Source: an uncultured Anaerolineales bacterium | Lineage (GTDB): Bacteria > Chloroflexota > Anaerolineae > Anaerolineales > UBA11858 | NCBI GenBank assembly: GCA_964613985.1 | Contig: CAZTJD010000007.1 | Location: forward strand, 15,507 to 79,506 | Reading direction: 5' to 3' | DNA: 64,000 nt | Shown: positions 1 through 64,000 of the stretch, one piece after another | How the letters are laid out: each line of letters starts with the position of its first letter | Numbering within the stretch: position 1 is the stretch's first letter | The notes under the pieces: model-generated | Told to the model about the DNA's origin: nothing | Databases searched by the model: none | The model's input: the letters and a program-made list of their open reading frames with translations, nothing else | Position numbers and translations under genes: made by a program

Positions 1-2
1 GC

Positions 3-593
3 TTCTTGATAAAAGGTCGGGGAGCTTATTCAAGGTTGAAATTTGAATCAGGCGTTCATCGCGTTCAACGTGTCCCGATCACCGAATCACAAGGCCGCAT
101 TCACACCTCAACCATTACTGTTGCTGTGATGGCTGAAGTCGATGATGTCGAAATTAATATACCCGATACCGATATTAAAATGGACGTCTACAAATCAGCA
201 GGAGCAGGCGGTCAAAATGTTCAAAAAAATGCCACTGCTGTCAGGCTGACACACATACCTACAGGTATGGTTGTACAATGTCAGGACGAACGCTCACAAC
301 TACAAAACCGCCAGCGAGCCATGAGTATCTTGAGGGCACGCTTGTATGAAATGGAAGAGGAAAAACGCCGTTCAAAGATTGACGCTGATAGACGATCACA
401 AATCGGTAGTGGTGATCGGTCAGAAAAAATCCGCACCTACAATTTTCCCCAATCCAGAGTGACTGATCACCGAATCAACCATTCTGTCTTCAATATTGAT
501 GGTGTTATGGATGGCGATATCGACGAATTCATCGAAGAACTGGCAACCCTTCACGAAGCGGAACGCTTGTCAGCTGTAGGATTAGAGGAATGA
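3..593 (+). CDS. prfA: Peptide chain release factor 1 (5' end outside window)
   Basis: GGQ motif (SAGAGGQ), PxT recognition motif (RVPITE), [13 protein letters not shown] and [17 protein letters not shown]. Followed by prmC. Confidence 0.97.
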
Positions 594-1477
594 GCAGGAC
601 GAAGGATCATTTCCTCTATGAGAATACCATTGAGGAAACGATAAAATCGTTAGCTGATTCCTTTAGATCTTCATCAACTTCACAATTAGATGCCCAGGTG
701 CTCTTATCACATGTCATGCAAAAATCAAAAGCCTGGTTGCTTGCCCATAAAGAAATAGAACTAACAACCGATCAGCAGATTTCCCTAGCCAACCTCGCCT
801 CTCAAGTTAAGGAAGGCGTTCCGCTTCCATATGTTATTGGTCATTGGGCATTTTACGGTCTGGATTTTCTCGTCACACCAGACGTGCTCATCCCCAGGCC
901 TGAGACTGAACAAATTGTAGAGTATGCCCACATCTGGTTGATGGACCATCCAGGTCGACGCCGCGCCCTTGATCTTGGAACAGGAACGGGTTGCATCGCC
1001 ATCTCCCTGGCATCCCTCCTTCCAGACCTGGAAATCATTGCCACAGATGTCTCCAAAGATGCCTTAACTGTAGCTCAGACCAATGCAATCAGACATCAGG
1101 TCGAGAGAAGGATCAATTTTTTTCTAGCAGACCTGCTAAATCCTGATCCCAGTTCAACCGTAAAAATCTCACCTCCAATTGATATCATAACAGCTAACCT
1201 CCCTTACATTCCCACAGCAACTTTGAAAAAATTAGATGTTTGTCAACATGAGCCCACCCAGGCTCTGGATGGTGGTCATGATGGCCTGAACCTGATTCGC
1301 AGGTTCTTAAAAATGTCTGGCCCTTATCTTTCCCCTGGTGGTTGCATGCTCCTTGAAATTGAAGAAAAACAGGGACAATCAGTTATAAAATTAGCAAAAG
1401 AAAATTTCCCAGGCGCAAACATTATGGTTCATCCTGATCTTTCCGGAAAAGATCGCTTGTTGAAGATAATTACATGA
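590..1477 (+). CDS. prmC: Release factor glutamine N5-methyltransferase
   Basis: [19 protein letters not shown]-binding motif, NLPY (NPPY-like). Overlaps the prfA stop by 4 nt. Confidence 0.95.
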
Positions 1478-2094
1478 AAACAAAGATCATCTCTACCCAA
1501 AACCCAGCAGCAATTCCCCATGCGGTTGATGTTTTAAATCGCTGTGGTTTGGTTGCCTTCCCAACGGATACAGTATATGGACTTGCTACCAAAGCCTTCG
1601 ATGAGGGATGCATCGAACGTTTATACGTAGTTAAAGGTAGGATGCATAAGAAGGCGATCGCTTTGCTGATAAGTAAGATTGAACAACTTGACCAGGTCGC
1701 GATTGAAATCCCCGAAACAGTTTATAAGTTAGCTAACAAGTTTTGGCCTGGTCCCCTGACCCTTGTATTAAAACGGCATCCATCTCTACCGGAAATCCTT
1801 TCCCCCGATGAGACCATCGGCGTCCGTGTCCCTGATCATCCTGATGCACTAGCCTTGATAGATATTACAGGACCTTTAGCAGTTACCTCCGCCAATCTTT
1901 CTGGCGAAGAGGCAGCTTGCTCTGCAAAAGAAGTACTAAACCAACTCAACCATCGCATCCATCTCATCTTGGATGGTGGAATCTCCCCTTGCCGGCTACC
2001 TTCCACGGTTGTCGATTGCCTCGAACCAGCAATAAAAATACTTCGCCCCGGTCCCATCGCCCTTGCTCAACTCCAAGCTGCTCTAAAACAATAA
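1474..2094 (+). CDS. tsaC: L-threonylcarbamoyladenylate synthase (short YrdC/TsaC type)
   Basis: VAFPTDTVYGL, KGR, FWPGPLTLVL, TSANLSG motifs. No Sua5 C-terminal domain. Confidence 0.93.
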   Translation: MKTKIISTQNPAAIPHAVDVLNRCGLVAFPTDTVYGLATKAFDEGCIERLYVVKGRMHKKAIALLISKIEQLDQVAIEIPETVYKLANKFWPGPLTLVLKRHPSLPEILSPDETIGVRVPDHPDALALIDITGPLAVTSANLSGEEAACSAKEVLNQLNHRIHLILDGGISPCRLPSTVVDCLEPAIKILRPGPIALAQLQAALKQ

Positions 2095-2175
2095 TCGAAA
2101 ATCCCTGGTTTGGACAAAAAGTGGGCTTTTACTTTTTTTCACTCCATTCAATCTGCTTTCTAATACCCTCAATCT

Positions 2176-3138
2176 CTAATAACCAAGCTCCTTATCAACT
2201 ACATTCATCAACTCTTGTCCTATTACATACCTCCGTAGATTTTCTTTAAAAATCGCAAATCCTCTCTCGTGATAATGTGGTGTCACCCCTGAATAATGCG
2301 CTGTGATAATCACATTCTCCATCCTCCAGAGAGGCGAATCGTCTGGTAACGGTTCGTTTTCAAATACATCCAATCCTGCTCCAGCTATCCAACCCTCTTT
2401 TAACGCTTTGATAAGACTTTCCTCGTCAATCGTCCCGCCCCTGCCGATGTTTATTAGATAAGCGGATTCTTTCATCGCCTTCAGTTCTGATTCTGCTATC
2501 ATCCCTTTTGTCTCCTCGGTCAAGGGAATAGTTAAAACGATAAAATCGCCTTCTGGTAATATTCCTAATCGGCTTTCAGGAGAAACCATGGTCTCCACAC
2601 CGGGGACACCTAAATCCTTTCGTTTACGTATCCCAAACACCCGCATCCCTAAGCTATTGGCAACCGCTGCTATTCGCTTACCAATTGCACCTACTCCAAC
2701 CAGGACCATCGTCTTCCCTGCTAACTCAAAAACCTTCATTTCTTCGTGGCGCGACCATTCGCCCCGTATCTGAGCTCTCATAGCACGGGGTAAATCGCGG
2801 GCAAAAGCCAGCAGATAAGCCAAGATATGCTCGCTGATTGGGATAGCGTGCAGTCCTGACATATTGGTTAGGGTAAAGTCCCTTTCTGCCAACTCAGGAT
2901 ATTCCAACAACCAATCAGCCCCAGCTCCCCATTGTTGGAACCAGCGCAGGTTCTTGAAAACTCCAATAAACCGGGTTGGTACCCATCCCGCTGCAATCTC
3001 CACCTGGTCAGCAATCATCTTCAGGTCATCCTCATCCTGGGTTAACACGACACGCTTATCCTTTGCGATCGCCCGGATTTGCTCCAATTCGAATCCGGGA
3101 ACCAATTTTTCTTCTAGCATAATTAACAGAACACTCAT
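2176..3138 (-). CDS. D-2-hydroxyacid dehydrogenase, NAD(P)-dependent
   Basis: GVGAIG Rossmann motif, INIGRG, LDVFENEPL, TAHYSG catalytic His. Confidence 0.9.
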   Translation of the reverse strand: MSVLLIMLEEKLVPGFELEQIRAIAKDKRVVLTQDEDDLKMIADQVEIAAGWVPTRFIGVFKNLRWFQQWGAGADWLLEYPELAERDFTLTNMSGLHAIPISEHILAYLLAFARDLPRAMRAQIRGEWSRHEEMKVFELAGKTMVLVGVGAIGKRIAAVANSLGMRVFGIRKRKDLGVPGVETMVSPESRLGILPEGDFIVLTIPLTEETKGMIAESELKAMKESAYLINIGRGGTIDEESLIKALKEGWIAGAGLDVFENEPLPDDSPLWRMENVIITAHYSGVTPHYHERGFAIFKENLRRYVIGQELMNVVDKELGY

Positions 3139-3334
3139 TAATTAGAAAACCTTTCTTGATCAATCATACCAGGAATTCCCAACTCCCTTAAAGACTGTGG
3201 TTCATTCACCATTCATAATAGCAGGTACAAACTCAAGATCTCGATTATCCAAACTTTATGTTTTGAGTTCATGAGCAGAACCTGTTTTCAAGCAAATACG
3301 ATTTTTAAATTATTAAATTATTTTAGTATTCTGC

Positions 3335-3362
3335 TTGACTTTTTGTTGATAAATAATATAAT
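3335..3362 (+). promoter_or_regulatory. Sigma70-type promoter
   Basis: TTGACT (3335-3340), 16-nt spacer, TATAAT (3357-3362), about 105 nt upstream of the YheO-like gene. Confidence 0.6.
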
Positions 3363-3468
3363 ACATTCCAAGCTTGTTGTGTTTTCTTGGTTTCCCCTTT
3401 CTTTACCAGTTCAGTAAATCATACCATATTATCCCACCAATTTTGTCCTTCTGGCAAAGGGATATTTC

Positions 3469-4239
3469 GTGGAATCAACCCCTTCTGGTTTTTCATTACA
3501 AGGAGACTGCCTTGTGACTAAGAAACCAAATTTCCAAAAGTCCTCATCAGATATTACCAGGACCGCTACTGGGCAATACTTAACAGACTCATTTCACCCT
3601 GATTTAAAGAAAATCCATCAGATTATGCCTTCCCTGGCAAAAGTACTTGGGTCAAATTGTGAATTAGTTCTTCACGATTTTAACGATGTCCGCCATTCCA
3701 TTGTTGCCATAGAAGGAAATATCACCGATCGTTCCATCGGGGGGCCATTAACAGATCTCTTCCTTCAAATCATTCACCAAGAAGATTCGCCTGACGACCT
3801 ACTCAAGTATTCCAGCTATACAACCGATGGTAGAGAACTGGTGTGTTCGACGATCTTCCTGCGTGACGAAACTGATAAAGTTGTCGGGTGTTTATGTATT
3901 AACCGCGACATCAGTAAATTTAAAATTGTCCGGGACTCGCTGGATGAACTTTGCCAGGTCTTCCCAATGCAATTGAACCATGAGGTCGAGCAAACTGAGA
4001 CCTTCGTTCAGGATGTTGAAGAATTACTAATGGGCACTATTCACGAAATTATCGCCATCGAAATGAGACCAGTTGAGTCCATGACTAAAGCAGAAAAGAT
4101 TCGGATCGTAAAAATGCTTGATAACCGCGGAATCTTTCTAATCCGTGGATCTGTTCAGACCGTAGCTCGAGCCCTTAATGTTTCCCGGTACACCATATAT
4201 AATTACCTCGATGAGGTCCGAGAAGAGGTCCGCGATTAG
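3469..4239 (+). CDS. YheO/DauR-family transcriptional regulator (PAS-like + HTH); start uncertain
   Basis: CELVLHD, GNITDRSIGGPLTD, VGCLCINRD, and C-terminal KAEKIRIVKMLDNRGIFLIRGSV..VSRYTIYNYL. Confidence 0.9.
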   Translation: MESTPSGFSLQGDCLVTKKPNFQKSSSDITRTATGQYLTDSFHPDLKKIHQIMPSLAKVLGSNCELVLHDFNDVRHSIVAIEGNITDRSIGGPLTDLFLQIIHQEDSPDDLLKYSSYTTDGRELVCSTIFLRDETDKVVGCLCINRDISKFKIVRDSLDELCQVFPMQLNHEVEQTETFVQDVEELLMGTIHEIIAIEMRPVESMTKAEKIRIVKMLDNRGIFLIRGSVQTVARALNVSRYTIYNYLDEVREEVRD

Positions 4240-4490
4240 TGCTGCAGCAGAGGCAGTAGAACAGAACAATGAAATGGTGCAAACTAGAGAAAGGAGGTCA
4301 CCGGGGATTGCTATACTCATAAACAAGTCTTGTGTTGATTAGTTTATCCTTGGGAGGTAATAAACGTTTCCCATCGGGACTTAACAATTGGCCCTATCAA
4401 GAAGTTCCTTGATGACTGTAAATCATAAACGCATTGTGGAAGATTCTTGGTAGGTAAATCAGTATCAAGAAACAATTGGAGGAAAGAGTC

Positions 4491-4997
4491 ATGAAGAGCC
4501 GCGATCTTGCATTAGTGGCAATTTTGTTAGCAATTGGTGCAGTGCTTTATGCATTCACCCCGAACATTGGAATCATTACCCCAGATACTGTAGTCACATT
4601 TGCTGCCCTGGCGATTTTACTGGTGCTTCCGCCTCCCCTGACAGGTTTAGGCATTGGTATTGTAGCCGGTGTTTTGGGTATGTTCTTCTCCAAATCATCC
4701 ATCGCCTGGTTTAATATCCCTGCCCATGCTATTGGTGCCTGGGCTACAGCGCTGGTCTGTCTAAAAATTGGTGAACTGAAAACCGGCGCACTTTCCTGGA
4801 AACCCGCAGTAGGTGCACTCACCTACGGAGTCGTAAGTGGTGGGTTGTTCATCACTGGTATGTTGGTGGCAGGAATCTTTCCCTTCCAGGTCTATATAAC
4901 TGCTGGCTGGCTACAGGTGTTACTTTCCACATTATCAAGTATTATCATCTGCATGATTCTTTATCCACCTGCAAAAGCATTATATGATCGGGTGTAA
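4491..4997 (+). CDS. ECF transporter S component, TrpP-like (tryptophan) family
   Basis: Very hydrophobic 168 aa starting MKSRDLALVAILLAIGAVL, resembling Bacillus TrpP as I recall it. GGAGG RBS at 4478-4482 supports the ATG at 4491. Precedes ecfA-ecfA'-ecfT and a tryptophanase. Confidence 0.7.
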   Translation: MKSRDLALVAILLAIGAVLYAFTPNIGIITPDTVVTFAALAILLVLPPPLTGLGIGIVAGVLGMFFSKSSIAWFNIPAHAIGAWATALVCLKIGELKTGALSWKPAVGALTYGVVSGGLFITGMLVAGIFPFQVYITAGWLQVLLSTLSSIIICMILYPPAKALYDRV

Positions 4998-5020
4998 AAA
5001 TCATTATTGAATAAGTATTT

Positions 5021-5113
5021 AAACCCGAAAGGTCTCATCTCACCCGTAATACAATAGAATACAGGAAAAATCCTTTAGAATAGTGACCGGGTCTGAAAAA
5101 GCCTTTCGGGTTT
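5021..5113. repeat. Intergenic inverted repeat / long hairpin
   Basis: AAACCCGAAAGG (5021-5032) pairs perfectly with CCTTTCGGGTTT (5102-5113). Inner pairing ACCCG/CGGGT. Confidence 0.75.
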
Positions 5114-5153
5114 CTATTAGATATTCTTCTACACAATTAAGAGGTTATGAAAG

Positions 5154-6026
5154 ATGGAGAAGATCGTTGAGGTCGAAGGACTTAGCTTTAAATATAAACG
5201 TGGTATTTCACCTGCTTTGAACGATATCCGTTTTACCATCGATTCAGGAGAGTTCATTGGCATCACCGGTCCTGCAGGAGCTGGCAAAACTACATTATTA
5301 AGTTGTATCAGTGGTATCATTCCCCATTACTATTCTGGGGATTTAACTGGTTCCATTACTGTTGATGGAATGGAGGTTGCTAAGAGCGATTTCCGTCAAC
5401 TCGCCAATCATATTGGTACCGTTTTCGAAGACCCAGACTTCCAGATGGTCTCCATTACGGTTGAGGAAGAGGTAGCCTTTGGGCCAGAAAACCTGGGGAT
5501 CCCCTCTGCCGAGATCGAAGAACGAGTTCAAACTGCTCTCAAACAAACCCGCATAACGGATTTAAGGAATCGAGCAATCAGTACACTCTCCGGGGGACAA
5601 AAGCAGCGGGTAGCAATCGCAGCCGTATTAAGCATGCGCCCGAAACTTCTGCTTCTTGATGAACCGACATCTGAGTTGGACCCTATAGGCACCTTCGAGG
5701 TCTTTTCGGCCTTACGTTTTCTTAACCACGACCTTGGCATTACCATCGTGGTTGTTTCCCAAAAAATGGAACTTTTGGTTGAGAATGCCGACCGAATTTT
5801 CCTCCTTTCTAATGGGCAATTAATCCTGAATGATATTCCACGAAAAATATGTCTGTCTAGAGATGTTTTGGAAAATGAAGGCGCTCGGGTACCCGAAATA
5901 ACTGACTTCGCTATCTCTCTAGCTTCAAAATTAAATACCCCAATAAAACCTGGTGAGATTCCGATTACGGTAGAAGAAGGGACTGTTTTTCTAAGAAAAA
6001 TTCTAAATACAGCGGGAGTGGGGTAA
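5154..6026 (+). CDS. ecfA: ECF transporter ATPase (EcfA)
   Basis: Walker A GPAGAGKT, FEDPDFQ Q-loop, LSGGQKQR signature, LLLDEPT. Confidence 0.9.
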   Translation: MEKIVEVEGLSFKYKRGISPALNDIRFTIDSGEFIGITGPAGAGKTTLLSCISGIIPHYYSGDLTGSITVDGMEVAKSDFRQLANHIGTVFEDPDFQMVSITVEEEVAFGPENLGIPSAEIEERVQTALKQTRITDLRNRAISTLSGGQKQRVAIAAVLSMRPKLLLLDEPTSELDPIGTFEVFSALRFLNHDLGITIVVVSQKMELLVENADRIFLLSNGQLILNDIPRKICLSRDVLENEGARVPEITDFAISLASKLNTPIKPGEIPITVEEGTVFLRKILNTAGVG

Positions 6027-6880
6027 TGGAACCGATTATTGAAATCAAAGACTTGCACCATATCTATCCAAGTGGAACTCATGCCCTTCGTGGAATTAAC
6101 TTGAAAATTTATCCCAGTGAGTTTGTGGCGATCATCGGCCAAAACGGATCAGGTAAGACCACTTTTGTTAAGCACTTAAATGGCTTGCTAAGAGCAACGA
6201 AAGGGGAAGTCCTTATCAATGGTCAGGACGTACGCAGTCGAAAAGTTTCAGAAATGGCCCGGATTGTTGGCTATTGCTTCCAGAATCCAGACCACCAGAT
6301 CTTTTGCGATTCCGTTTATAAAGAAACCGCATACGGACCACAGAATCTGGGATTTTCTGCTGAAGAAATTAACAAGCGGGTAGACGAAGCTTTAGCTGCT
6401 GTTGGCATGTCCAACATGAAAGAATTTCATCCAAGAGATTTAAGTAAAGGGCAGCGACAAAGAGTCGCTGTTGCAGCTGTACTCTCAATGCATCCTCAAA
6501 TATTAAACATCGATGAGCCGACGACCGGGCAAGATTATCAGGATGGGATTGCAATGTTGGACCTGATTGCTAAATTGAATAAAATAGGACACACCATTCT
6601 CTTCATAACTCATGATATGCCAATGGTTGCCCGATATGCAAAACGCGTAATTGTTTTTCGCGAGGGAGAAGTTCTGCTCGATGGAACGACTGAAGAAGTA
6701 TTTCGGCAACGCGAGATATTACGAACAACTTTCCTTGCTCCACCTCAAATAACCAGCCTGGGGCTGGCGTTTCCTGATCTATATCCAAATGCTGTTCTAA
6801 GCGTATCCGATATGCTTGCACAAACGATGATGATTCTCAATAATCACAACCTTCAAAATACCAGCGGCAAGGAGGCTTAG
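6026..6880 (+). CDS. ecfA2: ECF transporter ATPase (EcfA')
   Basis: GQNGSGKT, FQNPDHQ, LSKGQRQR, IDEPTTGQD, ITHD. Confidence 0.9.
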   Translation: MEPIIEIKDLHHIYPSGTHALRGINLKIYPSEFVAIIGQNGSGKTTFVKHLNGLLRATKGEVLINGQDVRSRKVSEMARIVGYCFQNPDHQIFCDSVYKETAYGPQNLGFSAEEINKRVDEALAAVGMSNMKEFHPRDLSKGQRQRVAVAAVLSMHPQILNIDEPTTGQDYQDGIAMLDLIAKLNKIGHTILFITHDMPMVARYAKRVIVFREGEVLLDGTTEEVFRQREILRTTFLAPPQITSLGLAFPDLYPNAVLSVSDMLAQTMMILNNHNLQNTSGKEA

Positions 6881-6883
6881 TAT

Positions 6884-7696
6884 ATGTTGGAATATATTCA
6901 TCGAAATTCATTAATCCACAACCTCCACCCGCTGACTAAACTCTTCTGGGCTTTTGTGGTAATGATCCTATCGCTTGTTTTTAATAATCCTTGGTACCTT
7001 GGGGCGATTATCCTCACTGTAATCCTGGTTGGTTTTATAGGAAAAGTAGGCAAAGAAACCCTTGTTTACCTATCGGCGTTGATACTCGTTGCTATCTTTG
7101 TTTTTCTCTTTCAAATTTTATTCCGACCGGAAGGGAAATTACTGTTTACCGTTTTCCCCGCCTCATGGCCTGTAGTGGGAGGATGGCTACCGGTTACCGA
7201 TATGGGTCTTCGCTACGGATTTGCAATGAGTCTTCGCATGATTGGTCTGGTAAGCGTTCTCCCAGTTATCCTAACAACCACCCAACCGAGAGATATCGTC
7301 ATGGCACTGGTCGAAAATATTCATATTCCATATGATTATGCCTTCATGTTTACTACTGCGCTACGTTTTATGCCCATTATTTTATCGGAAGTCAGTACGA
7401 TTTCCCAGGCACAGCGATCTCGGGCTTACGCCACTGAAGGGTGGAATCCTATCCGGAAGCTAAAGGCTTTTGCACCTATCGCTTTGCCAATTGTTTTCAT
7501 TGCTATCGAAAAGGCAGACCGACTCGGCCTTTGCATGGAACTTCGCGGTTATGGTTCACCTAACCGTACTTACCTTAGGATGCTCAGTTTAAAATTTATT
7601 GATTGGGTAGCTATGGCTTTTATGATCCTGATTGTTGTTCTTTCCATTATTGCTTCGACTCATGGATATGGACGGATTCAATTGATTTCAATGTAA
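6884..7696 (+). CDS. ecfT: ECF transporter transmembrane T component
   Basis: LHPLTKL start, LRFMP, AQRSRA and MELRGY Arg motifs, multiple TM segments. Confidence 0.92.
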   Translation: MLEYIHRNSLIHNLHPLTKLFWAFVVMILSLVFNNPWYLGAIILTVILVGFIGKVGKETLVYLSALILVAIFVFLFQILFRPEGKLLFTVFPASWPVVGGWLPVTDMGLRYGFAMSLRMIGLVSVLPVILTTTQPRDIVMALVENIHIPYDYAFMFTTALRFMPIILSEVSTISQAQRSRAYATEGWNPIRKLKAFAPIALPIVFIAIEKADRLGLCMELRGYGSPNRTYLRMLSLKFIDWVAMAFMILIVVLSIIASTHGYGRIQLISM

Positions 7697-7747
7697 TAAT
7701 ATTTCCAGAACTACCAATATTCAACATCATTTGAGGAGATTACTATT

Positions 7748-9148
7748 ATGATGGAATTCCCTGACGTGGAACCCTACCGAATTAAAGTCGTCGAACCTAT
7801 GAAAGTGACCACCCGTGAGCAGCGTGCTCAAATTATGGCAGACGCTCACTACAACATTTTTAATATCCCAGCGGAAGATGTCTTTGTTGATCTGCTTACT
7901 GATAGCGGGACTTCAGCGATGAGTCAGAACCAATGGGCTGGGATAATGATCGGGGATGAGTCTTATGCTGGTTGCCGAAATTGGTTTCATTTAGAAGAGA
8001 CCGTCAAAGATATCACCGGGTATAAATTCGTTATCCCCACACACCAGGGAAGACCCGCAGAAAATATCCTCACCCTGATCCATATTCAACCGGGACTTTC
8101 AGCACTTGGAAATATGTTCTTTGACAGCACCCATGCCCATATTGAAACCAAAGGTGGTATTCCACTCGATTTGATCATAGATGAAGGACTGGATTCTGAG
8201 AGTGAATTTCCTTTCAAAGGCAATGTGGACATCGACAAGTTAGAAACCTATATCCAAAAACAGGGGGTTGAAAAAATCGCCATGATCCATGTAACTGTCA
8301 CCTGTAACAACAATGGTGGACAACCTGTTTCGATGGCTAATCTTCGCGCTCTTCGCGAGGTGGCGGATAAATACAACCTGCCATTCTTCCTTGATGCAGC
8401 TCGGTTCGCCGAAAATGCCTTTTTTATTAAGATGAGGGAGCCAGGCTACCAGGAAAAAACCATCAAAGAGATAACCAGGGAAATGTTTTCATTCGCTGAC
8501 GGCTGCACCATGAGTTCAAAGAAGGATGGTCTGGTCAATATTGGCGGGTTCTTAGCATTAAATGATGAGAAAAAATATCGGCTGGCCCAACAATATTTAA
8601 TCCTCATGGAGGGTTTCGTTACTTATGGGGGGATGGCAGGAAGAGATTTAGAAGCCCTGGCGATCGGTCTGAAAGAAGTCTTGGACCTCTCTTATCTGGC
8701 AAATCGAGTCCGTCAGACTCACTTGCTTGGCAACCAATTACTTGAAGCAGAAGTCCCTGTAGTGAAACCCATCGGTGGCCACTGTATTATGCTGGATATG
8801 AAGCATTTCTTACCTCATATTCCTCAGGAGCAGTTCCCATCTGAGGCTTTCGCGGCAGCATTATACATCGACTCCGGAACCCGCATCATAGGGCTCGGTC
8901 AGCTGGCTTTCGGAAGTGAAGATGCTGAAACCGGGAAAATAAATTACTCTCCATTAGAATTTGCCCGGTTAGCCATCCCTCGTAGGGTCTACACAGACAA
9001 CCACATGAATCTGGTTGCTCGCAGTGTCAAGAGCGTCTTTGAAACACGCGATCAGGTACCGGGCATGAGGATTGCATGGGCACCTCCCGTCCTACGACAC
9101 TTTACCGCTCATCTCGAACCAATCACCCCAAGTCCATTATTTGAATAA
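7748..9148 (+). CDS. tnaA: Tryptophanase (PLP beta-eliminating lyase)
   Basis: DLLTDSG, GDESYAG, SSKKD PLP lysine, YGGMAGRD, RLAIPRRVY. Tryptophanase-type rather than tyrosine phenol-lyase residues: NMFFD (Asp where TPL has Thr), no TPL Arg381, LRHFTA (His where TPL has Phe). Confidence 0.8.
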   Translation: MMEFPDVEPYRIKVVEPMKVTTREQRAQIMADAHYNIFNIPAEDVFVDLLTDSGTSAMSQNQWAGIMIGDESYAGCRNWFHLEETVKDITGYKFVIPTHQGRPAENILTLIHIQPGLSALGNMFFDSTHAHIETKGGIPLDLIIDEGLDSESEFPFKGNVDIDKLETYIQKQGVEKIAMIHVTVTCNNNGGQPVSMANLRALREVADKYNLPFFLDAARFAENAFFIKMREPGYQEKTIKEITREMFSFADGCTMSSKKDGLVNIGGFLALNDEKKYRLAQQYLILMEGFVTYGGMAGRDLEALAIGLKEVLDLSYLANRVRQTHLLGNQLLEAEVPVVKPIGGHCIMLDMKHFLPHIPQEQFPSEAFAAALYIDSGTRIIGLGQLAFGSEDAETGKINYSPLEFARLAIPRRVYTDNHMNLVARSVKSVFETRDQVPGMRIAWAPPVLRHFTAHLEPITPSPLFE

Positions 9149-9182
9149 TTGAAGAATATTGAATTTAGATGTAAGCAATAAG

Positions 9183-9228
9183 GGGATGTTTCTAAAGGAA
9201 TTTTACCTATGAAACATCCCTGTTTTTT
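9183..9228 (+). terminator. Intrinsic terminator after tnaA
   Basis: GGGATGTTTC...GAAACATCCC 10-bp stem followed by TGTTTTTT. Confidence 0.75.
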
Positions 9229-9279
9229 CCATCAACCCCAAACTACAAATCTCGAATTTACCCGCTCCACTAATTTAGT

Positions 9280-9303
9280 AAAACGGGATGTCTTTCCCGT
9301 TTT
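9280..9303 (-). terminator. Hairpin/terminator downstream of the VUT-family gene
   Basis: AAAACGGGA-TGTCTT-TCCCGTTTT perfect 9-bp stem with A/T runs at its base. Confidence 0.6.
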
Positions 9304-9324
9304 GCCGTAAGAGAAGCGACATTA

Positions 9325-9954
9325 TCAATCTTCATTTTCTATATTTCTTTCTTTCACCAAATAAATCCCTGGTAAACTCACCAATGTCGTCAAACCCTTG
9401 ACAATCAAATTACTGGTAAAGATCGACCACACCACTGCCCCAGGCATTGTCCCACCAAAAGCGATCCAAACAAAAATCAGGCTATCAACAGGGATACTAA
9501 CGCTGTTAGACACCAATACTCGTGCCCACTGATATTTGCGAGTCACTCTATCAACCCAGAGTTTATATCCCTCCGTGTCAATCATCTCCGCTATAACCTC
9601 TGCAATAATCGAAGCTATTACAATCCGCCAAATGGGTGAAAGTACCATCCCAAAGGCTTCCTGCGGACCAACCGACATATCCGCTGGTAATATCGATGTC
9701 AACCAAAACAATCCCGCCATTACCAGGTTAACCACTGCAGCGGTAATGATCAATGCTCGTGCCGCATTGATCCCTGCGGTCTTGTGTACCAGGTCCCTTA
9801 AAGTAAATGTAAATGGGTATACAAATGTACCGGCATCCATCGAAAAACCAGCCACTAAAATAATCCGTAGGCTGGCAATGTCAGCCATCATTTGGAATGC
9901 GATATAAGCAGCTGAGACTATTGTTGCTGGCACCATCGCCATTTTTCCCCACAA
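9325..9954 (-). CDS. Queuosine precursor transporter (VUT/YhhQ family); start uncertain
   Basis: YPFTFTLRDLV, RIVIASIIAEVIAEMID, RVLVSNSVSIPVDSLIF..AF.G motifs. Confidence 0.88.
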   Translation of the reverse strand: MWGKMAMVPATIVSAAYIAFQMMADIASLRIILVAGFSMDAGTFVYPFTFTLRDLVHKTAGINAARALIITAAVVNLVMAGLFWLTSILPADMSVGPQEAFGMVLSPIWRIVIASIIAEVIAEMIDTEGYKLWVDRVTRKYQWARVLVSNSVSIPVDSLIFVWIAFGGTMPGAVVWSIFTSNLIVKGLTTLVSLPGIYLVKERNIENED

Positions 9955-9997
9955 ATCTCTTCTATTTCTTGAAGCGTATTTTTCAAAACGATCTTCA

Positions 9998-11059
9998 TTA
10001 TTCGCTCTTTTTTACAACAAACGCTTCACCAACTTCCGAAAGGGGCCAATTGGGTAACACATCCATGTTCAAGTCATCTCTCTGTCCAGCCTGATATCGA
10101 TAACAAGCTACACCAGCAATCATCGCTGCGTTATCTGTGCACAATTCAAGAGAAGGAATATGTACCTTAAGCGGTGCCTCTTTTAAGAATGATTCTCGTA
10201 AAGCCTGGTTTGCAGATACACCCCCGGCAACCAGGATTTCTTTTGCCTTATAATCCTCAGCAGCACGCAGTGTTTTCGTTACTAGCACATCAACAACAGC
10301 TTCCTGGAAACTTGCTGCAACATCAGCAACCGGGACTTGCCTCCCCCCAGATTCATATTCATGTACTTTCCTAAGCACTGCTGTCTTCAAACCACTGAAA
10401 GAAAAATCCCAGGTGCCTTCCAGCCACGCTCTTGGAAAGGTGATTCTCGTTGGATCGCCTTCCTTCGATATCTTTTGGATCGCGGGGCCCCCCGGATACG
10501 GTAATCCCAACAATCTTGCCACCTTGTCGAAAGCCTCTCCAGCAGCATCATCGAGTGTACCACCCAGTCGCTTATAGCTTAGGTGGTCCAGCATAAGCAC
10601 AAGTTCTGTGTGCCCACCTGAAACAATCAAAGCCAAAAGGGGGAACTTAGGTTCTAATGGGATAGCATTGTCATCATCCTTTTGATATAACCAGGCAGAA
10701 TATAGATGAGCTTCCAGATGATTGATTCCAAGCAGCGGGAGTCCGCTGCCCAGGGCTAAACCCTTTGCCAGGTTAACCCCCACAACCAGCGATCCTGGCA
10801 ATCCTGGTCCTCGGGTTACTGCGATTGCATCTACATCCATAAGATCTAAATGGGCTTCCTTAAGTGCCTGATTTACAATGGGATAGATGGTCAGGACATG
10901 CTGCCGGGAAGCCACTTCTGGAAAAATCCCCCCAAATTGGGCGTGAAGATTCACCTGGGTGGCGACCAAGCTGGAAAGGATGCCGCGCCCATTTTCAACA
11001 ATTGCTGCTGCTGTTTCATCACAGGAAGTTTCAATTCCCATAATCCGTACTGTATCCAT
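9998..11059 (-). CDS. tsaD: tRNA N6-adenosine threonylcarbamoyltransferase
   Basis: GIETSCDET, HLEAH, SGGHTEL, DDAAGEAFDK, GGVSAN, CTDNAAMI. Confidence 0.97.
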   Translation of the reverse strand: MDTVRIMGIETSCDETAAAIVENGRGILSSLVATQVNLHAQFGGIFPEVASRQHVLTIYPIVNQALKEAHLDLMDVDAIAVTRGPGLPGSLVVGVNLAKGLALGSGLPLLGINHLEAHLYSAWLYQKDDDNAIPLEPKFPLLALIVSGGHTELVLMLDHLSYKRLGGTLDDAAGEAFDKVARLLGLPYPGGPAIQKISKEGDPTRITFPRAWLEGTWDFSFSGLKTAVLRKVHEYESGGRQVPVADVAASFQEAVVDVLVTKTLRAAEDYKAKEILVAGGVSANQALRESFLKEAPLKVHIPSLELCTDNAAMIAGVACYRYQAGQRDDLNMDVLPNWPLSEVGEAFVVKKSE

Positions 11060-11073
11060 AACAATATTCCAAC

Positions 11074-12315
11074 TTACTCCGAATTAATAGGTAAAATTAA
11101 ATCCAGGGGATATTCAGCAAGTATTTCAAAAGTACCATCTGCTGTTACAGTCACCGTATCTTCCAACCTGCAACCCATTCCTTTCGATGGGTAATACAAT
11201 CCTGGTTCAATGGTCATCACTGATCCTGGCACCAATGTGTCTTTCTCCGTGGCGCCACTGCCTGACCAGGGGGCTTCATGAATATGCAAACCTACTCCAT
11301 GACCCAAACTATGTACATATCCTTCTTGAATGGATTGATCACTTTTTATGGTTAGATGTCCTTGAGCTTCGAACAACTCGCAGGTCCTTTCCTGATAATT
11401 CGCAAATGGTTCGCCTACTTTCAATTCGCCTTTTATAGCCTGGTAGACCGACAAAACATCCTCGTACAGAGCCTGAACCTCTTCCAGGGCATACCCCAGA
11501 CACCAGGTTCGAGTGAAATCGTAATGATACCCACCACCGGCTTCACAGGGGAAGATGTCAAAAACGATCGTCTTCCCTAAAACAATATAATCCTGTGATT
11601 TGCCAGTGCTGTGTGGCACTCCTGAGTCATGACCAATGGCAAAGATTGTCCCGTGAGGATTTTCCACGCTTCTTTCGGCTAACCACAAATTGATCTTTCG
11701 TTTTACATCACCAATGGTCAGTGGTTGTCCATCCTTCTTCATTAAGATCTCATCTTTCACCTTATGCGAGACCAAGTAATCCGCCACCTTACCAACCACG
11801 GAGGTAGTTATTTTCCCCATTTCTCTTATGCGTTCAATTTCATCAGTATCTTTTGTTGCCATCGCCTTAAGCATTAGGGAACTTCTCGCAGATTCACCAA
11901 TGATATGAATTCCCGGCATAATCTCTTCTAGGATAGAAAACACGGCGAAACTCGTCCCGATCTCTCCCAAACCGTATACTGCCACCTTCCCCATTTCAAT
12001 GCCACAATCAAGAAACATTTGACGATAGCGGAGTGCCTGTGCTTTGATGAGATCATCTTCGGCTTCTTTCATCAATTCCTTCCAGTTATATTCAACCAGG
12101 TTTTTCGTCTTTAACCCTGTTGCTGCAGCCTCATCTCGTTCCATGGGATTATGGAAGAGCACGGGGTCACCCTCTCTGGTAAAAATTAGATCTGCACTGG
12201 TCATATGGCCGCCTCCAGTCATGTACACCATTGCCGGGTTGTGCTGCCCCGATCCGGTAACCAGGATGGCTTCGTAGCCTTTCACCTCCATTAAGGAAAT
12301 CAGATCAGATTTCAT
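11074..12315 (-). CDS. Xaa-Pro aminopeptidase family (M24) metallopeptidase
   Basis: FDIFP, YDFTRT, HSLGHGVGLHIHE, TIEPGLY, RLED metal-ligand motifs. Confidence 0.92.
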   Translation of the reverse strand: MKSDLISLMEVKGYEAILVTGSGQHNPAMVYMTGGGHMTSADLIFTREGDPVLFHNPMERDEAAATGLKTKNLVEYNWKELMKEAEDDLIKAQALRYRQMFLDCGIEMGKVAVYGLGEIGTSFAVFSILEEIMPGIHIIGESARSSLMLKAMATKDTDEIERIREMGKITTSVVGKVADYLVSHKVKDEILMKKDGQPLTIGDVKRKINLWLAERSVENPHGTIFAIGHDSGVPHSTGKSQDYIVLGKTIVFDIFPCEAGGGYHYDFTRTWCLGYALEEVQALYEDVLSVYQAIKGELKVGEPFANYQERTCELFEAQGHLTIKSDQSIQEGYVHSLGHGVGLHIHEAPWSGSGATEKDTLVPGSVMTIEPGLYYPSKGMGCRLEDTVTVTADGTFEILAEYPLDLILPINSE

Positions 12316-12395
12316 AATATTTCACCTCTTGATTTTATTCAGAAACTGGGCGAGTTATTTGCACTATTCGCCATTTTTCAATGATTACGAAGATA

Positions 12396-13226
12396 TCATC
12401 TTACTTGCTGCACGATCTTTAGCACCTGCATTCGGGTAAGTTTTTCCTGTCCATTCTCTAATACATCTAATGTCGCCTCAGCCAACAAAAGCGGTATTTC
12501 TACCAGGTACTTGAAGGCATCTCTGGACATATCCTGAACCCCTTCTCGAGCATATGCCAGGTTTCTCCTGGCATAAACAAACATCTGTTTCCTAGTCCAA
12601 CCTTGAGGATAATAATCCACTTTTCGCGACAGGTCGTCTCTTCTGTTTCGTAATATATTTACTGCCTGCAGTCCGCGACCAAAGTGGATGGCCGCGTTTC
12701 GATCAATCTGGGTGCCATCAAACCAGGCCCAAATATCACAAAGTAAAAGTCCGACTGCACCTGCTACGCTATAGGTATAAGCATCCAAGTCCATCTCTGT
12801 GCGCATTTCCCAGTTTCGTTCAACCCACTGCGCCATTCGGTCAGCCATCGCTGCGGTTGCATCCCATATCCTGGGGGAGATAATTTGAGGAGCATAATAA
12901 GCCCATTCGCCAATCCTCAAGGTAACCTCTGGCAGTATATTTCCAAAAGGTTTGAAGGCTGCTTCTAATTCAAATAATACTCGATTATTAATGGTCGTCT
13001 GACTTTGCATGATTAAGCCGACCTGTCGAAGAAGCATTGCTTTATCTGAACTCCCAAGTTCCTGGTGATCCTCAATCTCATCAATCGCTCGCATACACAA
13101 ATATGCTGCTGCAATTGTTTCTTTTAATATCCCAGGCAGACGAGTCACAGGTATGTAGAACGTTCGGCTTGTTTCCTTTAAAACCCGCATAACATCTTTA
13201 CTTAATTCCATATTGCGCCTCATCAA
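12396..13226 (-). CDS. Squalene/phytoene synthase family protein
   Basis: TSRTF, YLCMRAIDEIED Asp-rich motif, YTYSVAGAVG, GRGLQAVNILR..DD. Confidence 0.85.
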   Translation of the reverse strand: MMRRNMELSKDVMRVLKETSRTFYIPVTRLPGILKETIAAAYLCMRAIDEIEDHQELGSSDKAMLLRQVGLIMQSQTTINNRVLFELEAAFKPFGNILPEVTLRIGEWAYYAPQIISPRIWDATAAMADRMAQWVERNWEMRTEMDLDAYTYSVAGAVGLLLCDIWAWFDGTQIDRNAAIHFGRGLQAVNILRNRRDDLSRKVDYYPQGWTRKQMFVYARRNLAYAREGVQDMSRDAFKYLVEIPLLLAEATLDVLENGQEKLTRMQVLKIVQQVR

Positions 13227-13374
13227 AGTAAACTTGTTTCTTATTTACATCGCCATGTCAGAAATATAATAAGCATATATGATATATCACAATACTTTGC
13301 ATTCATCAGTATTTTTATGTTCAATCTTTATAGATAAGTTGACAAAAATTACTAGCCAACCAATCTTCATTAGT

Positions 13375-14733
13375 CTAGGAACTGGGTACCAATTTCCTCA
13401 AGACTTCAATCAACAAAGTATCTTGATGGGATCGTACTGTACGAGGATCCAGGACAACCAGATCGTCCTGGATCCTAGCGATAATTGGTGGATTCTGTTC
13501 TCTAAAAACTGCCAGCATTCTTGTTGGATTCTGGACTCGCAGAGCAAGTAGCGCAGTACTCAAGGTCTGCCCGGGGAGGGAACCGCCTCCAATAGTCGAT
13601 TCTCCTACGATTACCTCCCCAAATCCAATCTTTTCTGACCAAGATAAAGCCCTATTTCGAAGTGTTTCCTCCTGTGCAGTGATCATCTGCCATATAGGAA
13701 TTTCTTCGAAAACCTCTCCTTTTAGATAGTGTGTCAATGTTGCTGACAACCCTGATAAAGCCAACTTATCTGCGCGGATCGCTCTTGCCAAGGGATGTTT
13801 TTTCAATCTGTCGATTAAATCTCCACGCCCGACGACGATTCCTGCTTGAGGACCGCCTAATAGCTTATCACCAGAGAAAGTCACAAGATCAGCCCCTCCT
13901 ACTAACGTCTCTTGGACAGTGGGTTCATGATCAAGGCCAAAAGGAGTTGTGTCGATCAGGGTACCCGATCCAAGGTCTTCAATCAGGGGGATATCGGCAG
14001 CATGACTGACTTGAGCTACTTCTTCAAGGGAGGGTTCTGTATGAAAACCAACGATGGCAAAGTTTGAACGGTGAACCCGCATGACCAACTTGATCGGTTG
14101 CTGGTCAATTGCCTGCTGATAATCTCGCAGATGGACTCGGTTGGTCGTCCCAATTTCAACTAACTTGGCACCAGATTGAACCATTACATCCGGTATCCGA
14201 AATCCACCACCAATTTCAACCAGCTGGGTCCTGGATATCAACACCCGCCTTCGCTTGGCCAGGGCAGTCAAGCAAAGTAATACTGCAGAGGCATTATTGT
14301 TCACCACGAGGGCAGCCTCAGCACCAGTTAATTTCGTTAAAAATCTTTCTGCATGGACTAGCCTGCTGCCCCTTTTGCCCTGTTCAAGATCATATTCCAG
14401 GTTAGAATACCCTTTCGCCACTTCAGCTATTGCCTGGATCGTTGCGTTGCTGAGAGGGGCACGTCCCAGGTTTGTGTGGATAATTACCCCGGTGGCATTG
14501 ATTACGGTTTTTATCGTCGAGGAAGCCCAATCATTTAGTATATTACCTACAAATTCGAGGATTTCACCTACCTCCGGCAAATATTTCCTATCACGAAAAG
14601 TTGACCTTACTCCATCTAGTGCTGTACGAAAAGCATCTGTTGTTAATTCGTGTCCGTATTGATCAATAAATTCTCGCCCCTCCTGGGTATTCAATAATTT
14701 ATCGACGGATGGTAGATTTCTTAATTCAGACAC
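13375..14733 (-). CDS. selA: L-seryl-tRNA(Sec) selenium transferase
   Basis: VINATGVIIHTNLGRAPL, VNNNASA, EIGGGFRIPD, EIGTTNR, FSGDKLLGGPQAG. Confidence 0.96.
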   Translation of the reverse strand: MSELRNLPSVDKLLNTQEGREFIDQYGHELTTDAFRTALDGVRSTFRDRKYLPEVGEILEFVGNILNDWASSTIKTVINATGVIIHTNLGRAPLSNATIQAIAEVAKGYSNLEYDLEQGKRGSRLVHAERFLTKLTGAEAALVVNNNASAVLLCLTALAKRRRVLISRTQLVEIGGGFRIPDVMVQSGAKLVEIGTTNRVHLRDYQQAIDQQPIKLVMRVHRSNFAIVGFHTEPSLEEVAQVSHAADIPLIEDLGSGTLIDTTPFGLDHEPTVQETLVGGADLVTFSGDKLLGGPQAGIVVGRGDLIDRLKKHPLARAIRADKLALSGLSATLTHYLKGEVFEEIPIWQMITAQEETLRNRALSWSEKIGFGEVIVGESTIGGGSLPGQTLSTALLALRVQNPTRMLAVFREQNPPIIARIQDDLVVLDPRTVRSHQDTLLIEVLRKLVPSS

Positions 14734-14739
14734 TGCACC

Positions 14740-15129
14740 TCACGGTTCCCAACGGCTTCTTTCTCGCAGACGGATAAGTAATTCCACCAAGATCAAGCCA
14801 GCTGCCAATAATAACCCCAAGCCTAGGGTCAAGACACGACCTAATTGCAGCCAGGAAAGGGTCGCAAAATAAATCCCCACCAAGGAAGCTTCACGGACAA
14901 CCACGACCCTTTGCGCTGGTGGATTGGTAGGAAAACGTATGTTTAGAAAAGCTGTCAGTGGTAGAAATAATCCAGTAGCTGCTAAGACACAGAAAAAGAA
15001 AAACAACCAACGAGGTCCAGGGGTTGGCAAGGTATATAGGATAAGATACGCCAGGCCAAACAGACCTGTAACGCTTAACAGAAAAGCTGCTGGAAGATAT
15101 TTTTTAATGGATGGGGAAGACATGGTCAT
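14740..15129 (-). CDS. Hypothetical membrane protein
   Basis: 129 aa with about 4 hydrophobic segments. Stop codon is 6 nt from the selA start, so probably co-transcribed. Confidence 0.75.
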   Translation of the reverse strand: MTMSSPSIKKYLPAAFLLSVTGLFGLAYLILYTLPTPGPRWLFFFFCVLAATGLFLPLTAFLNIRFPTNPPAQRVVVVREASLVGIYFATLSWLQLGRVLTLGLGLLLAAGLILVELLIRLRERSRWEP

Positions 15130-15334
15130 CGATTATAAATTATGTACGGAAAAATTAACCTCACAAAACAAAATCGGCTTATAGAATTATTTGTTTTTGT
15201 TTCCTCCAGATTCTAACATAGGCTTGGAAAATAATCCTCCTATTCTCATATATTTCGGTTTTTTTCTTCCGGAAATGTCTGGAAATAAAATGGACTCGGT
15301 TATTATCGTGATCAAATATCCCGAGATTTAGTAA

Positions 15335-15889
15335 CATCTTGACCATAGTAATCTGGCTTCACCCATAACGGACTGGAAAGGGGAGTACGAACACTTTAAG
15401 AATTGATGCCAGCTGGATGAAATCCGGGAGAAATGGATTGATCAAAAACAGAAAATCGAGGAACTCCCGATAAACAGGGATTGCTTTGGTCTCATTCATA
15501 ACGATCTCCACCCGTGGAATTTCCTGGTCGCAAAAGATGGGAAAATTTCTATCATCGATTTTGATGTCTGTGCTTTCCATTTCTTCATGAAGAATATTGC
15601 AATTGCTCTCTTTTTTGCGAATTGGATCGGGAATCCTGGAAAAGAGCACTCAAAAGACGATTTTCTCACCACCTTTATACAAAACTTTATTAAAGGTTAC
15701 CAGAAAGAAAATGAACTGGAGGATTACCGGTATAGACAACTCCCCATCTTCCTGAAACACCACCAAATTTTATTATTCATCGTTTTCAGCGATGAGTGGA
15801 AATATCCTAACAAGTGGCAGTCAATCACACTTCAAAAGTGGAAGCGGCAGATTTTAACTGATACCCCAGTATTTAAAATACTTATCTAA
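15335..15889 (+). pseudogene. 5'-truncated aminoglycoside-phosphotransferase/kinase-like (APH family) remnant
   Basis: One frame reads ...FKN*(TGA 15404)CQLDE...FGLIHNDLHPWNFLV..ISIIDFD (HxDxxxxN and DFD kinase motifs) to TAA at 15889. Upstream TAG-TAA at 15329-15334 and no N-terminal lobe. Confidence 0.75.
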
Positions 15890-16316
15890 GTAAAATTCAT
15901 TAAACAAAATTGTTTCAATCCGGCACAAAACTAATGGGGTTATGAATTCCCAGTCAAATGATATTGATAACACAAACAGTGAGTAGGAAATCTAGCACGA
16001 TAATATCAACCGGTTTCTTTTTTGGTCGTCATTATCAAATTAATGGGAAAATACGTTTACTTGAGAAGTTCCCAGCCCTGTATTGTTGCAAGACTTCCTC
16101 GAACTCAACATATCAGCGAATATTCAAGGATTCCACTCACCCAGAAAGGTGATAATTTTCCGCGAAAAACAGATATCTCCTTGATATAGTATATGTCGGA
16201 AAAAACTGATTCAGAAAACTGAATCTCAGTCTCCAAAACACACAGAGAATAAGCGGATAATTTTTTAAGATCAATACCCCCACCCCTGGGTTTGTGATCC
16301 TAAATACAACCAACAA

Positions 16317-16365
16317 TCCCTATATGTGGGGGCTTACAACTTATTTATCCCCCTATGTCTGGGTA
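16317..16365. promoter_or_regulatory. Tandem NrdR-box-like motifs upstream of dnaA
   Basis: CCCTATATGTGGG (16318) and CCCTATGTCTGGG (16351), 33 bp apart, resembling the NrdR consensus acaCwAtATaTwGtg. Confidence 0.4.
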
Positions 16366-16686
16366 TCTATAGAAATTTATTTAACTCGAAAATTACTGGA
16401 AAAACGAAGGTTTTCTTTAAGATTAGGATTCTTAAAAAGTCGATATTTTTTAGAGTACCGTAGGGTAAAACGCTTGTATAACTTAATGTTTTTAAGTTAA
16501 AATATCTTCGCTTCAAGAGACAAAATAAATAGGGGTCACCCTTAAATAATTTACTTATCGGGCTCTAATCAAACTGCATCATTAGATTAGGTCATCTCAT
16601 CCTACTTAATTGGTGAGTTGTTCGTTTCGCATTTCTTATTCGTAGATTAGTTGGCTTGAAGAATATTATCGTTGAGGAGACATGAC

Positions 16687-18021
16687 ATGAAAGCTGCTCG
16701 AGCTTGGCGTGCTGCCCAAGGGCAATTACAAATGGAAATGCCGAAAGCCGCTTTCGACACTTGGGTAAAAGATACCGAACTACTTTCTTATGAAGATGGT
16801 TTTTTTACCATTGGTGTTCATAATGCATATGCTCGTGATTGGCTGGAGAGTCGCTTATCCAGCACGATAAAGAGGCACCTGACAGGGATAATGAACCGTT
16901 CTGTGGATGTCCGATTCGTCGTCTGGCAAGATGTAGAACAAAAAATAGAAAACCCTGAAAGAATTCAAGAAATAACAGAGTCAACTCTTGAATATTACCC
17001 GCCTTCACTCAACGGGAAATACACATTTAACAATTTTGTTGTTGGTCCAAGCAACCGGTTAGCCCATGCCGCATCCTTAGCAGTAGCTGAAAACCCTTTC
17101 CAGTCTTACAACCCACTTTTCCTCTATGGCGGGGTCGGCTTGGGAAAGACCCATCTCCTCCATGCAATTGGAAACTGCTGCGCTCAATCTGGATTATCCA
17201 TTCTCTACGTTTCTTCTGAAGAGTTCACCAATGACCTTATCAATGCAATCCGGACTCATACTACCCAGGCCTTCAGGGAAAAATACCGCTGCATAGATGT
17301 TCTCCTCATTGATGATATCCAATTTATTGCCGGAAAAGAATCAACCCAGGAAGAATTTTTCCACACATTTAACACCCTCCATGGTCAAGATAAGCAGATA
17401 GTAATGACTTCGGACCGACCGCCAAAAGCGATGGTCACACTCGAGGAACGTCTGCGTTCCCGATTTGAATGGGGATTAGCTGCTGATATTCAACCTCCAG
17501 ATTTTGAAACAAGAATCGCCATTTTACGGTCAAAAGCGGAACGAACGAATTACAACATACCCGATGAAATTATCGAGATAATCGCTAGAAAATTCCAATC
17601 CAACATTCGCGAATTGGAAGGAGCTTTGATTCGCATTGTCGCTTATTCCGACCTCCGAGGAATGGATCTGACAACAGAGGTCGCCAGTGTAGCACTGGCA
17701 GACATGCTCCCCCATCGGACTGAGGTTGAACCTGAACAAATAATTAACACAGTTGCCGATGCCTACGGACTGTCAAAAGAAAGGATGTTAGGACGTGATC
17801 GATCTCGCCAGGTTGCATTTCCGCGTCAGATTGCCATGTACCTGCTAAGGGAGGAGGCAAACATTTCTTTACCAAAAATTGGTGAAACACTAGGAGGCAG
17901 GGACCATACTACTGTGATGTATGGATGTGACAAAATTGCTGACCTCCTTGAACGTGATGATAAAATCCGGCGTGAAATTATCGAAATTAAAGAGCGTCTT
18001 TACGGTCAAAAGCCTCGATAA
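16687..18021 (+). CDS. dnaA: Chromosomal replication initiator protein
   Basis: YTFNNFVVG.SN, Walker A GGVGLGKTH, LLIDDIQF, RSRFEWGL, domain IV RQIAMYL..GGRDHTTV. GAGGAG RBS 7 nt before the ATG at 16687. Confidence 0.97.
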   Translation: MKAARAWRAAQGQLQMEMPKAAFDTWVKDTELLSYEDGFFTIGVHNAYARDWLESRLSSTIKRHLTGIMNRSVDVRFVVWQDVEQKIENPERIQEITESTLEYYPPSLNGKYTFNNFVVGPSNRLAHAASLAVAENPFQSYNPLFLYGGVGLGKTHLLHAIGNCCAQSGLSILYVSSEEFTNDLINAIRTHTTQAFREKYRCIDVLLIDDIQFIAGKESTQEEFFHTFNTLHGQDKQIVMTSDRPPKAMVTLEERLRSRFEWGLAADIQPPDFETRIAILRSKAERTNYNIPDEIIEIIARKFQSNIRELEGALIRIVAYSDLRGMDLTTEVASVALADMLPHRTEVEPEQIINTVADAYGLSKERMLGRDRSRQVAFPRQIAMYLLREEANISLPKIGETLGGRDHTTVMYGCDKIADLLERDDKIRREIIEIKERLYGQKPR

Positions 18022-18055
18022 GATCAGAACTTTTTTCGTTTAGGTGCAATATCAA

Positions 18056-18096
18056 GAACCATCCGAAATAAACCCATTTTATGCGGATGGTTTTTT
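18056..18096 (+). terminator. Intrinsic terminator after dnaA
   Basis: AACCATCCG...CGGATGGTT stem followed by a T run. Confidence 0.7.
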
Positions 18097-18181
18097 TATT
18101 CCTTGACTAGCATATTGTTATTAGGTTTTCTACAAGTGAAAAATATCTGGGAATTTTCCCGAGGTTATCCCCATTTCCTTT

Positions 18182-19411
18182 TTATTTCTTCTCTTTCATC
18201 CATTTTCTTAATTTCATAATCCCAGATAGAATCCGATCTTTTAACTTTGACCCCAGATAACCAACATCTGCCTCAATATCATCTTCTGCAGGCCAGGGAT
18301 CAAGATCTACCATTTTGCGAATAATGTATCTACCTAGCATCGTAATACTTGCCAGTCCTGGAGCTGCAATAAAAACACCCACAATACCTAACATACTGAA
18401 TCCGATTAAAGCAGCCAGTAAAACGGCCGCTGGATGAACCCCTATGCTCCGTCCCATGATTCGCGGAGAGATAATACTATCGAGAATCTGATCCATTACG
18501 AAAACAATTGATACAACCAGTATAAGATAATTCACTGTGTTTAAACCAAAATAATTAGATTTCTGGAATACCAATACAAGCAGCAAAACTACCCAGTTGA
18601 TCCATTGACCAACATAAGGGACAAAACGAGCTAAACCTGATAACAAGGCCAGGGCAAAGACATAGCGCACACCTAGAATCGTAAATAAAATGGTGTAAAT
18701 TACAACTGAAAGGGTGAACATAATCATCTGACCGCGTAGAAACGCGTTCCAGATTCGACTTAATTCACGCAGGATGCGTCTGATATCAGAGTCATATCCT
18801 GGCAGCTCAATCTGCACAATTTGGTCTGGCACTCGTCTGATGTCCGCTAAGATAAAATAAGAAAGAATGAGAATGAGGAATCCCCAACCAATGGTTGTAG
18901 CTGTACCGGATGCAATCGATCCAAAAAGACCACCTGCTCGGCCAAGAACTGGCTGAACAAAGCCCAACAATTTCTGTAAGGAAGATTCAATATTTGAGGT
19001 ATCCAAATACTGAGACATATCAATTCGAAATGGGCCGATCATAAAGATCCGGGTTGAAAACGTTGACACCATTTCCGGTAATTCATTAATAAAACGCTCG
19101 ATAACATCGATCAGGCTTTGGAACTGCTGAACAACAGCTACACCAGTCAAAGTCATCACAGACAAAGAAAATACCACCAAAATAATAAAAATGATGTTAA
19201 CCGACCATCGCCAGGAGAGTCCCGTGACCCTACTCAATCGATCAACAAGGGGATGCAATAAATAGATTAGAATAAAAGTAAGGATTAGAGGGGATATGAA
19301 AGTTCTGAATCGGATAATAATTCCAGCAACGATCGCCACAAGAGTCAATCCCACGATCAATTTTATATTAGTTCCCCATGTGGGTGACTTATTTATAGAA
19401 TCAGAGTTCAT
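18182..19411 (-). CDS. AI-2E (PerM) family transporter
   Basis: LHPLV, FLRGQ, FVPYVG, ISPRIMGRSIGVHP..VLLAALIG motifs; multi-TM. Confidence 0.9.
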   Translation of the reverse strand: MNSDSINKSPTWGTNIKLIVGLTLVAIVAGIIIRFRTFISPLILTFILIYLLHPLVDRLSRVTGLSWRWSVNIIFIILVVFSLSVMTLTGVAVVQQFQSLIDVIERFINELPEMVSTFSTRIFMIGPFRIDMSQYLDTSNIESSLQKLLGFVQPVLGRAGGLFGSIASGTATTIGWGFLILILSYFILADIRRVPDQIVQIELPGYDSDIRRILRELSRIWNAFLRGQMIMFTLSVVIYTILFTILGVRYVFALALLSGLARFVPYVGQWINWVVLLLVLVFQKSNYFGLNTVNYLILVVSIVFVMDQILDSIISPRIMGRSIGVHPAAVLLAALIGFSMLGIVGVFIAAPGLASITMLGRYIIRKMVDLDPWPAEDDIEADVGYLGSKLKDRILSGIMKLRKWMKEKK

Positions 19412-19613
19412 ATCTCGTCTTGCATCATAAAGTACGGTATCATGACAATGAAATGATCACGGTCATTCAACCAGAATTGTTACAAGGATATCGCTAAGGA
19501 ATATCAATCATTCCAAATTCATTAAAGGTTTTCTTAATCATGACTGCTTGACATCTCATGAAACCATAAAACCTCCTAGAAAAATGGTTTCCATTTATAA
19601 GAGAAAATCGTGT

Positions 19614-20534
19614 CTATCCACCTGGAGTTTTAAGACGTCCTTGAACGACAATTCTCTGGTCATCGATAAGATAAGGATAACAGGAGATCAAAGTAATTGA
19701 TGAATCGGAAGTAGACTCCATAACACTGATATCCGTAGGTTCAAGAATCCTGGTACGGGTTACAACATAAACATAAACCTGCCGGTTTGTAAATAAAACG
19801 ATTTCATCACCTGGTTGTAATTGATCTAAATATCGAAAAATCTCTCCAAATATATCGTTGTGAGCAGAAAGAACAATATTTCCCTTCTCTCCTGGATTTG
19901 CTGTGCCAATGTTCTGTCCGACACCTTTCTTAAGCTGCTCCCATCCATCCCCTTGAACTACAGGTGCATCTATTCCGATCGCAGGGATTTGAATTCGGTT
20001 TGCCTGTGCAGGGCCTGGGGTAGGGATGGGAATATTCGCCAAGGATTGAACAAGTGGTTTCAAATGTTCTGGGATCTCAGAATCATTGGGACGGGCAACA
20101 CCATCAAGATTTGGGGGCGTATGACCTGAAGGTAAAACAACAGCCTGGATTATTGGCGTCGGTGTGAGAGTCGGTTGTTCCAAGGCTTGAGCCATCTCTT
20201 GATTCAACTGGCGAATTACATCAAGTCCATTGAACAACACAAAGATCAATCCTAGTACAGCTGTCAATTCAACAACGAGAAGAAATCCATCTAAAACTCG
20301 ACGCCCTTTCCTGCTTGGTGGATTTTCTATGTCTCCATTATATTCAGATAATGAATTCGAACGCATGAAATCCAAAGACCCAGATTCTATATCCGTTGCC
20401 AAAGTGACAATACGTCCTGTTTTCCGATAATGTTCAAGCCGACCTTGCCGGCTGGAACGCCGTTTCTCTACCAAAAGACGACGTAATTCTTCAACACTTA
20501 ATTCTTCCGGTAATTTCTTATTTCTGGTTAACAT
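19614..20534 (-). CDS. Sortase (class D/E/F-like) with N-terminal membrane anchor
   Basis: RIQIPAIGIDAPVVQG, GNIVLSAH, FRYLDQLQPGD, TLISCYP...R catalytic His/Cys/Arg. Confidence 0.92.
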   Translation of the reverse strand: MLTRNKKLPEELSVEELRRLLVEKRRSSRQGRLEHYRKTGRIVTLATDIESGSLDFMRSNSLSEYNGDIENPPSRKGRRVLDGFLLVVELTAVLGLIFVLFNGLDVIRQLNQEMAQALEQPTLTPTPIIQAVVLPSGHTPPNLDGVARPNDSEIPEHLKPLVQSLANIPIPTPGPAQANRIQIPAIGIDAPVVQGDGWEQLKKGVGQNIGTANPGEKGNIVLSAHNDIFGEIFRYLDQLQPGDEIVLFTNRQVYVYVVTRTRILEPTDISVMESTSDSSITLISCYPYLIDDQRIVVQGRLKTPGG

Positions 20535-20582
20535 AATAAAAAACGATCATGAAAGTATTAAATCTTTGCCGATCTTCGTGAG

Positions 20583-21071
20583 CTATGGGGATTTAGGGTG
20601 TGATGTTGAATGTTGTGACACCGTGGATAAGCCAATATTACCGTCTGGCATAATCGCAGCACGTAAATTTGCATCAGCGAGGTTTGTTGTGTGCAAGTTT
20701 GCTTGCCGCAAATTTGCATTATATAGATTAGCAGAAGTTAGATTCGCATCAGACAAATCAGCCCGGAACAAATTGGCACCTTCTAACTTGGCCCCGATCA
20801 AGCTTGCACGTATTAACTTGGCACCCATCAGGTTTGCTCTAGTTAAACTTGCTCCACCTAATTCTACCTTGTTCATCACAGCCCCTTCAAGGTTGGCATC
20901 ATCTAAAATTGCCCGTGTTAAATTTGTGCCTGTCAGATTCACCCCTTCCATATCAGCACCTGCTAAGTTAGCTCTTGATAAATTTAGTCCACTGAGATCC
21001 AACCCAACAAGCCATAATTTACCAGGTCGGTTTAATAAATCTACGATTTGCCAGCGAGTAAGCTCAGCCAT
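20583..21071 (-). CDS. Pentapeptide repeat protein
   Basis: Continuous A(N/D)Lxx repeats (ANLAG, ADMEG, ANLEG, ANLMG, AKLEG, ANLFR, ANLYN). Confidence 0.95.
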   Translation of the reverse strand: MAELTRWQIVDLLNRPGKLWLVGLDLSGLNLSRANLAGADMEGVNLTGTNLTRAILDDANLEGAVMNKVELGGASLTRANLMGAKLIRASLIGAKLEGANLFRADLSDANLTSANLYNANLRQANLHTTNLADANLRAAIMPDGNIGLSTVSQHSTSHPKSP

Positions 21072-21180
21072 TGTTAACCTCCATCACTTGAATTTGAATC
21101 GTGGATTTTGGATCTGATTTAGAATAGTAGCCATATTATACCCTTCAAAATGATTTATCCTAAAGGTTATAAATCAAAAA

Positions 21181-22305
21181 TTACTTTCCACCCCAAATCC
21201 AACCTTCGATACGACGAATAATCCGCAAAGCTTCGGATCGAATACGTAAATACAAGGCATATAAACCCTGGAAACGATAAGGCCAGACTGTTTTCTGTAT
21301 TTTGTCTGCTGGCAATGGGCCTGTCCATTGAACAGCAACTGCACCCCAGGTAAGGCCACTCCCAAACCCGACAAAGACAACTTTATCCCCCGGTTTTAAC
21401 CTCCTACCTTCGATAGCATCGACGGTTGCCAGGGGAATAGAAGCGGTTGAGGTATTTCCAAAGCGATCCAGGTTAATTACAAACCGATCTATTGAAATTT
21501 TTAATCCTTTGGCAGCGGTTTCAATAATTCTCCGGTTTGCTTGGTGAGGGATAATCAAACTGATTTCATCCAGCTCAAGACCAGCACCAGCAATGACGTC
21601 TTTTGTCGCCTGGACCATCACTCGAGTTGCAAAACGGAAGACTTCTCTACCTTTCATGTGAATGAAATGATCACCCCTTGCAATAGTTTCCTGTGATGCG
21701 GGTAACTTACTACCTCCACCAGGCAATGTTAATAAGTCGCTACCCGAGCCATCTGATCGCATAACTGCGGAAAGCACTCCACCTGGTTGCTCACTGGCTT
21801 GTAGTATAAAAGCCCCAGCCCCATCGCCAAACAAAATACATGTTGACCGATCTTTCCAGTTTGTGATCCGTGACAATGTCTCCGACCCAATCACAATTGC
21901 ATTTTGAATCGAACCAGTACGTATCGCCTGTGCTGCTATATTGACGGCAATGATGAACCCAGTACAAGCCGCGGACAAATCAAATGCACCAGCGTTCAAG
22001 GCACCGATTCGGTCTTGAACGAGCGAGGCTGTTGCGGGAAAAATAAAATCTGGAGAAGATGTTGCAACAATGATCAAGTCAACATTTGCTGGATTGAGAT
22101 TTGCGATTTCCAATGCCCGTAAAGCCGCATCCGCACCCAGGGTGGCGGTGCTTTCTTCTTCTGATGCTATCCTACGTTCCTTAATCCCGGTTCGGCTAAG
22201 GATCCAATCCTCAGTGGTATCCACCATTTTTACAAGGTCACTGTTCGTTATAACTCGTTCAGGAACAGCCGTACCCCAACCAGTTATATGTGCCTGAAGA
22301 ACCAC
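21181..22305 (-). CDS. fabH: Beta-ketoacyl-ACP synthase III
   Basis: AACTGF catalytic Cys, PHQAN, FGNTSTAS, GFGSGLTW. C-terminal extension of about 45 aa. Confidence 0.95.
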   Translation of the reverse strand: MVLQAHITGWGTAVPERVITNSDLVKMVDTTEDWILSRTGIKERRIASEEESTATLGADAALRALEIANLNPANVDLIIVATSSPDFIFPATASLVQDRIGALNAGAFDLSAACTGFIIAVNIAAQAIRTGSIQNAIVIGSETLSRITNWKDRSTCILFGDGAGAFILQASEQPGGVLSAVMRSDGSGSDLLTLPGGGSKLPASQETIARGDHFIHMKGREVFRFATRVMVQATKDVIAGAGLELDEISLIIPHQANRRIIETAAKGLKISIDRFVINLDRFGNTSTASIPLATVDAIEGRRLKPGDKVVFVGFGSGLTWGAVAVQWTGPLPADKIQKTVWPYRFQGLYALYLRIRSEALRIIRRIEGWIWGGK

Positions 22306-22307
22306 CT

Positions 22308-23552
22308 TTAATTCTCCGCGTATCTGCTTAAAATGATTGTCGCATTATGACCACCAAATCCGAAAGAATTGGACATAACATGGTCTACCTGGGATTTTCG
22401 AGCTTCATTCGGTATGTAGTCCAAGTCACATTCTGGGTCAAGGGTCTCATAATTAATGGTCGGCGGCAGGATACCATCCAGTAAAACCATGACGGAAATA
22501 ACAGCCTCTAAAGAACCTGCTCCACCCAGTAAATGTCCTGTCATTGATTTTATGGATGATGTTGGCACCGAGTATGCCAGTTCTCTAAAAATGGATTTTA
22601 TAGCAACCGTCTCGCTCCTGTCATTTAGAACAGTGCTCGTTCCATGAGCATTTATGTAACCGATCTCTGAAGTTTTTAAACCCGCGTCTACTAATGCTTT
22701 TTCCATACATAAAGCAGCTCCACCTCCATCTTCGAGCGGCGCTGAGATATGATATGCATCATTGGTTGTCCCATATCCGCTAACTTCAGCCAAAATTGTT
22801 GCTTGCCGAGCTTTGGCATGATCTAAAGCCTCTAATACCATTATCCCAGTCCCTTCAGCCATCACAAAACCATCACGATGGGCATCAAATGGGCGTGAAG
22901 CTCGATCAGGTTCATCATTGCGAGTTGAGAGTGCACCCATTACACTCATCCCAGCAAAAGCAACGGGGATTATCGGTGCCTCGACGCTGCCTGCAATGAT
23001 TACATCCACCTGACCACGCCGAATCATTTCCGCTGCTTCCCCAATGGAATTCGTACCAGAAGCGCAAGCGGTCACAACAGCCATATTTGGCCCCCGCAAA
23101 CCATAAGTAATGGCGATTAATCCCGCAGAAGTATCTGGCAACATCATCGGAACCATGAAAGGACTTACCTTATTAGGTCCTTGCTCTAAAAAAGCTGCTG
23201 TATTTTTAAAAAGTGTCCCTACCCCACCTATTCCAGTACCAACTAAAACCCCGATACGGTCTCGATTCTCATCAGTAAGTTTAAGACCTGCCTGTTTAAG
23301 CGCCTCATCTGTTGCTGCGAGGGAATATTGTCCGCATAAATCCATACGACGTGCGTCTTTCCTTCCAAACAATTTCACACCATCAAAGCCTTTGATCTCA
23401 CCCGCAATTTTTGTCTTGAATTCCGTGGTATCAAATGCGGAAATAGTGGAAATTCCTGATTTTCCAGCGATTATATTATTCCAAGATGTCTCTACATCAT
23501 TCCCCACGGGGCTGACACATCCCAAACCTGTAACAACGACTCTTTCTTTCAC
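22308..23552 (-). CDS. fabF: Beta-ketoacyl-ACP synthase II
   Basis: TACASG, NAHGTST, KSMTGHLLG, SNSFGFGGHN. Confidence 0.96.
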   Translation of the reverse strand: MKERVVVTGLGCVSPVGNDVETSWNNIIAGKSGISTISAFDTTEFKTKIAGEIKGFDGVKLFGRKDARRMDLCGQYSLAATDEALKQAGLKLTDENRDRIGVLVGTGIGGVGTLFKNTAAFLEQGPNKVSPFMVPMMLPDTSAGLIAITYGLRGPNMAVVTACASGTNSIGEAAEMIRRGQVDVIIAGSVEAPIIPVAFAGMSVMGALSTRNDEPDRASRPFDAHRDGFVMAEGTGIMVLEALDHAKARQATILAEVSGYGTTNDAYHISAPLEDGGGAALCMEKALVDAGLKTSEIGYINAHGTSTVLNDRSETVAIKSIFRELAYSVPTSSIKSMTGHLLGGAGSLEAVISVMVLLDGILPPTINYETLDPECDLDYIPNEARKSQVDHVMSNSFGFGGHNATIILSRYAEN

Positions 23553-23847
23553 ATCATTCTCCTAATTAATGCGTTTTTTCGATCACATTTTAGAAATCAA
23601 GAGCATTAAATCCATTGCTTCATGGGAAATTCCCAGGATTAACCCTTAAAGTTTGTTGTAAAAACAATCACACGAATCATCCCAAAAGAGTAATCATAGA
23701 TCAGATATAGTCCATCCACATCTTGGAAATATAACACCACTTGGGCAGAAACGGCACGATTCCTAATATCCTCGATCCCAGGCTGTTGATATCCATGAGT
23801 ATTGGTTGATCGAAAGGTTCCTTATTACCCTCCATTAAAATTAAAAA

Positions 23848-24720
23848 TCATCTTTTAAACCACCGTCGAACACGGCTGGGTAGTCCAACCGCTCGTCGCA
23901 GCTCAGGAAGCAAGTTCTCTGTTGCAATCTCACCCAACTTTACTACCTCACGGATATCTACCTGGTCGAGATAGCCAATGTTATAAACCTTGGGTTGGAT
24001 AAGTACATCTGGCGCATCCAACTGAAGTCGCATTTCCGTTATCGAGCTTATCCCAATATCAATGGAGTGCAGGAATATTTCAAAAGCCTTAGAAACACGC
24101 AGACGAGAAATACGAGTTAGGATTGGTTCGACAGCTTTTGGCCCTAATGGCGGTAAAAGGCCATGGTGAGTCGGTGCAGATGTCAAAGTAACAGCAATAA
24201 CTGGCAGGTTGGCAACCGGGCTGATCTCGCGAGCAACTGAAACAGGAACTGGGTCCAAGACCCCCCCATCAACCAGCAGATACTCTTCCCACTTTTTCGG
24301 AGGAAAAATACCGGGGATGGCAATCGTTGCCATCACCGCATCTATCACGCGCCCTTCCCGTAAAACCACCTTATTTCCTGATTTAAGGTCAACAGCGACT
24401 AAGGCACAAGGGATTTTAAGTTCAAGAAATGTTCGCTCTCCAAGCAGTTCTTTCATTACTTGGGCAATACCAACAACGCCAAAAAGAGAAGGCTCATCTC
24501 CAAAATGGAAACCAAACAGACTGCGCTGATCGACTTTACACATGACCTCCTCAAGCTCATCAGGACTGTATCCAGCTGCATAGGCAGAGGCAGCCATTCC
24601 TCCCGCGCTGGTACCAGCAATAGCTCGGATGCGATATCCCTCCCTTTCCAGGACTCGTAATACACCAATATGAGCATTGCCTTTTGATCCACCACCTCCA
24701 AGGGCTAAAATGATATCCAT
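23848..24720 (-). CDS. Patatin-like phospholipase
   Basis: GGGGSKG oxyanion loop, GTSAG nucleophile, DGG catalytic Asp. Confidence 0.93.
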   Translation of the reverse strand: MDIILALGGGGSKGNAHIGVLRVLEREGYRIRAIAGTSAGGMAASAYAAGYSPDELEEVMCKVDQRSLFGFHFGDEPSLFGVVGIAQVMKELLGERTFLELKIPCALVAVDLKSGNKVVLREGRVIDAVMATIAIPGIFPPKKWEEYLLVDGGVLDPVPVSVAREISPVANLPVIAVTLTSAPTHHGLLPPLGPKAVEPILTRISRLRVSKAFEIFLHSIDIGISSITEMRLQLDAPDVLIQPKVYNIGYLDQVDIREVVKLGEIATENLLPELRRAVGLPSRVRRWFKR

Positions 24721-25456
24721 GTCCTATCCTTTCCTCCTTACTTGCACCTGATTACCTTATTGGTTCTTCCCAACGTACTAAGTTATTTTACCTTTCTTCA
24801 TTATCATCAAAAATAATAATACCGTGAACTCATTAATTTATAAGTGTGGAATTATTAAAACGAATACCAAGAAATTTGCAACCAAATAAAAAGTTGTCTT
24901 GCTTCAAAAATCCTTCGTATCTCCAGACTTATCAAAGTTTTCAATAGCATCCCTATTCATAATGCTAGGTACAAGTTTCAGATAAATTTAACTTCTTCAT
25001 TATAAATCCTGTCCTTAAGCGGTGCCGGGGCATTGTCTAAAAGTTATGGATACAAGGTTTACCAATCTCCCCAGTGTTTCCAACCTATTCAGATAGAAAA
25101 TCAATACTCAAGACAGGTCTACTTCCTTTCCGTAAATTTGCTATTTAATTCTGCTAGCTGCCATTCTGGGTGGTGCTCTGTGCTAGCGTCCCAGCCTCTT
25201 TAGATTAACTTGGAGACACATTTCCCTCATAAAATTACAATCCTCGAGCCAAAAGGGAAAGGTTTTTACCAGAATCCCCCACAATTTGCATCGGTTCATT
25301 AAACAAGTACTTCACCAACAAATGATTAACTTCCTACAGCTCAGTTATGGAATTGGCCATTTACCTCAATTTTATAATCTCATTGATCCGAATTAAAAAA
25401 TCATGCCGAATGGTTAATGAACATTAATAAAAAGGAATTAAGATACTCGGGATTTT

Positions 25457-25693
25457 TTATCCAACCATCGCATGAAGTGCATCCAGTAAAGCCAGATATT
25501 CTTCTTTGCAACCGCTACATCGGTCTAAATGTTGTTTTACGAGAGGCAAGGCTTCTGCTGCATTCATACCCATTAATTCAAGTTCAGCAAAGCGGTCCAT
25601 TTCTTCAAAACACTCCCCACAGTTAAGCTCATGTTGATAGGTCAATTGTAAAGACCGCATCATTTTCCTTATCACTTCTTTCGTCAATTCCAT
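25457..25693 (-). CDS. Small zinc-binding (ZAS/zf-HC2-like) anti-sigma protein
   Basis: C..C near the N-terminus and HLDRCSGC (Hx3Cx2C). Directly downstream of the ECF sigma gene. ATG at 25693 (MELTKE) preferred as start. Confidence 0.7.
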   Translation of the reverse strand: MELTKEVIRKMMRSLQLTYQHELNCGECFEEMDRFAELELMGMNAAEALPLVKQHLDRCSGCKEEYLALLDALHAMVG

Positions 25694-25739
25694 TTCTGCT
25701 CTCTCTCCTGCAATACTGATGTAATCCCCTAAGACAATC

Positions 25740-26363
25740 TTACGAATCTTCAAAAACCGCCAGCACTTCTTGAGGTGTTATTCCTCTTGCCAGCAATCGT
25801 TTGCGCATTTGCTTTCGAGCATCATGAACGAGCTTATAAAGAGCATTACGATTGGTATCCATTTTCCGAGCAACCTCCTCCAAAGGCATCCCTCCAGCCA
25901 TGATTGCCACCAAGGCAGTACGCTGTCGTTCAGTTAATTCTTCGTTCAATATTGTACTGATCATTTCCGTAAGTATAACTTGAGCGGCTTGTATCTCTGG
26001 ATCCGGATTGGGATCGGCAAGAAAGGATGGGACAAAATCACCACCATCGTCTGGGATTAAGTCTTCTATAGAGATGTTCTCCCAACGTTTACGACGGAAT
26101 TCAGTGAAAGCAACTCTTACAGCAATCTTCTGCGCCCAGGTGGTGAACATACTCTCACCACGGAAAGTATCCAAATTGTCTAATATCCTTATGAGCGCGT
26201 CCTGAACGAAATCCTGAATATATGCATCCAAATCATTATTTATCTGGCTGGAAAGAGAATATGTTAAACCCTTAATTAAAATATCTCTTAAATCCTCAAT
26301 GGCTCGATTCCGGTTTGGACCTTGAAGATCGCCCAGCCACTCTTCGTTTGTTCGTAATGCCAT
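25740..26363 (-). CDS. ECF (sigma-70 group 4) RNA polymerase sigma factor
   Basis: DFVQDALIRI..L..FRGES.FTTW region 2; LTERQR...EEVARKM.TNRNALYKLVHDARK region 4. Confidence 0.92.
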   Translation of the reverse strand: MALRTNEEWLGDLQGPNRNRAIEDLRDILIKGLTYSLSSQINNDLDAYIQDFVQDALIRILDNLDTFRGESMFTTWAQKIAVRVAFTEFRRKRWENISIEDLIPDDGGDFVPSFLADPNPDPEIQAAQVILTEMISTILNEELTERQRTALVAIMAGGMPLEEVARKMDTNRNALYKLVHDARKQMRKRLLARGITPQEVLAVFEDS

Positions 26364-26749
26364 GGACTACTCCTTACGGTTCCCTAAATTATAGCATGGT
26401 CATGCTTTGGAGTAGAAAGTACGAAACATCATTACAATAATTTGCTGTTTTGATCTGAAAATGGTTGGTTTTTCGATTGACAAAACAGCCATATGAACCT
26501 ACCGGAAAAATGTCAGAAATTTCAAAAGTGAGAAAAAACACCAAAAACTGTGGGGGATCAAGGCTACAAATCATCAATTTAGTGTTTTTTTTCGTAATCT
26601 TGATGAATATTCCCTTCTCTTCCGATAGACCACTTTTTTGTACTCCAAATCTGCGCAAAGCAATTATTCACCATGGTCAGGTCAGCAGATTAATACTTTC
26701 TCATAATCACTTTCATTCATTGACCCTGTCTTAAATAAATGCTAAACTT

Positions 26750-26786
26750 TTATCAATAATTATTATCAATAAAGAATTGTTATCAT
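26750..26786. promoter_or_regulatory. Fur/PerR-box-like AT-rich site
   Basis: CAATAAT-T-ATTATCA 7-1-7 imperfect palindrome (26754-26768) plus TTATCA repeats just upstream of the fur/perR gene. Confidence 0.55.
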
Positions 26787-26816
26787 TAAACAAGTTGATT
26801 TAGAATTAAGCAATTT

Positions 26817-27257
26817 ATGCTTACGAAACGAGAACAAATCGACGATCTGGTCAATCGTCTACGGAAACACGGTCTACGGTTAACGCCTCAACGCATGGCT
26901 GTTTTGCAAACACTGATCAACAGCAGAGAACATCTCAACACGGAGGAAATTTACCAGGAAATCCATCTCCAATATCCCATGATCGGCCTTGCAACAATCT
27001 ATAAAACGATTTCTTTACTAAAAGAAATGGGGGAAATCAACGAACTTTATTTTAGGAGTCAAAGTGCGCGTTATGAAATACAAGATAATCCCCCTCATCC
27101 GCATTTCATCTGTACGCAATGCGGCAGGATATTCGATTTAGAACACAAACTCTTGGAAAATCTACCCGAAAAAATAACCAAAGAAAAAGGATACAAAATT
27201 GTGAAAACCCAACTGGAATTTTATGGTCTTTGCCAGGACTGCCAGTCTGGAAAATAA
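26817..27257 (+). CDS. Fur/PerR-family transcriptional repressor
   Basis: GLRLTPQR..VL, H...EEIY, LATIYKTI, H.HFICTQC and FYGLCQDC (two CxxC). Confidence 0.93.
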   Translation: MLTKREQIDDLVNRLRKHGLRLTPQRMAVLQTLINSREHLNTEEIYQEIHLQYPMIGLATIYKTISLLKEMGEINELYFRSQSARYEIQDNPPHPHFICTQCGRIFDLEHKLLENLPEKITKEKGYKIVKTQLEFYGLCQDCQSGK

Positions 27258-27289
27258 ATTTATTAGTCAAAACCGAAAAAGGAGAAATC

Positions 27290-27814
27290 ATGTTAAACAA
27301 AAAACTTGAAACTGCTATTAACGATCAAATACAACGAGAGTTAGCATCTGCATATATCTACCTTTCGATGGCTGCCTACTTCGAAGCCAATACGCTTCCT
27401 GGCTTTGCCAATTGGATGCGCGTTCAATTCCACGAAGAGCAAGCCCACGCTTTTAAATTCTTCGATTTTGTCTACGATCGAGGTGGCATAGTAAAATTAC
27501 AACCTATCGAGGGACCGCCAACAGAATTCGAAACCCCCATAGATGTCTTTGAGCAAACCTTGGCCCATGAACAAAAAATCACCGGTCATATAAACGATCT
27601 TTACTCCCTGGCAATCGAGGAGAAGGACTATCCCAGTCAATCACTCTTACAATGGTTCATCGATGAACAGGTTGAGGAAGAGAAAAACGCTGGAGACATT
27701 CTCGATATGCTTAAAATGGTTAAAAATAATCCTCATGCAGTACTGATGCTAGATAGAGAACTGCGTTCTCGCCAGATGCCTGCAGAAGTCCTGGGTAACG
27801 AAAGCGAAGAATAA
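27290..27814 (+). CDS. ftnA: Non-heme ferritin
   Basis: NDQIQRELASAYIYLSMAAYF, EEQAHA, E..ITGHIN, WFIDEQVEEE. AGGAG RBS before the ATG at 27290; the longer ORF start overlaps fur. Confidence 0.93.
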   Translation: MLNKKLETAINDQIQRELASAYIYLSMAAYFEANTLPGFANWMRVQFHEEQAHAFKFFDFVYDRGGIVKLQPIEGPPTEFETPIDVFEQTLAHEQKITGHINDLYSLAIEEKDYPSQSLLQWFIDEQVEEEKNAGDILDMLKMVKNNPHAVLMLDRELRSRQMPAEVLGNESEE

Positions 27815-27818
27815 TCCA

Positions 27819-28322
27819 ATGCGCAAATCAACGGAAACCAATCTGAACGAGGCATTTACCGGAGAGTGTCAGGCGTTTATGAAATACACTGCCTTTGCGG
27901 AGAAAGCACAAAGGGAAAGTTTACCAGAAGTAGCCCGTTTATTCACTGCAATCGCTTATGCCGAACGCGTGCATGCGATCAACCACCTAAGGGAGTTAGG
28001 CGGTATCGGCGATACGGCTTCTAATCTCGATGAAGCCATTCGTGGTGAAAATTACGAAAATACTGAAATGTATCCCGCTTTTGAAGCGGTTGCAAAACTT
28101 CAGGAAGAGAAAGGTGCCCTCCGCACGATCTTTTACGCGTTGGAGGCTGAAAAAATCCACGAGGTAATGTACGGGGATGCAAAAGAGATTGTTGAAACAG
28201 GCTCCGATATTGCCCCTCAGAAAATCTTTGTGTGTTCTGTCTGTGGTCACACGGTTTTTGGTGCTGCGCCTGACCGCTGCCCAATCTGCAAGGCGATAAA
28301 TTCAAAATACAAAGAATTTTAA
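27819..28322 (+). CDS. rbr: Rubrerythrin
   Basis: AFTGECQA..KY, AE..HA, EA..GE.YE, C-terminal CSVCGH...CPIC rubredoxin-like domain. Confidence 0.93.
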   Translation: MRKSTETNLNEAFTGECQAFMKYTAFAEKAQRESLPEVARLFTAIAYAERVHAINHLRELGGIGDTASNLDEAIRGENYENTEMYPAFEAVAKLQEEKGALRTIFYALEAEKIHEVMYGDAKEIVETGSDIAPQKIFVCSVCGHTVFGAAPDRCPICKAINSKYKEF

Positions 28323-28342
28323 ATCCTTTGAAAAATAGGGAC

Positions 28343-28373
28343 AAAGGAGCAGCCAGGAAAAGCTGCTCCTTTT
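28343..28373 (+). terminator. Intrinsic terminator
   Basis: AAAGGAGCAGC-CAGGAAAA-GCTGCTCCTTTT. Confidence 0.85.
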
Positions 28374-28498
28374 CAATATCTCAATCCCCCATTCAGCTGA
28401 ACCCTGACTTAACCATTAAAATGCGCGATTGCTTCTAATTCATACTGGTAATGGGCCATTCATGTTCGCCTTTGTAATCTAATTTTCTTTATTCGTGA

Positions 28499-28726
28499 TT
28501 AACCACCACCTACGGCTGAAAATACCTGCACTTCATCCCCATCCAAAACGACGGTATCAAGGTTGAATAATTTGCCATTTACAACCACTAATTGGACTTC
28601 ACCAAGTGGAATTCCCTGGTTGAGAATGATATCCTTTAATTGGGCTGGTTGTCTTAATGCCACCTCAATCCAATTTCCCTGAGTTCGGTTGTAGAAATTA
28701 AGGTACCCGCCGAGATAGAGTCTCAT
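28499..28726 (-). CDS. MoaD/ThiS-family sulfur carrier protein
   Basis: 75 aa, VVVNGK..LDTVVLDGDEVQVF and C-terminal GGG. ATGA overlap with the AOR stop. Confidence 0.88.
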   Translation of the reverse strand: MRLYLGGYLNFYNRTQGNWIEVALRQPAQLKDIILNQGIPLGEVQLVVVNGKLFNLDTVVLDGDEVQVFSAVGGG

Positions 28727-30627
28727 CTTGCTTGTTCGCTCAGCATGTCCGCAGTCCAACCGAGTGATAAAGACTCTAACCGCTGGCGAGATGGCGTCCC
28801 GTTTTCAGGATCCCATCCTTTTAGCCCATAAAGCACAGTAAGCGCTTCCTGAAAATCATCCCGGGGCATCGATTCCCCTGCCAGCGCTCCATTCTCCAAT
28901 CCATGGTAGAACCGTTCCGGCAGTACATCATCCTGGCGCGAGAAACCTTCTCGCACGTTAAATACCCGCGCCATATTAATTACCCGTTCCCCGATCTCCA
29001 ACAAGTCATCAAGGGTTAAGTTCCAGCCTGTCGCTAAATTAACGGAGTCCAGGACAACCTCCGGTTGAATGAAGGATCGAGGGGCAGGACCAAAGAAACA
29101 ATATCCAATCACTTTCTCGATACTGACCCACTTCTCCAGGATAAAAAACTGCCGCATTTTCTCGTCATTCAGACTGCGTGCTGGTTGGGCTTCAGTGATA
29201 CCAAAAAGCCGGGCACTCTTAAATGGCCCGGAATCAGGGTTCGTCATCATCGTATCATGAGGAACTAAAAGGTGATCGGCACCAATTTCGGAAATGGCAT
29301 ACCCCATGCCCACATTATACTTACCCCTTGGATCGTGCATGGGCAGTTCCTGTCCTTTAACCTGAATAGCAAAATAAGGGGCATCTCCTCCAATTTTCTT
29401 CGCCGCTCTTAGAGTCCCCTCAGCCAATAAATCACCTAAGCCTTCCCGGTTCGCGATCCGGTGAATCATGGTCAACATCGCCTCCGCATTCCCAAAGCAT
29501 AGGTCTAAGCCATCCGTATCCTCCAAGGTGAGTAGACCATGTTCGAAACACTCCATAGCAAAGGAGATGACCATTCCCGTCGAGATGCTGTCCAACATGT
29601 AGGCATTACAAAGTTCATTTGCCATAGCAATAGCCTGCAGGTCCCCGACGCCACAGTTTGACCCAAATGATGCTACAGTCTCATATTCCGGTCCTCCATA
29701 TTCAGATGGTTCACCTCTCACTGCCACTTCGCGTTTACACCGAACCGCGCAAGCATAACAACTACGTCGTGCAGTTAAAAGCTCTTTTTCATAAGCTTCC
29801 CATTTAATATTATCTACCAACTCAAAGGCTCCTTGGCGGAAATTGTGGGTTGGCAGGATACCTGCATTATTGAGTGGTTCAACAAGTCCAGGCGTTCCTT
29901 TTTCCTGTAAACTCCAACTCAAAGGATTCTCAGGAACCTGTTTGGCTAACATACGACCCAAAGACATCAAATCCACAGGATTATAAGCAATTTGCTGGTA
30001 GCGCGTCCCCCCTCGTACTGCCACAGCCCGCAGGTTTTTCGAGCCCATCACAGCACCCATTCCATTGCGACCATTAAAATGGCGTAAATCATTGGTCAGC
30101 CCTGCAAAACGGACCCGTTTCTCACCAGCAGGACCGATCTGCAACACCCGAATTTTATTATCCCCCAACTCCTCACGGATTTTCTCCTGGACATCAGCCG
30201 TCATCAGACCCCAAAGGTGCTTTGCGGATCGGATTTCTATTTGTTCATTTTGAATCCATAAGTATACCGGTTCCGGAGCCTTCCCTTTGATCACGATGGC
30301 TTCATACCCAGCCATTTTTAATTCCGGTCCCCAAAAACCTCCTGCTTCAGATTCGCCATAAGCTTCTGTGAGTGGTGAACGAGCTGACACAATATATCGC
30401 GTTGCGGTCGAAACTGGTGCACCTGTTAATAGGCCATTTGCAATTACCAATACATTTTCGGGCGATAGTGGGTTTACATTTGCAGGCATTTCATTCAGTA
30501 AAATATAACCTGCCAGGGCTTTTCCCCCAGGATAATGCCGGTAAAATTCTTCACTGAGTAGCTCTACATCCCAAGACCTGTTGGTTAAATCAACTCGCAA
30601 AATCTTTAAACTCGTTCCATATGTCAT
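28723..30627 (-). CDS. Aldehyde:ferredoxin oxidoreductase family (tungsten/bis-pterin) protein
   Basis: SARSPLT..YGES.AGG..GPELK.AGY, GMGAVMGSKNL, CYACAVRC, GPEYET, DSISTG, QELPMHDPR, DDVLPERF. Confidence 0.95.
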   Translation of the reverse strand: MTYGTSLKILRVDLTNRSWDVELLSEEFYRHYPGGKALAGYILLNEMPANVNPLSPENVLVIANGLLTGAPVSTATRYIVSARSPLTEAYGESEAGGFWGPELKMAGYEAIVIKGKAPEPVYLWIQNEQIEIRSAKHLWGLMTADVQEKIREELGDNKIRVLQIGPAGEKRVRFAGLTNDLRHFNGRNGMGAVMGSKNLRAVAVRGGTRYQQIAYNPVDLMSLGRMLAKQVPENPLSWSLQEKGTPGLVEPLNNAGILPTHNFRQGAFELVDNIKWEAYEKELLTARRSCYACAVRCKREVAVRGEPSEYGGPEYETVASFGSNCGVGDLQAIAMANELCNAYMLDSISTGMVISFAMECFEHGLLTLEDTDGLDLCFGNAEAMLTMIHRIANREGLGDLLAEGTLRAAKKIGGDAPYFAIQVKGQELPMHDPRGKYNVGMGYAISEIGADHLLVPHDTMMTNPDSGPFKSARLFGITEAQPARSLNDEKMRQFFILEKWVSIEKVIGYCFFGPAPRSFIQPEVVLDSVNLATGWNLTLDDLLEIGERVINMARVFNVREGFSRQDDVLPERFYHGLENGALAGESMPRDDFQEALTVLYGLKGWDPENGTPSRQRLESLSLGWTADMLSEQAR

Positions 30628-30889
30628 CTTAAACCTCTCAAACTATCAACAGAACATTTTGGATTGCATTAATCTGGATTTCTGGTCTGAAGAACCATCC
30701 TCATTCTGTAATTCTGTTTCGGAAAGTTGATATTGACTAATAATTCTACCAGGGATTATTACGAACCGGCATTTTCATAGTTCTAATGGAAGCTTAATTA
30801 ATATCTACGCACGAATCCAAGTACAGAATCGTTGATGCTGCACATGGTAAAATCCCGATCCGTTCACCAGGTTCCAAATCAAAAACCGC

Positions 30890-31195
30890 TGGGTTAACCA
30901 CTGTTTGAAAATCGTTGGCTTGATCTTTTCACTCATACGTTCGTTGATAAGGTGCGGCTCCGAGATACTGTTGCCTTTCAGCTTGCATCGCTGCATTAAC
31001 TACAATCCGGATCAATTCTGTAAGCTGTTCAAAGCCATTGGCAGAAAGTTCTTCCAGCAACTCGGATGATAAGGTAAAATTGCCTTGGTAGGTCATGGTG
31101 TCACTCCTTGTCTGAAGTTGATGGCTTCTCGAAGGATACACCATGGCTACCACTTTTGGGCGGTCAATATAACAGAAAATAGTTTCCACAATAGC
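30890..31195 (-). mobile_element. IS256-family transposase remnant (N-terminal ~60 codons, truncated)
   Basis: ATG at 31096 with AAGGAG RBS: [17 protein letters not shown]...LIRIVVNAAMQAERQQYLGAAPYQR, an IS256-type N-terminus as I recall it. TGA at 30929, after which similarity decays. Possible left end near TGTGGAAACTATTTTCTG at about 31172-31189. Confidence 0.7.
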
Positions 31196-31276
31196 GATGT
31201 TCATTCATCTTGCAGGAAATCTTCAATCAAGGAGTATAATGATTCGACATTCCCTGCCCCGACAAACCGAGTCAAG

Positions 31277-33319
31277 ATGCCCAACCATTTAATAAACGAG
31301 AACTCCCCATACCTTCTCCAACATGCCCAGAATCCAGTCGAATGGTACCCCTGGGGTGATGAAGCATTTAAAAAAGCGCACCAGGACGACAAGCCGATCT
31401 TTCTCAGCGTTGGCTATGCTGCCTGTCATTGGTGTCATGTCATGGCTCACGAGTCATTTGAAGACGAAAAGATCGCAGCAATCATGAATAAAAATTTCAT
31501 CAATATCAAGGTGGATCGGGAGGAACGTCCTGACATTGATCAGATTTACATGCAAGCAGTCGTAGCACTCACTCGTCAGGGCGGCTGGCCAATGAGTGTC
31601 TTCCTCACCCCTGATGGTCAGCCCTTCTACGGTGGGACTTATTATCCCCCTCAACGGCGCTACCAGCTACCAGCTTTTACTGAGATCTTAACCAGTGTAG
31701 CTCGAATCTGGCGCGAAGATCGTTATTCGATCCTTCAATCCGCCAGTCAAATCACAAACCATCTCCAACAAGCGTCCTTGTCAGGGGATGATGCCAATCC
31801 ATTCTCGTTGGCTAGTCTTGGCCAGGTTGTAATGAGGTTGCGGAAGGACTACGATTGGCAATTCGGTGGTTGGGGGAAAGCCCCAAAATTTTCTCAAGCC
31901 ATGACCATCGAATTCTTATTACGACAAGCCACTCGCCAGGACAAAACTTCCCTGGAAATAGCTGAGCATGCCCTACTGGCAATGGCAAAGGGTGGTGTGT
32001 ATGACGTTGTTGGAGGTGGTTTTGCCCGTTACAGCGTTGATGATCGCTGGTTGGTTCCCCATTTTGAGAAAATGCTCTATGACAATGCCCAACTTGCCCT
32101 GGTTTATCTGCATGCTTACCTGATTACAGCCAAAGAGTGTTACCTGCGTACCTGCCAGGAGACCCTTGATTTCGTAATCCGAGAGATGACTCATCCGTTG
32201 GGGGGATTCTTCAGCAGCCTGGACGCAGACTCCGAGGGTGTAGAGGGGAAATACTACACCTGGACCCCGGAAGAGATTCGCATCGCCTTATCAGACAGAG
32301 ATTCTATCAACTTGGTCATTTCTGCTTATGGGATTACTCCGGAAGGCAATTTTGAAGGCTCAAACATTCTTCAACGAATTATGAATGATCAAGAAATTTC
32401 TGACCAATTTGATATTCCTCTCAAGTCGGTTCCTGGGAGACTGGCTGAATGCCATCGTCAGTTGCATAACTACCGCCAGGAACGTGTTCACCCATCCACC
32501 GATGACAAAGTGCTTCTTTCGTGGAATGCACTGATGTCTATCGCCTTTGCTGAAGCAGGTCGCTACCTAAATAGACCTGACTATACCCAACACGCTGCTC
32601 TGAACCTTAGTTTTTTACTTGAAAACCTCTTCCAAAATGGTCGCCTTCTTCGTTCCTGGAGAGAGAATCAAGCGAATCATAATGCTTTACTGGAAGATTA
32701 TGCCGCTCTAATCCTCGCCTTGCTTGCTCTCTACCAGTCAGATCTGGATTCGAGTTGGTTTAACAAAGCTAAATCGCTAGCTGAAGACATGGTGGCAAAC
32801 TTCCGCCACCCTACCACAGGTTTTTACGACACCCACCATGACCACGAAGATCTAATTTTACGACCAAAAAATATCCAGGATAATGCTACGCCTTCTGGTA
32901 ATTCCCTGGCTGCCATGGCTTTACTCCAAATCTCAGCCTATGCCGGGAATCTAGATTGGCGGCAAATGGCAAACAAGATGCTTAAAAACATTTTCAATAA
33001 AGCTCTAGCCTATCCAACCTTCTATGGACAATGGCTATCAGCAATTGATTTTTCCCTCGGTCCTGTTTCCGAAGTCGCAATCTTGGGAAAACTAACTTCC
33101 CCCGAATTAAAAGCTTTACAATCTGAACTATGGAATGCGTATCGTCCACGGTTGGTAGCTGCCTTTTCCGAATTTCCCCCAAAATCCAATGTACCCCTAA
33201 TTCTTGTAGACCGTCCCTTGAAGAATAATCACCCAACAGCTTACGTTTGTCAACATTTCACTTGCAAGATGCCCGTAAACGATGTGGAAGGATTAAAATC
33301 CCAACTAACTAACTATTAA
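31277..33319 (+). CDS. Thioredoxin-domain/(alpha/alpha)6 protein, YyaL/DUF255 family
   Basis: [57 protein letters not shown]. The 64 codons upstream of the true start run through the IS remnant. Confidence 0.93.
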
Positions 33320-33490
33320 ATTTATCATTACACAAAGCGTAAGGGATGAAAATTGGGTATCCACGATAATAAAAGGAGAAATATTAAATATTACTCGATG
33401 TGAAAGAAAATTCATGAATACTATTCTTTTTCCTGGATCTTCAGAATCCATTTTTCTGAGCGGCGAAAAGCAAAATTAAAATTGACCTAA

Positions 33491-34114
33491 TCAGGTCGTT
33501 GTTTTTAGTTTCTCTGGTCTGATATTCTCACGAGAAACCAGCCAACTCCCCAGTGCAAACGAAATTTGTCCCAGCACATTAATTCCTTCCTCAATCCATT
33601 GCCTGACGACAGATTGCTCACCTCTGCTTGCCATTCCGGCCATCCCCAATGTAATCAGAATTGTAAAGATAAAACACCAGGCTGCGGTATGAATTCTCCT
33701 CCTGTAAGAGAGGAAGGCCAGGATCCCATACATCCCTAAGCTGGCGAAGGTCATCACTATTAGCAGAGGAATTTTCCAAGTAGAAATTACTGATATACCC
33801 ACTCCTCTGAGAACCTCTGATTGGATGATTAATATCGACGCTACCATCATCAGGCTGAATCCTGGTGCCTGCAGCACAAAAAGAGCCTCATCAAAGACAC
33901 GGATGTCTGCAATGTGAATAGAAAGAAGCAGTTTCCAGGTTGCTTTCAACAAACCACCCAGGAAGACCATCCCAGATCCAATCGCCATAAGCTGAGCAGA
34001 GAACTTGCCCCGGATCAGGTAAGCAAACCGCACCAGGAACCAAGCACCGGTTACAAAAGCGAGGCTTGGTATATAATCAAGCAAAGCCAATCCAAGTGTG
34101 TATGTTTCATTCAT
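33491..34114 (-). CDS. Hypothetical membrane protein
   Basis: 207 aa with about 6 hydrophobic helices and an AGG RBS; no family recognised. Confidence 0.7.
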   Translation of the reverse strand: MNETYTLGLALLDYIPSLAFVTGAWFLVRFAYLIRGKFSAQLMAIGSGMVFLGGLLKATWKLLLSIHIADIRVFDEALFVLQAPGFSLMMVASILIIQSEVLRGVGISVISTWKIPLLIVMTFASLGMYGILAFLSYRRRIHTAAWCFIFTILITLGMAGMASRGEQSVVRQWIEEGINVLGQISFALGSWLVSRENIRPEKLKTTT

Positions 34115-34331
34115 GATTTAACCTCAAATTATTCGCCTTCAAATTATTTTATCAATAATTCCCTCTAGTTGTTAAAAATGTTTATTCACTTCACCTTGTG
34201 ACGTTGAGATTACCAGGGTAACAACACCACTTCTGCGTTGTGATTTCCGATGATCAGCAGATAATTTTCATCTAAACAAAAAAACTCCTATAATGGTATT
34301 CCAAGACCACTTCACAAGTTATAATTTACCC

Positions 34332-36530
34332 ATGACCATCATATCAAAAATTGCTCAAAAACTAAAAATCGACACCCGTTATGTTGAAGCTACTATTGAA
34401 CTCTTTGATGGTGGAAGTACTATCCCCTTCATTGCGCGTTACCGTAAGGAGATGACAGGAGGGTTAGACGAGGAACAGATCCGGAACATAAAAAACCTGC
34501 TGGAAAGTTTGAGAAACCTTAATAATCGACGGGAGACGATCCTCGCATCAATTGAATCGCAAGGAAAGCTCACAGATGCCCTTCAAATGCAAATTGAAAA
34601 TTCCGAGACACGCACCGAATTGGAAGATCTCTATCAGCCATATAAACCGAAAAGAAAAACCCGAGCTAGTGAAGCCCGGGCAAAAGGACTTCAACCATTG
34701 GCTGACCTGATCCTGGAACAACCATTAAAACTTGCGGGGGTTAAATCCCCGAATGAGCTGGCTGAAAAGTTTACCAATGAAGAAGTGGTGTCTCTTGAAG
34801 ATGCCTGGTCAGGGGCTCGAGACATTGTTGCCGAAATGATCAGCGATAGTCCCGCGGTTCGTCAGATTACGCGTCAAAAAGGGATGCAGTGGGGAACAAT
34901 CCACACAGAAAAGTCAGAAAAAGGAGAAGATCCGCGCCGAGTTTACGAAAGTTATTATGACTTTGAGTTCCGGGTCAATCGCCTTCGACCTCACCAGGTG
35001 CTGGCAATCAACCGTGGAGAATCTGAAAACATCCTACGAATTAATATCATGATCCCAGAGCGTGACTGGCGAGTTGCAATCCAAGAGAATTATCCACTAA
35101 ACAATCATTCACCATTGGCAGGACACCTCAAATTAGCTATTGAAGATGGCGTTACCCGCCTACTACTTCCAACGATCAAAAGGGATATCCGCAGGGAGAT
35201 TACTAATGCTGCTGAAGCTCATGCAGTTAAAGTCTTCTCAAATAATTTGCGTGCCCTGCTCACCCAACCCCCACTCATTGGTCATGTCGTTATGGGAATT
35301 GATCCTGGCTATCGTACCGGATGTAAGGTTGCTGTCGTTGATCCAACGGGAAAATCCCTTGAGACGATAAAGATCTACCCCCATCCTCCCCAGAACGCAT
35401 CGGAAGAGGCAAAGCACACCCTGCTTCACTTAATCCAGAATTTATATGTCACTCTTATCGCGATTGGCAATGGAACAGCTTCCCGGGAAACAGAAGGTTT
35501 GGTGGCAGAATTGATCCGCGAATTCAAACGAGAACAAGACCAGCGACAAGACTCGTCCAGGGTGAAAAAGGTTGATCTACATTACCTGATCGTTTCCGAA
35601 GCTGGTGCCAGTGTATATTCTGCTAGTGAACTCGCCCGTGAAGAATTGCCTGAAATAGATGTTTCCATGCGAGGTGCTGTCTCTATTGCACGACGTGTTC
35701 AAGATCCACTTGCTGAATTGGTAAAAATCGATCCCAGATCTCTAGGCGTGGGCATGTATCAACATGATATAGATCAGAAAAAATTAACAAACGCATTGGA
35801 TGCAGTTGTTGAGAGTGCTGTAAATTTCACCGGCGTTGATCTCAATTCAGCCTCTTCTGCCTTATTGACATATGTCTCCGGAATTGGTCCTACCCTGGCG
35901 AGCCGGATTGTAACTTATCGCAATCAACATGGTCCATTTTCCACTCGGAGATCTTTGCTTGAAGTAACTGGACTCGGGCCGAAAAGTTTTGAACAATCTG
36001 CAGGTTTTCTGCGTATAAGAGGAGGAAGAAATCCTTTCGACGATACAGCAATCCACCCAGAAAGTTATCTTATTGCTAAAAAACTGCTTGATCGTGCTGG
36101 ACTCAATCTTAACTCCACCCCAACAGCACGGAAATCAGTTCTGGAATCCTTACTAGACAAAGAATCATTACAAGATCTGGCATCATTATGGCATACTGGT
36201 GTTCCAACCCTGGAGGACATCATCGAACAACTGCTTCGACCGGGTAGAGATCCGCGGGAAGATTTCCCATTACCCATTCTCCGTTCAAATGTGTTAACAA
36301 TGGAGGATCTGAAACCAGGTATGACTTTAAAAGGTACTGTTAGGAACGTGGTCGACTTTGGTGCTTTCATCGATATTGGTGTTAAGGTAGATGGCCTGTT
36401 GCATCGATCACAGATACCTCACAGTACTCAACTCTCAGTTGGTAACATCCTTCAGATCAAGATCATCCAGGTGGAAATCGAACGCGGTAGAATCAGCCTG
36501 GGTTGGTCGGATACAGTTAACATTTTATAA
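34332..36530 (+). CDS. tex: Tex-family RNA-binding transcriptional accessory protein
   Basis: TIPFIARYRKE.TG.LDE, GIDPGYRTGCK, IGNGTASRET, EAGASVYSAS, KIDPRS.GVG.YQHD, C-terminal S1 domain. Confidence 0.96.
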   Translation: MTIISKIAQKLKIDTRYVEATIELFDGGSTIPFIARYRKEMTGGLDEEQIRNIKNLLESLRNLNNRRETILASIESQGKLTDALQMQIENSETRTELEDLYQPYKPKRKTRASEARAKGLQPLADLILEQPLKLAGVKSPNELAEKFTNEEVVSLEDAWSGARDIVAEMISDSPAVRQITRQKGMQWGTIHTEKSEKGEDPRRVYESYYDFEFRVNRLRPHQVLAINRGESENILRINIMIPERDWRVAIQENYPLNNHSPLAGHLKLAIEDGVTRLLLPTIKRDIRREITNAAEAHAVKVFSNNLRALLTQPPLIGHVVMGIDPGYRTGCKVAVVDPTGKSLETIKIYPHPPQNASEEAKHTLLHLIQNLYVTLIAIGNGTASRETEGLVAELIREFKREQDQRQDSSRVKKVDLHYLIVSEAGASVYSASELAREELPEIDVSMRGAVSIARRVQDPLAELVKIDPRSLGVGMYQHDIDQKKLTNALDAVVESAVNFTGVDLNSASSALLTYVSGIGPTLASRIVTYRNQHGPFSTRRSLLEVTGLGPKSFEQSAGFLRIRGGRNPFDDTAIHPESYLIAKKLLDRAGLNLNSTPTARKSVLESLLDKESLQDLASLWHTGVPTLEDIIEQLLRPGRDPREDFPLPILRSNVLTMEDLKPGMTLKGTVRNVVDFGAFIDIGVKVDGLLHRSQIPHSTQLSVGNILQIKIIQVEIERGRISLGWSDTVNIL

Positions 36531-36688
36531 GATCGGTTGAAAAAAACTCGTTTCCAGCGGGTAAATAGTATAATCGTTTTTATATCTCTACCACCGTGGT
36601 TTATTCGAAAAATTCTGATCTAAATTCGTTAAACGTATACGAAGACGGAAAAAACCATTTTGAGAACTTATGGGATGAAAAATGAAAT

Positions 36689-37666
36689 ATGGAGTATAAA
36701 GATTATTATAAAGTCTTAGGTGTTGATCGGAACGCAAACCAGGATGAAATAAAAAAAGCCTTTCGAAAGTTGGCGAGAAAATATCATCCAGATATGAATA
36801 AAGAGGATGCAAACGCTGAAGAGCGCTTCAAAGAAATTAATGAAGCGAATGAGGTGCTTTCTGATCCAGAAAAAAGACAGAAATATGACCAGTTTGGTGT
36901 CCATTGGCAGCAATATGAGAGGGCAGGTGGTCGCCCTGAAGATTTTAATTGGGACTCTTGGAGAAATCCTTATGGTGGGGCATACCAGACACGCCAGGTC
37001 TCACAAGAAGAACTGGAAAAAATATTTGGCAATCTAGGTGGCATTGGCGGGATAGGGGGAATGGGTGGGTTTTCGGATTTCTTTGAAACTCTATTTGGCG
37101 GCGCTGGTCGAACAGGTGGGCAAGGATTTGGTGGTCAGCGAGTCCAACGTTCCAAGCGGGGGCGGGACACAGAACACACCGTTGAAATCACCTTGGAAGA
37201 GGCGCATCACGGCGCTAAAAGAGTGCTTGAATGGGAGGATGGTCGGAAAATTGAAGCGCAGATACCCCACGGAGTTAAAACAGGCTCAAAAATTCGGTTA
37301 AAAGGACAGGGAGGACAAGGTATGTCGGGAGGGCAGGCTGGTGATCTCTATCTGAAGGTAAAGGTACTTCCACACCCATTATTTACACGTGAAGGTGATG
37401 ATCTTCGGACAACCGTCCCCGTATCTCTATATGATGCGCTTTTGGGTGGGGAAGTTGATGTCGCTGCCATTGACAGGCGGGTAAAACTAAAGATACCACC
37501 CGAAACCGAGAACGGAAAAGTATTTCGGTTAAAAGGTTTAGGCATGCCTAATCTCCGAAAACACCGGGAAAAAGGAGATCTACTTGTTAAGGTAGACGTT
37601 AAACTTCCAAAGAACCTGACCAAAGAAGAAAAACAACTTTTCCACGAATTAAGAGGATTGCGATAA
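36689..37666 (+). CDS. DnaJ-class chaperone without Zn finger (CbpA-like)
   Basis: KDYY..LGV, YHPD, G/F-rich linker, C-terminal DnaJ_C domain; no CxxCxGxG repeats. Confidence 0.93.
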
Positions 37667-37721
37667 TTAATTTATCCATACATCAGTAACCTACCGTAAA
37701 AGAAGTGGAAAACATCAAAAT

Positions 37722-37752
37722 AAAATCGCCCTAGATCACGGGCGATTTTTTT
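37722..37752. terminator. Bidirectional intrinsic terminator between cbpA-like gene and NRPS
   Basis: AAAATCGCCC-TAGATCAC-GGGCGATTTTTTT. Confidence 0.85.
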
Positions 37753-37805
37753 ATCATTTTTCAACGAAGTTAAGGTTTATAAAATCAAAACCTTTCCTTA
37801 TAGGT

Positions 37806-40800
37806 TTATTCAGTAGAAGACTCATCAAGAAGCTGATTTATTTTTTTTGCTAATGCTTCGACATCTGGTTTGGTGAATAAGGAAGAATGGTTCCCAGTTG
37901 TCCAAACAATTTCCACACCGACTGTTGAATATTCTTCCCAACCAAGCGTTGCTACTACTCCAGTATTCTCGATATCTTTTCGCTTCCAATCCCCGTAAAT
38001 CACATGAATCTTGCTAGGTAATGGCTGCGGTTTATAATTATTTGCATATTTCTGGTGGATTCGAACCAACTGCAATACACGTCCCATTGAGGAGGGGATG
38101 TTTAATTCTAAGAGATGTTTTTCTTGGTGCGCAAGTTCAGCAAAATCCGATCCCTGTAGGAATTCAGTTGTCATTGCAATACCTAGAATTCGATTAGCGA
38201 CCTGGGACAATTTGCGTTTTTTGTCTTCTGAAGACAATTTTCTTGATAGCATAAAATAAAAGCCGTTACGAAGATGGGGAATTATCGATTTTGAAACAGA
38301 AACAGTCCCTTTAAGTATCTTAAAGACCCTTGTGATTATTTGCTTCCATGAAGCGATCACCTTCTCGATTTTTCTCTGTGCTATATCTTCCTTTCGAACT
38401 GTAAATAAATCTGGTGGCTTCAGCCATGTATCAATAGCACCAAGGAAGGCGATTTTCTCCCCCTTTCGAATAAGGTTGTGAGCAATTTCAAAGACAAGGG
38501 TACCACCAAAAGACCAACCCGCAAGACGGTAGGGTCCTTTCGGTTGCACCTTTTGAATCCACCTGACATAATCTTCGGCCATTTCTTCAAGGGTAGAATA
38601 TGTAAGTTCATCGCTATAAACACTTGGATCCTGCAAACCGTAAATGGGTTGGTCATGCATATAAGGAACCAGATTGTAATACGGGAAAATAATTCCTCCA
38701 CCAGCATGGCCCAAAAACAATGGTGGTTTTGATCCCTTGGGTTGGATAGCTACAAGTGGCTGTGTTTGTTCCACAGTCAAGAAATGATTGGAGGTTTCTA
38801 CCTTATCTGGTAGATCTTCCCGGAGGTAACCTAACCTCTCAGCAATCTGCCAGGTTTTTTCTGCCAGGCAATCCCCACGGTAGGCTTCCTGCCAGCGATA
38901 GGCCCCTGACGCACTGATCCCCTCATGTTCAAAGAACCGTATATCCCCAATCATTTGTGATAACTCATGTAATGCCCCAGTCATCCTTTTCTCAGGATCA
39001 TCCTGTGGCTTTAGCATATCTTCGTGAATTTCGATCTCAAGGAATTCACAAACCTGCCCGATCACTTCTTCTGGCTTAGTGACCAATCCCTCATAACTCA
39101 CCCTCAGTTGTCTCTCCTCAGGTATTTCCTTCAAGAATCCTTCGATGTGCTCCTGGCTAATCGTCCAGATCGCCTCTGCCATTTCCTTTACTGTCAGGTG
39201 TGTCTCTCCCTTCAAGAACGGAGGGTAGAATACATGAAGCTTTGCCTTTTCAAACGATGGAATCATCGCATAGGGGTGCCTAATCAGATGAATGTACTTT
39301 ACATCTCGGAAGTTTTCCTCCATTCGTTGGAGCATGCTGGGGTCCAGAGCATAGTTAGGGGTCTTGTCCACAAACAACCGATCCCCTAACCAACTTTGCA
39401 TTTTCCCATAAAACGCCCTCACACTCATTCCCTCTTCTGCCCATCTCCCTAACGCTTTTCGCGCTTCTGCCTCACTCCAACCTCGTAAATTCATCAGGGC
39501 AACTACCACCCCATCTAGCCAGAAGCTGTCTCGCTCATTTGAAAAGGCTTCCTCCTGCTCCTTCAGAGTGTTATAGTTCATTAACTGCAACTCTGGCGGT
39601 GCAAATAACTTCGGATTGCCTCCTAACATTACTCTCAACAATGTCGATCCACTTCTTGGTGCACTCAGGATAAATACCGCTGGATCATTAATTGGCGCTT
39701 TCTCTTCCTCATCTCTTGGCGCCAGTTTTTTTACCATCCGTCTCAATCCATCAAAATCATCATCATTTATTCGTCTTATTACGGTTGTCCCCTGTTCAAC
39801 ATCTACTTCCTCTCCTAACAACCTTCTTACCCCTGTTGGATAGTTCTGCTCCAGGTAGGCACTTAATTTCTCAATCGTTGGTGCATCAAACAACGCTACC
39901 AGATAGAGATATTCCCCTAGTTCCTCCTGTAACCGGTTAATTAGCGTCGCTCCAAGCAACGAGTTTCCTCCAAGGTCGAAGAAGTTTGCCTTAACACTCA
40001 CCTCATCCTGCCCCAGCAACTCTCCCCATAACTCTGTTAGAACTTCCTCAAGTCTTGTCCTGGGACCAATATATCTTTCTCCTCTTGATAGCTCCGGTAT
40101 TGGGAGCCCTCTGCGGTCAATTTTGCCGTTCGGTGTCAGCGGGATTTTTTCCATCCATACATACGCTCCAGGTACCATGTAAGCCGGTAACCTCTTTCCC
40201 AATCTCTCGTTAAGGTCCTCCTCGATCCCTTCGTCCCCTACCAGATATGCTACCAACACCTTTACTCCAGGGATATCTTCCCTCAAAATTACCACCGCTT
40301 CTTTCACCCCATCTTCCTCCCTTAACACCGCCTCAATCTCGCCCAACTCGATCCGGTAACCCCTCAACTTCACCTGTTCATCTCTTCTACCTAAATATAT
40401 CAGGTTTCCATCTCCGAGGTACCTCACCATATCCCCTGTTCGGTATAGTTTTCCTTCTCCGCTAAACCGGTTCGTAACAAAAACCACCTCATTCTCCCCA
40501 TCCCGGTTCAGATATCCCGCGGTTACCCCGGCTCCTCCGATATACAACTCTCCAGGTAATCCGTCTGGTACCGGTTCGCCCCTTTCATCCAAAACGTAAA
40601 TCCGTACATTTGGTACAGGACGACCAATAGGAACGCGTGGATAAACGTAATTTTTACCCGGATAACACACTTCTTCAAACATCGTGGCGGTAACTGTAGT
40701 CTCAGTTGGACCATAGGCATTCAAAAACCTCATTGGCTTATTAAGCCGCTCCGACCAGATATGGAAGCTCATCAGGTTGACCTGTTCTCCCCCTAACAAT

Positions 40801-43800
40801 ATTAGCTTTAAGCTTTCTGGCACCTTTCTTTCCAGCCTCTCCATCTCATTAGCGGTATGGTGAAATACACTTGCTGGTAAGTGAAGATAATTAATCTTCT
40901 CTTCTTCAATAAAATCCAACAGACGGGCTCCTACCAACTCTGCAGGGGTTTTTGCAATCACGATCGTACCCCCATTCAATAGTGCCGGATAGATCCAATC
41001 TACAGCCCCATCAAAGGATATGGAAAAATATCCCAGAATTCGTTCACCTACTTCCATTCCCAGCCGACGCCTCATCCACCAGGCATGGTTTACAAGGTTC
41101 CTGTGCCTTACCTGTACACCTTTGGGAATTCCCGTAGTACCGCTGGTGTAGATGATATATACCAAGTCATCCCCAAAACTTCCTTTTTCAGGGTTATGGG
41201 GTGAGTTCCATCTTATCTCCTCAATATCACGATCCAGGCAAATGGCAGTCCCATCAAACCCTGGGATGTCTTTCAACAGGTCTTCCCTGGTTACCATGAA
41301 CCTTACCCCAGCATCCTCGATCATGAACTCAAGTCGTTTGATTGGATATCCCGGATCCATCGGGAGGTAAACGCCCCCTGCTTTCAGGATCCCCAATAAA
41401 CCTATCATCATTTCCAGGGATCGATCCAGGAATAATCCGACTACAATATTTTTCCTAACACCTTTCCTTATCAGCGTATGAGCCAATTGGTTGGCACGTT
41501 CATTTAATGCTGCATACGTGAGTTCATCACTATTGACTCGTAAAGCTATCGCTTGAGGTGTCTTCCTGACCTGTTCCTCCCACAATTCATGGATTCCCTG
41601 GTATTCTGGGTATGGTTCATTCGTTTCATTCCTCACATTGACCAGTTCATCACGCGCAGTTTCAGTTAGCAAAGGTATATGTGATATTGGTCGATCAGGA
41701 TTAGAGAGCAATCCTGATAACAGCTGTCTATAATGTAAATCTAAACGTTCAATGGTTTCTCTATCAAAGAGATCGGTATTGTAGCGAAATACACCTTGAA
41801 TCAGATCACCTGGTGCCTCGGTCAATGAAAGCATGAGATCAAGTCTCGCAACACCAAAATCGGGATGTAAGCCTTTCAGCACTAATCCAGGTAACTGAAG
41901 TTCACCAACATCTGCATTCTGAAACTGGAACCCAATCTGGAAAAGTGGATTCCTGCTGGAATCTTGTGCAGGATGCAGGTCTTCAACAATCATCTCAAAA
42001 GGTAATTCTTGGTAGTTGAAGGCATCCAATGCCATTTCTCGAACCCGTTCGAGCAGCTCTCGGAATGTCGGGTCACCAGAAAGGTCACCTCTCATTACAA
42101 GCATATTCACAAAGAAACCAATCAATCCCTCTGTCTCCATCCGCCCGCGGTTTGCGACAGGGGTTCCAACACTAATATCTGTTTCACCTGTATAGCGGTG
42201 TAAAAGGGCTAAATATCCTGCCAGGAAAATCATGAACAAGGTAGTATTAGTCTCTTTATTAAACGATTTCGCCATGCTAACATCACTAGCAGGAAGGGTT
42301 ATTACCTGTCGTTCACCTTTAAAGGTCTGTACGCGTGGCCTTACCCTTGCAGTTGGAAGTTCCAATGCTGGCGGAAGTGGAGTCAATTGGTTTCGCCAAT
42401 ATCTCATCTGGCTCTCTAAAACATCTCCCTTAAGATTACTACGTTGCCAGACTGCATAATCGACATATTGAATAGGTAACTCAGGTAAGTCGACGCTTTT
42501 ACCGTAGAGATGCGCTTCATAAGCCACCGAAAACTCCCGAATTAAAATTCCCAGTGACCAAGCATCAGATACAATGTGGTGTAATGTAATCAGGACAATA
42601 TGATCCTGATCCCCAACTTTTATCAACCTTACCCTGATTAGTGGACCATTCTCCAGATCAAACGGCTTATATACTTCCTCGGTTGTCAAACGATTTGCTT
42701 CTTCTTCACGATCATTTTCTGGCATCTCGGATAGATCAACAATTGGAATATCAAGTTTAAATGGAGGTTCTATCACTTGTACTGCATTTCCATCCACGAT
42801 AGGGAACCGCGTTCGTAGTACTTCATGTCGTTCGATGACGATATTTAAGCCCTTTTGAAAGGCTTCCAAATCAAGCTCACCGGCTAGTCGGAAAAAATTT
42901 GGAACATTGTAGATATACCCACTCGGTTCCAAGCGATGCATATACCACAATCTCCATTGGGCAAAAGAAAGTGGTAGATAACCTTCCCTAGAAACAGATT
43001 TGATCTTTAAGGCTTCCTCGTCATCCCCTTTAATAGTTTCCCCAAGCAATCTTCTCACTCCCAGAGGATGCTTCTCTTCCAAATACAGGCTTAAAGAATA
43101 AATGGTTGGTTTTTCAAAAATGGTGACCATTTTTACGTTTTCGCCAAGTTGCCCCTTTAGCCTGTTGATGAAGGTAGCACCAAGTAAGGAGTTTCCTCCC
43201 AATTCAAAGAAGTTCGCCTGTACACTGATCTCTTCCACCCCAAGTAATTCCGCCCACATCGCTGTAAGGTGGATCTCCAAGGGTGTTTGGGCTGGAACGA
43301 ATATTTCTCCAGTCTGAATATCCGGTACTGGCAGCCTTTCTCGATCAATTTTCCCATTTTGTGTCAGAGGTAATTCTTCCAACCATACATAAACACCCGG
43401 GATCATATAAACTGGTAAACGATCAGCAAGATATTGATGAAATATTTCTTTGGATACGCCTTCTTCATCTCCTACCAGGTAAGCTACCAGTTGTTTCACA
43501 CCTGGCACATCTTCTCTAAGCAACACAACTGCATCATGTACTTGTGGATGGGTTCGTAAAGCGTTTTCAATTTCTCTTAACTCAATACGATAACCTCGAA
43601 GTTTTACCTGGTCATCTGCGCGTCCCAGGAATAATAAATTCCCATCGGGCAGAAAACGCGCGATATCCCCAGTCCGATACATAAATGCATTTTCCTTTTC
43701 ATTAAAAGGATCCGGAAGGAATGACCCATTGGTCTGTTCAGGTTGATGTAGATACCCCGCAGTGACACTTTCACCACCAATATAGATCTCCCCAGGAAGA

Positions 43801-46800
43801 CCAATAGGTACAGGCTTTTTATTTTTATCTAGCAAATAGATTCGTACATTGGGGATTGGTTTTCCAATCGGTATCCTAGATTTTGGGAGTTCAGCCTCAG
43901 GGCTACTAATCATCTCATACAAAGTCGCTGTACAGGTGTTTTCAGTGGGTCCATACGCGTTTATGAATCGGACGGGTTTTTCGACTCGGTTCGACCATGA
44001 TAGAAGCCGATCCAATTCTAAAGGTTCCGCACCTACATGGACAAATTTCAAACAATCTGGTACTTTCACGTCTAGTCGATCCATCTCCATTACGGACTGA
44101 TGGAACACACTTGCAACCATATGGATGTAGTTTATCTGCTCCTTTTCTATGAATTCCAAGAGACTCGTCCCCACTAATTCAGTTGGATCCTTATGCATTA
44201 CAATTGTCCCACCACTCATTAATATTGGGAGAATCTCCTCAAAAGAAGGATCGAATGTGATTGTTGTAAATTGCAGCATTCGATCCCCTTCCTGGATTTG
44301 GTATATATTATTAATCCCAAAGATGTTATTCTTTAAATTGCGTTGCCTGACCATGACCCCTTTGGGGGAACCTGTCGTCCCAGAAGTATAAACAATGTAT
44401 GCTAAATCCTCCTCGTCCAATTCTACCTGGAGATTCGATCGATCATACTCCCGGAATTCTGCATCTTCCCTGTCGAGGACAATCTTCTCCCCTTCATATT
44501 TCTCAACCGCCCCGAAATTACTCTCTTGAGTTAACAAATAACCAGCGTTTGTATCATTCATCATGAACAAGATCCGATCACTAGGATATCTAGGATCCAA
44601 CGGCAAAAATACGCCTCCAGCTTTCATGATTCCCAACATCCCGACAATCATCTCCAATGATCGCTTCACACATAGTCCGACAACTTTATTTGCCCTCACT
44701 CCCTTCTCTACCAGGTAATGGGCTAACTGGTTTGCTTGTTCATTCAGCCCCCGATAGCTCAGTTCTTCCCCCTCTAGTTTTACTGCTACCAAGTCCGGCG
44801 TACGATCAACCTGTGCCTCGATTAAACTTATCACCCCTTGCTGTGAGGGATATATAACCCTTGTCTCGTTCCACTGTACCAACTGTTCAAATAACTCTTC
44901 TTCCCCCATGATCTCCAATTCGCTTAACTTTGCCTCCGGATTTTCCAGCACTTCTTCTAATAGCTTGAGATAATGCCTACCCATACGTTCTATTGTCCAT
45001 GAACTATACAGATCCGTATTGTACTCAAGTGTTCCTTTTATCTTTCCTGCATCCCCTTCAGTCATCGACAACATCAAATCCAACCTTGCCGCACTGAAGT
45101 CACTATCAATTTCTTCAAACCTCAAACCTTTAAGCTTCAGTTCGCCCACCTCCACATTCTGGTACTGGAATCCCACATCGAAGATCGGGTTGCGACTCGA
45201 ATCTCTTACTGGTTGTAATACATCTACTAACATCTCAAAAGGCAATTCCTGGTGCTCATACGACCTTAGAGACATTTCCCGGATCCTTTGTAAAAGCTCT
45301 AGAAAACTGGGGTCTCCACTTAGGTCCCCTCTCATCGCCAACATATTCACAAAGAAACCGATCAATCCTTCCGTCTCTGTTCTCCCACGGTTAGCAGCTG
45401 GTGTTCCCACACAAATATCCTCTTCGCCCGAATAACGTTGCAAGAGGACCATAAATGCTGCCAATAAAACCATGAAGAAGGTCGTATCTGTTTTACGATT
45501 TAGCTTCTTAGCCATCCCAGCGATTTTTGCTGGTAGTTCGATCTTATGTTGGTCCCCTTTGAATGTTTGAACTCGCGGTCGAACTGTGGCAGTTGGTATC
45601 TCTAAAACTGGTGGCAACGGTGTTAACTGGTTTTGCCAATATCGTATATGGCTATCTAGTACATCACCCTGTAGGTATTCTCGCTGCCAGACCGAATAAT
45701 CAACATACTGGATAGGCAAATCTGGTAATGTCACCTCTCTACCTTCGAGAAATGATCCATATAAGGAGGCAAACTCTCGCACAAAGATGCCAATTGACCA
45801 TGCATCAGCAACAATATGGTGCAAGCTCAAGAGGATGATATGAGTATTCTCTGCTTCTTTGATTAGCTTAACCCGAATCAAGGGACCGGTCGACAAATCA
45901 AATGGTGTCATGGCTTCTTCCGAAGCAATTTGTTTTGCTTTTGATGATCGTTGCTCTTCTGATAAGTCTGTCAAATCGATCAAGGGGATTTCCAGGTTAA
46001 ATGGAGGATCAATGACTTGTATAGGGTTGCCATCCACGATTGAGAATCGCGTCCGCAGTATCTCATGTCTTTGAATGATCGTTTCCAGGCTGCTTTGTAG
46101 CGCCTTTATATCAAGCTCTCCCACTAATCGGAACGACCCGGGCATATTGTAAGTTGACCCCCCCGGTTCCAGTTGATTCATGAACCAAAGCCGCTGTTGA
46201 GCAAATGATAAGGGAAGGTTCCTTTCTCTTGATACTGGTTGAATCTCGAAACCACCTCTACCTGCTTCTAATATGGGAAGATCTTCTCTCCAATATCCGA
46301 GCCTCTCCGCTATCTGCCAGGTTATTTCAGTCAGATAATCCCCACGATAGCCTTCCTGCCAACGGTACGCTCCTGACGCACTGATCCCTTCATGCTCAAA
46401 GAAGCGTACATCTCCAACCATACGCGATAACTCGTGCAATGCCCCTGTCATTCGCTTCCGCGGGTCTTTTTGAGGATATAACATGTCGTCGTGGAACTCG
46501 ATCTCTAGGAACTCACAAATTTCGTTAATCACTTCCTCAGGTCTGGTCACCAACGCCTCATAACTCACCCGAAGTTGTCTTTCCTTTGGTATTCCTCTCA
46601 GGAAACTCTCAATGTGCTCCTGGCTGATCGTCCAGATCGCCTCTGCCATCTCCCTAACGGTTAAGTTTGTATCTTCCTCTAAGAACGGGGGATAAAATAC
46701 ATGTAGCTTTGCTTTCTCAAATGAAGGTATCATTCCGTAAGGATGTCTAACCAGGTGGATGTACTTCGCTTCTTGGAAATCTTCTTCTATCCGTTTTAAC

Positions 46801-49800
46801 ATCCCAGGATCCAGGGCGTAGTTCGGGGTCTTATCTACAAACAATCGTTCCCCCAACCATGCCTGCATCTGTCCGTAAAACGCCCTTACACTCATCCTCT
46901 CTTCTGCCCAACGCTTTAAGGCTTCCCGAGCTTCAACCTCACTCCAACCTTGCAAGTTCATCAAGGCCATCACCACCCCATCCAACCAAAAGCTGTCACG
47001 CTCATTCGCAAATGCTTCTGCCTGTTCTTTAAGGTTGTTATAGTTCATCAACTGCAGTTCTGGCGGTGCAAACAATTCCGGGTTTCCGCCTAGAATCGCC
47101 CTCAACAGGGTAGATCCACTCCTTGGTGCACTTAAAATAAATGTTGCTGGTGTATTAACTGGCGCTTCTTCCTGCTTTCTTGGAACCAGTTTTTTCACCT
47201 TCTCCTTCAAACCTTCAATGTCCCCCCGTCTCATTCGCTTCATTAACGCAACCCCCTGGCTTATATCCAATTCTTCTCCTAACATCCTACCCACACCTAC
47301 CGGGTAGTTCTCTTCAAGGTAGACTCCCAGCTCCTCAATAGTCGGTGCATCAAACAGTGCTATCAGGTATAGATATTCCCCTAGTTTCGCTTGAAGCCGG
47401 TTGATAAAGGTAGCTCCTAATAACGAGTTACCGCCCAGATCAAAGAAATTCGCCTTGACACTCACTTCCTCCAGACCAAGCAGGTCACCCCACATCTCCG
47501 CTAAGAGTTCCTCTAATCTAGTTCTTGGTTTTACGTATGTTTCCCATCCTTCCATCACTGGCGCTGGCAACCCTTTACGATTAATTTTGCCATTCGGTGT
47601 CAGGGGTATTTCATCAAGTCTGACAAACGCTCCCGGCACCATGTATCCAGGTAACCTTTCCCCCAACTTCTCAATGAGTTCTTCTTCATCCACCTCTTCG
47701 CCTACCAGGTATGCCACCAGAATCTTCACCCCTGGCATATCTTCCCTCAACATCACTACGGCTTCTTCCACCCCTTTCTGCTCTCTCAAGACCGCCTCGA
47801 TCTCGCCCAACTCGATCCGATATCCCCTCAACTTCACTTGTTCGTCTCTCCTCCCTAAATAAACCAGGTTCCCATCTGGGAGAAGTTTAACTATGTCCCC
47901 GGTCCGGTATAGGTTCCCATCTCCTTCGAACCGGTCCATAACAAATGCCAGCTCGTTCTCATCTTCACGGTTATGGTACCCGGCAGATACCCCTGCCCCT
48001 CCAATGTACAATTCTCCTGGCAATCCTATCGGTACCGGTTCACCCCTTTCATTTAATACATAAACCCGTACATTCCCGAGAGGTTTCCCGATTGGAATCC
48101 GCTCCTTCCCTACCTCTCCCCCCGGCTCTAAGTTCAACGCGTAGGTTGTTGCCGTGATTGACGCTTCCGTCGGACCATACGCATTCACAAATAACATGGG
48201 TTGCCTTAATCGTTCTGTCCATCCTCTTAACCTATCTACCTCTACCTGCTCTCCTCCTACCAGTACCAACTTCAAACTCTCAGGCACCTTCAACTCCTGC
48301 CGTTCCATCTCGATAACTGTCTGGTGCCACACACTTACAGGTAGGTGTAAGTAATTGATATCATTATCCTCTATCTTCATCAGTAGGCTCATCCCTACCA
48401 ACTCTGCTGGATTTTCTACCACCACCACTGTCCCACCCTTCAACAATACTGGGAAGATGCTTTCCAGTGAAGCATCAAAAGAAATCGATATGTATTGCAA
48501 CATCCGGCCCCCTGCCTCGATCCCCAACCTTTTACCCATCTCCAAGGCATGGTTCACAAGGTTTTTATGTCTTACTGTGACGCCTTTTGGTATCCCTGTC
48601 GTACCGCTGGTGTAGATAAGATAGGCTAAATCTTCTCCACTGACTGTAACCCCAGGGTTCTCGACATTTTCCTGAGCGATCTCTATTTGTTCCCTATCCA
48701 GCACTACTATCTTTCCCCTATATTCTGGCAATCCGCTCACGAATTCTTCTTCTGTGATTAAAATCCCAGCACCAGAATCTTCCAACATCAACGCTAGGCG
48801 CTCTTTTGGATAGGTTGGATCCATTGGCAAGAATACCCCACCCGCTTTCATGATCCCCAATAATCCCACCACCATATCTACCGAACGTCCAACACAAAAA
48901 CCTACCACTTCACCGGGTTTAACGCCAACCTTCTTGAGATAATTCGCCAACTGGTTTGCACGTTCATTTAATTCGAGGAAGCTTAGTTCTTTCTCACCGT
49001 CCAATACAGCTGTTATTCGCGGGGATTTCTTCACCTGCTCTTCTAACAATTCATGAATCCCTCTCGCTGACGGGTAGACCGAACTTGTTTGATTCCAATT
49101 ATGTAATTGCTGATAAAGTTCTTCTTTGGAAACCAAGGGGATTTCAGCAATCTTTGCCTTGGGATCCGTAATAGCCTCATTGAGGAATCTCAAATAATAC
49201 CTTGCAAAGAGTTCAACTGTTTCACTTTTGAACAAATTCGTGCTGTATTCCATCCAACCATGAATTCCGAACTCGGATTCAATCAGGCTGATAGCTAAAT
49301 CAACAATGCTTTTCTTCGGATCGATCATTACTGGTGAAACATTGATCTCGGGTCCTTCATTCTCCGGCATCGGCCAATTCTGAAAGACAAACATGGTCTG
49401 ATACAACGAGGATCTCGCGAGATCTCGATCAGGATTTACCTCTTCTACAATCTTTGTAAACGGTATCTCCTGGTTTCGTAAACCCATCCACACATTAGAC
49501 TGGGTGTAATCTAATAATTCCTCAAAAGTTAGTTGATCATTAAGTCGTGTCCTAAGAGCCAACGTATTGATAAACAATCCCACCAGATTTCTTGTTTTTC
49601 GACCCTTACGTCCTGCTGTTGGAATACCAACAATAATATCGTCTTGACCTGTTAGTTGATATAGAAACCCTTTGTATGCCGCTAATAATACAGAAAACAG
49701 CGTAACACCATATTCACTGGTTACTTTTCTCAGCGAATCGAGCATCTCCTGCGGTATGATTAGAGGCACCCTCGCGCCATCCGTATTTTGTACTCTACTT

Positions 49801-50501
49801 TTTGGAAAATCACTGGGAAAATTCAAAACAGGTAATTCCCCCGCCAGTTTTTCTTTCCAATAGTTCAATTGTTTCTGCAGTTTCTCTTCTTGCTGACTTA
49901 AGTGATATTGTTCTAAATATTCCGAATATTGAATGCCGATCTCAGGTAGATCGGGGGCTTCATTCTTGACCCTCGCTTGATACATTTTCATAAAATCTTT
50001 AAAAATCACTCCCGCAGACCAACCATCTGAAATAATGTGGTGCATGGGAACTGAAATTATGTATTCAGTTTCAGCAAGTTTTATTAGAACAGTTCGAACC
50101 AAGGGACCTTTATTAAGGTCAAAGGGCTTTCTTGCCTCTTCAGCAGCAAGTTTTAAACCTTCTCTTTCCCTATTTTTTAAATCAATATGGTTCAAATCAT
50201 AAAATGTGAAATCGAGATCATTTTTCGAATGAACAACCTGCTTTGGTTCCCCATTAATGGTTGTTATCGTAGTTCGTAGACTCTCATGCCGCTCAATAAT
50301 ATCCTGGAAACAAATTCTAACAATTTCTGGATCTACGGGGGTATTAATCTTCAAAACTAGATCTGTAATGTGATTCGTGGGAGAATTAGGATTCAGCTGT
50401 TCAAGAAGCCACATTTGCTTCTGAGTATTTGTAAGCTCGAGCAATTTCTCTTCTAACATTTTTGATCCTTCATCTGAGATATTGGATTCGTCTGGTTCCA
50501 T
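37806..50501 (-). CDS. Trimodular NRPS with two embedded sulfotransferase domains: C-A-T-ST-C-A-T-C-A-T-ST-TE (4231 aa; alternative start 50459)
   Basis: Three C domains (HHIISDG, HHIVADA, HHIVSDA). Three A domains (YTSGTTGxPKG, NAYGPTE, YRTGD, NGK). Three T domains (all FFxLGGNSL). Two ST domains (SAPRSGSTLLR, RHPYxMIPS). TE (GWSFG, GAID, GNH). An AAGGA RBS 6 nt before the ATG at 50459 suggests that start. Confidence 0.97.
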   Translation of the reverse strand: MEPDESNISDEGSKMLEEKLLELTNTQKQMWLLEQLNPNSPTNHITDLVLKINTPVDPEIVRICFQDIIERHESLRTTITTINGEPKQVVHSKNDLDFTFYDLNHIDLKNREREGLKLAAEEARKPFDLNKGPLVRTVLIKLAETEYIISVPMHHIISDGWSAGVIFKDFMKMYQARVKNEAPDLPEIGIQYSEYLEQYHLSQQEEKLQKQLNYWKEKLAGELPVLNFPSDFPKSRVQNTDGARVPLIIPQEMLDSLRKVTSEYGVTLFSVLLAAYKGFLYQLTGQDDIIVGIPTAGRKGRKTRNLVGLFINTLALRTRLNDQLTFEELLDYTQSNVWMGLRNQEIPFTKIVEEVNPDRDLARSSLYQTMFVFQNWPMPENEGPEINVSPVMIDPKKSIVDLAISLIESEFGIHGWMEYSTNLFKSETVELFARYYLRFLNEAITDPKAKIAEIPLVSKEELYQQLHNWNQTSSVYPSARGIHELLEEQVKKSPRITAVLDGEKELSFLELNERANQLANYLKKVGVKPGEVVGFCVGRSVDMVVGLLGIMKAGGVFLPMDPTYPKERLALMLEDSGAGILITEEEFVSGLPEYRGKIVVLDREQIEIAQENVENPGVTVSGEDLAYLIYTSGTTGIPKGVTVRHKNLVNHALEMGKRLGIEAGGRMLQYISISFDASLESIFPVLLKGGTVVVVENPAELVGMSLLMKIEDNDINYLHLPVSVWHQTVIEMERQELKVPESLKLVLVGGEQVEVDRLRGWTERLRQPMLFVNAYGPTEASITATTYALNLEPGGEVGKERIPIGKPLGNVRVYVLNERGEPVPIGLPGELYIGGAGVSAGYHNREDENELAFVMDRFEGDGNLYRTGDIVKLLPDGNLVYLGRRDEQVKLRGYRIELGEIEAVLREQKGVEEAVVMLREDMPGVKILVAYLVGEEVDEEELIEKLGERLPGYMVPGAFVRLDEIPLTPNGKINRKGLPAPVMEGWETYVKPRTRLEELLAEMWGDLLGLEEVSVKANFFDLGGNSLLGATFINRLQAKLGEYLYLIALFDAPTIEELGVYLEENYPVGVGRMLGEELDISQGVALMKRMRRGDIEGLKEKVKKLVPRKQEEAPVNTPATFILSAPRSGSTLLRAILGGNPELFAPPELQLMNYNNLKEQAEAFANERDSFWLDGVVMALMNLQGWSEVEAREALKRWAEERMSVRAFYGQMQAWLGERLFVDKTPNYALDPGMLKRIEEDFQEAKYIHLVRHPYGMIPSFEKAKLHVFYPPFLEEDTNLTVREMAEAIWTISQEHIESFLRGIPKERQLRVSYEALVTRPEEVINEICEFLEIEFHDDMLYPQKDPRKRMTGALHELSRMVGDVRFFEHEGISASGAYRWQEGYRGDYLTEITWQIAERLGYWREDLPILEAGRGGFEIQPVSRERNLPLSFAQQRLWFMNQLEPGGSTYNMPGSFRLVGELDIKALQSSLETIIQRHEILRTRFSIVDGNPIQVIDPPFNLEIPLIDLTDLSEEQRSSKAKQIASEEAMTPFDLSTGPLIRVKLIKEAENTHIILLSLHHIVADAWSIGIFVREFASLYGSFLEGREVTLPDLPIQYVDYSVWQREYLQGDVLDSHIRYWQNQLTPLPPVLEIPTATVRPRVQTFKGDQHKIELPAKIAGMAKKLNRKTDTTFFMVLLAAFMVLLQRYSGEEDICVGTPAANRGRTETEGLIGFFVNMLAMRGDLSGDPSFLELLQRIREMSLRSYEHQELPFEMLVDVLQPVRDSSRNPIFDVGFQYQNVEVGELKLKGLRFEEIDSDFSAARLDLMLSMTEGDAGKIKGTLEYNTDLYSSWTIERMGRHYLKLLEEVLENPEAKLSELEIMGEEELFEQLVQWNETRVIYPSQQGVISLIEAQVDRTPDLVAVKLEGEELSYRGLNEQANQLAHYLVEKGVRANKVVGLCVKRSLEMIVGMLGIMKAGGVFLPLDPRYPSDRILFMMNDTNAGYLLTQESNFGAVEKYEGEKIVLDREDAEFREYDRSNLQVELDEEDLAYIVYTSGTTGSPKGVMVRQRNLKNNIFGINNIYQIQEGDRMLQFTTITFDPSFEEILPILMSGGTIVMHKDPTELVGTSLLEFIEKEQINYIHMVASVFHQSVMEMDRLDVKVPDCLKFVHVGAEPLELDRLLSWSNRVEKPVRFINAYGPTENTCTATLYEMISSPEAELPKSRIPIGKPIPNVRIYLLDKNKKPVPIGLPGEIYIGGESVTAGYLHQPEQTNGSFLPDPFNEKENAFMYRTGDIARFLPDGNLLFLGRADDQVKLRGYRIELREIENALRTHPQVHDAVVLLREDVPGVKQLVAYLVGDEEGVSKEIFHQYLADRLPVYMIPGVYVWLEELPLTQNGKIDRERLPVPDIQTGEIFVPAQTPLEIHLTAMWAELLGVEEISVQANFFELGGNSLLGATFINRLKGQLGENVKMVTIFEKPTIYSLSLYLEEKHPLGVRRLLGETIKGDDEEALKIKSVSREGYLPLSFAQWRLWYMHRLEPSGYIYNVPNFFRLAGELDLEAFQKGLNIVIERHEVLRTRFPIVDGNAVQVIEPPFKLDIPIVDLSEMPENDREEEANRLTTEEVYKPFDLENGPLIRVRLIKVGDQDHIVLITLHHIVSDAWSLGILIREFSVAYEAHLYGKSVDLPELPIQYVDYAVWQRSNLKGDVLESQMRYWRNQLTPLPPALELPTARVRPRVQTFKGERQVITLPASDVSMAKSFNKETNTTLFMIFLAGYLALLHRYTGETDISVGTPVANRGRMETEGLIGFFVNMLVMRGDLSGDPTFRELLERVREMALDAFNYQELPFEMIVEDLHPAQDSSRNPLFQIGFQFQNADVGELQLPGLVLKGLHPDFGVARLDLMLSLTEAPGDLIQGVFRYNTDLFDRETIERLDLHYRQLLSGLLSNPDRPISHIPLLTETARDELVNVRNETNEPYPEYQGIHELWEEQVRKTPQAIALRVNSDELTYAALNERANQLAHTLIRKGVRKNIVVGLFLDRSLEMMIGLLGILKAGGVYLPMDPGYPIKRLEFMIEDAGVRFMVTREDLLKDIPGFDGTAICLDRDIEEIRWNSPHNPEKGSFGDDLVYIIYTSGTTGIPKGVQVRHRNLVNHAWWMRRRLGMEVGERILGYFSISFDGAVDWIYPALLNGGTIVIAKTPAELVGARLLDFIEEEKINYLHLPASVFHHTANEMERLERKVPESLKLILLGGEQVNLMSFHIWSERLNKPMRFLNAYGPTETTVTATMFEEVCYPGKNYVYPRVPIGRPVPNVRIYVLDERGEPVPDGLPGELYIGGAGVTAGYLNRDGENEVVFVTNRFSGEGKLYRTGDMVRYLGDGNLIYLGRRDEQVKLRGYRIELGEIEAVLREEDGVKEAVVILREDIPGVKVLVAYLVGDEGIEEDLNERLGKRLPAYMVPGAYVWMEKIPLTPNGKIDRRGLPIPELSRGERYIGPRTRLEEVLTELWGELLGQDEVSVKANFFDLGGNSLLGATLINRLQEELGEYLYLVALFDAPTIEKLSAYLEQNYPTGVRRLLGEEVDVEQGTTVIRRINDDDFDGLRRMVKKLAPRDEEEKAPINDPAVFILSAPRSGSTLLRVMLGGNPKLFAPPELQLMNYNTLKEQEEAFSNERDSFWLDGVVVALMNLRGWSEAEARKALGRWAEEGMSVRAFYGKMQSWLGDRLFVDKTPNYALDPSMLQRMEENFRDVKYIHLIRHPYAMIPSFEKAKLHVFYPPFLKGETHLTVKEMAEAIWTISQEHIEGFLKEIPEERQLRVSYEGLVTKPEEVIGQVCEFLEIEIHEDMLKPQDDPEKRMTGALHELSQMIGDIRFFEHEGISASGAYRWQEAYRGDCLAEKTWQIAERLGYLREDLPDKVETSNHFLTVEQTQPLVAIQPKGSKPPLFLGHAGGGIIFPYYNLVPYMHDQPIYGLQDPSVYSDELTYSTLEEMAEDYVRWIQKVQPKGPYRLAGWSFGGTLVFEIAHNLIRKGEKIAFLGAIDTWLKPPDLFTVRKEDIAQRKIEKVIASWKQIITRVFKILKGTVSVSKSIIPHLRNGFYFMLSRKLSSEDKKRKLSQVANRILGIAMTTEFLQGSDFAELAHQEKHLLELNIPSSMGRVLQLVRIHQKYANNYKPQPLPSKIHVIYGDWKRKDIENTGVVATLGWEEYSTVGVEIVWTTGNHSSLFTKPDVEALAKKINQLLDESSTE
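38826..39674 (-). other. NRPS sulfotransferase domain ST2 (between T3 and TE)
   Basis: FILSAPRSGSTLLR 5'-PSB loop, APPEL, VDKTP, RHPYAMIPS 3'-PB motif. Confidence 0.93.
46293..47141 (-). other. NRPS sulfotransferase domain ST1 (between T1 and C2)
   Basis: Same motifs as ST2. Gapless hand alignment with ST2 gives 233/283 identical residues (~82%). Confidence 0.93.
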
Positions 50502-50592
50502 AATTTATACATTTTTTCGTGTTTACAAGGTTTCCTGATCTTAGCCGCGTTAAGTTCACCATAAGGACTCAATAAGGTCTGACTGGTTTGCG

Positions 50593-50601
50593 ATTATATC
50601 A
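50593..50601 (-). promoter_or_regulatory. Extended -10 promoter candidate for the NRPS
   Basis: TGATATAAT (TGn-TATAAT) on the minus strand, about 90 nt upstream of the NRPS ORF. Confidence 0.5.
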
Positions 50602-50873
50602 AAATTTACTAAGACATAGCATTAGTGCATCAATTAACAATCGCCATCCCTTTTCCCCCTGATACAGATAGGAAATTTTACAATTTGAACTCATTGAGAA
50701 ACAAAGTATCCGTTCTTGTTCAATGATTTCCGGGATTCGATAGAAAATATCTATGTTAAATACATACACTCAAAAAATTATGAGTGCCTTCCCTAGTCTA
50801 CCAGAAAAAGGATATCAGTCAATGTTATATGCGGTTAATAATCGCTGGAAATCTGAATTGATTTAATTGTAAT

Positions 50874-51710
50874 TTATACTCGATGTCGAGGATAAGAACC
50901 CAGCACACGTAAGTAAGTAGCCAGTTCAGCCAAATGTTCCAACGCCTTAGTAGATATTTTCGCGGTTTGATGTCCAACAAAATCGATATAAAATAAATAT
51001 TCCCATGGCTTTCCTGGTATCGGTCGAGATTCGATTTTGGTCAGATCGATCTCTCTTAATGCAAATACACTCAAGGCTTTGAATAATGTACCTGGTTGAT
51101 TCATCAGACTGAAGACAATAGATGTTTTGTAATCTCCATCTTCAGGGTCATCCACTTTTAAAGGAAATTGAGATAAAACCAGGAAACGGGTAATATTAGA
51201 GGTATCATCTTCGAAATTTTCTACCAATATATCAAGATTATAAACCTGCGCTGCTCGTTTGGACGCTATGGCTGCTTTTCGTTTGTCACCCCAATCCCTC
51301 ACGTCTCGGGCACTTCCCGCAGTATCAGCAGCGGCTATTTTCTCTATTCCGAGTCGACTCAGATGATGTTCACATTGAGCGAGAGCTTGGGGATGAGAAA
51401 AAACCTGGCATATATCAGCCAATTTTGAACCAGTGATTCCTAGTAAACAATGCTGCACTCTTAGAAAATATTCCCCCACAATATACTGCTCATAACGCAA
51501 AATCAAATCATAATTACGGTGGATACTTCCAGCCAGAGAGTTTTCGAAAGGCAATATACCATAAGCAGCGGTTTCTCTTCCCACTTCTTCAAAGACACTT
51601 TCAAATAGACGACAGGGAATTGTCTTGATCTTTGATCCAAAATAATTTAAAGCCGCCAATTCACTATAGGCACCAGGCTCACCTTGAAAAGCAACTCGAA
51701 TCGTTTCCAT
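50874..51710 (-). CDS. pheA: Prephenate dehydratase (PDT + ACT)
   Basis: FQGEPGAYSE, PFENSLAGS, SHPQALAQC, NITRF, LTKIESRP, FYIDF. Confidence 0.95.
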   Translation of the reverse strand: METIRVAFQGEPGAYSELAALNYFGSKIKTIPCRLFESVFEEVGRETAAYGILPFENSLAGSIHRNYDLILRYEQYIVGEYFLRVQHCLLGITGSKLADICQVFSHPQALAQCEHHLSRLGIEKIAAADTAGSARDVRDWGDKRKAAIASKRAAQVYNLDILVENFEDDTSNITRFLVLSQFPLKVDDPEDGDYKTSIVFSLMNQPGTLFKALSVFALREIDLTKIESRPIPGKPWEYLFYIDFVGHQTAKISTKALEHLAELATYLRVLGSYPRHRV

Positions 51711-51791
51711 TTCTTTTTTTTCTCAATATTATCAATCAGGATGGGAAAATGACAATCCACTTCCTAAATTAATTTGCATTCCCTCGTTTTT

Positions 51792-52700
51792 CTATACGTA
51801 ATCCAACCAAGCTTTAGCAAAGTGACCTTTGCCATGCACGGTTGTAAAAAACGCCTCTTGGATTTTCCGTGTGGTCGGTCCCATTTTCCCGTTTCCAATA
51901 CGACGTGTGTCAATTTCGGTTACTGCCGTTACTTCAGCAGCTGTTCCACACACAAAGACTTCTTCGGCAATGTAAAGCTGATCTCGTGTAATAAGTTCTT
52001 CGATTACTACATACCCTTCATCTCTCGCCAAGATTATGACTGAACCTCGGGTGATGCCTTCTAAAATTGAAGCGCGTGGTGGTGTGAAAATTTTGTCGTC
52101 CTGAACTATAAAAATATTCATCCCGCTGCACTCCGCTACGTAACCTTCCGGATCGAGCATGATTGCATCATCATAGCCATAACGATGTGCTAGAGTGCTG
52201 GCTAGAATAGAGTTGATATAGTTGCCGCCTGCCTTTGACTTGGTCATAATAACATTCGGGTGGAGCCTCGTGAATGAGGAAACGATCATCCGCACCCCAT
52301 TCTCAAGTCCTTCTTCGCCCAGGTAAGCACCCCATTCCCAAACAGCGATCCCTACACGTGAATGGTAATTGTCAAGATTCAGGTTTAGAGGGCCTTCCAT
52401 GTATAGTACAGGGCGAATATAACAATTGGTAACTTCATTAGCCAGAATGGTTTCATGAACAGCATCACGTAATTCAGCAATCGAGTATGGGAAATCTTGA
52501 ATCCCGATGATCACAGCAGAGTTTACAAATCTTTCAAGGTGTTCTTCCAATCGAAAAACTGCTGGTCCATCAGGGGTTTCATAACAGCGAATCCCCTCGA
52601 AAACCCCAACCCCATAATGTAGAGTTGGCGATAGAAGATGTACTCTTGCATCATCAAATGGTACTAATTTGCCATCCATCCAGATAAATTTCGACTTCAT
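51792..52700 (-). CDS. ilvE: Branched-chain amino acid aminotransferase
   Basis: LHYGVGVFEGIR, YIRP, KAGGNY, ECSGMNIF, LEGITR, GTAAEV. Confidence 0.96.
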   Translation of the reverse strand: MKSKFIWMDGKLVPFDDARVHLLSPTLHYGVGVFEGIRCYETPDGPAVFRLEEHLERFVNSAVIIGIQDFPYSIAELRDAVHETILANEVTNCYIRPVLYMEGPLNLNLDNYHSRVGIAVWEWGAYLGEEGLENGVRMIVSSFTRLHPNVIMTKSKAGGNYINSILASTLAHRYGYDDAIMLDPEGYVAECSGMNIFIVQDDKIFTPPRASILEGITRGSVIILARDEGYVVIEELITRDQLYIAEEVFVCGTAAEVTAVTEIDTRRIGNGKMGPTTRKIQEAFFTTVHGKGHFAKAWLDYV

Positions 52701-52798
52701 TCATTTCTCCTCAATAGACACAAAAGATACAAAGGATTACTCGATAAATATTGCCACCAAATTCTAGCATATTTTTCTAAGGTTTTTTCCTAAAATCT

Positions 52799-53884
52799 CT
52801 ACGCATCAATCTCCAACAACGCCCCTATAATTCTCCTAGTCATTTCCTCTGTATTAATTATCACATCACCCTCCGTAGCAATATCGCGGGTTCGATAACC
52901 TTCAACCAAGACTTGGTTAACCGCTTCCTCAATAATACTACCCTCTTCCTCCAAACCCAGTGAATAGCGTAACAGCATTGCCGCAGAAAGAATCGCTCCA
53001 ATCGGATTCGCAATTCCCAACCCGGCAATATCAGGCGCTGAACCATGGATGGGTTCATATAGACCCAGCCCGTCATTCCTCAGAGATGCAGAAGGGAGGT
53101 TTCCCATCGATCCGGTTAAGACCGAGGCTTCATCCGTCAGGATATCGCCGAACAAATTCGCTGTTAACACCACGTCGAAAGAAGTCGGCCTTTGCAACAA
53201 AAACATCGCTGCAGCATCCACCAAGATATGTTCGGTTTCTATATCAGGGTAATCCGCAGCAACCTTTGTCACTGTCTGCCGCCACAAACGCGAACACTCC
53301 AGGACATTAGCTTTGTCTATGGAGGTTACTTTTCCTCGTCGTTTTTGGGCAAGACGAAATGCGAGATGGGCAACCCTTTTGATTTCCCCTTCGGTGTAGC
53401 ACATCGTGTCTACTGCTTTCATTTCCCCCCCATCTAATTTTCGAATTCGTGGTTCTCCAAAATAAATTCCACTGGTAAGCTCGCGCACCACCATCATATC
53501 GACACCTACCAGGCGCTCATAACGCAGCGGTGATGACCCAAGTAATTCAATGTGTGGTTTTATTGGACGCAGGTTGGCAAAAACATTTAAACCTTTTCTC
53601 AACCCTAACAGTCCCTGTTCAGGACGGACCATCGCTGTCGGATTCTCCCATTTAGGCCCACCTACGGCTCCCAGTAAAATTGCATCTGCCGATGTGCAGG
53701 CATACAGGGCTTCATCTGTCAGCGGAATTCCATGCTTATCAATAGAGCAACCGCCAATGAGATGCGTTTCAAATGAAAACTGGTGTACAAATCGTTCAGC
53801 GACCGAATCAAGCACATCTTTTGCTGCTTTTACGACTTCAGGTCCAATACCATCTCCTGGGAATAATATAACTTTAAATTTCAT
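52799..53884 (-). CDS. leuB: 3-isopropylmalate dehydrogenase
   Basis: PGDGIGPEV, LLGAVGGP, NLRP, RELTSG.YFG, DKANVL, NLFGDILTDE, EPIHGSAPDIAG. Confidence 0.97.
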   Translation of the reverse strand: MKFKVILFPGDGIGPEVVKAAKDVLDSVAERFVHQFSFETHLIGGCSIDKHGIPLTDEALYACTSADAILLGAVGGPKWENPTAMVRPEQGLLGLRKGLNVFANLRPIKPHIELLGSSPLRYERLVGVDMMVVRELTSGIYFGEPRIRKLDGGEMKAVDTMCYTEGEIKRVAHLAFRLAQKRRGKVTSIDKANVLECSRLWRQTVTKVAADYPDIETEHILVDAAAMFLLQRPTSFDVVLTANLFGDILTDEASVLTGSMGNLPSASLRNDGLGLYEPIHGSAPDIAGLGIANPIGAILSAAMLLRYSLGLEEEGSIIEEAVNQVLVEGYRTRDIATEGDVIINTEEMTRRIIGALLEIDA

Positions 53885-55443
53885 ACAAACGCCAATCCAT
53901 ATTCAATACTGTCGACCAAAGCAAGCCAGCTTGCTTCGATAATGTTTGGACTGGCACCGACCGTACTCCAGCGTTTATGATGGTTTTGCGTATCAATGAG
54001 GACGCGGGTTGTCGCAGCAGTTCCGCTATCACTATCCAGGATCCTCACTTTATAATCTGCAAGTTGAAAATCTGCTAACCTGGGGTACACCGGCAGTAAC
54101 GCCTTTCGCATTGCCGCATCCAGTGCGTTGACCGGCCCGTTACCCTCCGCCACCGTATGGATTGTCTCTCCTTGTGCAATTATTTTTACTGTAGCCTCGG
54201 CAAAAACGCCTCGACCTCGGCGGTTTTCAACGGTAGAAGAATAATCAATCAAATCAAATGGGGATTGGTAGCCTTTTTTCTGGCGATGAAGCATCAAAGC
54301 TACTGATGCTTCTGCCGCTTCAAAAGAAAAACCACGGGCTTCTAACGCCTTGATCTTTTCTAAAACATTGGTCACAGTAGTCTTATTTTCAATGTCCAAA
54401 CGTAGCTCGTCTGCTTTTGAAAACAAGTTGCCGCTGCCAGAAAGCTCCGATACCACCGTTCTCATTTGGTTGCCAACCAAAGCTGGATCAATATGCTGGT
54501 AGCTGTTCCTATTCCTGCGCATGGCTGCTACATGGATTCCCCCCTTATGGGCAAACGCGCTGTGCCCCACAAAAGGCATATGATCATCTGGAGCCAGGTT
54601 GGCAACTTCTGCCACAAAATGAGATAGGTCATAGAGGTCTGGTAAATTTCCTTCTGGCAGACACCGGCAGCCCATCTTTAATTCCAAATCAGGGATAGCA
54701 CTGCACAAATTAGCATTCCCACACCGCTCCCCATAACCATTGATAGTACCCTGGACATGAACAGCACCCTCATGGACAGCAGCAAGTGTGTTTGCGATGC
54801 TGCAATCACCATCATTGTGAGTATGGATTCCTACCATTGCCTCGGAGAATCTATCCACAACAGCCTTAGTTGCCTTGGCAACTTCCCAGGGCAAAGCACC
54901 CCCATTTGTGTCACATAGTACAATGCAATCTGCACCCGATTTCAATGCTGTGCCTATCGTGTCAAGAGCATAGGATGGATCTGCCTTATAACCATCGAAG
55001 AAATGTTCCGCATCGTAAATCACTTCTCGACCCCTTGACTTGGTATAGGCGACACTGTCTGCAACAATACGTAAGTTCTCCTGCGGGCTGGTATTTAAGA
55101 CTTCCTTTACATGCAAATCCCAGGTCTTACCCACCACTGTACAGACAGGTGTACCCGAATTAACCATTGCCTGAATATTTTCATCATCTTCTGGCGTACT
55201 GCCTACCCGGCAGGTAGCACCAAATGCAGCGATCTTTGCATTTTCTAAACACAATTCATGCGTCCTTTCAAAGAAAGCGACATCTTTTGGATTTGATCCC
55301 GGCCAACCTCCTTCAATATACGCTACCCCAAGATTGTCTAAACGCCGGGCAATCCGCAACTTATCGTCACAGGAAAGTGAAATTCCTTCTCGCTGTGTGC
55401 CATCTCTCAATGTCGTGTCGTAGATAAATATCCTTCTTCTCAT
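53881..55443 (-). CDS. cimA: Citramalate synthase
   Basis: DTTLRDGTQ, EGGWPGSNPKD, YDAEHFFDG, HTHND, AHKGG.H, C-terminal GFSFE.AEAS and DYKVRI of the bacterial CimA type. Confidence 0.9.
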   Translation of the reverse strand: MRRRIFIYDTTLRDGTQREGISLSCDDKLRIARRLDNLGVAYIEGGWPGSNPKDVAFFERTHELCLENAKIAAFGATCRVGSTPEDDENIQAMVNSGTPVCTVVGKTWDLHVKEVLNTSPQENLRIVADSVAYTKSRGREVIYDAEHFFDGYKADPSYALDTIGTALKSGADCIVLCDTNGGALPWEVAKATKAVVDRFSEAMVGIHTHNDGDCSIANTLAAVHEGAVHVQGTINGYGERCGNANLCSAIPDLELKMGCRCLPEGNLPDLYDLSHFVAEVANLAPDDHMPFVGHSAFAHKGGIHVAAMRRNRNSYQHIDPALVGNQMRTVVSELSGSGNLFSKADELRLDIENKTTVTNVLEKIKALEARGFSFEAAEASVALMLHRQKKGYQSPFDLIDYSSTVENRRGRGVFAEATVKIIAQGETIHTVAEGNGPVNALDAAMRKALLPVYPRLADFQLADYKVRILDSDSGTAATTRVLIDTQNHHKRWSTVGASPNIIEASWLALVDSIEYGLAFV

Positions 55444-55472
55444 ACACTACTCCGTTTCCAACCATCTTCTGT

Positions 55473-55513
55473 AAAAAAAATGATGCCGAAAACCAGGTTG
55501 CGAACTTCGGCAT
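55473..55513 (-). terminator. Intra-operon terminator-like hairpin between leuD and cimA
   Basis: Minus strand reads ATGCCGAA..15 nt..TTCGGCAT then CATTTTTTTT. Confidence 0.65.
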
Positions 55514-55535
55514 TCCCTGAGTTCTCAACATGGAT

Positions 55536-56135
55536 TTATTCAATAAAAATGGGATGCATTGCCTCGTAAGCCTCAATTTTTTCCTCGAATGAACGAATAT
55601 AACCCAGTTGGTCTACGCCATTTAGCAGGCACGTACGAGCAAAGGGATCGATCGTGAACCTGGTCGCAATACCATCAGGCATCTCAATAACCTGCTCTTG
55701 GAGGTCGATGGTTACTTCAAGTTGAGGTGCCTCATCTGCCAGATCAAACAATGACCTGTGGAATTTTTTATCCACAACAACCGGCAGAAGACCATTTTTT
55801 AGCGCATTATTTCTAAAAATATCAGCGAAGGATGTAGAAATGATAGCCCGGAATCCCCATCCAAGCAGAGCCCAGGGTGCATGTTCACGAGAAGAACCAC
55901 ATCCAAAGTTATCTCCGGTAAGCAAGATCTCAGCAGTTTGGAATTCCGCCTGGTTTAGGACAAAGGTAGGATCAGGGTTTCCATCTACACCATACCGCCA
56001 ATCATAGAACAGACCCTCTGCCAGTCCGATCTTATCTGTGACCTTCAGGAATCGAGCTGGGATGATCTGGTCTGTATCCACATTCCGTTGGGGCATTGGG
56101 ATAAGTCTTGATTTCAAAAAGACAAAGGGTTCCAT
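55536..56135 (-). CDS. leuD: 3-isopropylmalate dehydratase small subunit
   Basis: NVDTDQIIPARFL, NFGCGSSREHAPW, SFADIF.NN. Confidence 0.97.
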   Translation of the reverse strand: MEPFVFLKSRLIPMPQRNVDTDQIIPARFLKVTDKIGLAEGLFYDWRYGVDGNPDPTFVLNQAEFQTAEILLTGDNFGCGSSREHAPWALLGWGFRAIISTSFADIFRNNALKNGLLPVVVDKKFHRSLFDLADEAPQLEVTIDLQEQVIEMPDGIATRFTIDPFARTCLLNGVDQLGYIRSFEEKIEAYEAMHPIFIE

Positions 56136-56151
56136 TAGTTAAACTGCCACC

Positions 56152-57555
56152 TCACCTGATAAATATTCTTGGATCCGTTATCCTGCCAGTGACCGCCGCT
56201 GCCGCCGCACTGAGGGGGCTTGCTAGAAATGTTCGCCCTCCTTTGCCCTGACGGCCCTCGAAGTTACGGTTGCTGGTGCTAATCGCATATTGTCCGGGCA
56301 TTAGCTGATCCCCATTCATTGCGATACACATACTGCAGCCAGCAAACCGCCATTCTCCACCTGCTTTCCGAACGATTTGGTCGATTCCCTCCGCCTCGGC
56401 CTGGGCTCGGACGACCTCAGATCCAGGTACTACGATCAAACGCACCCCTTCGGCAATCCTTCTATTTTTCAAAATTGAAGCTGCCATCCTCAAATCAGAA
56501 ATCCTCCCGTTCGTACAGCTCCCAATAAAAACTACATCGACTGTCTGCCCTGCCAGGGATTCTCCTGGTTCCAGTCCCATATAGGATAATGCCTTCTGCA
56601 GGGATTCCCGGCCTTGGCTGGTTGGTTCATCTTCAGGCTTTGGAACCAGCCCTGTTATCGGAATACCCATCCCCGGATTGGTCCCGAAGGTGATCATTGG
56701 ATCAAGGTTGGAGATATCAATTGAGACGTCTTTTTCGTAAGCTGCCCTCGGATCAGTTGGTAAATTTCTCCATGTTTCGAGCGCTCTTTCCCATAATTCC
56801 CCTTTAGGGGAGTGAGGTTTATTTTTAAGATAAGAAAAGGTGACCTCATCTGGCGCAATCAATCCTGCCCGGGCACCAGCCTCAATAGTCATATTGCATA
56901 GAGTCATCCTGGCTTCCATATCCAGGTTGCGCACTGCAGCGCCTGTAAATTCAATGACATAACCGGTCCCACCACCAATTCCGATTTCAGAGATCAAGGC
57001 CAGGATCATGTCTTTGGCAGTTGCCCCAGATGGCGGTACACCTCGAAATTCAACCCGGCAGGTTTTCGGTTTGTCCTGGAGCAAACATTGGGTAGCTAGA
57101 ACATGTTCGACCTCGCTCGTACCAATACCAAAAGCAAGGGCTCCAAATGCGCCGTGAGTGGATGTATGGCTGTCTCCGCAAACGATGGTCATTCCTGGCT
57201 GCGTGAATCCCTGCTCTGGACCTACCACATGAACGATTCCTCGTTTATCACTCGAAAGATCAAAGAGTTTAATTCCGAAATCCCGGCAATTACCCTCAAA
57301 ATGCTGAATTTGTCTTGCAGACATTTCGTCGACAAGGTCGAGTGATAAGCCAATCGTGGGAGTGGAGTGGTCCATGGTCGCAATCGTCCGATCAGGTCTT
57401 TTTACCCACAAGCCTTTCTCTCGTAGTCCATTAAACGCCTGGGGAGACGTTACCTCGTGGACCAGGTGCAGATCTATGTATATTACTGCAGGAGACTCTG
57501 CCTCCTGCAGTACGACATGGTTCTCCCATATCTTCTCAAAGAGTGTTTTTGGCAT
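56152..57555 (-). CDS. leuC: 3-isopropylmalate dehydratase large subunit
   Basis: [45 protein letters not shown]. Start at ATG 57555 with AAGGA RBS. Confidence 0.97.
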
Positions 57556-57578
57556 AGAAATCTGTAGAGATATCCTTG

Positions 57579-57800
57579 CTAGTCGTCGACACTCCAGTTT
57601 TTCGGATATGTTCGTGGTTTCGGGAATTTTTCCGGATGCCACTCAATATTATTGGCATCCTCATGTTGAAGAACTTCCTCCCCGTCGCCGGAACAATGCC
57701 TGTTTGTCGACACCAGTGCTGAACCATCCCAGGAATTTGGGAAGGTTCTTGGTTTAGGGAAATCCTCAGGTCTCCATTCAGATTGTTTTTTCTTATCCAT
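57579..57800 (-). CDS. Small hypothetical protein with a duplicated 17-aa W/P-rich motif
   Basis: 73 aa, GAGGAG RBS 7 nt before the ATG. Repeats [17 protein letters not shown] and [17 protein letters not shown] are 12/17 identical, with many synonymous codon differences. Confidence 0.8.
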
Positions 57801-57887
57801 CTTATTCTCCTCTTCAAATCATACCGGTCAATAAAATCAAAACCTTTAAATTCTTTTTCCAAGCCTGCTTTACCGTGCCATCTAAGT

Positions 57888-59540
57888 TTATAGCGTTATT
57901 GGGATCTCTGTTGTCTTCTTCGCTTTTCCATAACGCCTGCTGGCAGCCAACAGTTTATTAAGAGCTGCCAAGTATGCTTTTGCTGCTGCTACGATAATGT
58001 CCGTATCTGTGCTATGTCCGCCAAATGTCCGTCTGTGCGTTTGCCCATCCTGTGGCGAGGTGCGATGCGGTACAGCCCCATTCTCAGCTTGCAATCTCAC
58101 TGTTACTTCACCCAAAGCATCAATCCCCTCCGTGATCGCTCTGATTGAAAACTCCAGTAGGGTATTGCGCACCTGAACGATCTCATCAATAGCCTTATAC
58201 GCTGCGTCCACTGGACCAGTACCAATTGCTGCCTGAACTTTTAATTCGCCATCCGGTCCTATCAGTCGAACAGTAGCCGTTGGCATTCCAATAGTCCCGC
58301 AAGCGACCTGAAGCCCATCCATGCTAAAAATTTCCTGTGGTTGGTATATCTCATCTGAAACCAATGCTTCTAGGTCTGCGTCTGTGATTGCCTTCTTTTT
58401 ATCCGCCAGGTCCTTAAACCGGGAAAATGTCTGATCAAGTTCTTCCTCGTTTAGGTCAAATCCCAACTCATCCAATCGTACCCGTAAAGCATGTCGACCC
58501 GAATGTTTTCCCAATACCAGTGTGGATTTTTGCAATCCCACGGTTTCGGGCTGCATGATCTCGTATGTTGCCTGGTTCTTAAGTAAACCATCCTGGTGGA
58601 TACCCGCTTCATGGGCAAATGCATTAGCACCTACAATTGCTTTATTAGGTTGCACGGAAATCCCGGTATAATTCGACACCATTCGACTCACCCGGGCAAT
58701 CTGTGTGGTGTCGATCCCTGTCTCCAAACCGAGGACAGCCCGTCGGGTATGTAAAATCATCGCAACTTCCTCTAAGGAGGTGTTACCAGCCCGTTCACCA
58801 ATACCATTGATGGTCACTTCAGCCTGTCGTGCTCCAGCTCGAATGCCTGCCAGAGTATTTGCGGTTGCCAGTCCAAGGTCATCGTGACAATGTACAGCTA
58901 GGACGACCTTCTCAATGCCTGGAGTGTTTTCTACGATTCCGGCAATTAACGCCCCGAATTCGCTTGGTGTTGTGTATCCGACCGTATCAGGAATATTAAT
59001 CGTCGTTGCTCCGGACTTGATCGCTTCCCCGATAACCAGGTATAGGAACTCTGGATCGCTACGGCCTGCGTCCTCAGGAGAGAATTGGACATCCTCACAG
59101 TATTTTTTCGTGTAAGCCACCATTTCTTGAGTTCGTTCTACAACTTCTTCCGGATCCATCTTTAGCTTATAACGCATATGAATAGGTGAAGTAGCCAGGA
59201 ATGTGTGTATCCGTGGACGGGAAGCATATTGGACAGCTTCCCAAGCAGCATCGATATCCGATTTCGTTGCCCGTGCCAAACCACAAATGATGGGTACTGA
59301 TCGGGAAATGATAGATACACCTGGGCTTGGATTACCAACATCCACTGCAATCCGTCTGACAGCCTCAAGATCATCAGGAGAGGCAGCAGGGAAACCAGCC
59401 TCAATCACATCTACTCCCAGTCGCGCTAGAGAATGGGCGATCTCCACCTTCTCCACAGACGTCAGCGTAGCCCCTGGCGATTGTTCTCCATCCCGCAGAG
59501 TAGTGTCGAAAATAGCGACATAATTAGGGTGCATATTCAT
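57888..59540 (-). CDS. leuA: 2-isopropylmalate synthase
   Basis: [52 protein letters not shown]-terminal regulatory domain. Confidence 0.96.
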
Positions 59541-59562
59541 AGTAAATAATAAAATCCACTGA

Positions 59563-60621
<1,059 letters not shown>

Positions 60622-60627
60622 CTAGGT

Positions 60628-61161
60628 TCAAACACGCACTTTCTCTTCTTTATGTCCGTTGGTCCCTGGCGTGTAGCGGATACCATCCCTGGTCCCCCGC
60701 ATCATTGCGACCTGTCCGGTTCTCACCATTTCTAAAATCCCTATGGGGCGCAATAACTCGACCAATCCCTCAATTTTGTCCTCTGTCCCTGCAATTTCTA
60801 CAATCACGGATTTCTTGGCAACATCAACTATTTTTGCCCGGAATATATCGGTCAGGCTGGCGACCTCCGCTCGCTTTTCGGGGGGACATTTAACCTTGAT
60901 TAATGCCAGGTCTCGAGCAATTGCGGGTTGGTTGGTAACGTCCTGTACATCAATCACATTGACCAGCTTGTACAGATTTGCTTCTACCTGTCTGGCATCT
61001 ACTTGGTTATCGGTCACGATGGTCATTCGCGAAATCTCCGGGTGTTCAGTTTGTCCTACACTCAATGATTCAATGTTAAAGTTACGCCGCCGAAACAATG
61101 AAGCAACCCGGTTGAGTACACCAGGTTTATTTTCAACGAGAGCGATCATTGTATGTTGCAT
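60628..61161 (-). CDS. ilvN: Acetolactate synthase small (regulatory) subunit
   Basis: ENKPGVLNRVASLFRRRNFNIESL, SRMTI, RDLALIKV, EMVRTG. Confidence 0.96.
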   Translation of the reverse strand: MQHTMIALVENKPGVLNRVASLFRRRNFNIESLSVGQTEHPEISRMTIVTDNQVDARQVEANLYKLVNVIDVQDVTNQPAIARDLALIKVKCPPEKRAEVASLTDIFRAKIVDVAKKSVIVEIAGTEDKIEGLVELLRPIGILEMVRTGQVAMMRGTRDGIRYTPGTNGHKEEKVRV

Positions 61162-61233
61162 GTTATCCTCCTTGAGGGGGGGTAATTCGCTTCACTAAGC
61201 TATACTGTTGACAACTTGTAAGCTCTTTATCCA

Positions 61234-62949
61234 TCAATCACCTACCATTGTTGGTTTTACAGGTCTGCGGATCATATCGTCCAAATCTGCTCCAGTAGCG
61301 ACCATCGGGTAAACAGATTCCTCTTTTTCAACACGGAAATCAAGCAGCACTGGACCATTTGTATGTTGTGCGAACGCAATTGCAGGGTAGACATCTTCTG
61401 TTTTTTCTACTCGACGAGATGGGATTCCGTGGGCTTCGCCAATCTTGACGAAATCCGGTCCTTTAATCGACGTAGCTGCGTAGCGCTTATCGAAGAAAAA
61501 CTCCTGCCATTGCCTCACCATACCCAGGAATTGGTTGTTCATGATCGAAATTTTAATGTTCGCGTTTTCTTGTCGGGCGGTAGCCAATTCAGCTTGGGTC
61601 ATCTGGAAACTCCCATCACCATCAATTAACCAGATATCTCGTTCTTTATAGGCGAACCAGGCGCCAATCGCTCCGGGTAAACCAAATCCCATCGTTCCCG
61701 CACCACCAGAAGTGATTAGGCGAAACGGGTGCTCAAATCGATAATATTGCGCCGTCCACATCTGGTGTTGGCCTACACCGGTTACCACAACTGCATCCCC
61801 ATCGGTTGCATTCCAGATGTCATGGATGATATGAGAGGTATGAAGTTTGCCATCATCAGGCCATGTAAGGATGTTTCGAGCTTCTGTTTCATGCTTCCAC
61901 TGCTGGATTTGATCCAACCAAATATCATGATCATATTCATCGACCATTGGAATTAAATCCCTCAGTACAGTCTTCAAATCCCCCATCAAGGCAACATCAA
62001 CACGCACATTCTTATGGACCTCCGATGGGTCAATTTCAATCTGGATCTTTTGTGACCGCGTCGCATATGTGCGCAAATTCCCAGTCACTCGATCGTCAAA
62101 CCGCATACCAAAAGCCAATAATAAATCCGCATTTTGAATAGCATTGTTTGCATAAGCTTCTCCATGCATCCCCATCATATCCAGGCTCAGTGGATGGGAT
62201 GTAGGCATTGCACCCAAACCAAGCAAGGTCATTGCGACTGGAGTTTTGGTTTTCACTGCGAAGGTACGCAGTTCCTCTACTGCACCAGACATAAACACAC
62301 CGTGCCCGGCAAGGATGACAGGACGTTCTGCCTGTTCAATGAGTTCGACAGCGTTTTCAAGCATCTTCCTCGGCGCACGAGTTTGTGGTCGGTAGCCCGG
62401 CAGGGAGAGGTTTTCAGGATATTCATATGTTGTGGTTGCAATTTGAGCATCCTTGCAGATATCAATCAGGACAGGACCAGGACGCCCGCTTCTGGCGATA
62501 TGGAATGCTTCCCTAACAACTGTGGCGATCTCATTTGCCTGAGTTACCAGGAAATTGTGCTTCGTAATCGGTAAAGTGATCCCCGTTACATCAACTTCCT
62601 GGAAAGCATCGCCACCAACCAGGTTCGAAGCAACTTGACCTGTAATACAAACAATTGGCGAGGAATCCAACATGGCTGTTGCAATCCCAGTTACCAGATT
62701 GGTTGCCCCTGGCCCTGAGGTTGCCAATGCCACTCCCACCTTTCCAGACGCCCGTGCATACCCGTCCGCAGCGTGAGCAGCTCCCTGTTCGTGTCGAGTG
62801 AGTACATGGTGAACAGGATATTCCAGCATCACATCATGCACTGGCATAATCGCACCACCTGGATATCCAAAAACTACTTCCACCCCTTCCCGTAACAAAC
62901 ATTCCCATAAAATTTCAGCACCCGTTTTCTTCACATATAACTCCTTCAT
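61234..62949 (-). CDS. ilvB: Acetolactate synthase large subunit
   Basis: FGYPGGAIMP, RHEQGA, TSGPGATN, GQHQMW, GDGSFQM...NN TPP motif. Confidence 0.97.
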   Translation of the reverse strand: MKELYVKKTGAEILWECLLREGVEVVFGYPGGAIMPVHDVMLEYPVHHVLTRHEQGAAHAADGYARASGKVGVALATSGPGATNLVTGIATAMLDSSPIVCITGQVASNLVGGDAFQEVDVTGITLPITKHNFLVTQANEIATVVREAFHIARSGRPGPVLIDICKDAQIATTTYEYPENLSLPGYRPQTRAPRKMLENAVELIEQAERPVILAGHGVFMSGAVEELRTFAVKTKTPVAMTLLGLGAMPTSHPLSLDMMGMHGEAYANNAIQNADLLLAFGMRFDDRVTGNLRTYATRSQKIQIEIDPSEVHKNVRVDVALMGDLKTVLRDLIPMVDEYDHDIWLDQIQQWKHETEARNILTWPDDGKLHTSHIIHDIWNATDGDAVVVTGVGQHQMWTAQYYRFEHPFRLITSGGAGTMGFGLPGAIGAWFAYKERDIWLIDGDGSFQMTQAELATARQENANIKISIMNNQFLGMVRQWQEFFFDKRYAATSIKGPDFVKIGEAHGIPSRRVEKTEDVYPAIAFAQHTNGPVLLDFRVEKEESVYPMVATGADLDDMIRRPVKPTMVGD

Positions 62950-62997
62950 CCAAACAAACCATTAATCAAGAGGCATTGGACCTCACTCTAATTTGAT

Positions 62998-63999
62998 TCA
63001 AATCAAAACAGCGCCTTGATTCGCGCTGGAGACCATCCTGGCATAACGCCTCAACCAAGGACTCTGGCTCTTTATCTCATGAACGGGTAGTTCTGCCAAC
63101 CTGCGCTGGATTTCGGTATCATCCATTTGCACATCAATTGAAGAAGCGTCCAGGTCAATCATGATTAAATCTCCCTCTCTTAGCGCAGCTATCGGACCCC
63201 GAGCTGCAGCCTCTGGGCTGATGTGCCCGACACACAACCCTCTTGTTCCCCCCGAAAACCGCCCATCGGTGATTAAAGCAACTTTATCAACAAGATCCAT
63301 CCCCATCAACGCTGAAGTTGGCGAGAGCATTTCTTGCATTCCCGGCCCCCCTCGTGGGCCTTCACAACGTGTCACAATCACATCACCAGCTTGTATTTCT
63401 TGATTGATGATAGCCTTCATGGTGCTTTCCTGATTCTCGAAAATACGCGCTGGCCCGACATGACGTCTCATTGCAGGGTGAACCCCGGCCGTTTTCACAA
63501 CACCCCCGTCAGGAGCCAGGTTCCCAAATAATATAGATAAACCACCCGTGTTTGAATGCGGTTGGTCGAACGGTCGGATTACTTCATAATCTCGGATGGT
63601 CATTCCCTTTATCGTCTCACGAAGGGAAGCGCCGCTTACCGTTACCCGATCCATATGCAGCACACTGGAGATCTCATTGAGAATTGCCGGCACACCGCCA
63701 GCTCGATGAACATCCTCCATGTGCCACTCCCCAGAAGGGCTGACCTTGGTCAAATGAGGCACTTTCTTAGCAATTTCATTTATTCGCTGCAGGTGATATA
63801 CAATCCCTGCTTCATGAGCAAAAGCCAAAGTGTGCAGTATGGTATTCGTGCTTCCACCCATCGCCATGTCCAGGGCAAAAGCATCATCAATTGCCTCAAT
63901 GGTCACAATCCTTCTAGGAGTTAAGTCTTTGAAAACCAAATCCATGATTTTTGTAGCTGCTTTTACAGCCATCACCTCTCGCTCGTCGCTGAGGGCTAA
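62998..63999 (-). CDS. ilvD: Dihydroxy-acid dehydratase (5' part outside window)
   Basis: MGGSTNT.LH, GNLAP.G.V.K, EGP.GGPGM.EML, TDGRFSG, GH.SPEAA. Confidence 0.96.
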   Translation of the reverse strand, partial: LALSDEREVMAVKAATKIMDLVFKDLTPRRIVTIEAIDDAFALDMAMGGSTNTILHTLAFAHEAGIVYHLQRINEIAKKVPHLTKVSPSGEWHMEDVHRAGGVPAILNEISSVLHMDRVTVSGASLRETIKGMTIRDYEVIRPFDQPHSNTGGLSILFGNLAPDGGVVKTAGVHPAMRRHVGPARIFENQESTMKAIINQEIQAGDVIVTRCEGPRGGPGMQEMLSPTSALMGMDLVDKVALITDGRFSGGTRGLCVGHISPEAAARGPIAALREGDLIMIDLDASSIDVQMDDTEIQRRLAELPVHEIKSQSPWLRRYARMVSSANQGAVLI

Positions 64000-64000
64000 G

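Follow-up and report, generated by a model that had tools for sequence, protein, structure and literature searches.

Locus, gene and host genome

The 64,000-nucleotide window (the whole stretch of DNA analysed here) contains a single open reading frame of 4231 aa on the minus strand, with an ATG start, that encodes a nonribosomal peptide synthetase (NRPS). Pfam finds three Condensation, three AMP-binding plus AMP-binding_C, three PP-binding, two Sulfotransfer_3 (PF13469, E 1.3e-59) and one Thioesterase domain in the protein, and neither KS, AT nor KR. These counts and a phmmer segmentation agree on the order C-A-T-ST-C-A-T-C-A-T-ST-TE, as given in the initial annotation. The HHxxxD motif lies at residues 154, 1561 and 2641 and the GGNSL motif at residues 1023, 2435 and 3511; no stop codon interrupts the 12.7-kb frame, and the core motifs are all intact. 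The features are as follows.

50795..50822, minus strand: promoter-like site, by consensus match only, within the 372-nt upstream gap
37806..50501, minus strand: whole NRPS gene, C-A-T-ST-C-A-T-C-A-T-ST-TE, 4231 aa (ORF, Pfam, phmmer segmentation)
49092..50444, minus strand: C1, N-terminal condensation domain, HHIISDGWS (motif, segmentation)
47547..49064, minus strand: A1, code DAEHLGAITK (Stachelhaus code)
47292..47519, minus strand: T1 carrier domain, GGNSL, Ser1026 (Pfam, motif)
46272..47174, minus strand: ST1, predicted PAPS sulfotransferase, NRPS-embedded clade, 'DAEH' subclade (search, tree, fold)
44877..46229, minus strand: C2, HHIVADAWS (tree)
43317..44834, minus strand: A2, code DPEHHGACTK (Stachelhaus code)
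43062..43289, minus strand: T2 carrier domain, with no ST after it (motif, segmentation)
41637..42989, minus strand: C3, HHIVSDAWS (motif, segmentation)
40077..41594, minus strand: A3, code DGDHLGAVTK (Stachelhaus code)
39822..40049, minus strand: T3 carrier domain (motif, segmentation)
38802..39704, minus strand: ST2, 81% identical to ST1 (identity, dN/dS)
37827..38744, minus strand: TE, type I NRPS thioesterase, Ser nucleophile GWSFGG (homology, motif)
37722..37749: hairpin resembling a two-way terminator, which separates the NRPS gene from the convergent DnaJ-like gene (hairpin)

The gene is real and not an assembly artefact, since Logan contigs assembled from four separate runs on salt-marsh samples cover it end to end at 99% identity or more, free of indels and joints; one of these contigs (2383 nt) by itself covers the end of A1, T1, ST1 and C2. 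None of the RNA runs searched contained the gene.

The neighbours are all housekeeping genes: pheA, ilvE, leuB, cimA/leuA, leuCD and ilvCNBD on one side, and a DnaJ-like gene, tex and AOR on the other. The NRPS gene has no gene for a transporter, a regulator, MbtH or a PPTase among its neighbours in the window, which bears out the label 'orphan' given to it earlier. The suggested Chloroflexota origin also stands, as the named homologues of Tex are from Chloroflexota, Anaerolineae or Caldilineaceae. The genome is from a salt marsh, and the host is taken to be an anaerobe of sulfate-rich sediment.

Elsewhere in the same genome there are an APS kinase gene (contig C72), a PPTase of Sfp size (contig C26) and AcpS (contig C2). 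Genes for TauD and P450 were found neither in this genome nor in four others that carry the same module type (G001-G004). Contig C146 encodes a FAAL and a PKS of order ACP-KS-AT-KR-ACP-ST, whose ST is of the true PKS type, and this PKS has its own NRPS downstream. The ST type of the NRPS is missing from 40 of 40 relatives, and the explanation that we favour includes the gain of the NRPS by horizontal transfer as a single gene.

The sulfotransferase domains and their family

Both ST domains carry the PRSGST motif, at residues 1126 and 3615. In an alignment of 11 STs the PRSG.T loop, PPEL (alignment positions P41 P42 E43 L44) and RHP....S are invariant, in line with the earlier statement that the PAPS-binding motifs of both are intact, and the catalytic motif is so as well. 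The Glu of PPEL is presumably the catalytic base, as we take it to be in the CurM ST structure. ST1 matches the ST of CurM (curacin A) with E 4.9e-53 and that of the olefin synthase (OLS) with E 3.6e-48. An AF2 model of ST1 (pLDDT 83.3) is matched by Foldseek to 4gbm with E 7e-24 and TM 0.83/0.90, and to 4gox with TM 0.82/0.92. On this evidence both domains are predicted to be PAPS sulfotransferases with the CurM/OLS fold.

ST1 and ST2 differ from each other with dN/dS 0.022 at saturated dS, while pairs of C domains and of A domains within the same protein give 0.07-0.15. By these ratios the two STs appear to be old duplicates under strong purifying selection.

The initial annotation had placed both domains with the STs of CurM and the cyanobacterial olefin synthases. 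Pfam, sequence search and fold all support this family assignment, but not membership of the same clade. Specifically, the STs of CurM, OLS, the PKS on contig C146 and a PKS of G001 form one clade, and the NRPS STs lie across a split with support 100. ST1 and ST2 share the fold and the PAPS and catalytic residues with CurM and OLS (4gbm and 4gox), and like these they follow a carrier; a TE also follows ST2, but it is NocB-like. Furthermore, the CurM and OLS domains sulfate a beta-hydroxyacyl group made by a KR, with the sulfate serving as a leaving group (PMC5577590), whereas the NRPS has no KR.

The architecture had been described as unrecognised, and this view has to be abandoned. No fewer than 1026 sequence clusters match the ST at E<=1e-30, most of them inside NRPSs, and among the 120 best homologues nearly all have C-A-T-ST modules and T-ST-TE ends. 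C-A-T-ST is thus a recurrent module, and the layout is common in uncultured bacteria. Modules of the same type are found in Acidobacteriota (Thermoanaerobaculia, Blastocatellia), Calditrichota, Cytophagia, Herpetosiphonaceae, Thalassomonas and Pseudoalteromonas, mostly in multi-gene lipopeptide lines; the present NRPS differs in being a lone gene with three Arg-like modules. STs of Nostoc and related cyanobacteria, about 45% identical, occur in the layout [~970 aa]-T-ST-C-A-T-C.

Nor is the internal T-ST-C junction new, because it is already present in the FkbH-PCP-ST-C loaders AerB (suomilide, varlaxin), DysB (dysinosin) and OciA (cyanopeptolin/oscillapeptin), in which the ST is fused after a carrier and before a C domain as it is here. 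The oci cluster, with its sulfotransferase and glyceric-acid loading domains, leads to cyanopeptolins whose side chain is HO3SO-CH2-CH(OMe)-CO (PMC2533009). These FkbH-linked cyanobacterial STs nest inside the radiation of NRPS STs and thus belong to the same NRPS-embedded clade as ST1 and ST2, and their sulfate stays in the product. They differ in that their acceptor, glyceric acid, is the starter unit and is loaded by an FkbH-type domain, whereas ST1 and ST2 sit in elongation and termination C-A-T modules of a protein that has no room for such a domain. ST1 and ST2 also belong to a separate subclade with signature residues of its own.

Across the family, Ser, Thr or Tyr codes are found in 132 of 153 ST-linked A domains (86%), compared with 39 of 282 A domains without an ST (Fisher p 3e-52, which is no true probability because the sequences are related). 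The ST subclades follow the code of the upstream A domain, with 34 label changes against 93.6 when the labels are shuffled. This amounts to a testable rule by which sulfated residues could be predicted from sequence: the ST subclade matches the residue that its module loads, be it Ser, Thr, Tyr or glycerate or, in the present case, an Arg- or Lys-like residue. Few known compounds are sulfated nonribosomal peptides, yet more than 1000 sequence clusters represent this module type. Full-text literature searches brought up no study of C-A-T-ST elongation modules and led only to stand-alone STs, FkbH-T-ST loaders and ST-TE units of PKSs.

The STs nearest to ST1 and ST2 are 50-61% identical, come from MAGs of Caldilineae, Anaerolineae, Calditrichota and Cytophagia, and sit after A domains of the same DAEH-type code; about 16 homologous DAEH modules occur in MAGs of Chloroflexota, Calditrichota and Cytophagia. 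Compared with the Ser/Thr/Tyr STs, those of the DAEH clade have lost two acidic residues (E->Q at 1150 and D/E->H at 1267), which is unexpected if the acceptor is cationic. In the clusters of the nearest relatives (L012, L013 and contig C49 of G001), the PKS and NRPS genes are accompanied only by a MacAB-like exporter and a fusion of TEII and PPTase, and genes for precursor supply or hydroxylases are lacking.

Adenylation, condensation and thioesterase domains

The A domains before both STs depart from the Ser/Thr/Tyr norm of the family, so that by its codes the NRPS is an exception. Instead, the 10-residue codes of all three are Arg-like. A1 (DAEHLGAITK) shares 9 of its 10 residues with DAEDLGAITK, a catalogued Arg code, the one mismatch being H for D at position 278; A2 (DPEHHGACTK) agrees with DGEDHGAVTK at 7 of 10, and A3 (DGDHLGAVTK) with both DGEDHGAVTK and DADDSGAVTK at 7 of 10 each. 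The consensus for Arg A domains is D-[AV]-E-D-[IVL]-G-A-[VI]-[TD]-K, and in other catalogued Arg codes position 278 is N, S, E, F or L (PMC12283262). The D278H change affects a charge-bearing position and is kept throughout the 24-member clade; the substrate may therefore be citrulline or some other analogue of Arg, or a different compound altogether. D235 and K517 are retained in the A domains before both STs. A literature search for the code strings of this NRPS returned no paper containing them. DVENAGVVTK, which was considered as an Arg code, was rejected, as it is that of the Ahp position in oci.

A1, A2 and A3 are monophyletic with support 100, and we interpret the three modules, as part of the favoured explanation, as an internal triplication of one Arg-type module.

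C1 is divergent, with at most 39% identity to the other C domains of the family, and no donor for it is visible. C2 and C3 are sisters in the tree, and C domains that follow an ST are scattered (63 changes for 130), from which we conclude that C2 is not of a special post-ST type; a dedicated post-ST condensation domain was thus rejected. The best solved relative of the TE is the TE of NocB, SkyXY (7crn), AB3403 (4zxh) and EntF are also among its best hits, and neither the CurM TE nor the SulM TE is among its sequence matches. Its nucleophile motif, GWSFGG, is at residue 3995.

Probable sulfonation in cis and its alternatives

On balance, the gene probably encodes a line that sulfonates an Arg-like tripeptide in cis, at residues 1 and 3, and leaves the sulfonate in place. 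In this putative route C1 would accept an acyl group, or no donor at all, and A1, A2 and A3 would load three arginine-like residues. With residue 1 on T1, and again with residue 3 on T3, the adjoining ST would sulfonate the side chain of that residue, with PAPS as the donor; C2 and C3 would elongate the chain in the usual way, and the NocB-like Ser-TE would free the tripeptide with both sulfonate groups kept. Each ST is likely to act on the residue of its own module, because ST clade and A code co-vary across the family, and the sulfonate is presumably retained because the clade is shared with the glycerate STs. The earlier proposal of a twice-sulfonating line acting in cis therefore survives as the best reading, with the constraint on ST1 and ST2 (dN/dS 0.022) and the APS kinase and Sfp-type PPTase of the host in its favour. 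Its name for the product, a 'disulfated tripeptide', hides which atom is sulfonated, because the A domains are Arg-like and not those of a hydroxy amino acid.

Could the STs instead act elsewhere, on an N-acyl chain that enters through C1 with a beta-hydroxyl, or on a hydroxyl that a hydroxylase encoded elsewhere adds to the carrier-bound residue? The genome does have the FAAL and KR-containing PKS of contig C146, and a Thalassomonas cluster joins ST modules, with Asp/Asn-like codes, to two adjoining TauD genes. However, the PKS on C146 is served by its own downstream NRPS, ST2 in module 3 is distant from any N-acyl group, ST clades co-vary with the code of their own module, and TauD and P450 were not found in the source genome or in the four with the same module type. 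We consider this rather unlikely.

A slightly less probable alternative is leaving-group chemistry as in CurM, in which the sulfate is installed and then eliminated, so that the product carries none. Module 1 would then leave a dehydro residue or a ring, and release at T3-ST2-TE would proceed with decarboxylation or elimination. The shared fold and catalytic residues would allow it, and T-ST-TE resembles the ACP-ST-TE unit whose mechanism is described in PMC5577590, but the NRPS STs are split from the activating STs of PKSs with support 100, and the TE is NocB-like with the CurM TE absent from its matches. Furthermore, beta-elimination is impossible at the Tyr-coded modules that 28 STs of the family follow, 8 of these STs being part of T-ST-TE ends. 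The C domains after STs form no special clade, C2 and C3 being sisters, and Arg-like residues have no beta-hydroxyl, nor was TauD or P450 found in the genome to supply one.

About as improbable is an orphan gene that is silent or in decay, gained by transfer without partner genes and making no product in this organism. Such a fate would fit a C1 without a donor, the lack of transporter, regulator, MbtH and PPTase genes nearby, the failure to find the gene in the RNA runs searched and the absence of this ST type from 40 of 40 relatives. It is harder to reconcile with an open 12.7-kb frame with intact core motifs, with dN/dS of 0.022 for the ST duplicates and 0.07-0.15 for C and A pairs, with a promoter-like site of its own (a consensus match) and a terminator-like hairpin, and with the recurrence of the gene at 99% identity or more in several separate samples.

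A monobactam route would have ST2 N-sulfonate the terminal residue, a diamino acid, and would end in a beta-lactam made by the TE. It has a precedent in SulN of sulfazecin, which N-sulfonates carrier-bound Dap before cyclisation by the SulM TE, and in predicted relatives drawn with sulfotransferase domains (PMC11298585), but is so improbable that we rejected it on the A code (DGDHLGAVTK in A3 against catalogued Dap codes such as DVWEMNADDK and DIWEINTDDK) and on the TE nucleophile, which is Ser here and Cys in SulM, whose TE is not among the matches.

For retained sulfonation in cis, the question is then which atom accepts the group. We slightly prefer N-sulfonation, on the guanidino or another nitrogen of the side chain, to O-sulfonation of a hydroxyl, because no hydroxylase gene of the TauD or P450 type was found in the genome. 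SulN is a precedent for this reading, since with SulM it provides PAPS-dependent sulfonation of a side-chain nitrogen in a carrier-bound peptide just before TE release (PMC11298585); however, SulN is a separate protein, its Dap residue has the code DVWEMNADDK and it works with a Cys TE that forms a beta-lactam, none of which holds for the NRPS.

More specifically, the DAEH ST subclade might consist of N-sulfotransferases that convert T-bound Arg or an analogue (citrulline) to an N-sulfo-guanidino or sulfo-ureido residue, a proposal that we regard as possible but doubtful. We know of no example of PAPS-dependent guanidine N-sulfonation on an NRPS. If the proposal is true, a polycationic Arg tripeptide would be turned zwitterionic or anionic without an oxygen-dependent step, in an anaerobe, and about 16 homologous modules would do likewise. 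With a guanidino nitrogen as acceptor, this would be new enzyme chemistry, a new peptide residue and a new form of on-line NRPS tailoring; with a hydroxyl as acceptor, either an oxygen-independent source of that hydroxyl must be found or the A-domain prediction is wrong. The NRPS offers a compact system for testing: a single gene encodes three near-identical modules, of which two carry an ST, and no hydroxylase is needed.

The NRPS gene and its sulfotransferase domains

At least 12 salt-marsh metagenome runs contain the stretch, and contigs of four of these runs tile the NRPS gene at ≥99% identity with no indels or joints. A single 2383-nt contig covers the end of A1, T1, ST1 and C2. The window's contig is 85 kb long and its genome 4.5 Mb (95% complete). 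Among homologues of the nearby tex product, those bearing names are from Chloroflexota, Anaerolineae and Caldilineaceae; the best match is just 71% identical.

37806..50501, minus strand: NRPS ORF, 4231 aa

Pfam finds Condensation, AMP-binding/AMP-binding_C and PP-binding three times each, Sulfotransfer_3 twice and Thioesterase once. Segmentation by the protein's own domains gives C-A-T-ST-C-A-T-C-A-T-ST-TE, the same order that the Pfam check supports and that the initial annotation had read. The core motifs are complete (HHxxxD and GGNSL three times each, PRSGST twice, GWSFGG once). The ORF, its domains and motifs and the contigs of separate runs confirm an NRPS with two ST domains. Housekeeping genes flank it: pheA, ilvE, leuB, cimA/leuA, leuCD and ilvCNBD upstream, and a convergent DnaJ-like gene, tex and an aldehyde:ferredoxin oxidoreductase gene downstream. 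The 372-nt upstream gap contains a predicted promoter-like site, and a predicted two-way terminator-like hairpin separates the NRPS from the DnaJ-like gene.

Against solved structures, ST1 matches the STs of CurM (E 4.9e-53) and olefin synthase (3.6e-48), the next-best matches being tyrosylprotein sulfotransferases at ~1e-4. An AlphaFold model of the ST (pLDDT 83) aligns with 4gbm at TM 0.83/0.90 and with 4gox at TM 0.82/0.92. Aligned family members show no variation in the PRSG.T loop, the PPEL glutamate, DK or RHP....S, and with PRSGST present in both copies the PAPS-binding motifs are intact, as had been claimed. ST1 and ST2 are 81% identical; their dN/dS is 0.022 with synonymous sites saturated (A pair 0.15, C pair 0.07), which argues that both copies have long been kept functional. 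The genome also encodes an APS kinase, an Sfp-size PPTase (238 aa) and AcpS.

We also note that T2 (window 43062-43289) is followed by ...YLEE.HP.GV.RLLGE, a stretch that also opens the T-ST linkers behind T1 and T3 but here leads directly into C3. This layout would fit a module 2 that has lost an ST.

A recurrent module and the residues it loads

With the T1-ST1-C2 stretch as query, more than 1500 long proteins were matched; of the best 120, almost every one has between one and three C-A-T-ST modules, and many have a T-ST-TE end. An exhaustive search gave 1026 clusters, counted as representatives, at E≤1e-30, mostly within multidomain proteins. The architecture is therefore not unique. Named sources include Thermoanaerobaculia and other Acidobacteriota, Pyrinomonadaceae, Blastocatellia, Herpetosiphonaceae, Calditrichota, Cytophagia, Planctomycetaceae, Thalassomonas sp. 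RHCl1 and one Pseudoalteromonas MAG. A full-text literature search found no study of C-A-T-ST modules and no in-cis STs beyond the FkbH-PCP-ST glycerate loaders of NRPSs (AerB, DysB, OciA) and the ACP-ST-TE units of PKSs (PMC5577590). The module family appears unstudied, and the window gene offers a compact system for testing it.

In trees of 166 STs (FastTree) and 82 STs (IQ-TREE), four PKS STs form one clade: CurM, OLS, and those of a PKS in the window's own genome (contig C146) and of an Anaerolineae MAG. A split with support 100 sets all NRPS-embedded STs apart from these four, so the assignment of the window STs to the CurM type fails. Cyanobacterial proteins with ~970 aa ahead of T-ST-C-A-T-C form a clade (99) within the NRPS radiation and are taken, by layout, to be FkbH glycerate loaders. 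Planktothrix strains in which the oci cluster has ST and glyceric-acid loading domains make cyanopeptolins bearing an HO3SO-CH2-CH(OMe)-CO side chain (PMC2533009); in that known case the sulfate stays in the product. The window NRPS adds an Arg-like case to these already known NRPS-embedded STs.

Stachelhaus codes were taken from 491 A domains. Thr (DFWNIGMVHK type), Ser (DVWHxSLVDK) or Tyr (DASTVAAVCK and others) codes occur in 132/153 A domains before T-ST, compared with 39/282 without a following ST. ST subclades track the A code found in the same module, with 34 label changes compared with 93.6 after shuffling; from this we infer that each ST would sulfonate the residue that its own module loads. 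A leaving-group role as a general rule does not sit easily with the 28 STs that come after a Tyr-coded module, of which eight belong to T-ST-TE ends. The C domains following STs form no clade of their own.

Two family proteins, P0078 and P0081 (locus L106 10001-20275), read C-A-T-ST-T-ST-C-A-T-C, with tandem carrier-ST pairs after one A domain. Its code, DAEDIGTIVK, matches catalogued Lys codes at 9/10 positions, which suggests double sulfonation of a single Lys-like residue. The two STs differ very strongly both from one another and from the other family members.

Arg-like modules and the sulfate acceptor

The interest of the window NRPS lies elsewhere than first proposed: in Arg-like modules, a dedicated ST subclade and the finding of no TauD or P450 hydroxylase. 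The A codes, also read by eye from motifs with the same result, are DAEHLGAITK (A1), DPEHHGACTK (A2) and DGDHLGAVTK (A3). A1-A3 are monophyletic (100), which argues that the NRPS arose by triplication of one module. They lie inside a 24-member clade (99), here called DAEH, nested among A domains whose codes are acidic at position 239. In a 2025 catalogue of codes from characterised lines, Arg has the consensus D-[AV]-E-D-[IVL]-G-A-[VI]-[TD]-K, with codes such as DAEDLGAITK (VarF/Var3), DAEDIGAITK (PvdI) and DAENIGAITK (PMC12283262). A1 agrees with DAEDLGAITK at 9/10 positions, the sole difference being at 278, a position that is N, S, E, F or L in other Arg codes (PMC12283262). A2 and A3 match Arg codes at 7/10, and A1 the best Lys/Gln codes at 6-7/10.

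ST1 and ST2 are sisters, in a subclade that follows DAEH-type A domains only (support 97-100). Compared with STs of Ser/Thr/Tyr modules, the 16 DAEH STs (seven added from genome loci) have fixed A1125, Q1150, D1174, F1221, H1267, V1268, a YPP insertion at 1270-1272, Y1314, Q1344 and R1366. Residue 1150 is E elsewhere and H in PKS STs.

The acceptor could be introduced by hydroxylation or be native to the residue. The cultured strain Thalassomonas sp. RHCl1 has an ST-NRPS followed directly by two TauD genes, a layout that fits hydroxylation and then sulfation and makes this order testable there. Both of its ST modules have the Asp/Asn-like code DIPRVGHVGK; at L105 23109-26384 the two TauD-family genes precede an aminotransferase and a MacAB-like exporter. 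TauD and P450 searches, both positive in control genomes, gave zero matches in the window's genome and in four genomes with DAEH-type ST modules. This lack of matches, with the genes for a ferritin-like protein, rubrerythrin and aldehyde:ferredoxin oxidoreductase at window 27119-30627, fits an anaerobic lifestyle. One Anaerolineae MAG (G001, contig C49) has a cluster of a MacAB-like exporter, a PKS (ACP-KS-AT-KR-ACP-ST), C-A(Tyr)-T-ST, C-A(DAEHLGAITK)-T-ST, C-x-A(Lys-like)-T-TE and a TEII-PPTase fusion, and reading through the whole of it revealed no precursor or hydroxylase gene. Together these absences suggest that the ST probably acts on a group that the residue already has when it is loaded.

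In the case of Arg-like residues, the putative acceptor is a side-chain nitrogen, and SulN, which acts on Dap, provides a known case in which a residue on a carrier is N-sulfonated (PMC11298585). Counting against it, two acidic residues are missing from DAEH STs and D278H is conserved throughout the A-domain clade; D278H may signal a less cationic substrate, e.g. citrulline. An in-cis, twice-sulfonating assembly line is still the best reading of the sequence; the original proposal is thus supported in part, while the claims of uniqueness and CurM-type membership fail. A SulM-like monobactam line is rejected: Dap codes differ, and the window TE, which resembles that of NocB, has Ser where the SulM nucleophile is Cys.

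The fusion gene ending the triple-ST lipopeptide cluster of the MAG (C49 12941-14632, minus strand; L099) encodes 563 aa, which read as a type II thioesterase (GHSMGA) joined to an Sfp-type PPTase.

Origin and other assembly lines of the genome

The window's ST type was found in 0/40 relatives (24 of the same family, 16 of the same order), and any NRPS C domain in 7/40. The closest STs come from Caldilineae and Anaerolineae MAGs, at 60-61%, followed by those of Calditrichota and Cytophagia MAGs at 52-58%. The NRPS was likely acquired by transfer. The genome also holds further NRPS fragments and a second ST line, on C146 (locus L009 1-10415, outside the window):

L009 834..2606, minus strand: FAAL
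L009 3453..9503, plus strand: PKS, ACP-KS-AT-KR-ACP-ST, 2016 aa

The PKS, whose ST clusters with CurM/OLS, has the layout of the PKS heading the C49 cluster and is followed by an NRPS that begins with a C domain and is cut off at the contig end. Five other loci (C1, C8, C14, C101, C167) have an A domain, ~300 nt and then a TE-like stretch, and appear to be small NRPS-like genes of the A-T-TE type; their A domains are 24-33% identical to those of the window.

Follow-up and report, generated by a model that had tools for sequence, protein, structure and literature searches.

What do the adenylation (A) domains of an assembly line load when two of its three modules carry a sulfotransferase (ST) of their own, and is the loaded residue what becomes sulfated? 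The question is raised by one NRPS gene in a stretch of 64,000 nucleotides (the window) from an uncultured Anaerolineales bacterium. Its reading frame is uninterrupted over 12.7 kb, and Pfam gives the domain order C1-A1-T1-ST1-C2-A2-T2-C3-A3-T3-ST2-TE, in which the STs are Sulfotransfer_3 domains, the N-terminal C domain needs a donor and A2-T2, unlike the A-T pairs of modules 1 and 3, is not followed by an ST.

37806..50501, minus strand: NRPS gene, 4231 aa (ORF list and translation; Pfam and NCBIfam scans)
37809..38723, minus strand: terminal thioesterase (TE) with a Ser nucleophile, GWSFGG (Pfam PF00975; motif from the translation)

To read the pockets, the A4-A10 segments of A1-A3 were aligned with MAFFT to the GrsA PheA segment (for which the alignment returns its own known code, DAWTIAAICK), and the codes were extracted a second, independent time with hmmalign over 1781 A domains. 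Both routes gave DAEHLGAITK for A1, DPEHHGACTK for A2 and DGDHLGAVTK for A3, exactly as read in a preliminary description of this DNA, whose gapless mapping of A1 over 234-280 is borne out by an alignment that runs without a gap from 231 to 283 and so fixes positions 235-278; the GGE/GAE motif anchors 299 and 301, and NAYGPTE anchors 322-331. Realignment also re-derived the acid at position 239 (Asp in A3, Glu in the other two), His278 in all three domains and the peculiarities of A2, namely Pro236, His299 and 'VGAEP' (aa 2156) replacing GGE. Position 330 is Ile, Cys and Val in A1, A2 and A3, respectively, and 331 is Thr throughout. A three-dimensional model of the pocket had a pLDDT of 37, too low for use.

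47547..49061, minus strand: A1, aa 481-985, code DAEHLGAITK (MAFFT against GrsA, hmmalign)
48153..48476, minus strand: A1 pocket codons 235-331, D676, A677, E680, H719, L747, G749, A774, I782 and T783 (MAFFT mapping)
47586-47588, minus strand: A1 Lys517 (K972)
43311..44837, minus strand: A2, aa 1889-2397, code DPEHHGACTK, GAE for GGE (MAFFT, hmmalign)
43929..44252, minus strand: A2 pocket codons 235-331, D2084, P2085, E2088, H2127, H2155, G2157, A2182, C2190 and T2191 (MAFFT mapping)
43350-43352, minus strand: A2 Lys517 (K2384)
40083..41597, minus strand: A3, aa 2969-3473, code DGDHLGAVTK (MAFFT, hmmalign)
40689..41012, minus strand: A3 pocket codons 235-331, D3164, G3165, D3168, H3207, L3235, G3237, A3262, V3270 and T3271 (MAFFT mapping)
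40122-40124, minus strand: A3 Lys517 (K3460), just below the lower bound (40650) of the region first described

All three are amino-acid-activating A domains of the ANL superfamily: they match PF00501, PF13193 and TIGR01733, they have the Asp235 and Lys517 that bind the alpha-amino and alpha-carboxyl groups, and a regex search found their core motifs intact (A3, SGTTGxPKG; A5, NxYGPTE; A7, YRTGD; A8, GRxDxQVKxRGxRIE; A10, NGKxDR). It is therefore highly improbable that decay, through drift or loss of activity, explains the code of A2 (with its Pro236, His299 and GAE) and perhaps that of A3. The A2 and A3 codes are each unique among the 1781 A domains and the gene is sporadic (of 200 genomes from its order only 2 have such an ST, and none from its family does), but the catalytic motifs are preserved, the long frame has stayed open and, at pairwise identities of 52-61%, A1-A3 share Asp235, His278, Gly301, Ala322, Thr331 and Lys517, with 239 always acidic.

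The pairing of an acidic 239 with His278, seen in 12 of 797 A domains from a broad sample of large NRPSs, is not there by chance; its presence in three of three domains of one protein is due to paralogy. A1, A2 and A3 are monophyletic in the A-domain tree (support 1.0), with A1 and A3 as sisters (support 0.986; 61% identical), and their sister group (support 0.94) consists of about 40 DAEH domains from Calditrichota PKS-NRPS lines, the cultured Caldithrix abyssi included. Seven Calditrichota-type domains (P0160-P0163 A1/A2) have the A1 code at 10/10 positions despite an overall identity of only 44-50%, which argues that the A1 pocket is under selection. The larger acid-239 clade around them includes the Lys-like codes DAEDIGTIVK and DTEDIGTIVK, and DVENAGVVTK, DAENVGAITK and DAENIGAITK are among the nearest outgroups. 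The codes had at first been matched to no known substrate, and the papers searched agree: none prints them or gives a biochemical or literature assignment for DxEH codes.

How, then, do these pockets compare with known ones? Canonical Tyr codes are reportedly DASTVAAVCK, DALVTGAVVK and DGTITAEVAK, and the window codes are identical to them (by eye) at no more than 4-5 of 10 positions, short of the 8/10 or more expected of a canonical match. Codes for basic residues, such as Lys DAESIGSVCK, Orn DVGEIGSIDK and Dab DLEHNTTVSK, have an acid at 239 or 278, as the window domains do through Glu/Asp239; Arg-only, Orn and Dab codes have one more acid or strongly polar residue, at 278, 330 or 331, which the window domains lack. 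Among solved single A domains the closest is ApnA A1 (anabaenopeptin synthetase, Planktothrix; PDB 4D4G-4D57), with 468 bits versus 346 for PheA; over the pocket segment by itself it scores 184 bits, and no other single A domain exceeds 141. For both of its substrates, Arg and Tyr, ApnA A1 uses Glu204 (=239) and Ser243 (=278) in binding (PMC5311044; PMC11253843); its natural Arg+Tyr code, DVESIGAIAK (PMC5311044), agrees with A1 at 6 of 10 positions, with a conservative Ile/Leu difference at 299, and Glu239, Gly301, Ile330 and a small or aliphatic 322 are as in A1. The two differ at 278 and 331 (Ser/Asp and Ala/Glu in ApnA, His and Thr in all three window domains) and at 236 (Val against Ala/Pro/Gly), their overall identity is only moderate and ApnA A1 has no attached ST. 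The S243H substitution shifts ApnA A1 100-fold towards para-substituted Phe (PMC11253843), and the cyanopeptolin domain for the Ahp position, DVENAGVVTK, likewise has an acid at 239 (PMC2533009). Leaving 239 and 278 aside, residues 236, 301, 322 and 331 are small, and the pocket looks like the aromatic ones of PheA and ApnA.

An acidic 239 had been taken as a sign of basic residues, and diamino or otherwise non-proteinogenic acids had been put forward as substrates. The association itself stands, as Glu239 contacts the Lys epsilon-amine in Pls_A and the Arg guanidinium in ApnA A1 (PMC11253843), and Glu239 ApnA codes load Arg (PMC5311044); with Tyr bound by the same ApnA domain, however, acid 239 is not specific for basic residues. 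A pocket in which acid 239 holds Lys, Orn, Arg, Dab, Dap or a hydroxylated relative, for the STs to N-sulfonate or O-sulfate on the side chain, seems to us rather unlikely. The Arg-only ApnA variants have a second acid at 278 or 331 (e.g., DVEDIGAIEK; PMC5311044), which is missing here. In its favour, Lys-like codes lie within the surrounding acid-239 clade. The Dab code, moreover, unites Glu239 with His278, and DLEHNTTVCK occurs in a syringopeptin SypC homologue.

Evidence on the acceptor comes from the sulfotransferases.

46299..47201, minus strand: ST1, CurM-type ST domain, aa 1101-1401 (hmmsearch; CurM ST 4GBM, 183 bits)
46428-46430, minus strand: ST1 Leu1358, in the HELS region
38832..39737, minus strand: ST2, CurM-type ST domain, aa 3589-3890, 81% identical to ST1 (hmmsearch)
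38961-38963, minus strand: ST2 Leu3847

Both are homologous to the STs of CurM and olefin synthase (4GBM and 4GOX, 183 and 166 bits), and alignment to these structures shows the PAPS loop PRSGSTLL and the Glu of PPEL, which we take from work on the CurM ST to be the catalytic base, to be conserved; ST1 has APRSGSTLL, PPELQL (aa 1146), KLHVFYPPF (aa 1265) and HELS. The units upstream of the STs are A-T pairs, not KS-AT-KR-ACP, and after ST1 the line continues with a C domain. We surveyed 148 A domains that immediately precede an embedded CurM-type ST: 105 have Thr-type (49), Ser-type (33) or Tyr-type (23) codes, and 27 are DxEH. Across these modules, the clade to which an ST belongs goes with the class of A domain in the same module. 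All DxEH-linked STs group in a single clade (support 0.994). Its sister (support 0.87) comes from a canonical Tyr module (P0224 A3) and is the only other ST with their substitution to His1267 and three-residue insertion; the placement of the larger Tyr-ST clade as a sister has a support of just 0.007. At the column of aa 1358, Glu is found in 63 of 81 Ser/Thr-linked, 3/3 Lys-like (DAED)-linked and 3/3 Gly-linked STs, Trp or Leu in 22 of 23 Tyr-linked STs from at least three separate lineages, Met in two of three Hpg-like-linked STs and Leu in all 27 DxEH-linked STs. The latter are also neutral at two residues that are mostly acidic elsewhere (PPELEL to PPELQL; LDQ/LEQ to LHV), which is evidence against a cationic acceptor. 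The basic-substrate reading is thus weakened further, as DxEH-linked STs lack three acidic residues in all, whereas the STs behind DAED codes keep Glu at 1358 and lie far away in the tree. Together, the STs point to an aromatic hydroxyl rather than an amine as the acceptor.

Does each ST act on the residue of its own module, as had been proposed? For A1 and A3 this is probably so, because A1 and A3 are sisters and the two STs share 81% identity even though the chains that reach them differ (a single residue versus a tripeptide); the part of the proposal that offered an amine, besides a hydroxyl, as the acceptor fares less well. That the STs instead sulfate something else on the chain, such as an N-acyl hydroxyl or an upstream residue, leaving the codes uninformative on sulfation, is very unlikely given this pairing and the tracking of A-domain class over the 148 modules. 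It would accommodate the donor needed by the starting C domain and the Gly-, Val- or Ile-type codes of about 5-8% of ST-linked modules (Gly DILQLGVIWK, Val DAFWLGGTFK, Ile-type DAFFMG[VA]TFK), which show that the acceptor is not always the module's own residue.

A further alternative, to which we give a minor share of belief, is that Glu239 and His278 hydrogen-bond to the tip of another neutral polar residue (Gln or one derived from Glu, His, Cys, or some non-proteinogenic acid with a hydroxyl, made from genes elsewhere in the genome) and that the ST sulfates this tip, possibly to turn it into a leaving group. In Nostoc, DAENVGAITK belongs to the first module of a nostopeptin-like NRPS, for which co-linearity presumably predicts Gln, a DAENIGAITK module of Caldithrix abyssi also carries an ST, the Cys(1) code DHESDVGITK has E239 and the ITK ending in common with the window, and the known roles of CurM-type STs are activating. 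Yet an amide nitrogen accepts sulfate poorly, column 1358 places the DxEH-linked STs with those of aromatic acceptors, and neither a hydroxylase nor another supply gene lies beside the NRPS. Close relatives with codes for other substrates, such as the outgroup DVENAGVVTK at the cyanopeptolin Ahp position (PMC2533009), also tell against tyrosine.

The flanks of the gene hold only housekeeping genes, with no supply gene for Dap, Dab or another non-proteinogenic acid and hence no nearby source of an unusual amino acid, so that the suggestion of such substrates finds no backing in the neighbourhood. Outside the flanks, the genome encodes an APS kinase and, in a 238-aa frame, a PPTase of Sfp size. 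Another NRPS of the same genome (contig C164) has the canonical Tyr-like code DASTVAAVGK, an observation that we count against a Tyr-like reading of the window pockets.

Related sulfating systems resemble the window in part. Uncharacterised NRPSs of Acidobacteriota (Thermoanaerobaculia), Chloroflexota and others have the same A-T-ST layout and ST family, with textbook Tyr, Ser and Thr codes (DASTVAAVCK, DVWHxSLVDK, DFWNxGMVHK) in place of DxEH; PPELQL, the HVFYPPF insertion and Leu1358 set the window's ST subclade apart. The ACP-ST-TE ending of CurM and olefin synthase has the same carrier-ST-TE order, but here the carrier is a T domain that receives an amino acid from an A domain, and another ST stands mid-line before a C domain. 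No beta-hydroxyacyl substrate is evident, and decarboxylation to an olefin seems unlikely. In sulfazecin biosynthesis SulN sulfonates the carrier-bound C-terminal Dap (SulM module 3) just before TE release (PMC11298585), a precedent for N-sulfonation at the same stage; SulN is nevertheless a separate enzyme acting in trans whereas the window STs are in-line, SulG/H-like Dap supply genes are absent from the window, and GWSFGG replaces the Gln-Cys-Asn motif of the SulM TE (PMC11298585) that monobactam formation needs. The cyanopeptolin protein OciA of Planktothrix also has an in-line ST and a sulfated product, but its ST acts on a glyceric-acid starter, supplied via an FkbH-like domain (PMC2533009), and not on an amino acid selected by an A domain, as proposed here.

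The reading that we tentatively prefer, at a little under an even chance for the whole, is that A1-A3 are functional paralogues in an uncharacterised clade with Asp235, acidic 239 and His278, that the DxEH-linked ST clade co-evolved with the DxEH A domains, and that the A domains and STs of these clades most plausibly load and sulfate a tyrosine-like residue, not a diamino acid. The codes, how they are conserved, the coupling of A domain to ST and the ST residues that mark each class are shown by the sequences; what the pockets load is inferred. The changed positions 239 and 278 would put hydrogen-bonding groups at the tip of a long side chain, so that the pocket would select a long polar residue, with tyrosine or a closely similar phenol as the likeliest. 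The dedicated ST of modules 1 and 3 would use PAPS to modify the carrier-bound residue, we infer by O- rather than N-sulfation; module 2 would load a related residue that is left unsulfated, and the Ser-type thioesterase would release a doubly sulfated tripeptide, possibly N-acylated.

A bolder proposal, which we regard as improbable, is that the acid-239/His-278 A domain and its private CurM-type ST subclade constitute a distinct, undescribed NRPS module type that installs a sulfated residue in-line, either sulfotyrosine or, more radically, an N-sulfonated basic residue, with ST position 1358 as an acceptor-class marker. If so, sulfotyrosine would be made on the assembly line without a free-standing tailoring enzyme or, alternatively, a sulfamate would be formed in-line in a cis version of SulN chemistry, and the residue at 1358 (Glu versus Leu, Trp or Met) would mark the acceptor class across hundreds of orphan clusters.

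The three adenylation (A) domains A1–A3 belong to a single non-ribosomal peptide synthetase (NRPS; P0001), in which Pfam recognizes the domain order C-A-T-Sulfotransfer_3-C-A-T-C-A-T-Sulfotransfer_3-Thioesterase:

37806–50501, minus strand: NRPS gene, 12.7 kb, encoding 4231 amino acids

The genes that flank it are unremarkable: a DnaJ/CbpA-like gene, tex, a DUF255 thioredoxin-like gene and a gene for aldehyde:ferredoxin oxidoreductase occupy one side, while the other begins with pheA and continues with an ilvE-leuB-cimA-leuDC-leuA-ilvCNBD block. The IlvC of the window is 78–81% identical to those of Anaerolineales MAGs. The source genome is a MAG of 4.5 Mb distributed over 231 contigs.

The ten pocket residues of each domain were read by aligning the A4–A10 segments with MAFFT L-INS-i to the GrsA PheA segment, which, as a control, returned its own textbook code (DAWTIAAICK). 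This gave DAEHLGAITK for A1, DPEHHGACTK for A2 and DGDHLGAVTK for A3, and an hmmalign profile alignment of 1781 A domains yielded the same three codes. Every detail of the codes in the preliminary description is correct, including the acidic residue at 239 and His278 in all three domains and, in A2, Pro236, His299 and GAE in place of GGE, because the alignment to GrsA is gapless across 231–283, GGE (GAE in A2) anchors 299/301 and NAYGPTE anchors 322–331. The catalytic core motifs of A1–A3 are all intact. A single-sequence AlphaFold2 model of A1 (mean pLDDT 37) was too poor for use. Compared with PheA, A1 carries non-conservative changes only at 239 (Trp to Glu) and 278 (Thr to His), two residues that in the PheA structure point at the para position of the bound ring.

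Among solved single A domains, ApnA A1 is the nearest (468 bits, versus 346 for PheA), also when the pocket segment is compared alone (184 bits, whereas the others reach at most 141). ApnA A1 is bispecific for Arg and Tyr, with Glu204 (equivalent to 239) and Ser243 (equivalent to 278) positioning the tip of the side chain; both amino acids are loaded by variants with Ala331 (DVESIGAIAK), the Arg-only variants add Asp278 and/or Glu331, and the S243H mutant shows a 100-fold shift to 4-azido-Phe (PMC5311044; PMC11253843). The window pockets are predicted to work like that of ApnA A1 but do not match it at two ApnA-defining positions (278 and 331), and their codes differ from the canonical Tyr, Lys, Orn and Dab codes.

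A1–A3 share 52–61% identity with one another, and a tree of 997 A domains recovers them as a monophyletic group (support 0.986 for A1 and A3, 1.0 with A2 added). Their sister (support 0.94) is a 40-domain clade with the codes DAEH[LFMVI]G[ALMV]I[TAS]K, and both fall within a larger acid-239 clade, among whose codes are DAEDIGTIVK, DVENAGVVTK and others beginning with DAEN and DTED. The DAEH domains reside in database proteins of about 3000 amino acids (P0160–P0190) with the layout C-A-T-ST-C-A-T-C, where ST is a sulfotransferase domain, and the few with a named source come from Calditrichota, including the cultured Caldithrix abyssi DSM 13497. In these large PKS-NRPS lines a PKS leads to A(D[AQ]ENIGAITK), which may or may not carry an ST; next come A(DAEH)-T-ST and A(DAEH)-T, and the DAEH modules are followed by Glu-like, Phe and Thr/Asn modules. 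In the C. abyssi cluster, two of the NRPS genes are separated by a VapB/VapC (PIN) toxin-antitoxin pair (L089, 19069–19664).

The A1 code recurs at 10/10 positions in seven DAEH domains despite an overall identity of 44–50%, which amounts to strong purifying selection on the pocket. The A2 and A3 codes are unique among the 1781 A domains, the nearest codes matching 7–8 of 10 positions, and the pairing of acid-239 with His-278 is rare (12 of 797 A domains in a broad sample). Code frequencies were taken from a HMMER search of an A1–A3 profile against 1.84 billion representatives, ranked by summed multi-domain score, whose matches are mega-NRPSs and informative for code frequencies only. The window NRPS gene is sporadic in its order: an ST of such type occurs in only 2 of 200 genomes of the order, both of another family (L091 and L092). 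In these two, the embedded CurM-type STs follow an Ile/Val-type code (DAFFMG[VA]TFK), whose residue has no obvious sulfate acceptor.

The two STs of the window (ST1 in module 1 and ST2 in module 3, 81% identical) are homologous to the STs of CurM and olefin synthase, scoring 183 bits against 4GBM and 166 bits against 4GOX; both the PAPS loop and the PPEL-motif Glu are conserved. They belong to the CurM family by sequence, yet are found in amino-acid modules, ST1 in the middle of the line. A database search with the ST region matched 651 long NRPS/PKS proteins at E <= 1e-10, and all 120 of the matches listed contain an embedded Sulfotransfer_3 domain. From 129 proteins, we parsed 177 ST domains and 148 A domains directly upstream of an ST.

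Class of the A domain directly upstream of an ST
Thr (DFWNxGMVHK): 49/148
Ser (DVWHxSLVDK): 33/148
DxEH (Asp235, Glu239 and His278): 27/148
Tyr (DA[SA]TxAAVCK): 23/148
Other DxE codes: 4/148
Remainder, including 3 Hpg-like and some Gly/Val types: 12/148

Of the canonical codes, those for Ser (DVWHLSLIDK), Gly (DILQIGLIWK), Thr (DFWNIGMVHK) and Ile (DAFFLGVTFK) were found in literature text. Embedded STs mostly follow hydroxy-amino-acid modules, and DxEH is the sole large ST-linked class without an assigned substrate. Neither an assay nor an assignment of DxEH codes was found in searchable papers, and the code strings are absent from the text supplementary files of PARAS, DeepAden and NRPminer. 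Two glycine-type modules, P0156 and P0176 (DILQLGVIWK and DILQIGVVWK), also directly precede an ST domain; their acceptor must be located elsewhere on the chain.

In the ST tree, the DxEH-linked STs group in one clade (support 0.994) of 29 leaves, two of which are neighbours with other codes. The ST belonging to P0224 A3, a canonical Tyr module, is sister to this clade (support 0.87); the tree does not resolve the following branching, to a clade of nine Tyr-linked STs. The comparison shows that the odd codes represent a conserved specificity class co-evolving with its own ST subclade, not noise. When the columns of an alignment of 147 ST domains were screened for separation of Tyr-linked from Ser/Thr-linked STs, the best was that of P0001 residue 1358, the Leu of HELS:

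46428–46430: marker residue in ST1 (amino acid 1358)
38961–38963: marker residue in ST2 (amino acid 3847)

Residues at column 1358, by class of linked A domain
Ser/Thr: Glu 63/81
Lys-like DAED: Glu 3/3
Gly: Glu 3/3
Tyr (at least three separate lineages): Trp 10/23, Leu 12/23, Glu 0/23
Hpg-like: Met 2/3
DxEH: Leu 27/27

This column may serve as a general acceptor predictor for embedded STs. In addition, PPELEL becomes PPELQL and L-D/E-Q becomes L-H-V in the DxEH-linked STs, both residues being acidic in most other STs, and a 3-residue insertion (HVFYPPF) is otherwise present only in the Tyr-linked ST of P0224. The preliminary description had suggested, as possible substrates, diamino or otherwise non-proteinogenic acids with a sulfate-accepting side-chain amine or hydroxyl. 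Its premise of a non-standard pocket holds, as probably does its placing of the acceptor on the A1 and A3 residues; a basic or diamino substrate nevertheless appears improbable, since the loss of three acidic residues runs counter to a cationic acceptor and the STs behind Lys-like DAED codes keep Glu at 1358 where the DxEH-linked ones have Leu. On the ST evidence, an aromatic hydroxyl is a better candidate than a side-chain amine, and a non-proteinogenic supply route is unsupported.

We tentatively propose, at somewhat less than an even chance, that the A1–A3 pockets select a phenolic substrate. In modules 1 and 3, a tyrosine-like residue would be loaded and then O-sulfated on its carrier, the most economical reading when the pocket comparison and the ST evidence are combined; it also fits the flanking genes inspected, among which no supply genes for an unusual amino acid were seen. 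A caveat is that a different NRPS of this genome, on contig C164, uses a canonical Tyr-like code.

The near outgroups of the clade serve other substrates, and another neutral polar residue is a conceivable but rather unlikely substrate. A literature search for the three code strings and related DAEH/DAEN/DVEN strings gave one match of use, DVENAGVVTK, which corresponds to the Ahp position of cyanopeptolins (PMC2533009). In C. abyssi, a DAEN module bears an ST. DAENVGAITK opens a nostopeptin-like Nostoc NRPS, where co-linearity would presumably call for Gln. The small remaining probability falls jointly to decay and to an ST that acts elsewhere: the codes of a few ST-linked modules are those of Gly, Val or Ile, which means that the residue of its own module is not necessarily the target of an ST. 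Against action elsewhere, ST1 and ST2 are near-identical although their upstream chains differ, and the shared element is the sister A domains, for which reason the A1 and A3 residues themselves are probably the acceptors.

Within the module structure (38826–49100), module 3 is a mosaic, with C3 59% identical to C2, A3 61% to A1 and ST2 81% to ST1. Module 2 already lacks an ST in the Calditrichota relatives (C-A-T-ST-C-A-T); this and the mosaic suggest that the third module was added as a copy, and loss of an ST from module 2 was rejected. A sulfazecin/monobactam-type ending was excluded by the thioesterase (TE) nucleophile, SulM-type TEs requiring Gln-Cys-Asn (PMC11298585) whereas the window TE has GWSFGG, and an olefin-type ending was rejected for want of a beta-hydroxyacyl unit. 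Other contigs of the MAG carry related genes:

C146, 3450–9500, plus strand: olefin-synthase/CurM-like PKS, ACP-KS-AT-KR-ACP-ST
C164, 1292–7400, plus strand: small NRPS, A-T-C-A-T-TE, codes DASTVAAVGK and DAFVTALIWK
C76, 9113–13200, plus strand: small NRPS, C-A-T-TE, code DAESTSTIVK
C72, 12707–19318: APS kinase domain in a 567-aa open frame, possible PAPS supply for the several STs of the genome
C26: Sfp-size PPTase, 238-aa frame

The first C domain of the window NRPS has no donor, and the C164 or C76 NRPS could be its partner; by eye, their C-terminal TE regions resemble the window TE (PLF..H..GG..FPYYNL... GWS.GG). The ST of the C146 PKS has a CurM-type PPELHLL motif and is 35% identical to ST1, and the PKS frame stops without a TE on its 10.4-kb contig. 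About 6 kb separate a weak Sulfotransfer_3 match from the APS kinase frame, which may be a Sat-CysC fusion.

An orphan A-domain specificity class and an in-line ST are each of an already known kind. Sulfated non-ribosomal peptides are rare, and the searchable papers gave no account of an NRPS-embedded domain that sulfates an amino acid residue in line. The same A-ST pair is present in the cultured C. abyssi DSM 13497, and the product can therefore be sought directly. The phenolic acceptor is a concrete, testable prediction that, if true, would provide a new specificity code for prediction tools and a sequence marker of ST acceptor class.

Follow-up and report, generated by a model that had tools for sequence, protein, structure and literature searches.

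For characterised sulfotransferase (ST) domains of non-ribosomal peptide synthetases (NRPSs), the literature that we searched yielded only the OciA, SulN/SulM and CurM/OLS contexts. CurM and the Synechococcus olefin synthase (OLS) carry an ACP-ST-TE arrangement (curacin A; 4GBM, 4GOX). OciA, a cyanopeptolin synthetase of Planktothrix, has a glyceric-acid loading domain, a carrier (T) domain and a sulfotransferase domain (PMC2533009); the cyanopeptolin oci cluster, with this loading domain, was the only ST-bearing NRPS tied to a named product in the literature searched. In the sulfazecin system SulM/SulN, the carrier-bound peptide is sulfonated and then released by the thioesterase (TE). SulN is a separate protein that acts in trans on the Dap amine, and genome mining in the same study also shows clusters with an in-line S domain (PMC11298585). 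In-line STs behind amino-acid modules are common among genomes, with at least 517 such stretches confirmed in one-genome-per-species data, in Acidobacteriota, Calditrichota, Chloroflexota and Cyanobacteria. The NRPS described here, from an uncultured Anaerolineales bacterium, belongs to a large, chemically unexplored enzyme family.

The gene occupies 37806..50501 on the minus strand of the window (the whole stretch of DNA analysed, 64,000 nt) and was delimited from the ORF list, its translation, Pfam and our own HMM parse. It is one uninterrupted ORF over 12.7 kb, encoding 4231 aa; all domain coordinates below are on the same strand. Pfam finds three Condensation, three AMP-binding, three PP-binding, two Sulfotransfer_3 and one Thioesterase domain, all far above cut-off, and our HMM parse gives C-A-T-ST-C-A-T-C-A-T-ST-TE. 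This agrees with an earlier sequence-only reading of the locus, which described an NRPS with two STs and a middle module without one. The C, A, T and TE domains are colinear, as in modular type I NRPSs, and the motifs used to define that class lie at residues 154, 1561 and 2641 (C, HHxxxDG), 630, 2038 and 3118 (A, core motifs A3/A10), 1022, 2434 and 3510 (T, GGxS) and 3995 (TE, GxSxG). The NRPS is one intact three-module enzyme. A two-way terminator-like hairpin (37722..37749) separates the gene from a convergent DnaJ-like gene.

ST1 (residues 1105–1405; 46287..47189) and ST2 (residues 3594–3894; 38820..39722) are assigned by sequence to the CurM-type PAPS sulfotransferase family. The ST match to PF13469 (Sulfotransfer_3) reaches 202 bits, where the cut-off is 27, and ST1 matches the STs of CurM (4gbm, E = 1.3e-52) and OLS (4gox, E = 8e-48). 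The PRSGST motif (5′-PSB), the Glu of PPEL and the Lys of VDKT, PAPS and Glu/Lys motifs also present in CurM/OLS, do not vary across a family alignment of 10 sequences, ST1 and ST2 among them. Two residues past the catalytic Glu, CurM and OLS have His (ELH), where ST1 and ST2 have Gln (ELQ); other NRPS-embedded members of the ST family have ELE or ELQ. The CurM structure paper reportedly assigns a role to this His. As in CurM/OLS, each ST directly follows a carrier, and ST2 also directly precedes the TE. In contrast to CurM/OLS, the carriers here are those of NRPS modules that load amino acids, and ST1 stands mid-line, followed by a C domain. The TE (residues 3915–4231; 37809..38759; GWSFGG) differs from that of CurM, since its best solved relatives are NocB, EntF and other NRPS/PKS TEs (33 matches); the CurM TE is absent from these 33 structure matches and the SulM TE from the solved relatives. 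Decarboxylative termination as in CurM/OLS calls for a β-hydroxyacyl substrate and, behind the ST, a dedicated TE of the CurM type, whereas here the TE is not CurM-type and the upstream domains are C-A-T, not KS-AT-KR-ACP. Given the carrier context, the TE type, the mid-line ST1 and the ELQ motif, decarboxylative alkene formation would not be expected of this enzyme.

OciA is likewise an NRPS with an in-line ST behind a carrier, and Nostoc and Nodularia proteins of the OciA type (FkbH-T-ST-C-A-T-C) belong to the same ST family with 41–43% identity. However, OciA has one ST that sulfates a glyceric-acid starter, whereas this NRPS has two STs behind A-domain modules together with an orphan ST-type carrier (T2, below). 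Unlike SulN, its STs are in-line, although the sulfonation proposed here would, as in SulM/SulN, take place on the carrier before the TE acts. Uncharacterised dimodular synthetases of Calditrichota (C-A-T-ST-C-A-T-C, e.g. P0039 of Caldithrix abyssi DSM 13497) are among the nearest relatives in ST (50–58%), T and A domains. These have a DAEH-type pocket in common with the present NRPS, and their own A1 and A2 are also paralogues; they differ in that they have two modules with a single ST, end in a C domain where the present NRPS has a TE, and carry a second T domain that is ordinary, not ST-type.

In the proposed mechanism, residues of modules 1 and 3 would be loaded onto T1 and T3, and ST1 and ST2 would then sulfonate a side-chain nucleophile of the carrier-bound substrate using PAPS. 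C2 and C3 would elongate the chain and the TE would release it. A tripeptide with sulfate on its first and third residues would be the expected product, and C1 might add an N-acyl group. Genes for an APS kinase and two PPTases are present in the genome. Among homologues, Thr/Ser/Tyr-like pockets occur in 54% of the modules that have an ST and in 13% of those that lack one (OR 7.6, p = 9e-14, kinship ignored). The literature search returned no published match for the pocket codes of A1 (DAEHLGAITK), A2 (DPEHHGACTK) or A3 (DGDHLGAVTK), and the A2 pocket differs from those of A1 and A3.

The repeated architecture points to duplication within the gene. Residues 1121–1403 and 3610–3892 are identical at 233 of 283 positions without a gap, at an offset of 2489 aa (7467 nt), exactly as claimed from sequence inspection; random offsets give ~6% identity. 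A DNA repeat finder returns the same 7467-nt spacing at 76% nucleotide identity. Over the whole domains, ST1 and ST2 share 81% identity, with identical runs of up to 18 aa, and form a sister pair in the ST tree (support 100). C2 (residues 1426–1875; 44877..46226; HHIVADA) and C3 (residues 2506–2955; 41637..42986; HHIVSDA) are also sisters (support 100, 59% identity), whereas C1 (residues 18–465; 49107..50450; HHIISDG intact) stands alone on a long branch, with ~33% identity to both. A1 (residues 470–985; 47547..49094), A2 (residues 1880–2397; 43311..44864) and A3 (residues 2960–3473; 40083..41624) form one clade with 100/100 support. T1 (residues 992–1062; 47316..47528; Ser in LGGNS), T2 (residues 2404–2474; 43080..43292) and T3 (residues 3480–3550; 39852..40064) do the same with support 95, and T3 is 82% identical to T1. 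The long identical stretches noted earlier are also real, the longest being 27 aa for A1/A3, 20 aa for T1/T3 and 13 aa for C2/C3. The paralogues are closest to each other among 1780 A, 1880 C and 1828 T domains; no A domain in this set is a closer relative of A1, A2 or A3 than they are of one another. Neither A2 nor T2 falls in with unrelated NRPSs. An exhaustive A2-T2 search of representatives, ranked by summed bits, was dropped as a means of finding the closest A domains because giants of five to eight modules at 34–41% identity filled the list, and it served as a broad comparison set only. A word-index search with the A2-T2 region suffered from the same ranking, but its best identities of at most 42% still show nothing outside the gene closer than A1/A3.

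These trees, together with the motif statistics, show that duplication within the gene lineage gave rise to the three A-T units as well as to C2/C3 and ST1/ST2. Multiplication of a C-A-T-ST unit, as first proposed, holds insofar as all of these are intragenic paralogues, but simple unit copying does not fit the ~33% identity of C1 or the mosaic A domains. The A topology is (A2,(A1,A3)), with 98/96 support for A1+A3, and the AU test rejects both A2+A3 and A1+A2 (p = 0.02 each). However, the first 150 aa of the A domains are 46–48% identical in all three pairs, and A1/A3 reach 67% against 54–55% for the other pairs only in the remainder. Because the A1/A3 kinship begins at about motif A3, the pattern points to a later copying event in which an A(core)-T-ST cassette passed from one of these two modules to the other. 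This second event seems to postdate the split from module 2. The history thus reads as a mosaic, not a plain C-A-T-ST triplication.

All duplicate copies are old, and the events behind them ancient. Synonymous sites are saturated in every paralogue pair (pS 0.71–0.86); dating by dS was therefore abandoned, as the order of events is unreadable from these sites. The copies have 56–75% DNA identity and the longest exact DNA repeat is 23 nt. Repeat mis-assembly is unlikely given this saturation and the short longest repeat. It could be argued that the repeats, or the junction that lacks an ST, come from repeat collapse or a chimera, as the genome is a 231-contig draft with other NRPS pieces on short contigs. 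Such an artefact is nevertheless scarcely credible for divergent copies within an uninterrupted 12.7-kb ORF on an 85-kb contig, where the junction is in frame and falls exactly on domain boundaries. Module 2 is most probably a case of old ST domain loss (or non-copy) and not of assembly error.

The main evidence on module 2 comes from its carrier. We define an ST-type carrier subfamily by a core that clusters with carriers directly preceding an ST (T→ST) and by a tail of the form Y-L-x3-[YH]-P-x-[AG]-V-x-R-[LIM]-x-G, and T2 fits both. The common post-carrier linker claimed earlier is found in all three modules: YPVGVGRMLGE after T1 (at residue 1066; 47274..47306), HPLGVRRLLGE after T2 (at residue 2478) and YPTGVRRLLGE after T3 (at residue 3554; 39810..39842). 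The T1–T3 clade falls within the T→ST carriers of the T tree, where just eight changes account for the ST label across 346 tips, and the best eight BLAST matches of T2 among 1828 carriers are all T→ST carriers. Tail HMM scores are 20–48 bits for T→ST carriers (n = 136), with a median of −0.2 for carriers preceding a C domain (T→C), and T2 scores 17.1. At a threshold of at least 15 bits, all 139 T→ST carriers have the tail, against none of the 1441 carriers from NRPSs without an ST. As T2 lies inside the ST-type subfamily with its tail, the ST-less state of module 2 is derived, and the ancestor of T2 stood directly before an ST. A history in which the ancestral module 2 lacked an ST, and modules 1 and 3 gained theirs by one insertion and one A(core)-T-ST cassette transfer, draws on the apparently younger age of that cassette, with which one ST could have come along. 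We consider this very improbable, because the nesting of T2 among ST-type carriers, with a tail missing from all 1441 ST-free carriers, implies that its ancestor preceded an ST.

At the ST-less junction (42966..43070), the T2 tail is followed by only ~12 bridging residues and then the C3 N-terminus. There is no ST remnant and no room for one in this bridge. Flanking direct or inverted repeats were looked for as an insertion signature, and none of at least 9 nt was found. The previously claimed jump from T2 to a segment equivalent to the one after ST1 is correct in position (IKSVSREGYLPLS at residue 2500, IQPVSRERNLPLS at residue 1420), but the segment is not specific to post-ST sites: I.[PS]VSRE..LPLS is the ordinary N-terminus of an elongation C domain and follows ordinary T domains throughout the family. 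The ST could either have been cut out cleanly between the tail and the C N-terminus, or have been omitted at a duplication breakpoint. For the claimed deletion of the middle ST, this means that a derived ST-less state stands, while deletion and non-copying leave one and the same signature. That module 2 never had an ST, its A-T and tail having been copied from an ST-bearing module with the breakpoint just past the tail helix, is possible, though less likely than not. The clean junction and the mosaic A domains, which show that sub-module cassettes moved within the gene, are in line with it, and the tail, modelled on the carrier side of a flexible linker, would make a natural breakpoint. However, a precise deletion gives the same signature and nothing favours non-copying. 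Further, the nearest ST relative, from a MAG of Anaerolineae, shows three or more modules in a row that bear an ST (of which the final two are fully read as C-A-T-ST), so an all-ST ancestor is plausible. The search for orthologues yielded none that has an ST in module 2, the NRPS being missing from 60/60 family- or order-level relatives. Neither an exact, wobble-tolerant DNA pattern nor a peptide pattern recovered the T2-C3 junction in metagenome contigs, a set from which records of the genome studied here may be absent. Overall, we regard as probable an intact NRPS whose STs sulfonate modules 1 and 3, shaped by ancient intragenic duplications, with T2 derived from an ST-fronting carrier and a younger cassette in modules 1 and 3.

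Once its ST neighbour was gone, module 2 drifted: the T2 branch is longer (0.50 vs 0.12–0.13 for T1/T3), the tail score weaker and the A2 pocket altered. Modelling predicts that the tail folds as a short helix, the fifth, which comes after helix 4 of the carrier and before the flexible linker. In five ST-less orthologues from another lineage, the orphan tail is conserved at 0.88, close to the carrier core (0.90), with 0.60 for the following linker. Given this conservation and the modelled position, the tail is not a decaying scar. A working role for T2, in which ST1 or ST2 also sulfonates the module-2 residue and the pattern is unreadable from domain order, would accommodate this conservation. 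It would also accommodate the finding that tails of at least 15 bits without an adjacent ST occur only in proteins with an ST elsewhere, in 10/219 of their carriers other than T→ST ones vs 0/1441 in ST-free NRPSs (Fisher p = 1e-9), counts that, like those of pockets and ST modules among homologues, are not phylogenetically independent. We nevertheless judge it unlikely, as intragenic duplication alone gives the same tail distribution, the A2 pocket is unlike those of A1/A3, and the long T2 branch and a tail of 17 bits, against at least 20 in every T→ST carrier, fit relaxed constraint. It is a still more speculative suggestion that orphan ST-type carriers (T2 and at least three further lineages) persist because a distal ST of the same synthetase services them. 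If this were true, one ST would sulfonate residues on more than one module, and domain order would not reveal the sulfation pattern of this large, uncharacterised family.

The gene is a real feature, yet one of ordinary NRPS evolution inside an uncharacterised sulfating family: a clear but unsurprising case of diversification in which sub-modules are duplicated and domains lost. It offers a compact three-module test case, in which a single protein combines two modules that have an ST with a paralogous one that lacks it. The carrier tail helix is a marker easily read from sequence for carriers with a present or former ST partner, which is of use in annotating ST gain and loss and in choosing fusion points to add or remove sulfation in engineered synthetases. 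The earlier prediction that homologues with other module and ST counts exist is borne out, as hundreds were found with one to three STs, one to seven modules and other arrangements.

The NRPS gene is a single open reading frame of 4231 codons without interruption (window 37806-50501, minus strand), in which Pfam matches comprise three Condensation, three AMP-binding (each with AMP-binding_C), three PP-binding, two Sulfotransfer_3 and one Thioesterase domain. Landmark motifs, together with HMMs derived from its own domains, gave the order C1-A1-T1-ST1-C2-A2-T2-C3-A3-T3-ST2-TE (C, condensation; A, adenylation; T, carrier; ST, sulfotransferase; TE, thioesterase; numbered by copy order along the protein). 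The catalytic motifs are all intact.

Synthetases with embedded STs are widespread. Searching a word index with the ST1 region retrieved 349 large NRPS/PKS proteins in which a Sulfotransfer_3 domain is embedded, and when one genome per species was scanned at least 517 stretches were confirmed, from Acidobacteriota (Thermoanaerobaculia, Pyrinomonadaceae, Blastocatellia, Holophagales), Calditrichota, Chloroflexota, Nostoc and others. The sequence-only reading had predicted homologues with other module and ST counts, which is confirmed by the varied architectures found: single C-A-T-ST(-TE) proteins, the dimodular C-A-T-ST-C-A-T-C of Calditrichota type, FkbH-T-ST-C-A-T-C in Nostoc, two or three ST modules in succession, (C-A-T-C-A-T-ST)x3 and, in several proteins, ...C-A-T-ST-C-A-T-C-A-T-ST(-TE). 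Odd arrangements also occur, namely C-A-T-ST-T-ST, C-A-T-T-ST (tandem carriers with one ST) and T-ST-ST (tandem STs), in synthetases P0016/P0017, loci L013/L015/L022/L045 and synthetase P0091. None of these is a close relative of the gene, the best ST identity outside it being 60-61%, in Caldilineae and Anaerolineae MAGs. An Anaerolineae MAG (JARYMM010000023.1, ~1-15760), which holds one of the two closest ST relatives (60%), has one module per gene, [..T-ST], [C-A-T-ST], [C-A-T-ST] and [C-A-T-TE], with at least three consecutive modules that carry their own ST.

The carriers located in front of an ST make up a subfamily of their own. On a tree of 346 carriers, only eight changes are needed for the carrier-before-ST label. 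They share a post-carrier tail with the consensus Y-L-x3-[YH]-P-x-[AG]-V-x-R-[LIM]-x-G. A tail HMM trained on such carriers, with the gene under study left out, scored them at 20-48 bits (n=136), compared with a median of -0.2 for carriers preceding a C domain, and T2 scored 17.1. Tails of at least 15 bits were found in 139/139 carriers preceding an ST, in 10/219 other carriers of ST-bearing proteins and in none of 1441 carriers of ST-free NRPSs (374 synthetases; Fisher p = 1e-9). Further, when the T2 core was compared by BLAST with 1828 carriers, the best eight matches were all carriers preceding an ST. The subfamily tree, the tail scores and these matches indicate that the ancestor of T2 was a carrier followed by an ST, and that the ST-less state of module 2 is derived.

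The sequence-only reading had proposed that the middle ST was deleted, and the descent of T2 supports that proposal in part; deletion and non-copy of the ST (a duplication breakpoint after the tail) leave an identical signature. Only about 12 residues separate the T2 tail from the N-terminus of C3, and therefore no ST remnant is possible there. The motif I.[PS]VSRE..LPLS, which had been taken as a signature of the sequence after an ST, is a general feature of the N-terminus of elongation C domains. The T2-C3 junction was sought in metagenome contigs by DNA-pattern and peptide-pattern scans, with no match.

In an AlphaFold2 model of T1-ST1 built from 79 sequences (mean pLDDT 89, pTM 0.87), the tail is predicted as a short helix directly after carrier helix 4 (model residues 80-86, protein 1067-1073; average pLDDT of 86-91 in 10-residue blocks over it). 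A low-confidence flexible stretch follows at model residues 94-99, which in the model puts the tail ahead of the linker, on the side of the carrier. Orphan ST-type carriers, that is, those without an adjacent ST, also occur in other synthetases: T1 of P0093, P0105, P0074, P0084 and P0096, T3 of P0007, T2 of P0086, and T6 of both P0113 and P0212. Every one of these host proteins holds an ST elsewhere. Conservation in five orthologues from a different lineage (C-A-T*-C-A-T-C-A-T-ST-TE, the asterisk marking the orphan) was 0.88 in the orphan tail, 0.90 in the carrier core and 0.60 in the next linker, and the tail is therefore selected in this carrier type and is not a decaying scar. Two of the orphans, P0007_T3 and P0086_T2, precede a TE; these and P0113_T6 show that ST loss or non-copy is recurrent in the family.

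Residues 1121-1403 (ST1) and 3610-3892 (ST2) align without gaps at an offset of 2489 residues (7467 nt) and are identical at 233 of 283 positions, exactly as claimed, against a chance level of ~6% at random offsets; a DNA repeat was found at the matching 7467-nt spacing. The long identical stretches noticed earlier were also recovered, the longest runs being 27 aa (A1/A3), 20 aa (T1/T3), 18 aa (ST1/ST2) and 13 aa (C2/C3), and the three tails (T1 YPVGVGRMLGE, T2 HPLGVRRLLGE, T3 YPTGVRRLLGE) and two C-domain N-termini lie where they had been placed. Domain identities are 81% for ST1/ST2, 82% for T1/T3, 61% for A1/A3, 53% for A1/A2, 52% for A2/A3 and 59.5% for C2/C3, while C1 shares ~33% with C2/C3. 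Repeat collapse or mis-joining during assembly is unlikely, because synonymous sites are saturated in every paralogue pair (proportion of differences 0.71-0.86), paralogue DNA identity is 56-75% and the longest exact repeat within the gene is 23 nt. The duplications are not recent.

The domains do not share one history. A1, A2 and A3 form one clade (support 100/100) with A1 and A3 as sisters (98/96), and the AU test rejects both A2+A3 and A1+A2 (p = 0.02 each). Over the first 150 residues all A pairs are 46-48% identical and the branching order is unresolved, whereas from approximately motif A3 on, identity is 67% for A1/A3 and 54-55% for the other pairs (support 100/97). ST1 and ST2 are sisters (100; path 0.29 versus ~1.0 to the nearest outsider), as are C2 and C3 (100; path 0.72 versus 1.33), with C1 an isolated long branch. 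Similarly, the three carriers form one clade (95), in which T1 and T3 are close (0.25) and T2 is a long branch (0.50). A2 and T2 thus group with modules 1 and 3. The earlier observation is confirmed and its interpretation partly supported: the A trio, C2/C3 and ST1/ST2 are paralogous, but plain triplication of one C-A-T-ST unit does not fit the domain trees, with C1 isolated, or the A1/A3 mosaic. Ordering events by relative branch lengths only, an older split would have set the module-2 A-T apart from the module-1/3 lineage, a duplication would have given C2 and C3, and subsequent copying of an A(core)-T-ST cassette would have linked modules 1 and 3.

ST1 resembles the STs of CurM (4gbm, E = 1.3e-52) and olefin synthase (4gox, E = 8e-48), and every column that is invariant in the family alignment is kept in both ST1 and ST2, among them PRSGST, the PPEL Glu and the VDKT Lys. 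Two residues after the catalytic Glu, CurM has His and ST1/ST2 have Gln. Among solved structures, the TE is closest to NRPS TEs (NocB, EntF), and the CurM TE was not among its matches. The genome also encodes an APS kinase and two PPTases. Among homologues, Thr-, Ser- or Tyr-like pockets occur in 59/110 ST modules versus 26/197 ST-less modules (OR 7.6, p = 9e-14, from phylogenetically non-independent counts), an enrichment that points to side-chain O-sulfonation of a carrier-bound residue.

The pocket codes of the gene itself are DAEHLGAITK (A1), DPEHHGACTK (A2) and DGDHLGAVTK (A3). This type, D-[AGP]-[ED]-H-x-G-x-[IVC]-[TA]-K, was found only in this gene (40083-49094) and the Calditrichota-type clade (P0019-P0048), in ST and ST-less modules alike; in the dimodular enzymes both modules often have a D-[AGP]-[ED]-H pocket of this type and the ST is in the first only. 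A literature search for the codes found no published assignment. The acidic residue at position 239 is reminiscent of Lys/Orn codes, and H-L-G resembles the pattern of phenylglycine codes, each as a lead only. The product we infer is a tripeptide whose first and third residues are sulfated, with N-acylation via C1 a possibility.

Duplication of modules and sub-modules, recombination and the loss of domains are well-established routes of NRPS evolution, and in-line STs are known from CurM/OLS. The cyanopeptolin oci operon has an in-line ST, with glyceric-acid loading and sulfotransferase domains (PMC2533009), and in sulfazecin an ST acts in trans on the carrier-bound peptide (PMC11298585). The novelty is modest and lies in three points: a three-module enzyme with two STs, belonging to an uncharacterised, putatively amino-acid-sulfating NRPS family; the tail helix as a sequence marker for ST-type carriers; and the confinement of orphan ST-type carriers to ST-bearing synthetases (374 synthetases compared).

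The NRPS is flanked by housekeeping genes, with a convergent DnaJ-like gene and Tex on one side, a two-way terminator-like hairpin at 37722-37749, and PheA, IlvE, LeuB, LeuA and LeuD on the other side. Each of the 60 family- or order-level relatives searched lacks it; in the two inspected (L111, L112) the leuA-leuB-ilvE-pheA block is kept without the NRPS, and content beyond pheA differs. The gene lies at a synteny break, with no repeats flanking it. An identical PheA (window 50874-51710) is encoded on a 2.7-kb contig (Ga0315534_1026042) of JGI metagenome 3300031585, which implies that this metagenome sampled the organism or a strain very close to it. An aldehyde:ferredoxin oxidoreductase gene (window 28723-30627) suggests an anaerobic host lifestyle. 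Outside the window, the genome carries a second ST-bearing assembly line (contig C146:3450-9500), in which a 2017-aa PKS module, KS-AT-KR-ACP-ST, precedes an NRPS C domain where the contig ends. The ST of this line shares 34-37% identity with ST1, and the arrangement is like that of CurM, except that the ST stands mid-line and does not precede a TE.

Follow-up and report, generated by a model that had tools for sequence, protein, structure and literature searches.

The small ORF and its place in the leucine operon

The small open reading frame (ORF) reported here lies on the minus strand of the window, by which we mean the whole stretch of 64,000 nt that was analyzed. It is embedded in an operon of 11 genes for branched-chain amino acid biosynthesis, the order of which, as given by Pfam scans of the neighbors, is ilvD-ilvB-ilvN-ilvC-leuA-[small ORF]-leuC-leuD-cimA-like-leuB-ilvE. 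The features relevant to the small ORF are:

57888..59540, minus strand: leuA, 2-isopropylmalate synthase, 87 nt upstream of the small ORF.
57807..57812, minus strand: Shine-Dalgarno (SD) sequence GAGGAG, 6 nt 5' of the small-ORF ATG at 57800.
57579..57800, minus strand: the small ORF, 73 codons followed by the stop TAG (57581-57579); belongs to a new family of small proteins.
57714..57782, minus strand: motif unit 1, residues 7-29, including the repeat 57729-57779.
57645..57713, minus strand: spacer between the motif units, residues 30-52; variable, acidic and predicted to be disordered (pLDDT ~51).
57582..57647, minus strand: motif unit 2, residues 52-73 at the extreme C-terminus, including the repeat 57594-57644.
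57556..57578, minus strand: gap of 23 nt between the small ORF and the leuC ATG; without an SD and too short for a terminator or attenuator.
56152..57555, minus strand: leuC, large subunit of isopropylmalate isomerase (Aconitase family), directly 3' of the small ORF.
55536..56135, minus strand: leuD, small subunit of the isomerase (Aconitase_C).
53881..55443, minus strand: cimA-like gene for a second LeuA-type synthase, in the same operon downstream of leuD.

The location of the ORF between leuA and leuC, co-oriented with both and preceded by a strong GAGGAG ribosome-binding site (RBS; 57812..57807), is as described in an earlier note made from the bare sequence. That note had also called attention to two repeats of 17 residues (57729-57779 and 57594-57644), and these are confirmed: they share 12/17 residues and 34/51 nucleotides, whereas no pair of 17-mers from 20,000 shuffled versions of the window protein shares more than 9/17. 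Of the 12 identical residues, seven are specified by different codons in the two copies (GAA/GAG, CCT/CCG, GAG/GAA, CCT/CCG, AGA/CGA, ACC/ACA and CCA/CCG), which upholds the synonymous differences noted previously. The second unit is near-invariant within the clade of 73-aa proteins.

No paralogs of the small ORF were found in the window's own genome. Two other metagenome contigs, Ga0307444_1017721 (L132) and Ga0315534_1044890 (L133), encode a LeuA and a small protein 100% identical to those of the window, and the LeuC of the former contig is likewise 100% identical at the protein level: these contigs thus come from the same organism or a very close relative.

A family of small proteins with a Trp/Pro motif

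A homolog search, as the earlier note had proposed, was productive. Word-indexed searches recovered 36 close homologs, nearly all of them 73 aa in length and 47-74% identical, in which a C-terminal segment ending in [YF]PKNWSIDD is almost invariant while the spacer varies freely. When 1.84 billion representatives were searched with a profile, the family grew to 190 clusters (50% identity, E<=1e-3). Nearly all members are 49-123 aa long and none is fused to a larger domain; a single 257-aa profile match is a low-complexity repeat. A hidden Markov model of the repeat unit detects 377 copies in 203 proteins, with the following distribution: two copies in 164 proteins, one in 34 and three in five. 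The unit spans 23 residues with the consensus [ED]WxPE[KP]FP[EKQ]PRT[FIYM]PxGWD[LVI]SxL, and its most conserved positions across the 377 units are F (95%), T (93%), P (97%) and W (97%). In the two-copy proteins the second unit constitutes the end of the protein (120 of the 164 stop 4-7 residues past the last Trp). The 34 one-copy proteins, on the other hand, have their unit near the N-terminus and continue beyond it for 23-83 residues as an acidic or Ser-rich tail.

Codon alignments of two clades show a pN of 0.10 and 0.04 in the motifs as against 0.41 and 0.24 elsewhere, with synonymous sites being saturated (pS 0.70-0.94 overall and 0.74-0.94 within the motifs); the selection on the peptide that the earlier note had read from the codon differences is thereby borne out. 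An AGGAG-type SD is found 5' of the small-ORF homolog in 21 of 24 loci. The notion that the leuA-leuC spacer contains an ORF by chance, or else an untranslated remnant, draws on the fact that many relatives do without it. It is nevertheless refuted by the 190 clusters, the low motif pN (0.04-0.10) against saturated pS, the conserved SD, and the conservation of both length and frame across a bacterial class, and we consider it practically dismissed. Judged by these patterns of sequence conservation, the small ORF is a real gene under strong selection at the peptide level and belongs to a family that has yet to be given a name.

The spacer between the units is fast-evolving, acidic and variable across homologs. 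AlphaFold2 models based on the family alignment feature no secondary structure, with pLDDT values of 70-87 in the motifs and ~51 in the spacer. These models suggest that the small protein is probably intrinsically disordered, and they agree with the acidic, probably disordered spacer anticipated in the earlier note. That note had known of no annotated family for the protein; likewise, there is no family match in Pfam or NCBIfam at E<=10, no match in PHROGs at E<=1 and, using the family profile, no PDB chain at E<=10. The annotation of the homologs never goes beyond 'hypothetical protein', and a full-text search of the literature returned nothing on the motif strings, nor on a small protein in combination with isopropylmalate isomerase and Chloroflexi.

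In certain genomes of one family of the order (f4; loci L071, L072, L075 and L077) the slot upstream of leuC is occupied by highly divergent ORFs of 87-100 aa (…DYHRMRLYPRHWDMSS…AFDEWQISRHYPDDDTYRCDTFAAF). Of the motif these retain the YPxxWDMS core alone, and their C-terminal half is conserved but different. They may represent a derived sub-family.

Genomic association with leuC

Contextual analysis of the gene neighborhoods gave a uniform picture: the order leuA-small ORF-leuC is observed in 24/24 genome loci, 6/6 contigs encoding close homologs and 19/19 metagenome loci, i.e. in 49/49 of the loci fetched. The 24 genome loci are from species-representative genomes, which comprise metagenome-assembled genomes (MAGs) labeled Anaerolineales, Anaerolineae or 'Chloroflexota' and include Leptolinea, Anaerolinea sp. 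and a Thermoflexales MAG. Across all 49 loci the neighbors are always ilv/leu genes and the small ORF always adjoins leuC; it was never found at any other position of the 11-gene operon. The small ORF is followed by leuC after a median of 37 nt (-20 to 148 nt), and it follows leuA after a median of 94 nt (4 to 1740 nt). Wherever a foreign gene accompanies the small ORF in this slot, namely pckA or a gene for a PIN-domain protein, it is always on the leuA side. The small ORF is thus tied more tightly to leuC than to leuA: it is a gene whose peptide sequence is conserved and which is genetically locked to leuC.

The pckA gene (PEPCK_ATP, E=1.7e-215) lies between leuA and the small ORF at L003:4330-5937 (plus strand) and is also present in L004, L073 and L077. 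Its insertion, which some of the f4 genomes share with L003 and L004, is seen in two separate lineages, and the small ORF is still directly upstream of leuC. The PIN-domain gene is found in L023, on the leuA side.

Among ~100 loci and genomes there is just one stray copy (L095:4208-4387, minus strand, corresponding to ~86.7 kb on contig C7 of genome G646). It encodes a single-motif protein of 59 aa and is located 190 kb from leuC, in a genome where leuA and leuC abut each other, and it is divergent from a gene for a 1083-aa regulator with an AAA_16-TPR-BTAD architecture.

The neighborhoods also bear on the possibility, raised in the earlier note, that the gene encodes a multi-core precursor of a ribosomally synthesized and post-translationally modified peptide (RiPP), with the two repeats serving as modification cores. 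That the peptide is small, contains repeats and has conserved Trp, Lys and Pro is suggestive of this, and Trp cross-linked RiPPs exist. Against it, no radical-SAM enzyme, cyclodehydratase, protease or exporter is adjacent to the small ORF in the 49 fetched loci, where it is always embedded among genes of primary metabolism; the proteins have neither a leader/core layout nor conserved Cys/Ser/Thr-rich cores; and the small ORF is absent where leuC is absent, with 48 of the 49 ORF-bearing genomes of the order possessing LeuC. The RiPP proposal accordingly did not survive, and we regard it as very improbable.

Translation signals and the leuA-leuC spacer

The use of SD sequences in these operons is gene-specific and conserved (window 51792-62949; loci L003-L026). 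An AGGAG-type SD almost always precedes ilvN, ilvC, cimA, ilvE and the small ORF, and is mostly missing from leuA, leuC, leuD and ilvB, with an A/C-rich sequence preceding leuC. Specifically, 20 of 23 loci have no SD in front of leuC; given that leuA and ilvB lack it likewise, the SD-less start of leuC is not special and is no specific sign of translational coupling.

No Rfam family matches anywhere in the region 50000-64000 of the window, and no terminator or attenuator was found in its leuA-leuC region (RNA-structure z = -1.77). The spacer between the small ORF and leuC measures 11, 23, 129 and 135 nt in the four closest relatives and its content is not conserved, the longer spacers having unrelated strong palindromes or no structure. 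Long near-perfect hairpins of up to ~23 bp are present in this spacer in the following loci: L005:6175-6324, L007:6187-6334, L009:6187-6336, L010:6160-6308 and L020:6166-6286. Their z-scores are -2.6 in L020 and -4.1 to -6.5 in the remaining four, and those of L007 and L009 have GCGAAGC-type loops. They differ in sequence from locus to locus and look like palindromic insertions of the REP or MITE type.

An attenuation leader of the LeuL/IlvL type was considered for the small ORF and rejected: codons for Leu, Ile or Val do not occur in runs (of the 73 residues of the window protein, 2 are Leu, 3 are Val and 1 is Ile, with none in tandem), there is no terminator and no Rfam element, and the spacer is merely 23 nt long.

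A different action in cis would be that of an arrest peptide: the nascent Trp/Pro motif would pause translation from within the exit tunnel and thereby set the translation of the SD-less leuC, perhaps sensing Leu, Ile or an intermediate. Several features are compatible with such a mechanism. With 120 of the 164 two-motif members ending 4-7 residues past the last Trp, the second motif would be wholly in the tunnel at the stop codon; leuC mostly has no SD of its own and follows at a short distance (23 nt in the window); and arrest peptides, too, show selection for their peptide rather than their nucleotide sequence. Other features speak against it. The distance to leuC is not conserved even in the four closest relatives, the content of the longer spacers is unrelated, and no terminator, attenuator or Rfam match is available to couple a pause to the downstream gene. 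The N-terminal motif is as well conserved as the C-terminal one, and the single-motif members have their motif near the N-terminus, with 23-83 unconserved residues after it. Moreover, Leu, Ile and Val codons are not enriched and the lack of an SD is shared with leuA and ilvB. On balance, we deem an arrest peptide improbable.

Phyletic distribution and gene loss

For an order-level survey, the same 301 genomes were searched for LeuC (E<=1e-80) and for the small ORF. LeuC was found in 157 and the small ORF in 49, of which 48 possess LeuC (Fisher p=1.7e-14). Among these 48, 43 matches share the strand of leuC and lie at most 160 nt upstream of it, marginal E-values included, and it is this position that validates the marginal matches; as for the remainder, two are within 800 nt of leuC, two are unplaced and one is the stray copy of G646, at 190 kb. 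In the window's own family the small ORF is present in 15 of 16 LeuC-bearing genomes, and a credible copy in 0 of 16 genomes without LeuC. Outside the order it occurs in only one further family of the same class. A phylum-wide sample beyond the order had nothing credible, its single weak match (E=0.005) having an internal stop. The family is hence restricted to the class Anaerolineae.

The survey also revealed that LeuC is missing from 144 of the 301 genomes of the order, including 16 of the 32 in the window's family, most of which are >90% complete. This suggests a widespread loss of leucine biosynthesis, i.e. auxotrophy.

Sixty LeuC-bearing genomes without a match were inspected. In most of these leuA ends 30-100 nt before leuC, indicating that the small ORF is truly absent; some f4 genomes have instead the very divergent versions keeping only ...YPxxWD[LM]S.... 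Many LeuC-bearing families of the order are without the small ORF, with leuA abutting leuC, and its role is therefore not needed for the pathway. In two genera of a further family (f2), ORF-bearing and ORF-less species interleave, with LeuA up to 94% identical across the two states: this points to repeated, recent loss without visible compensation. The small ORF is thus dispensable, as close relatives have lost it. In alignments of LeuA, LeuC and LeuD from the two f2 genera no column segregates with the presence of the small ORF, and there is hence no sign of co-adaptation of a partner surface. The presence of cimA shows no correlation with that of the small ORF either, as ORF-less operons carry cimA too.

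Two other occupants of the leuA-leuC slot were encountered. In the family f84 (L035-L038; e.g. L037:194-892, plus strand) the small ORF is replaced by a gene for a 232-aa SAM-dependent methyltransferase (Methyltransf_25/12/11). This enzyme may be a Tam/Tmt1-like methyltransferase acting on isopropylmalate or on by-products of the aconitate type. In L055 and L063, which are without the small ORF, the short leuA-leuC spacer is filled by tandem heptamer repeats (AAAATCG-like, ~8 copies).

The pattern of loss bears on an alternative in which the disordered protein acts in trans on a target outside the leucine enzymes, with the operon position reflecting nothing other than co-regulation. Under this alternative the small protein could be a signal of branched-chain amino acid starvation to some other machinery, for instance a protease or adaptor, a TPR-type regulator, a transporter or the ribosome. 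The frequent loss of the gene, the absence of co-adaptation in LeuA, LeuC and LeuD between close genomes with and without it, and the stray copy next to the 1083-aa AAA_16-TPR-BTAD regulator can all be counted in its favor, as can the fact that Trp-acidic motifs are typical ligands of repeat-domain proteins. Co-regulation alone, however, fails to explain why the small ORF remains no farther than 150 nt from leuC, with insertions of other genes falling on the leuA side, or why it is absent from the other positions of the 11-gene operon; and the stray copy is the sole one among ~100 loci and genomes. We consider a target outside the leucine branch unlikely, though it calls for serious consideration.

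A candidate trans-acting factor of the leucine branch

The reading that we favor, with a probability of roughly 0.4, is that of a disordered and dispensable small protein that acts in trans on the leucine branch, with LeuCD as its most likely target. The small protein would be made from the ilv-leu message by means of its own strong RBS, just before LeuC and LeuD. Each 23-residue Trp/Pro motif would then dock as a short linear motif on a folded partner, which is most likely the isopropylmalate isomerase LeuCD and less likely LeuA or CimA. The effect on this partner may be the tuning of the activity of the isomerase step, of the assembly of the heterodimer or of its Fe-S cluster, or of its stability, with the small protein behaving as an accessory modulator rather than as an obligatory subunit. 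While the peptide-level conservation and the linkage to leuC are direct observations, the trans action of the protein, its partner and what it does to that partner are what we infer from them. An exclusive role in cis is disfavored because the spacer to leuC varies (11-135 nt in the closest relatives) and holds unrelated hairpins or nothing, and because the tails of the single-motif proteins extend for 23-83 residues.

The earlier note had proposed a bivalent short-linear-motif protein that might bind or scaffold LeuA/LeuCD. The part of this that concerns a short-motif protein tied to these enzymes fits the strict synteny and the predicted disorder; bivalency, on the other hand, is not essential, since 34 of the 203 members carry one motif.

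The arrangement at L027:4001-6391, where the small ORF, leuC and leuD are in one frame, allowed a read-through fusion to be modeled with AlphaFold2, with the stops read as Gly and the rows of the read-through alignment well registered. The resulting small protein-LeuC-LeuD model is poor, with a mean pLDDT of 60.5 and values below 50 in parts of LeuC. In this poor model the small protein has a pLDDT of 26-42, which is below its value when modeled alone, and there is no docking signal.

A more specific form of the favored reading can be put forward, tentatively and as rather doubtful in its particulars: a disordered adaptor encoded 5' of leuCD would dock onto the Fe-S isomerase LeuCD through its Trp/Pro motif(s) and control how it is assembled, how stable its cluster is or how 2-isopropylmalate and citramalate are passed on from the two synthases. 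With this, the leucine/citramalate branch would have its first dedicated modulator at the protein level. In a bolder variant the same peptide, while still inside the ribosome, would be an arrest peptide that senses a branched-chain amino acid or an intermediate and gates the translation of leuCD.

Implications

Leucine biosynthesis is treated as fully known, with LeuA, LeuCD and LeuB as its enzymes and feedback inhibition and attenuation as its means of control. A selected, unannotated gene locked 5' of leuC across a class points to an additional, lineage-specific control of, or assistance to, the isomerase step. That the family has a function is strongly supported, and its context hints at a helper or regulator of the leucine pathway. 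As no homolog has been named beyond 'hypothetical protein', the family also illustrates how short disordered proteins escape annotation. The question is experimentally accessible in more than one way: the 23-aa motif is short enough for direct testing as a synthetic peptide; closely related species with and without the gene provide natural knock-outs; and single-motif versions are available from another family of the order, in genomes that consist of 1 contig and are apparently complete.

Comparison with known systems

Several known systems of small proteins or peptides associated with biosynthetic enzymes invite comparison. The first of these is LysW, the small acidic amino-group carrier of the alpha-aminoadipate pathway of lysine biosynthesis, which is encoded among homologs of the leucine enzymes and has a conserved Trp-containing acidic C-terminus. 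The small protein resembles it in being acidic, in being encoded among leucine-type enzymes and in its conserved Trp. It was rejected as a LysW homolog: there is no zinc-ribbon CxxC (the window protein has one Cys, and none is conserved) and no Pfam or NCBIfam match. Further, no ATP-grasp ligase of the LysX type is encoded in the window operon or in the fetched loci.

The MbtH-like proteins (PF03621) are similar in size (~70 aa), in their conserved Trp and Pro and in a PxGW element, and they are accessory partners of a large biosynthetic enzyme from the same cluster, as is proposed for the small protein. Their fold is a β-sheet with a helix, whereas the AlphaFold2 models of the small protein have no secondary structure; and their signature is SxWP-x5-PxGW ... 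WTDxRP, whereas the distance from W..P to PxGW in the small protein is 8 residues and not 5. Membership in this family was thus rejected on the following counts: no Pfam match at E<=10, the different spacing, the lack of a fold, and neighbors that are ilv/leu genes and not adenylation domains of non-ribosomal peptide synthetases.

A likeness to the arrest peptides TnaC, the fungal arginine attenuator peptide and SpeFL lies in the short conserved ORF just upstream of a gene of amino acid metabolism, in the conserved Trp, Asp or Pro near the stop codon and in the selection at the peptide level. TnaC responds to Trp and the fungal arginine attenuator peptide to Arg. These peptides are 24-34 aa long with a single sensor region and a fixed geometry to the downstream signal. 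The small protein, unlike them, has 50-120 aa, usually two motifs and a variable distance to leuC, with a spacer of -20 to 148 nt that shows neither a fixed geometry nor an RNA structure coupling it to the downstream gene.

Another parallel is AcnSP of Synechocystis sp. PCC 6803, a 44-aa regulator of the aconitase AcnB which, at equimolar amounts, lowers both the Km and the Vmax of the enzyme and the loss of which has a conditional, not a lethal, phenotype (PMC7336809). AcnSP is a partial duplicate of the N-terminus of AcnB and is plasmid-encoded (PMC7336809). An equivalent origin of the small protein from the N-terminus of LeuC was suggested by weak PRTLFEKIW look-alikes and was rejected, as hhalign gives a probability of 1.3% for the motif versus the LeuC N-terminus profile. 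The small protein differs from AcnSP in being disordered and repeated and in being encoded directly upstream of leuC. The two are alike in that a small protein is tied to an enzyme of the aconitase superfamily, to which LeuCD belongs, and the dispensable tuning role of AcnSP is, by analogy, of the kind that the small protein may have. What is new here is therefore the sequence family; its general kind, a small accessory or regulatory protein within a biosynthetic operon, is known.
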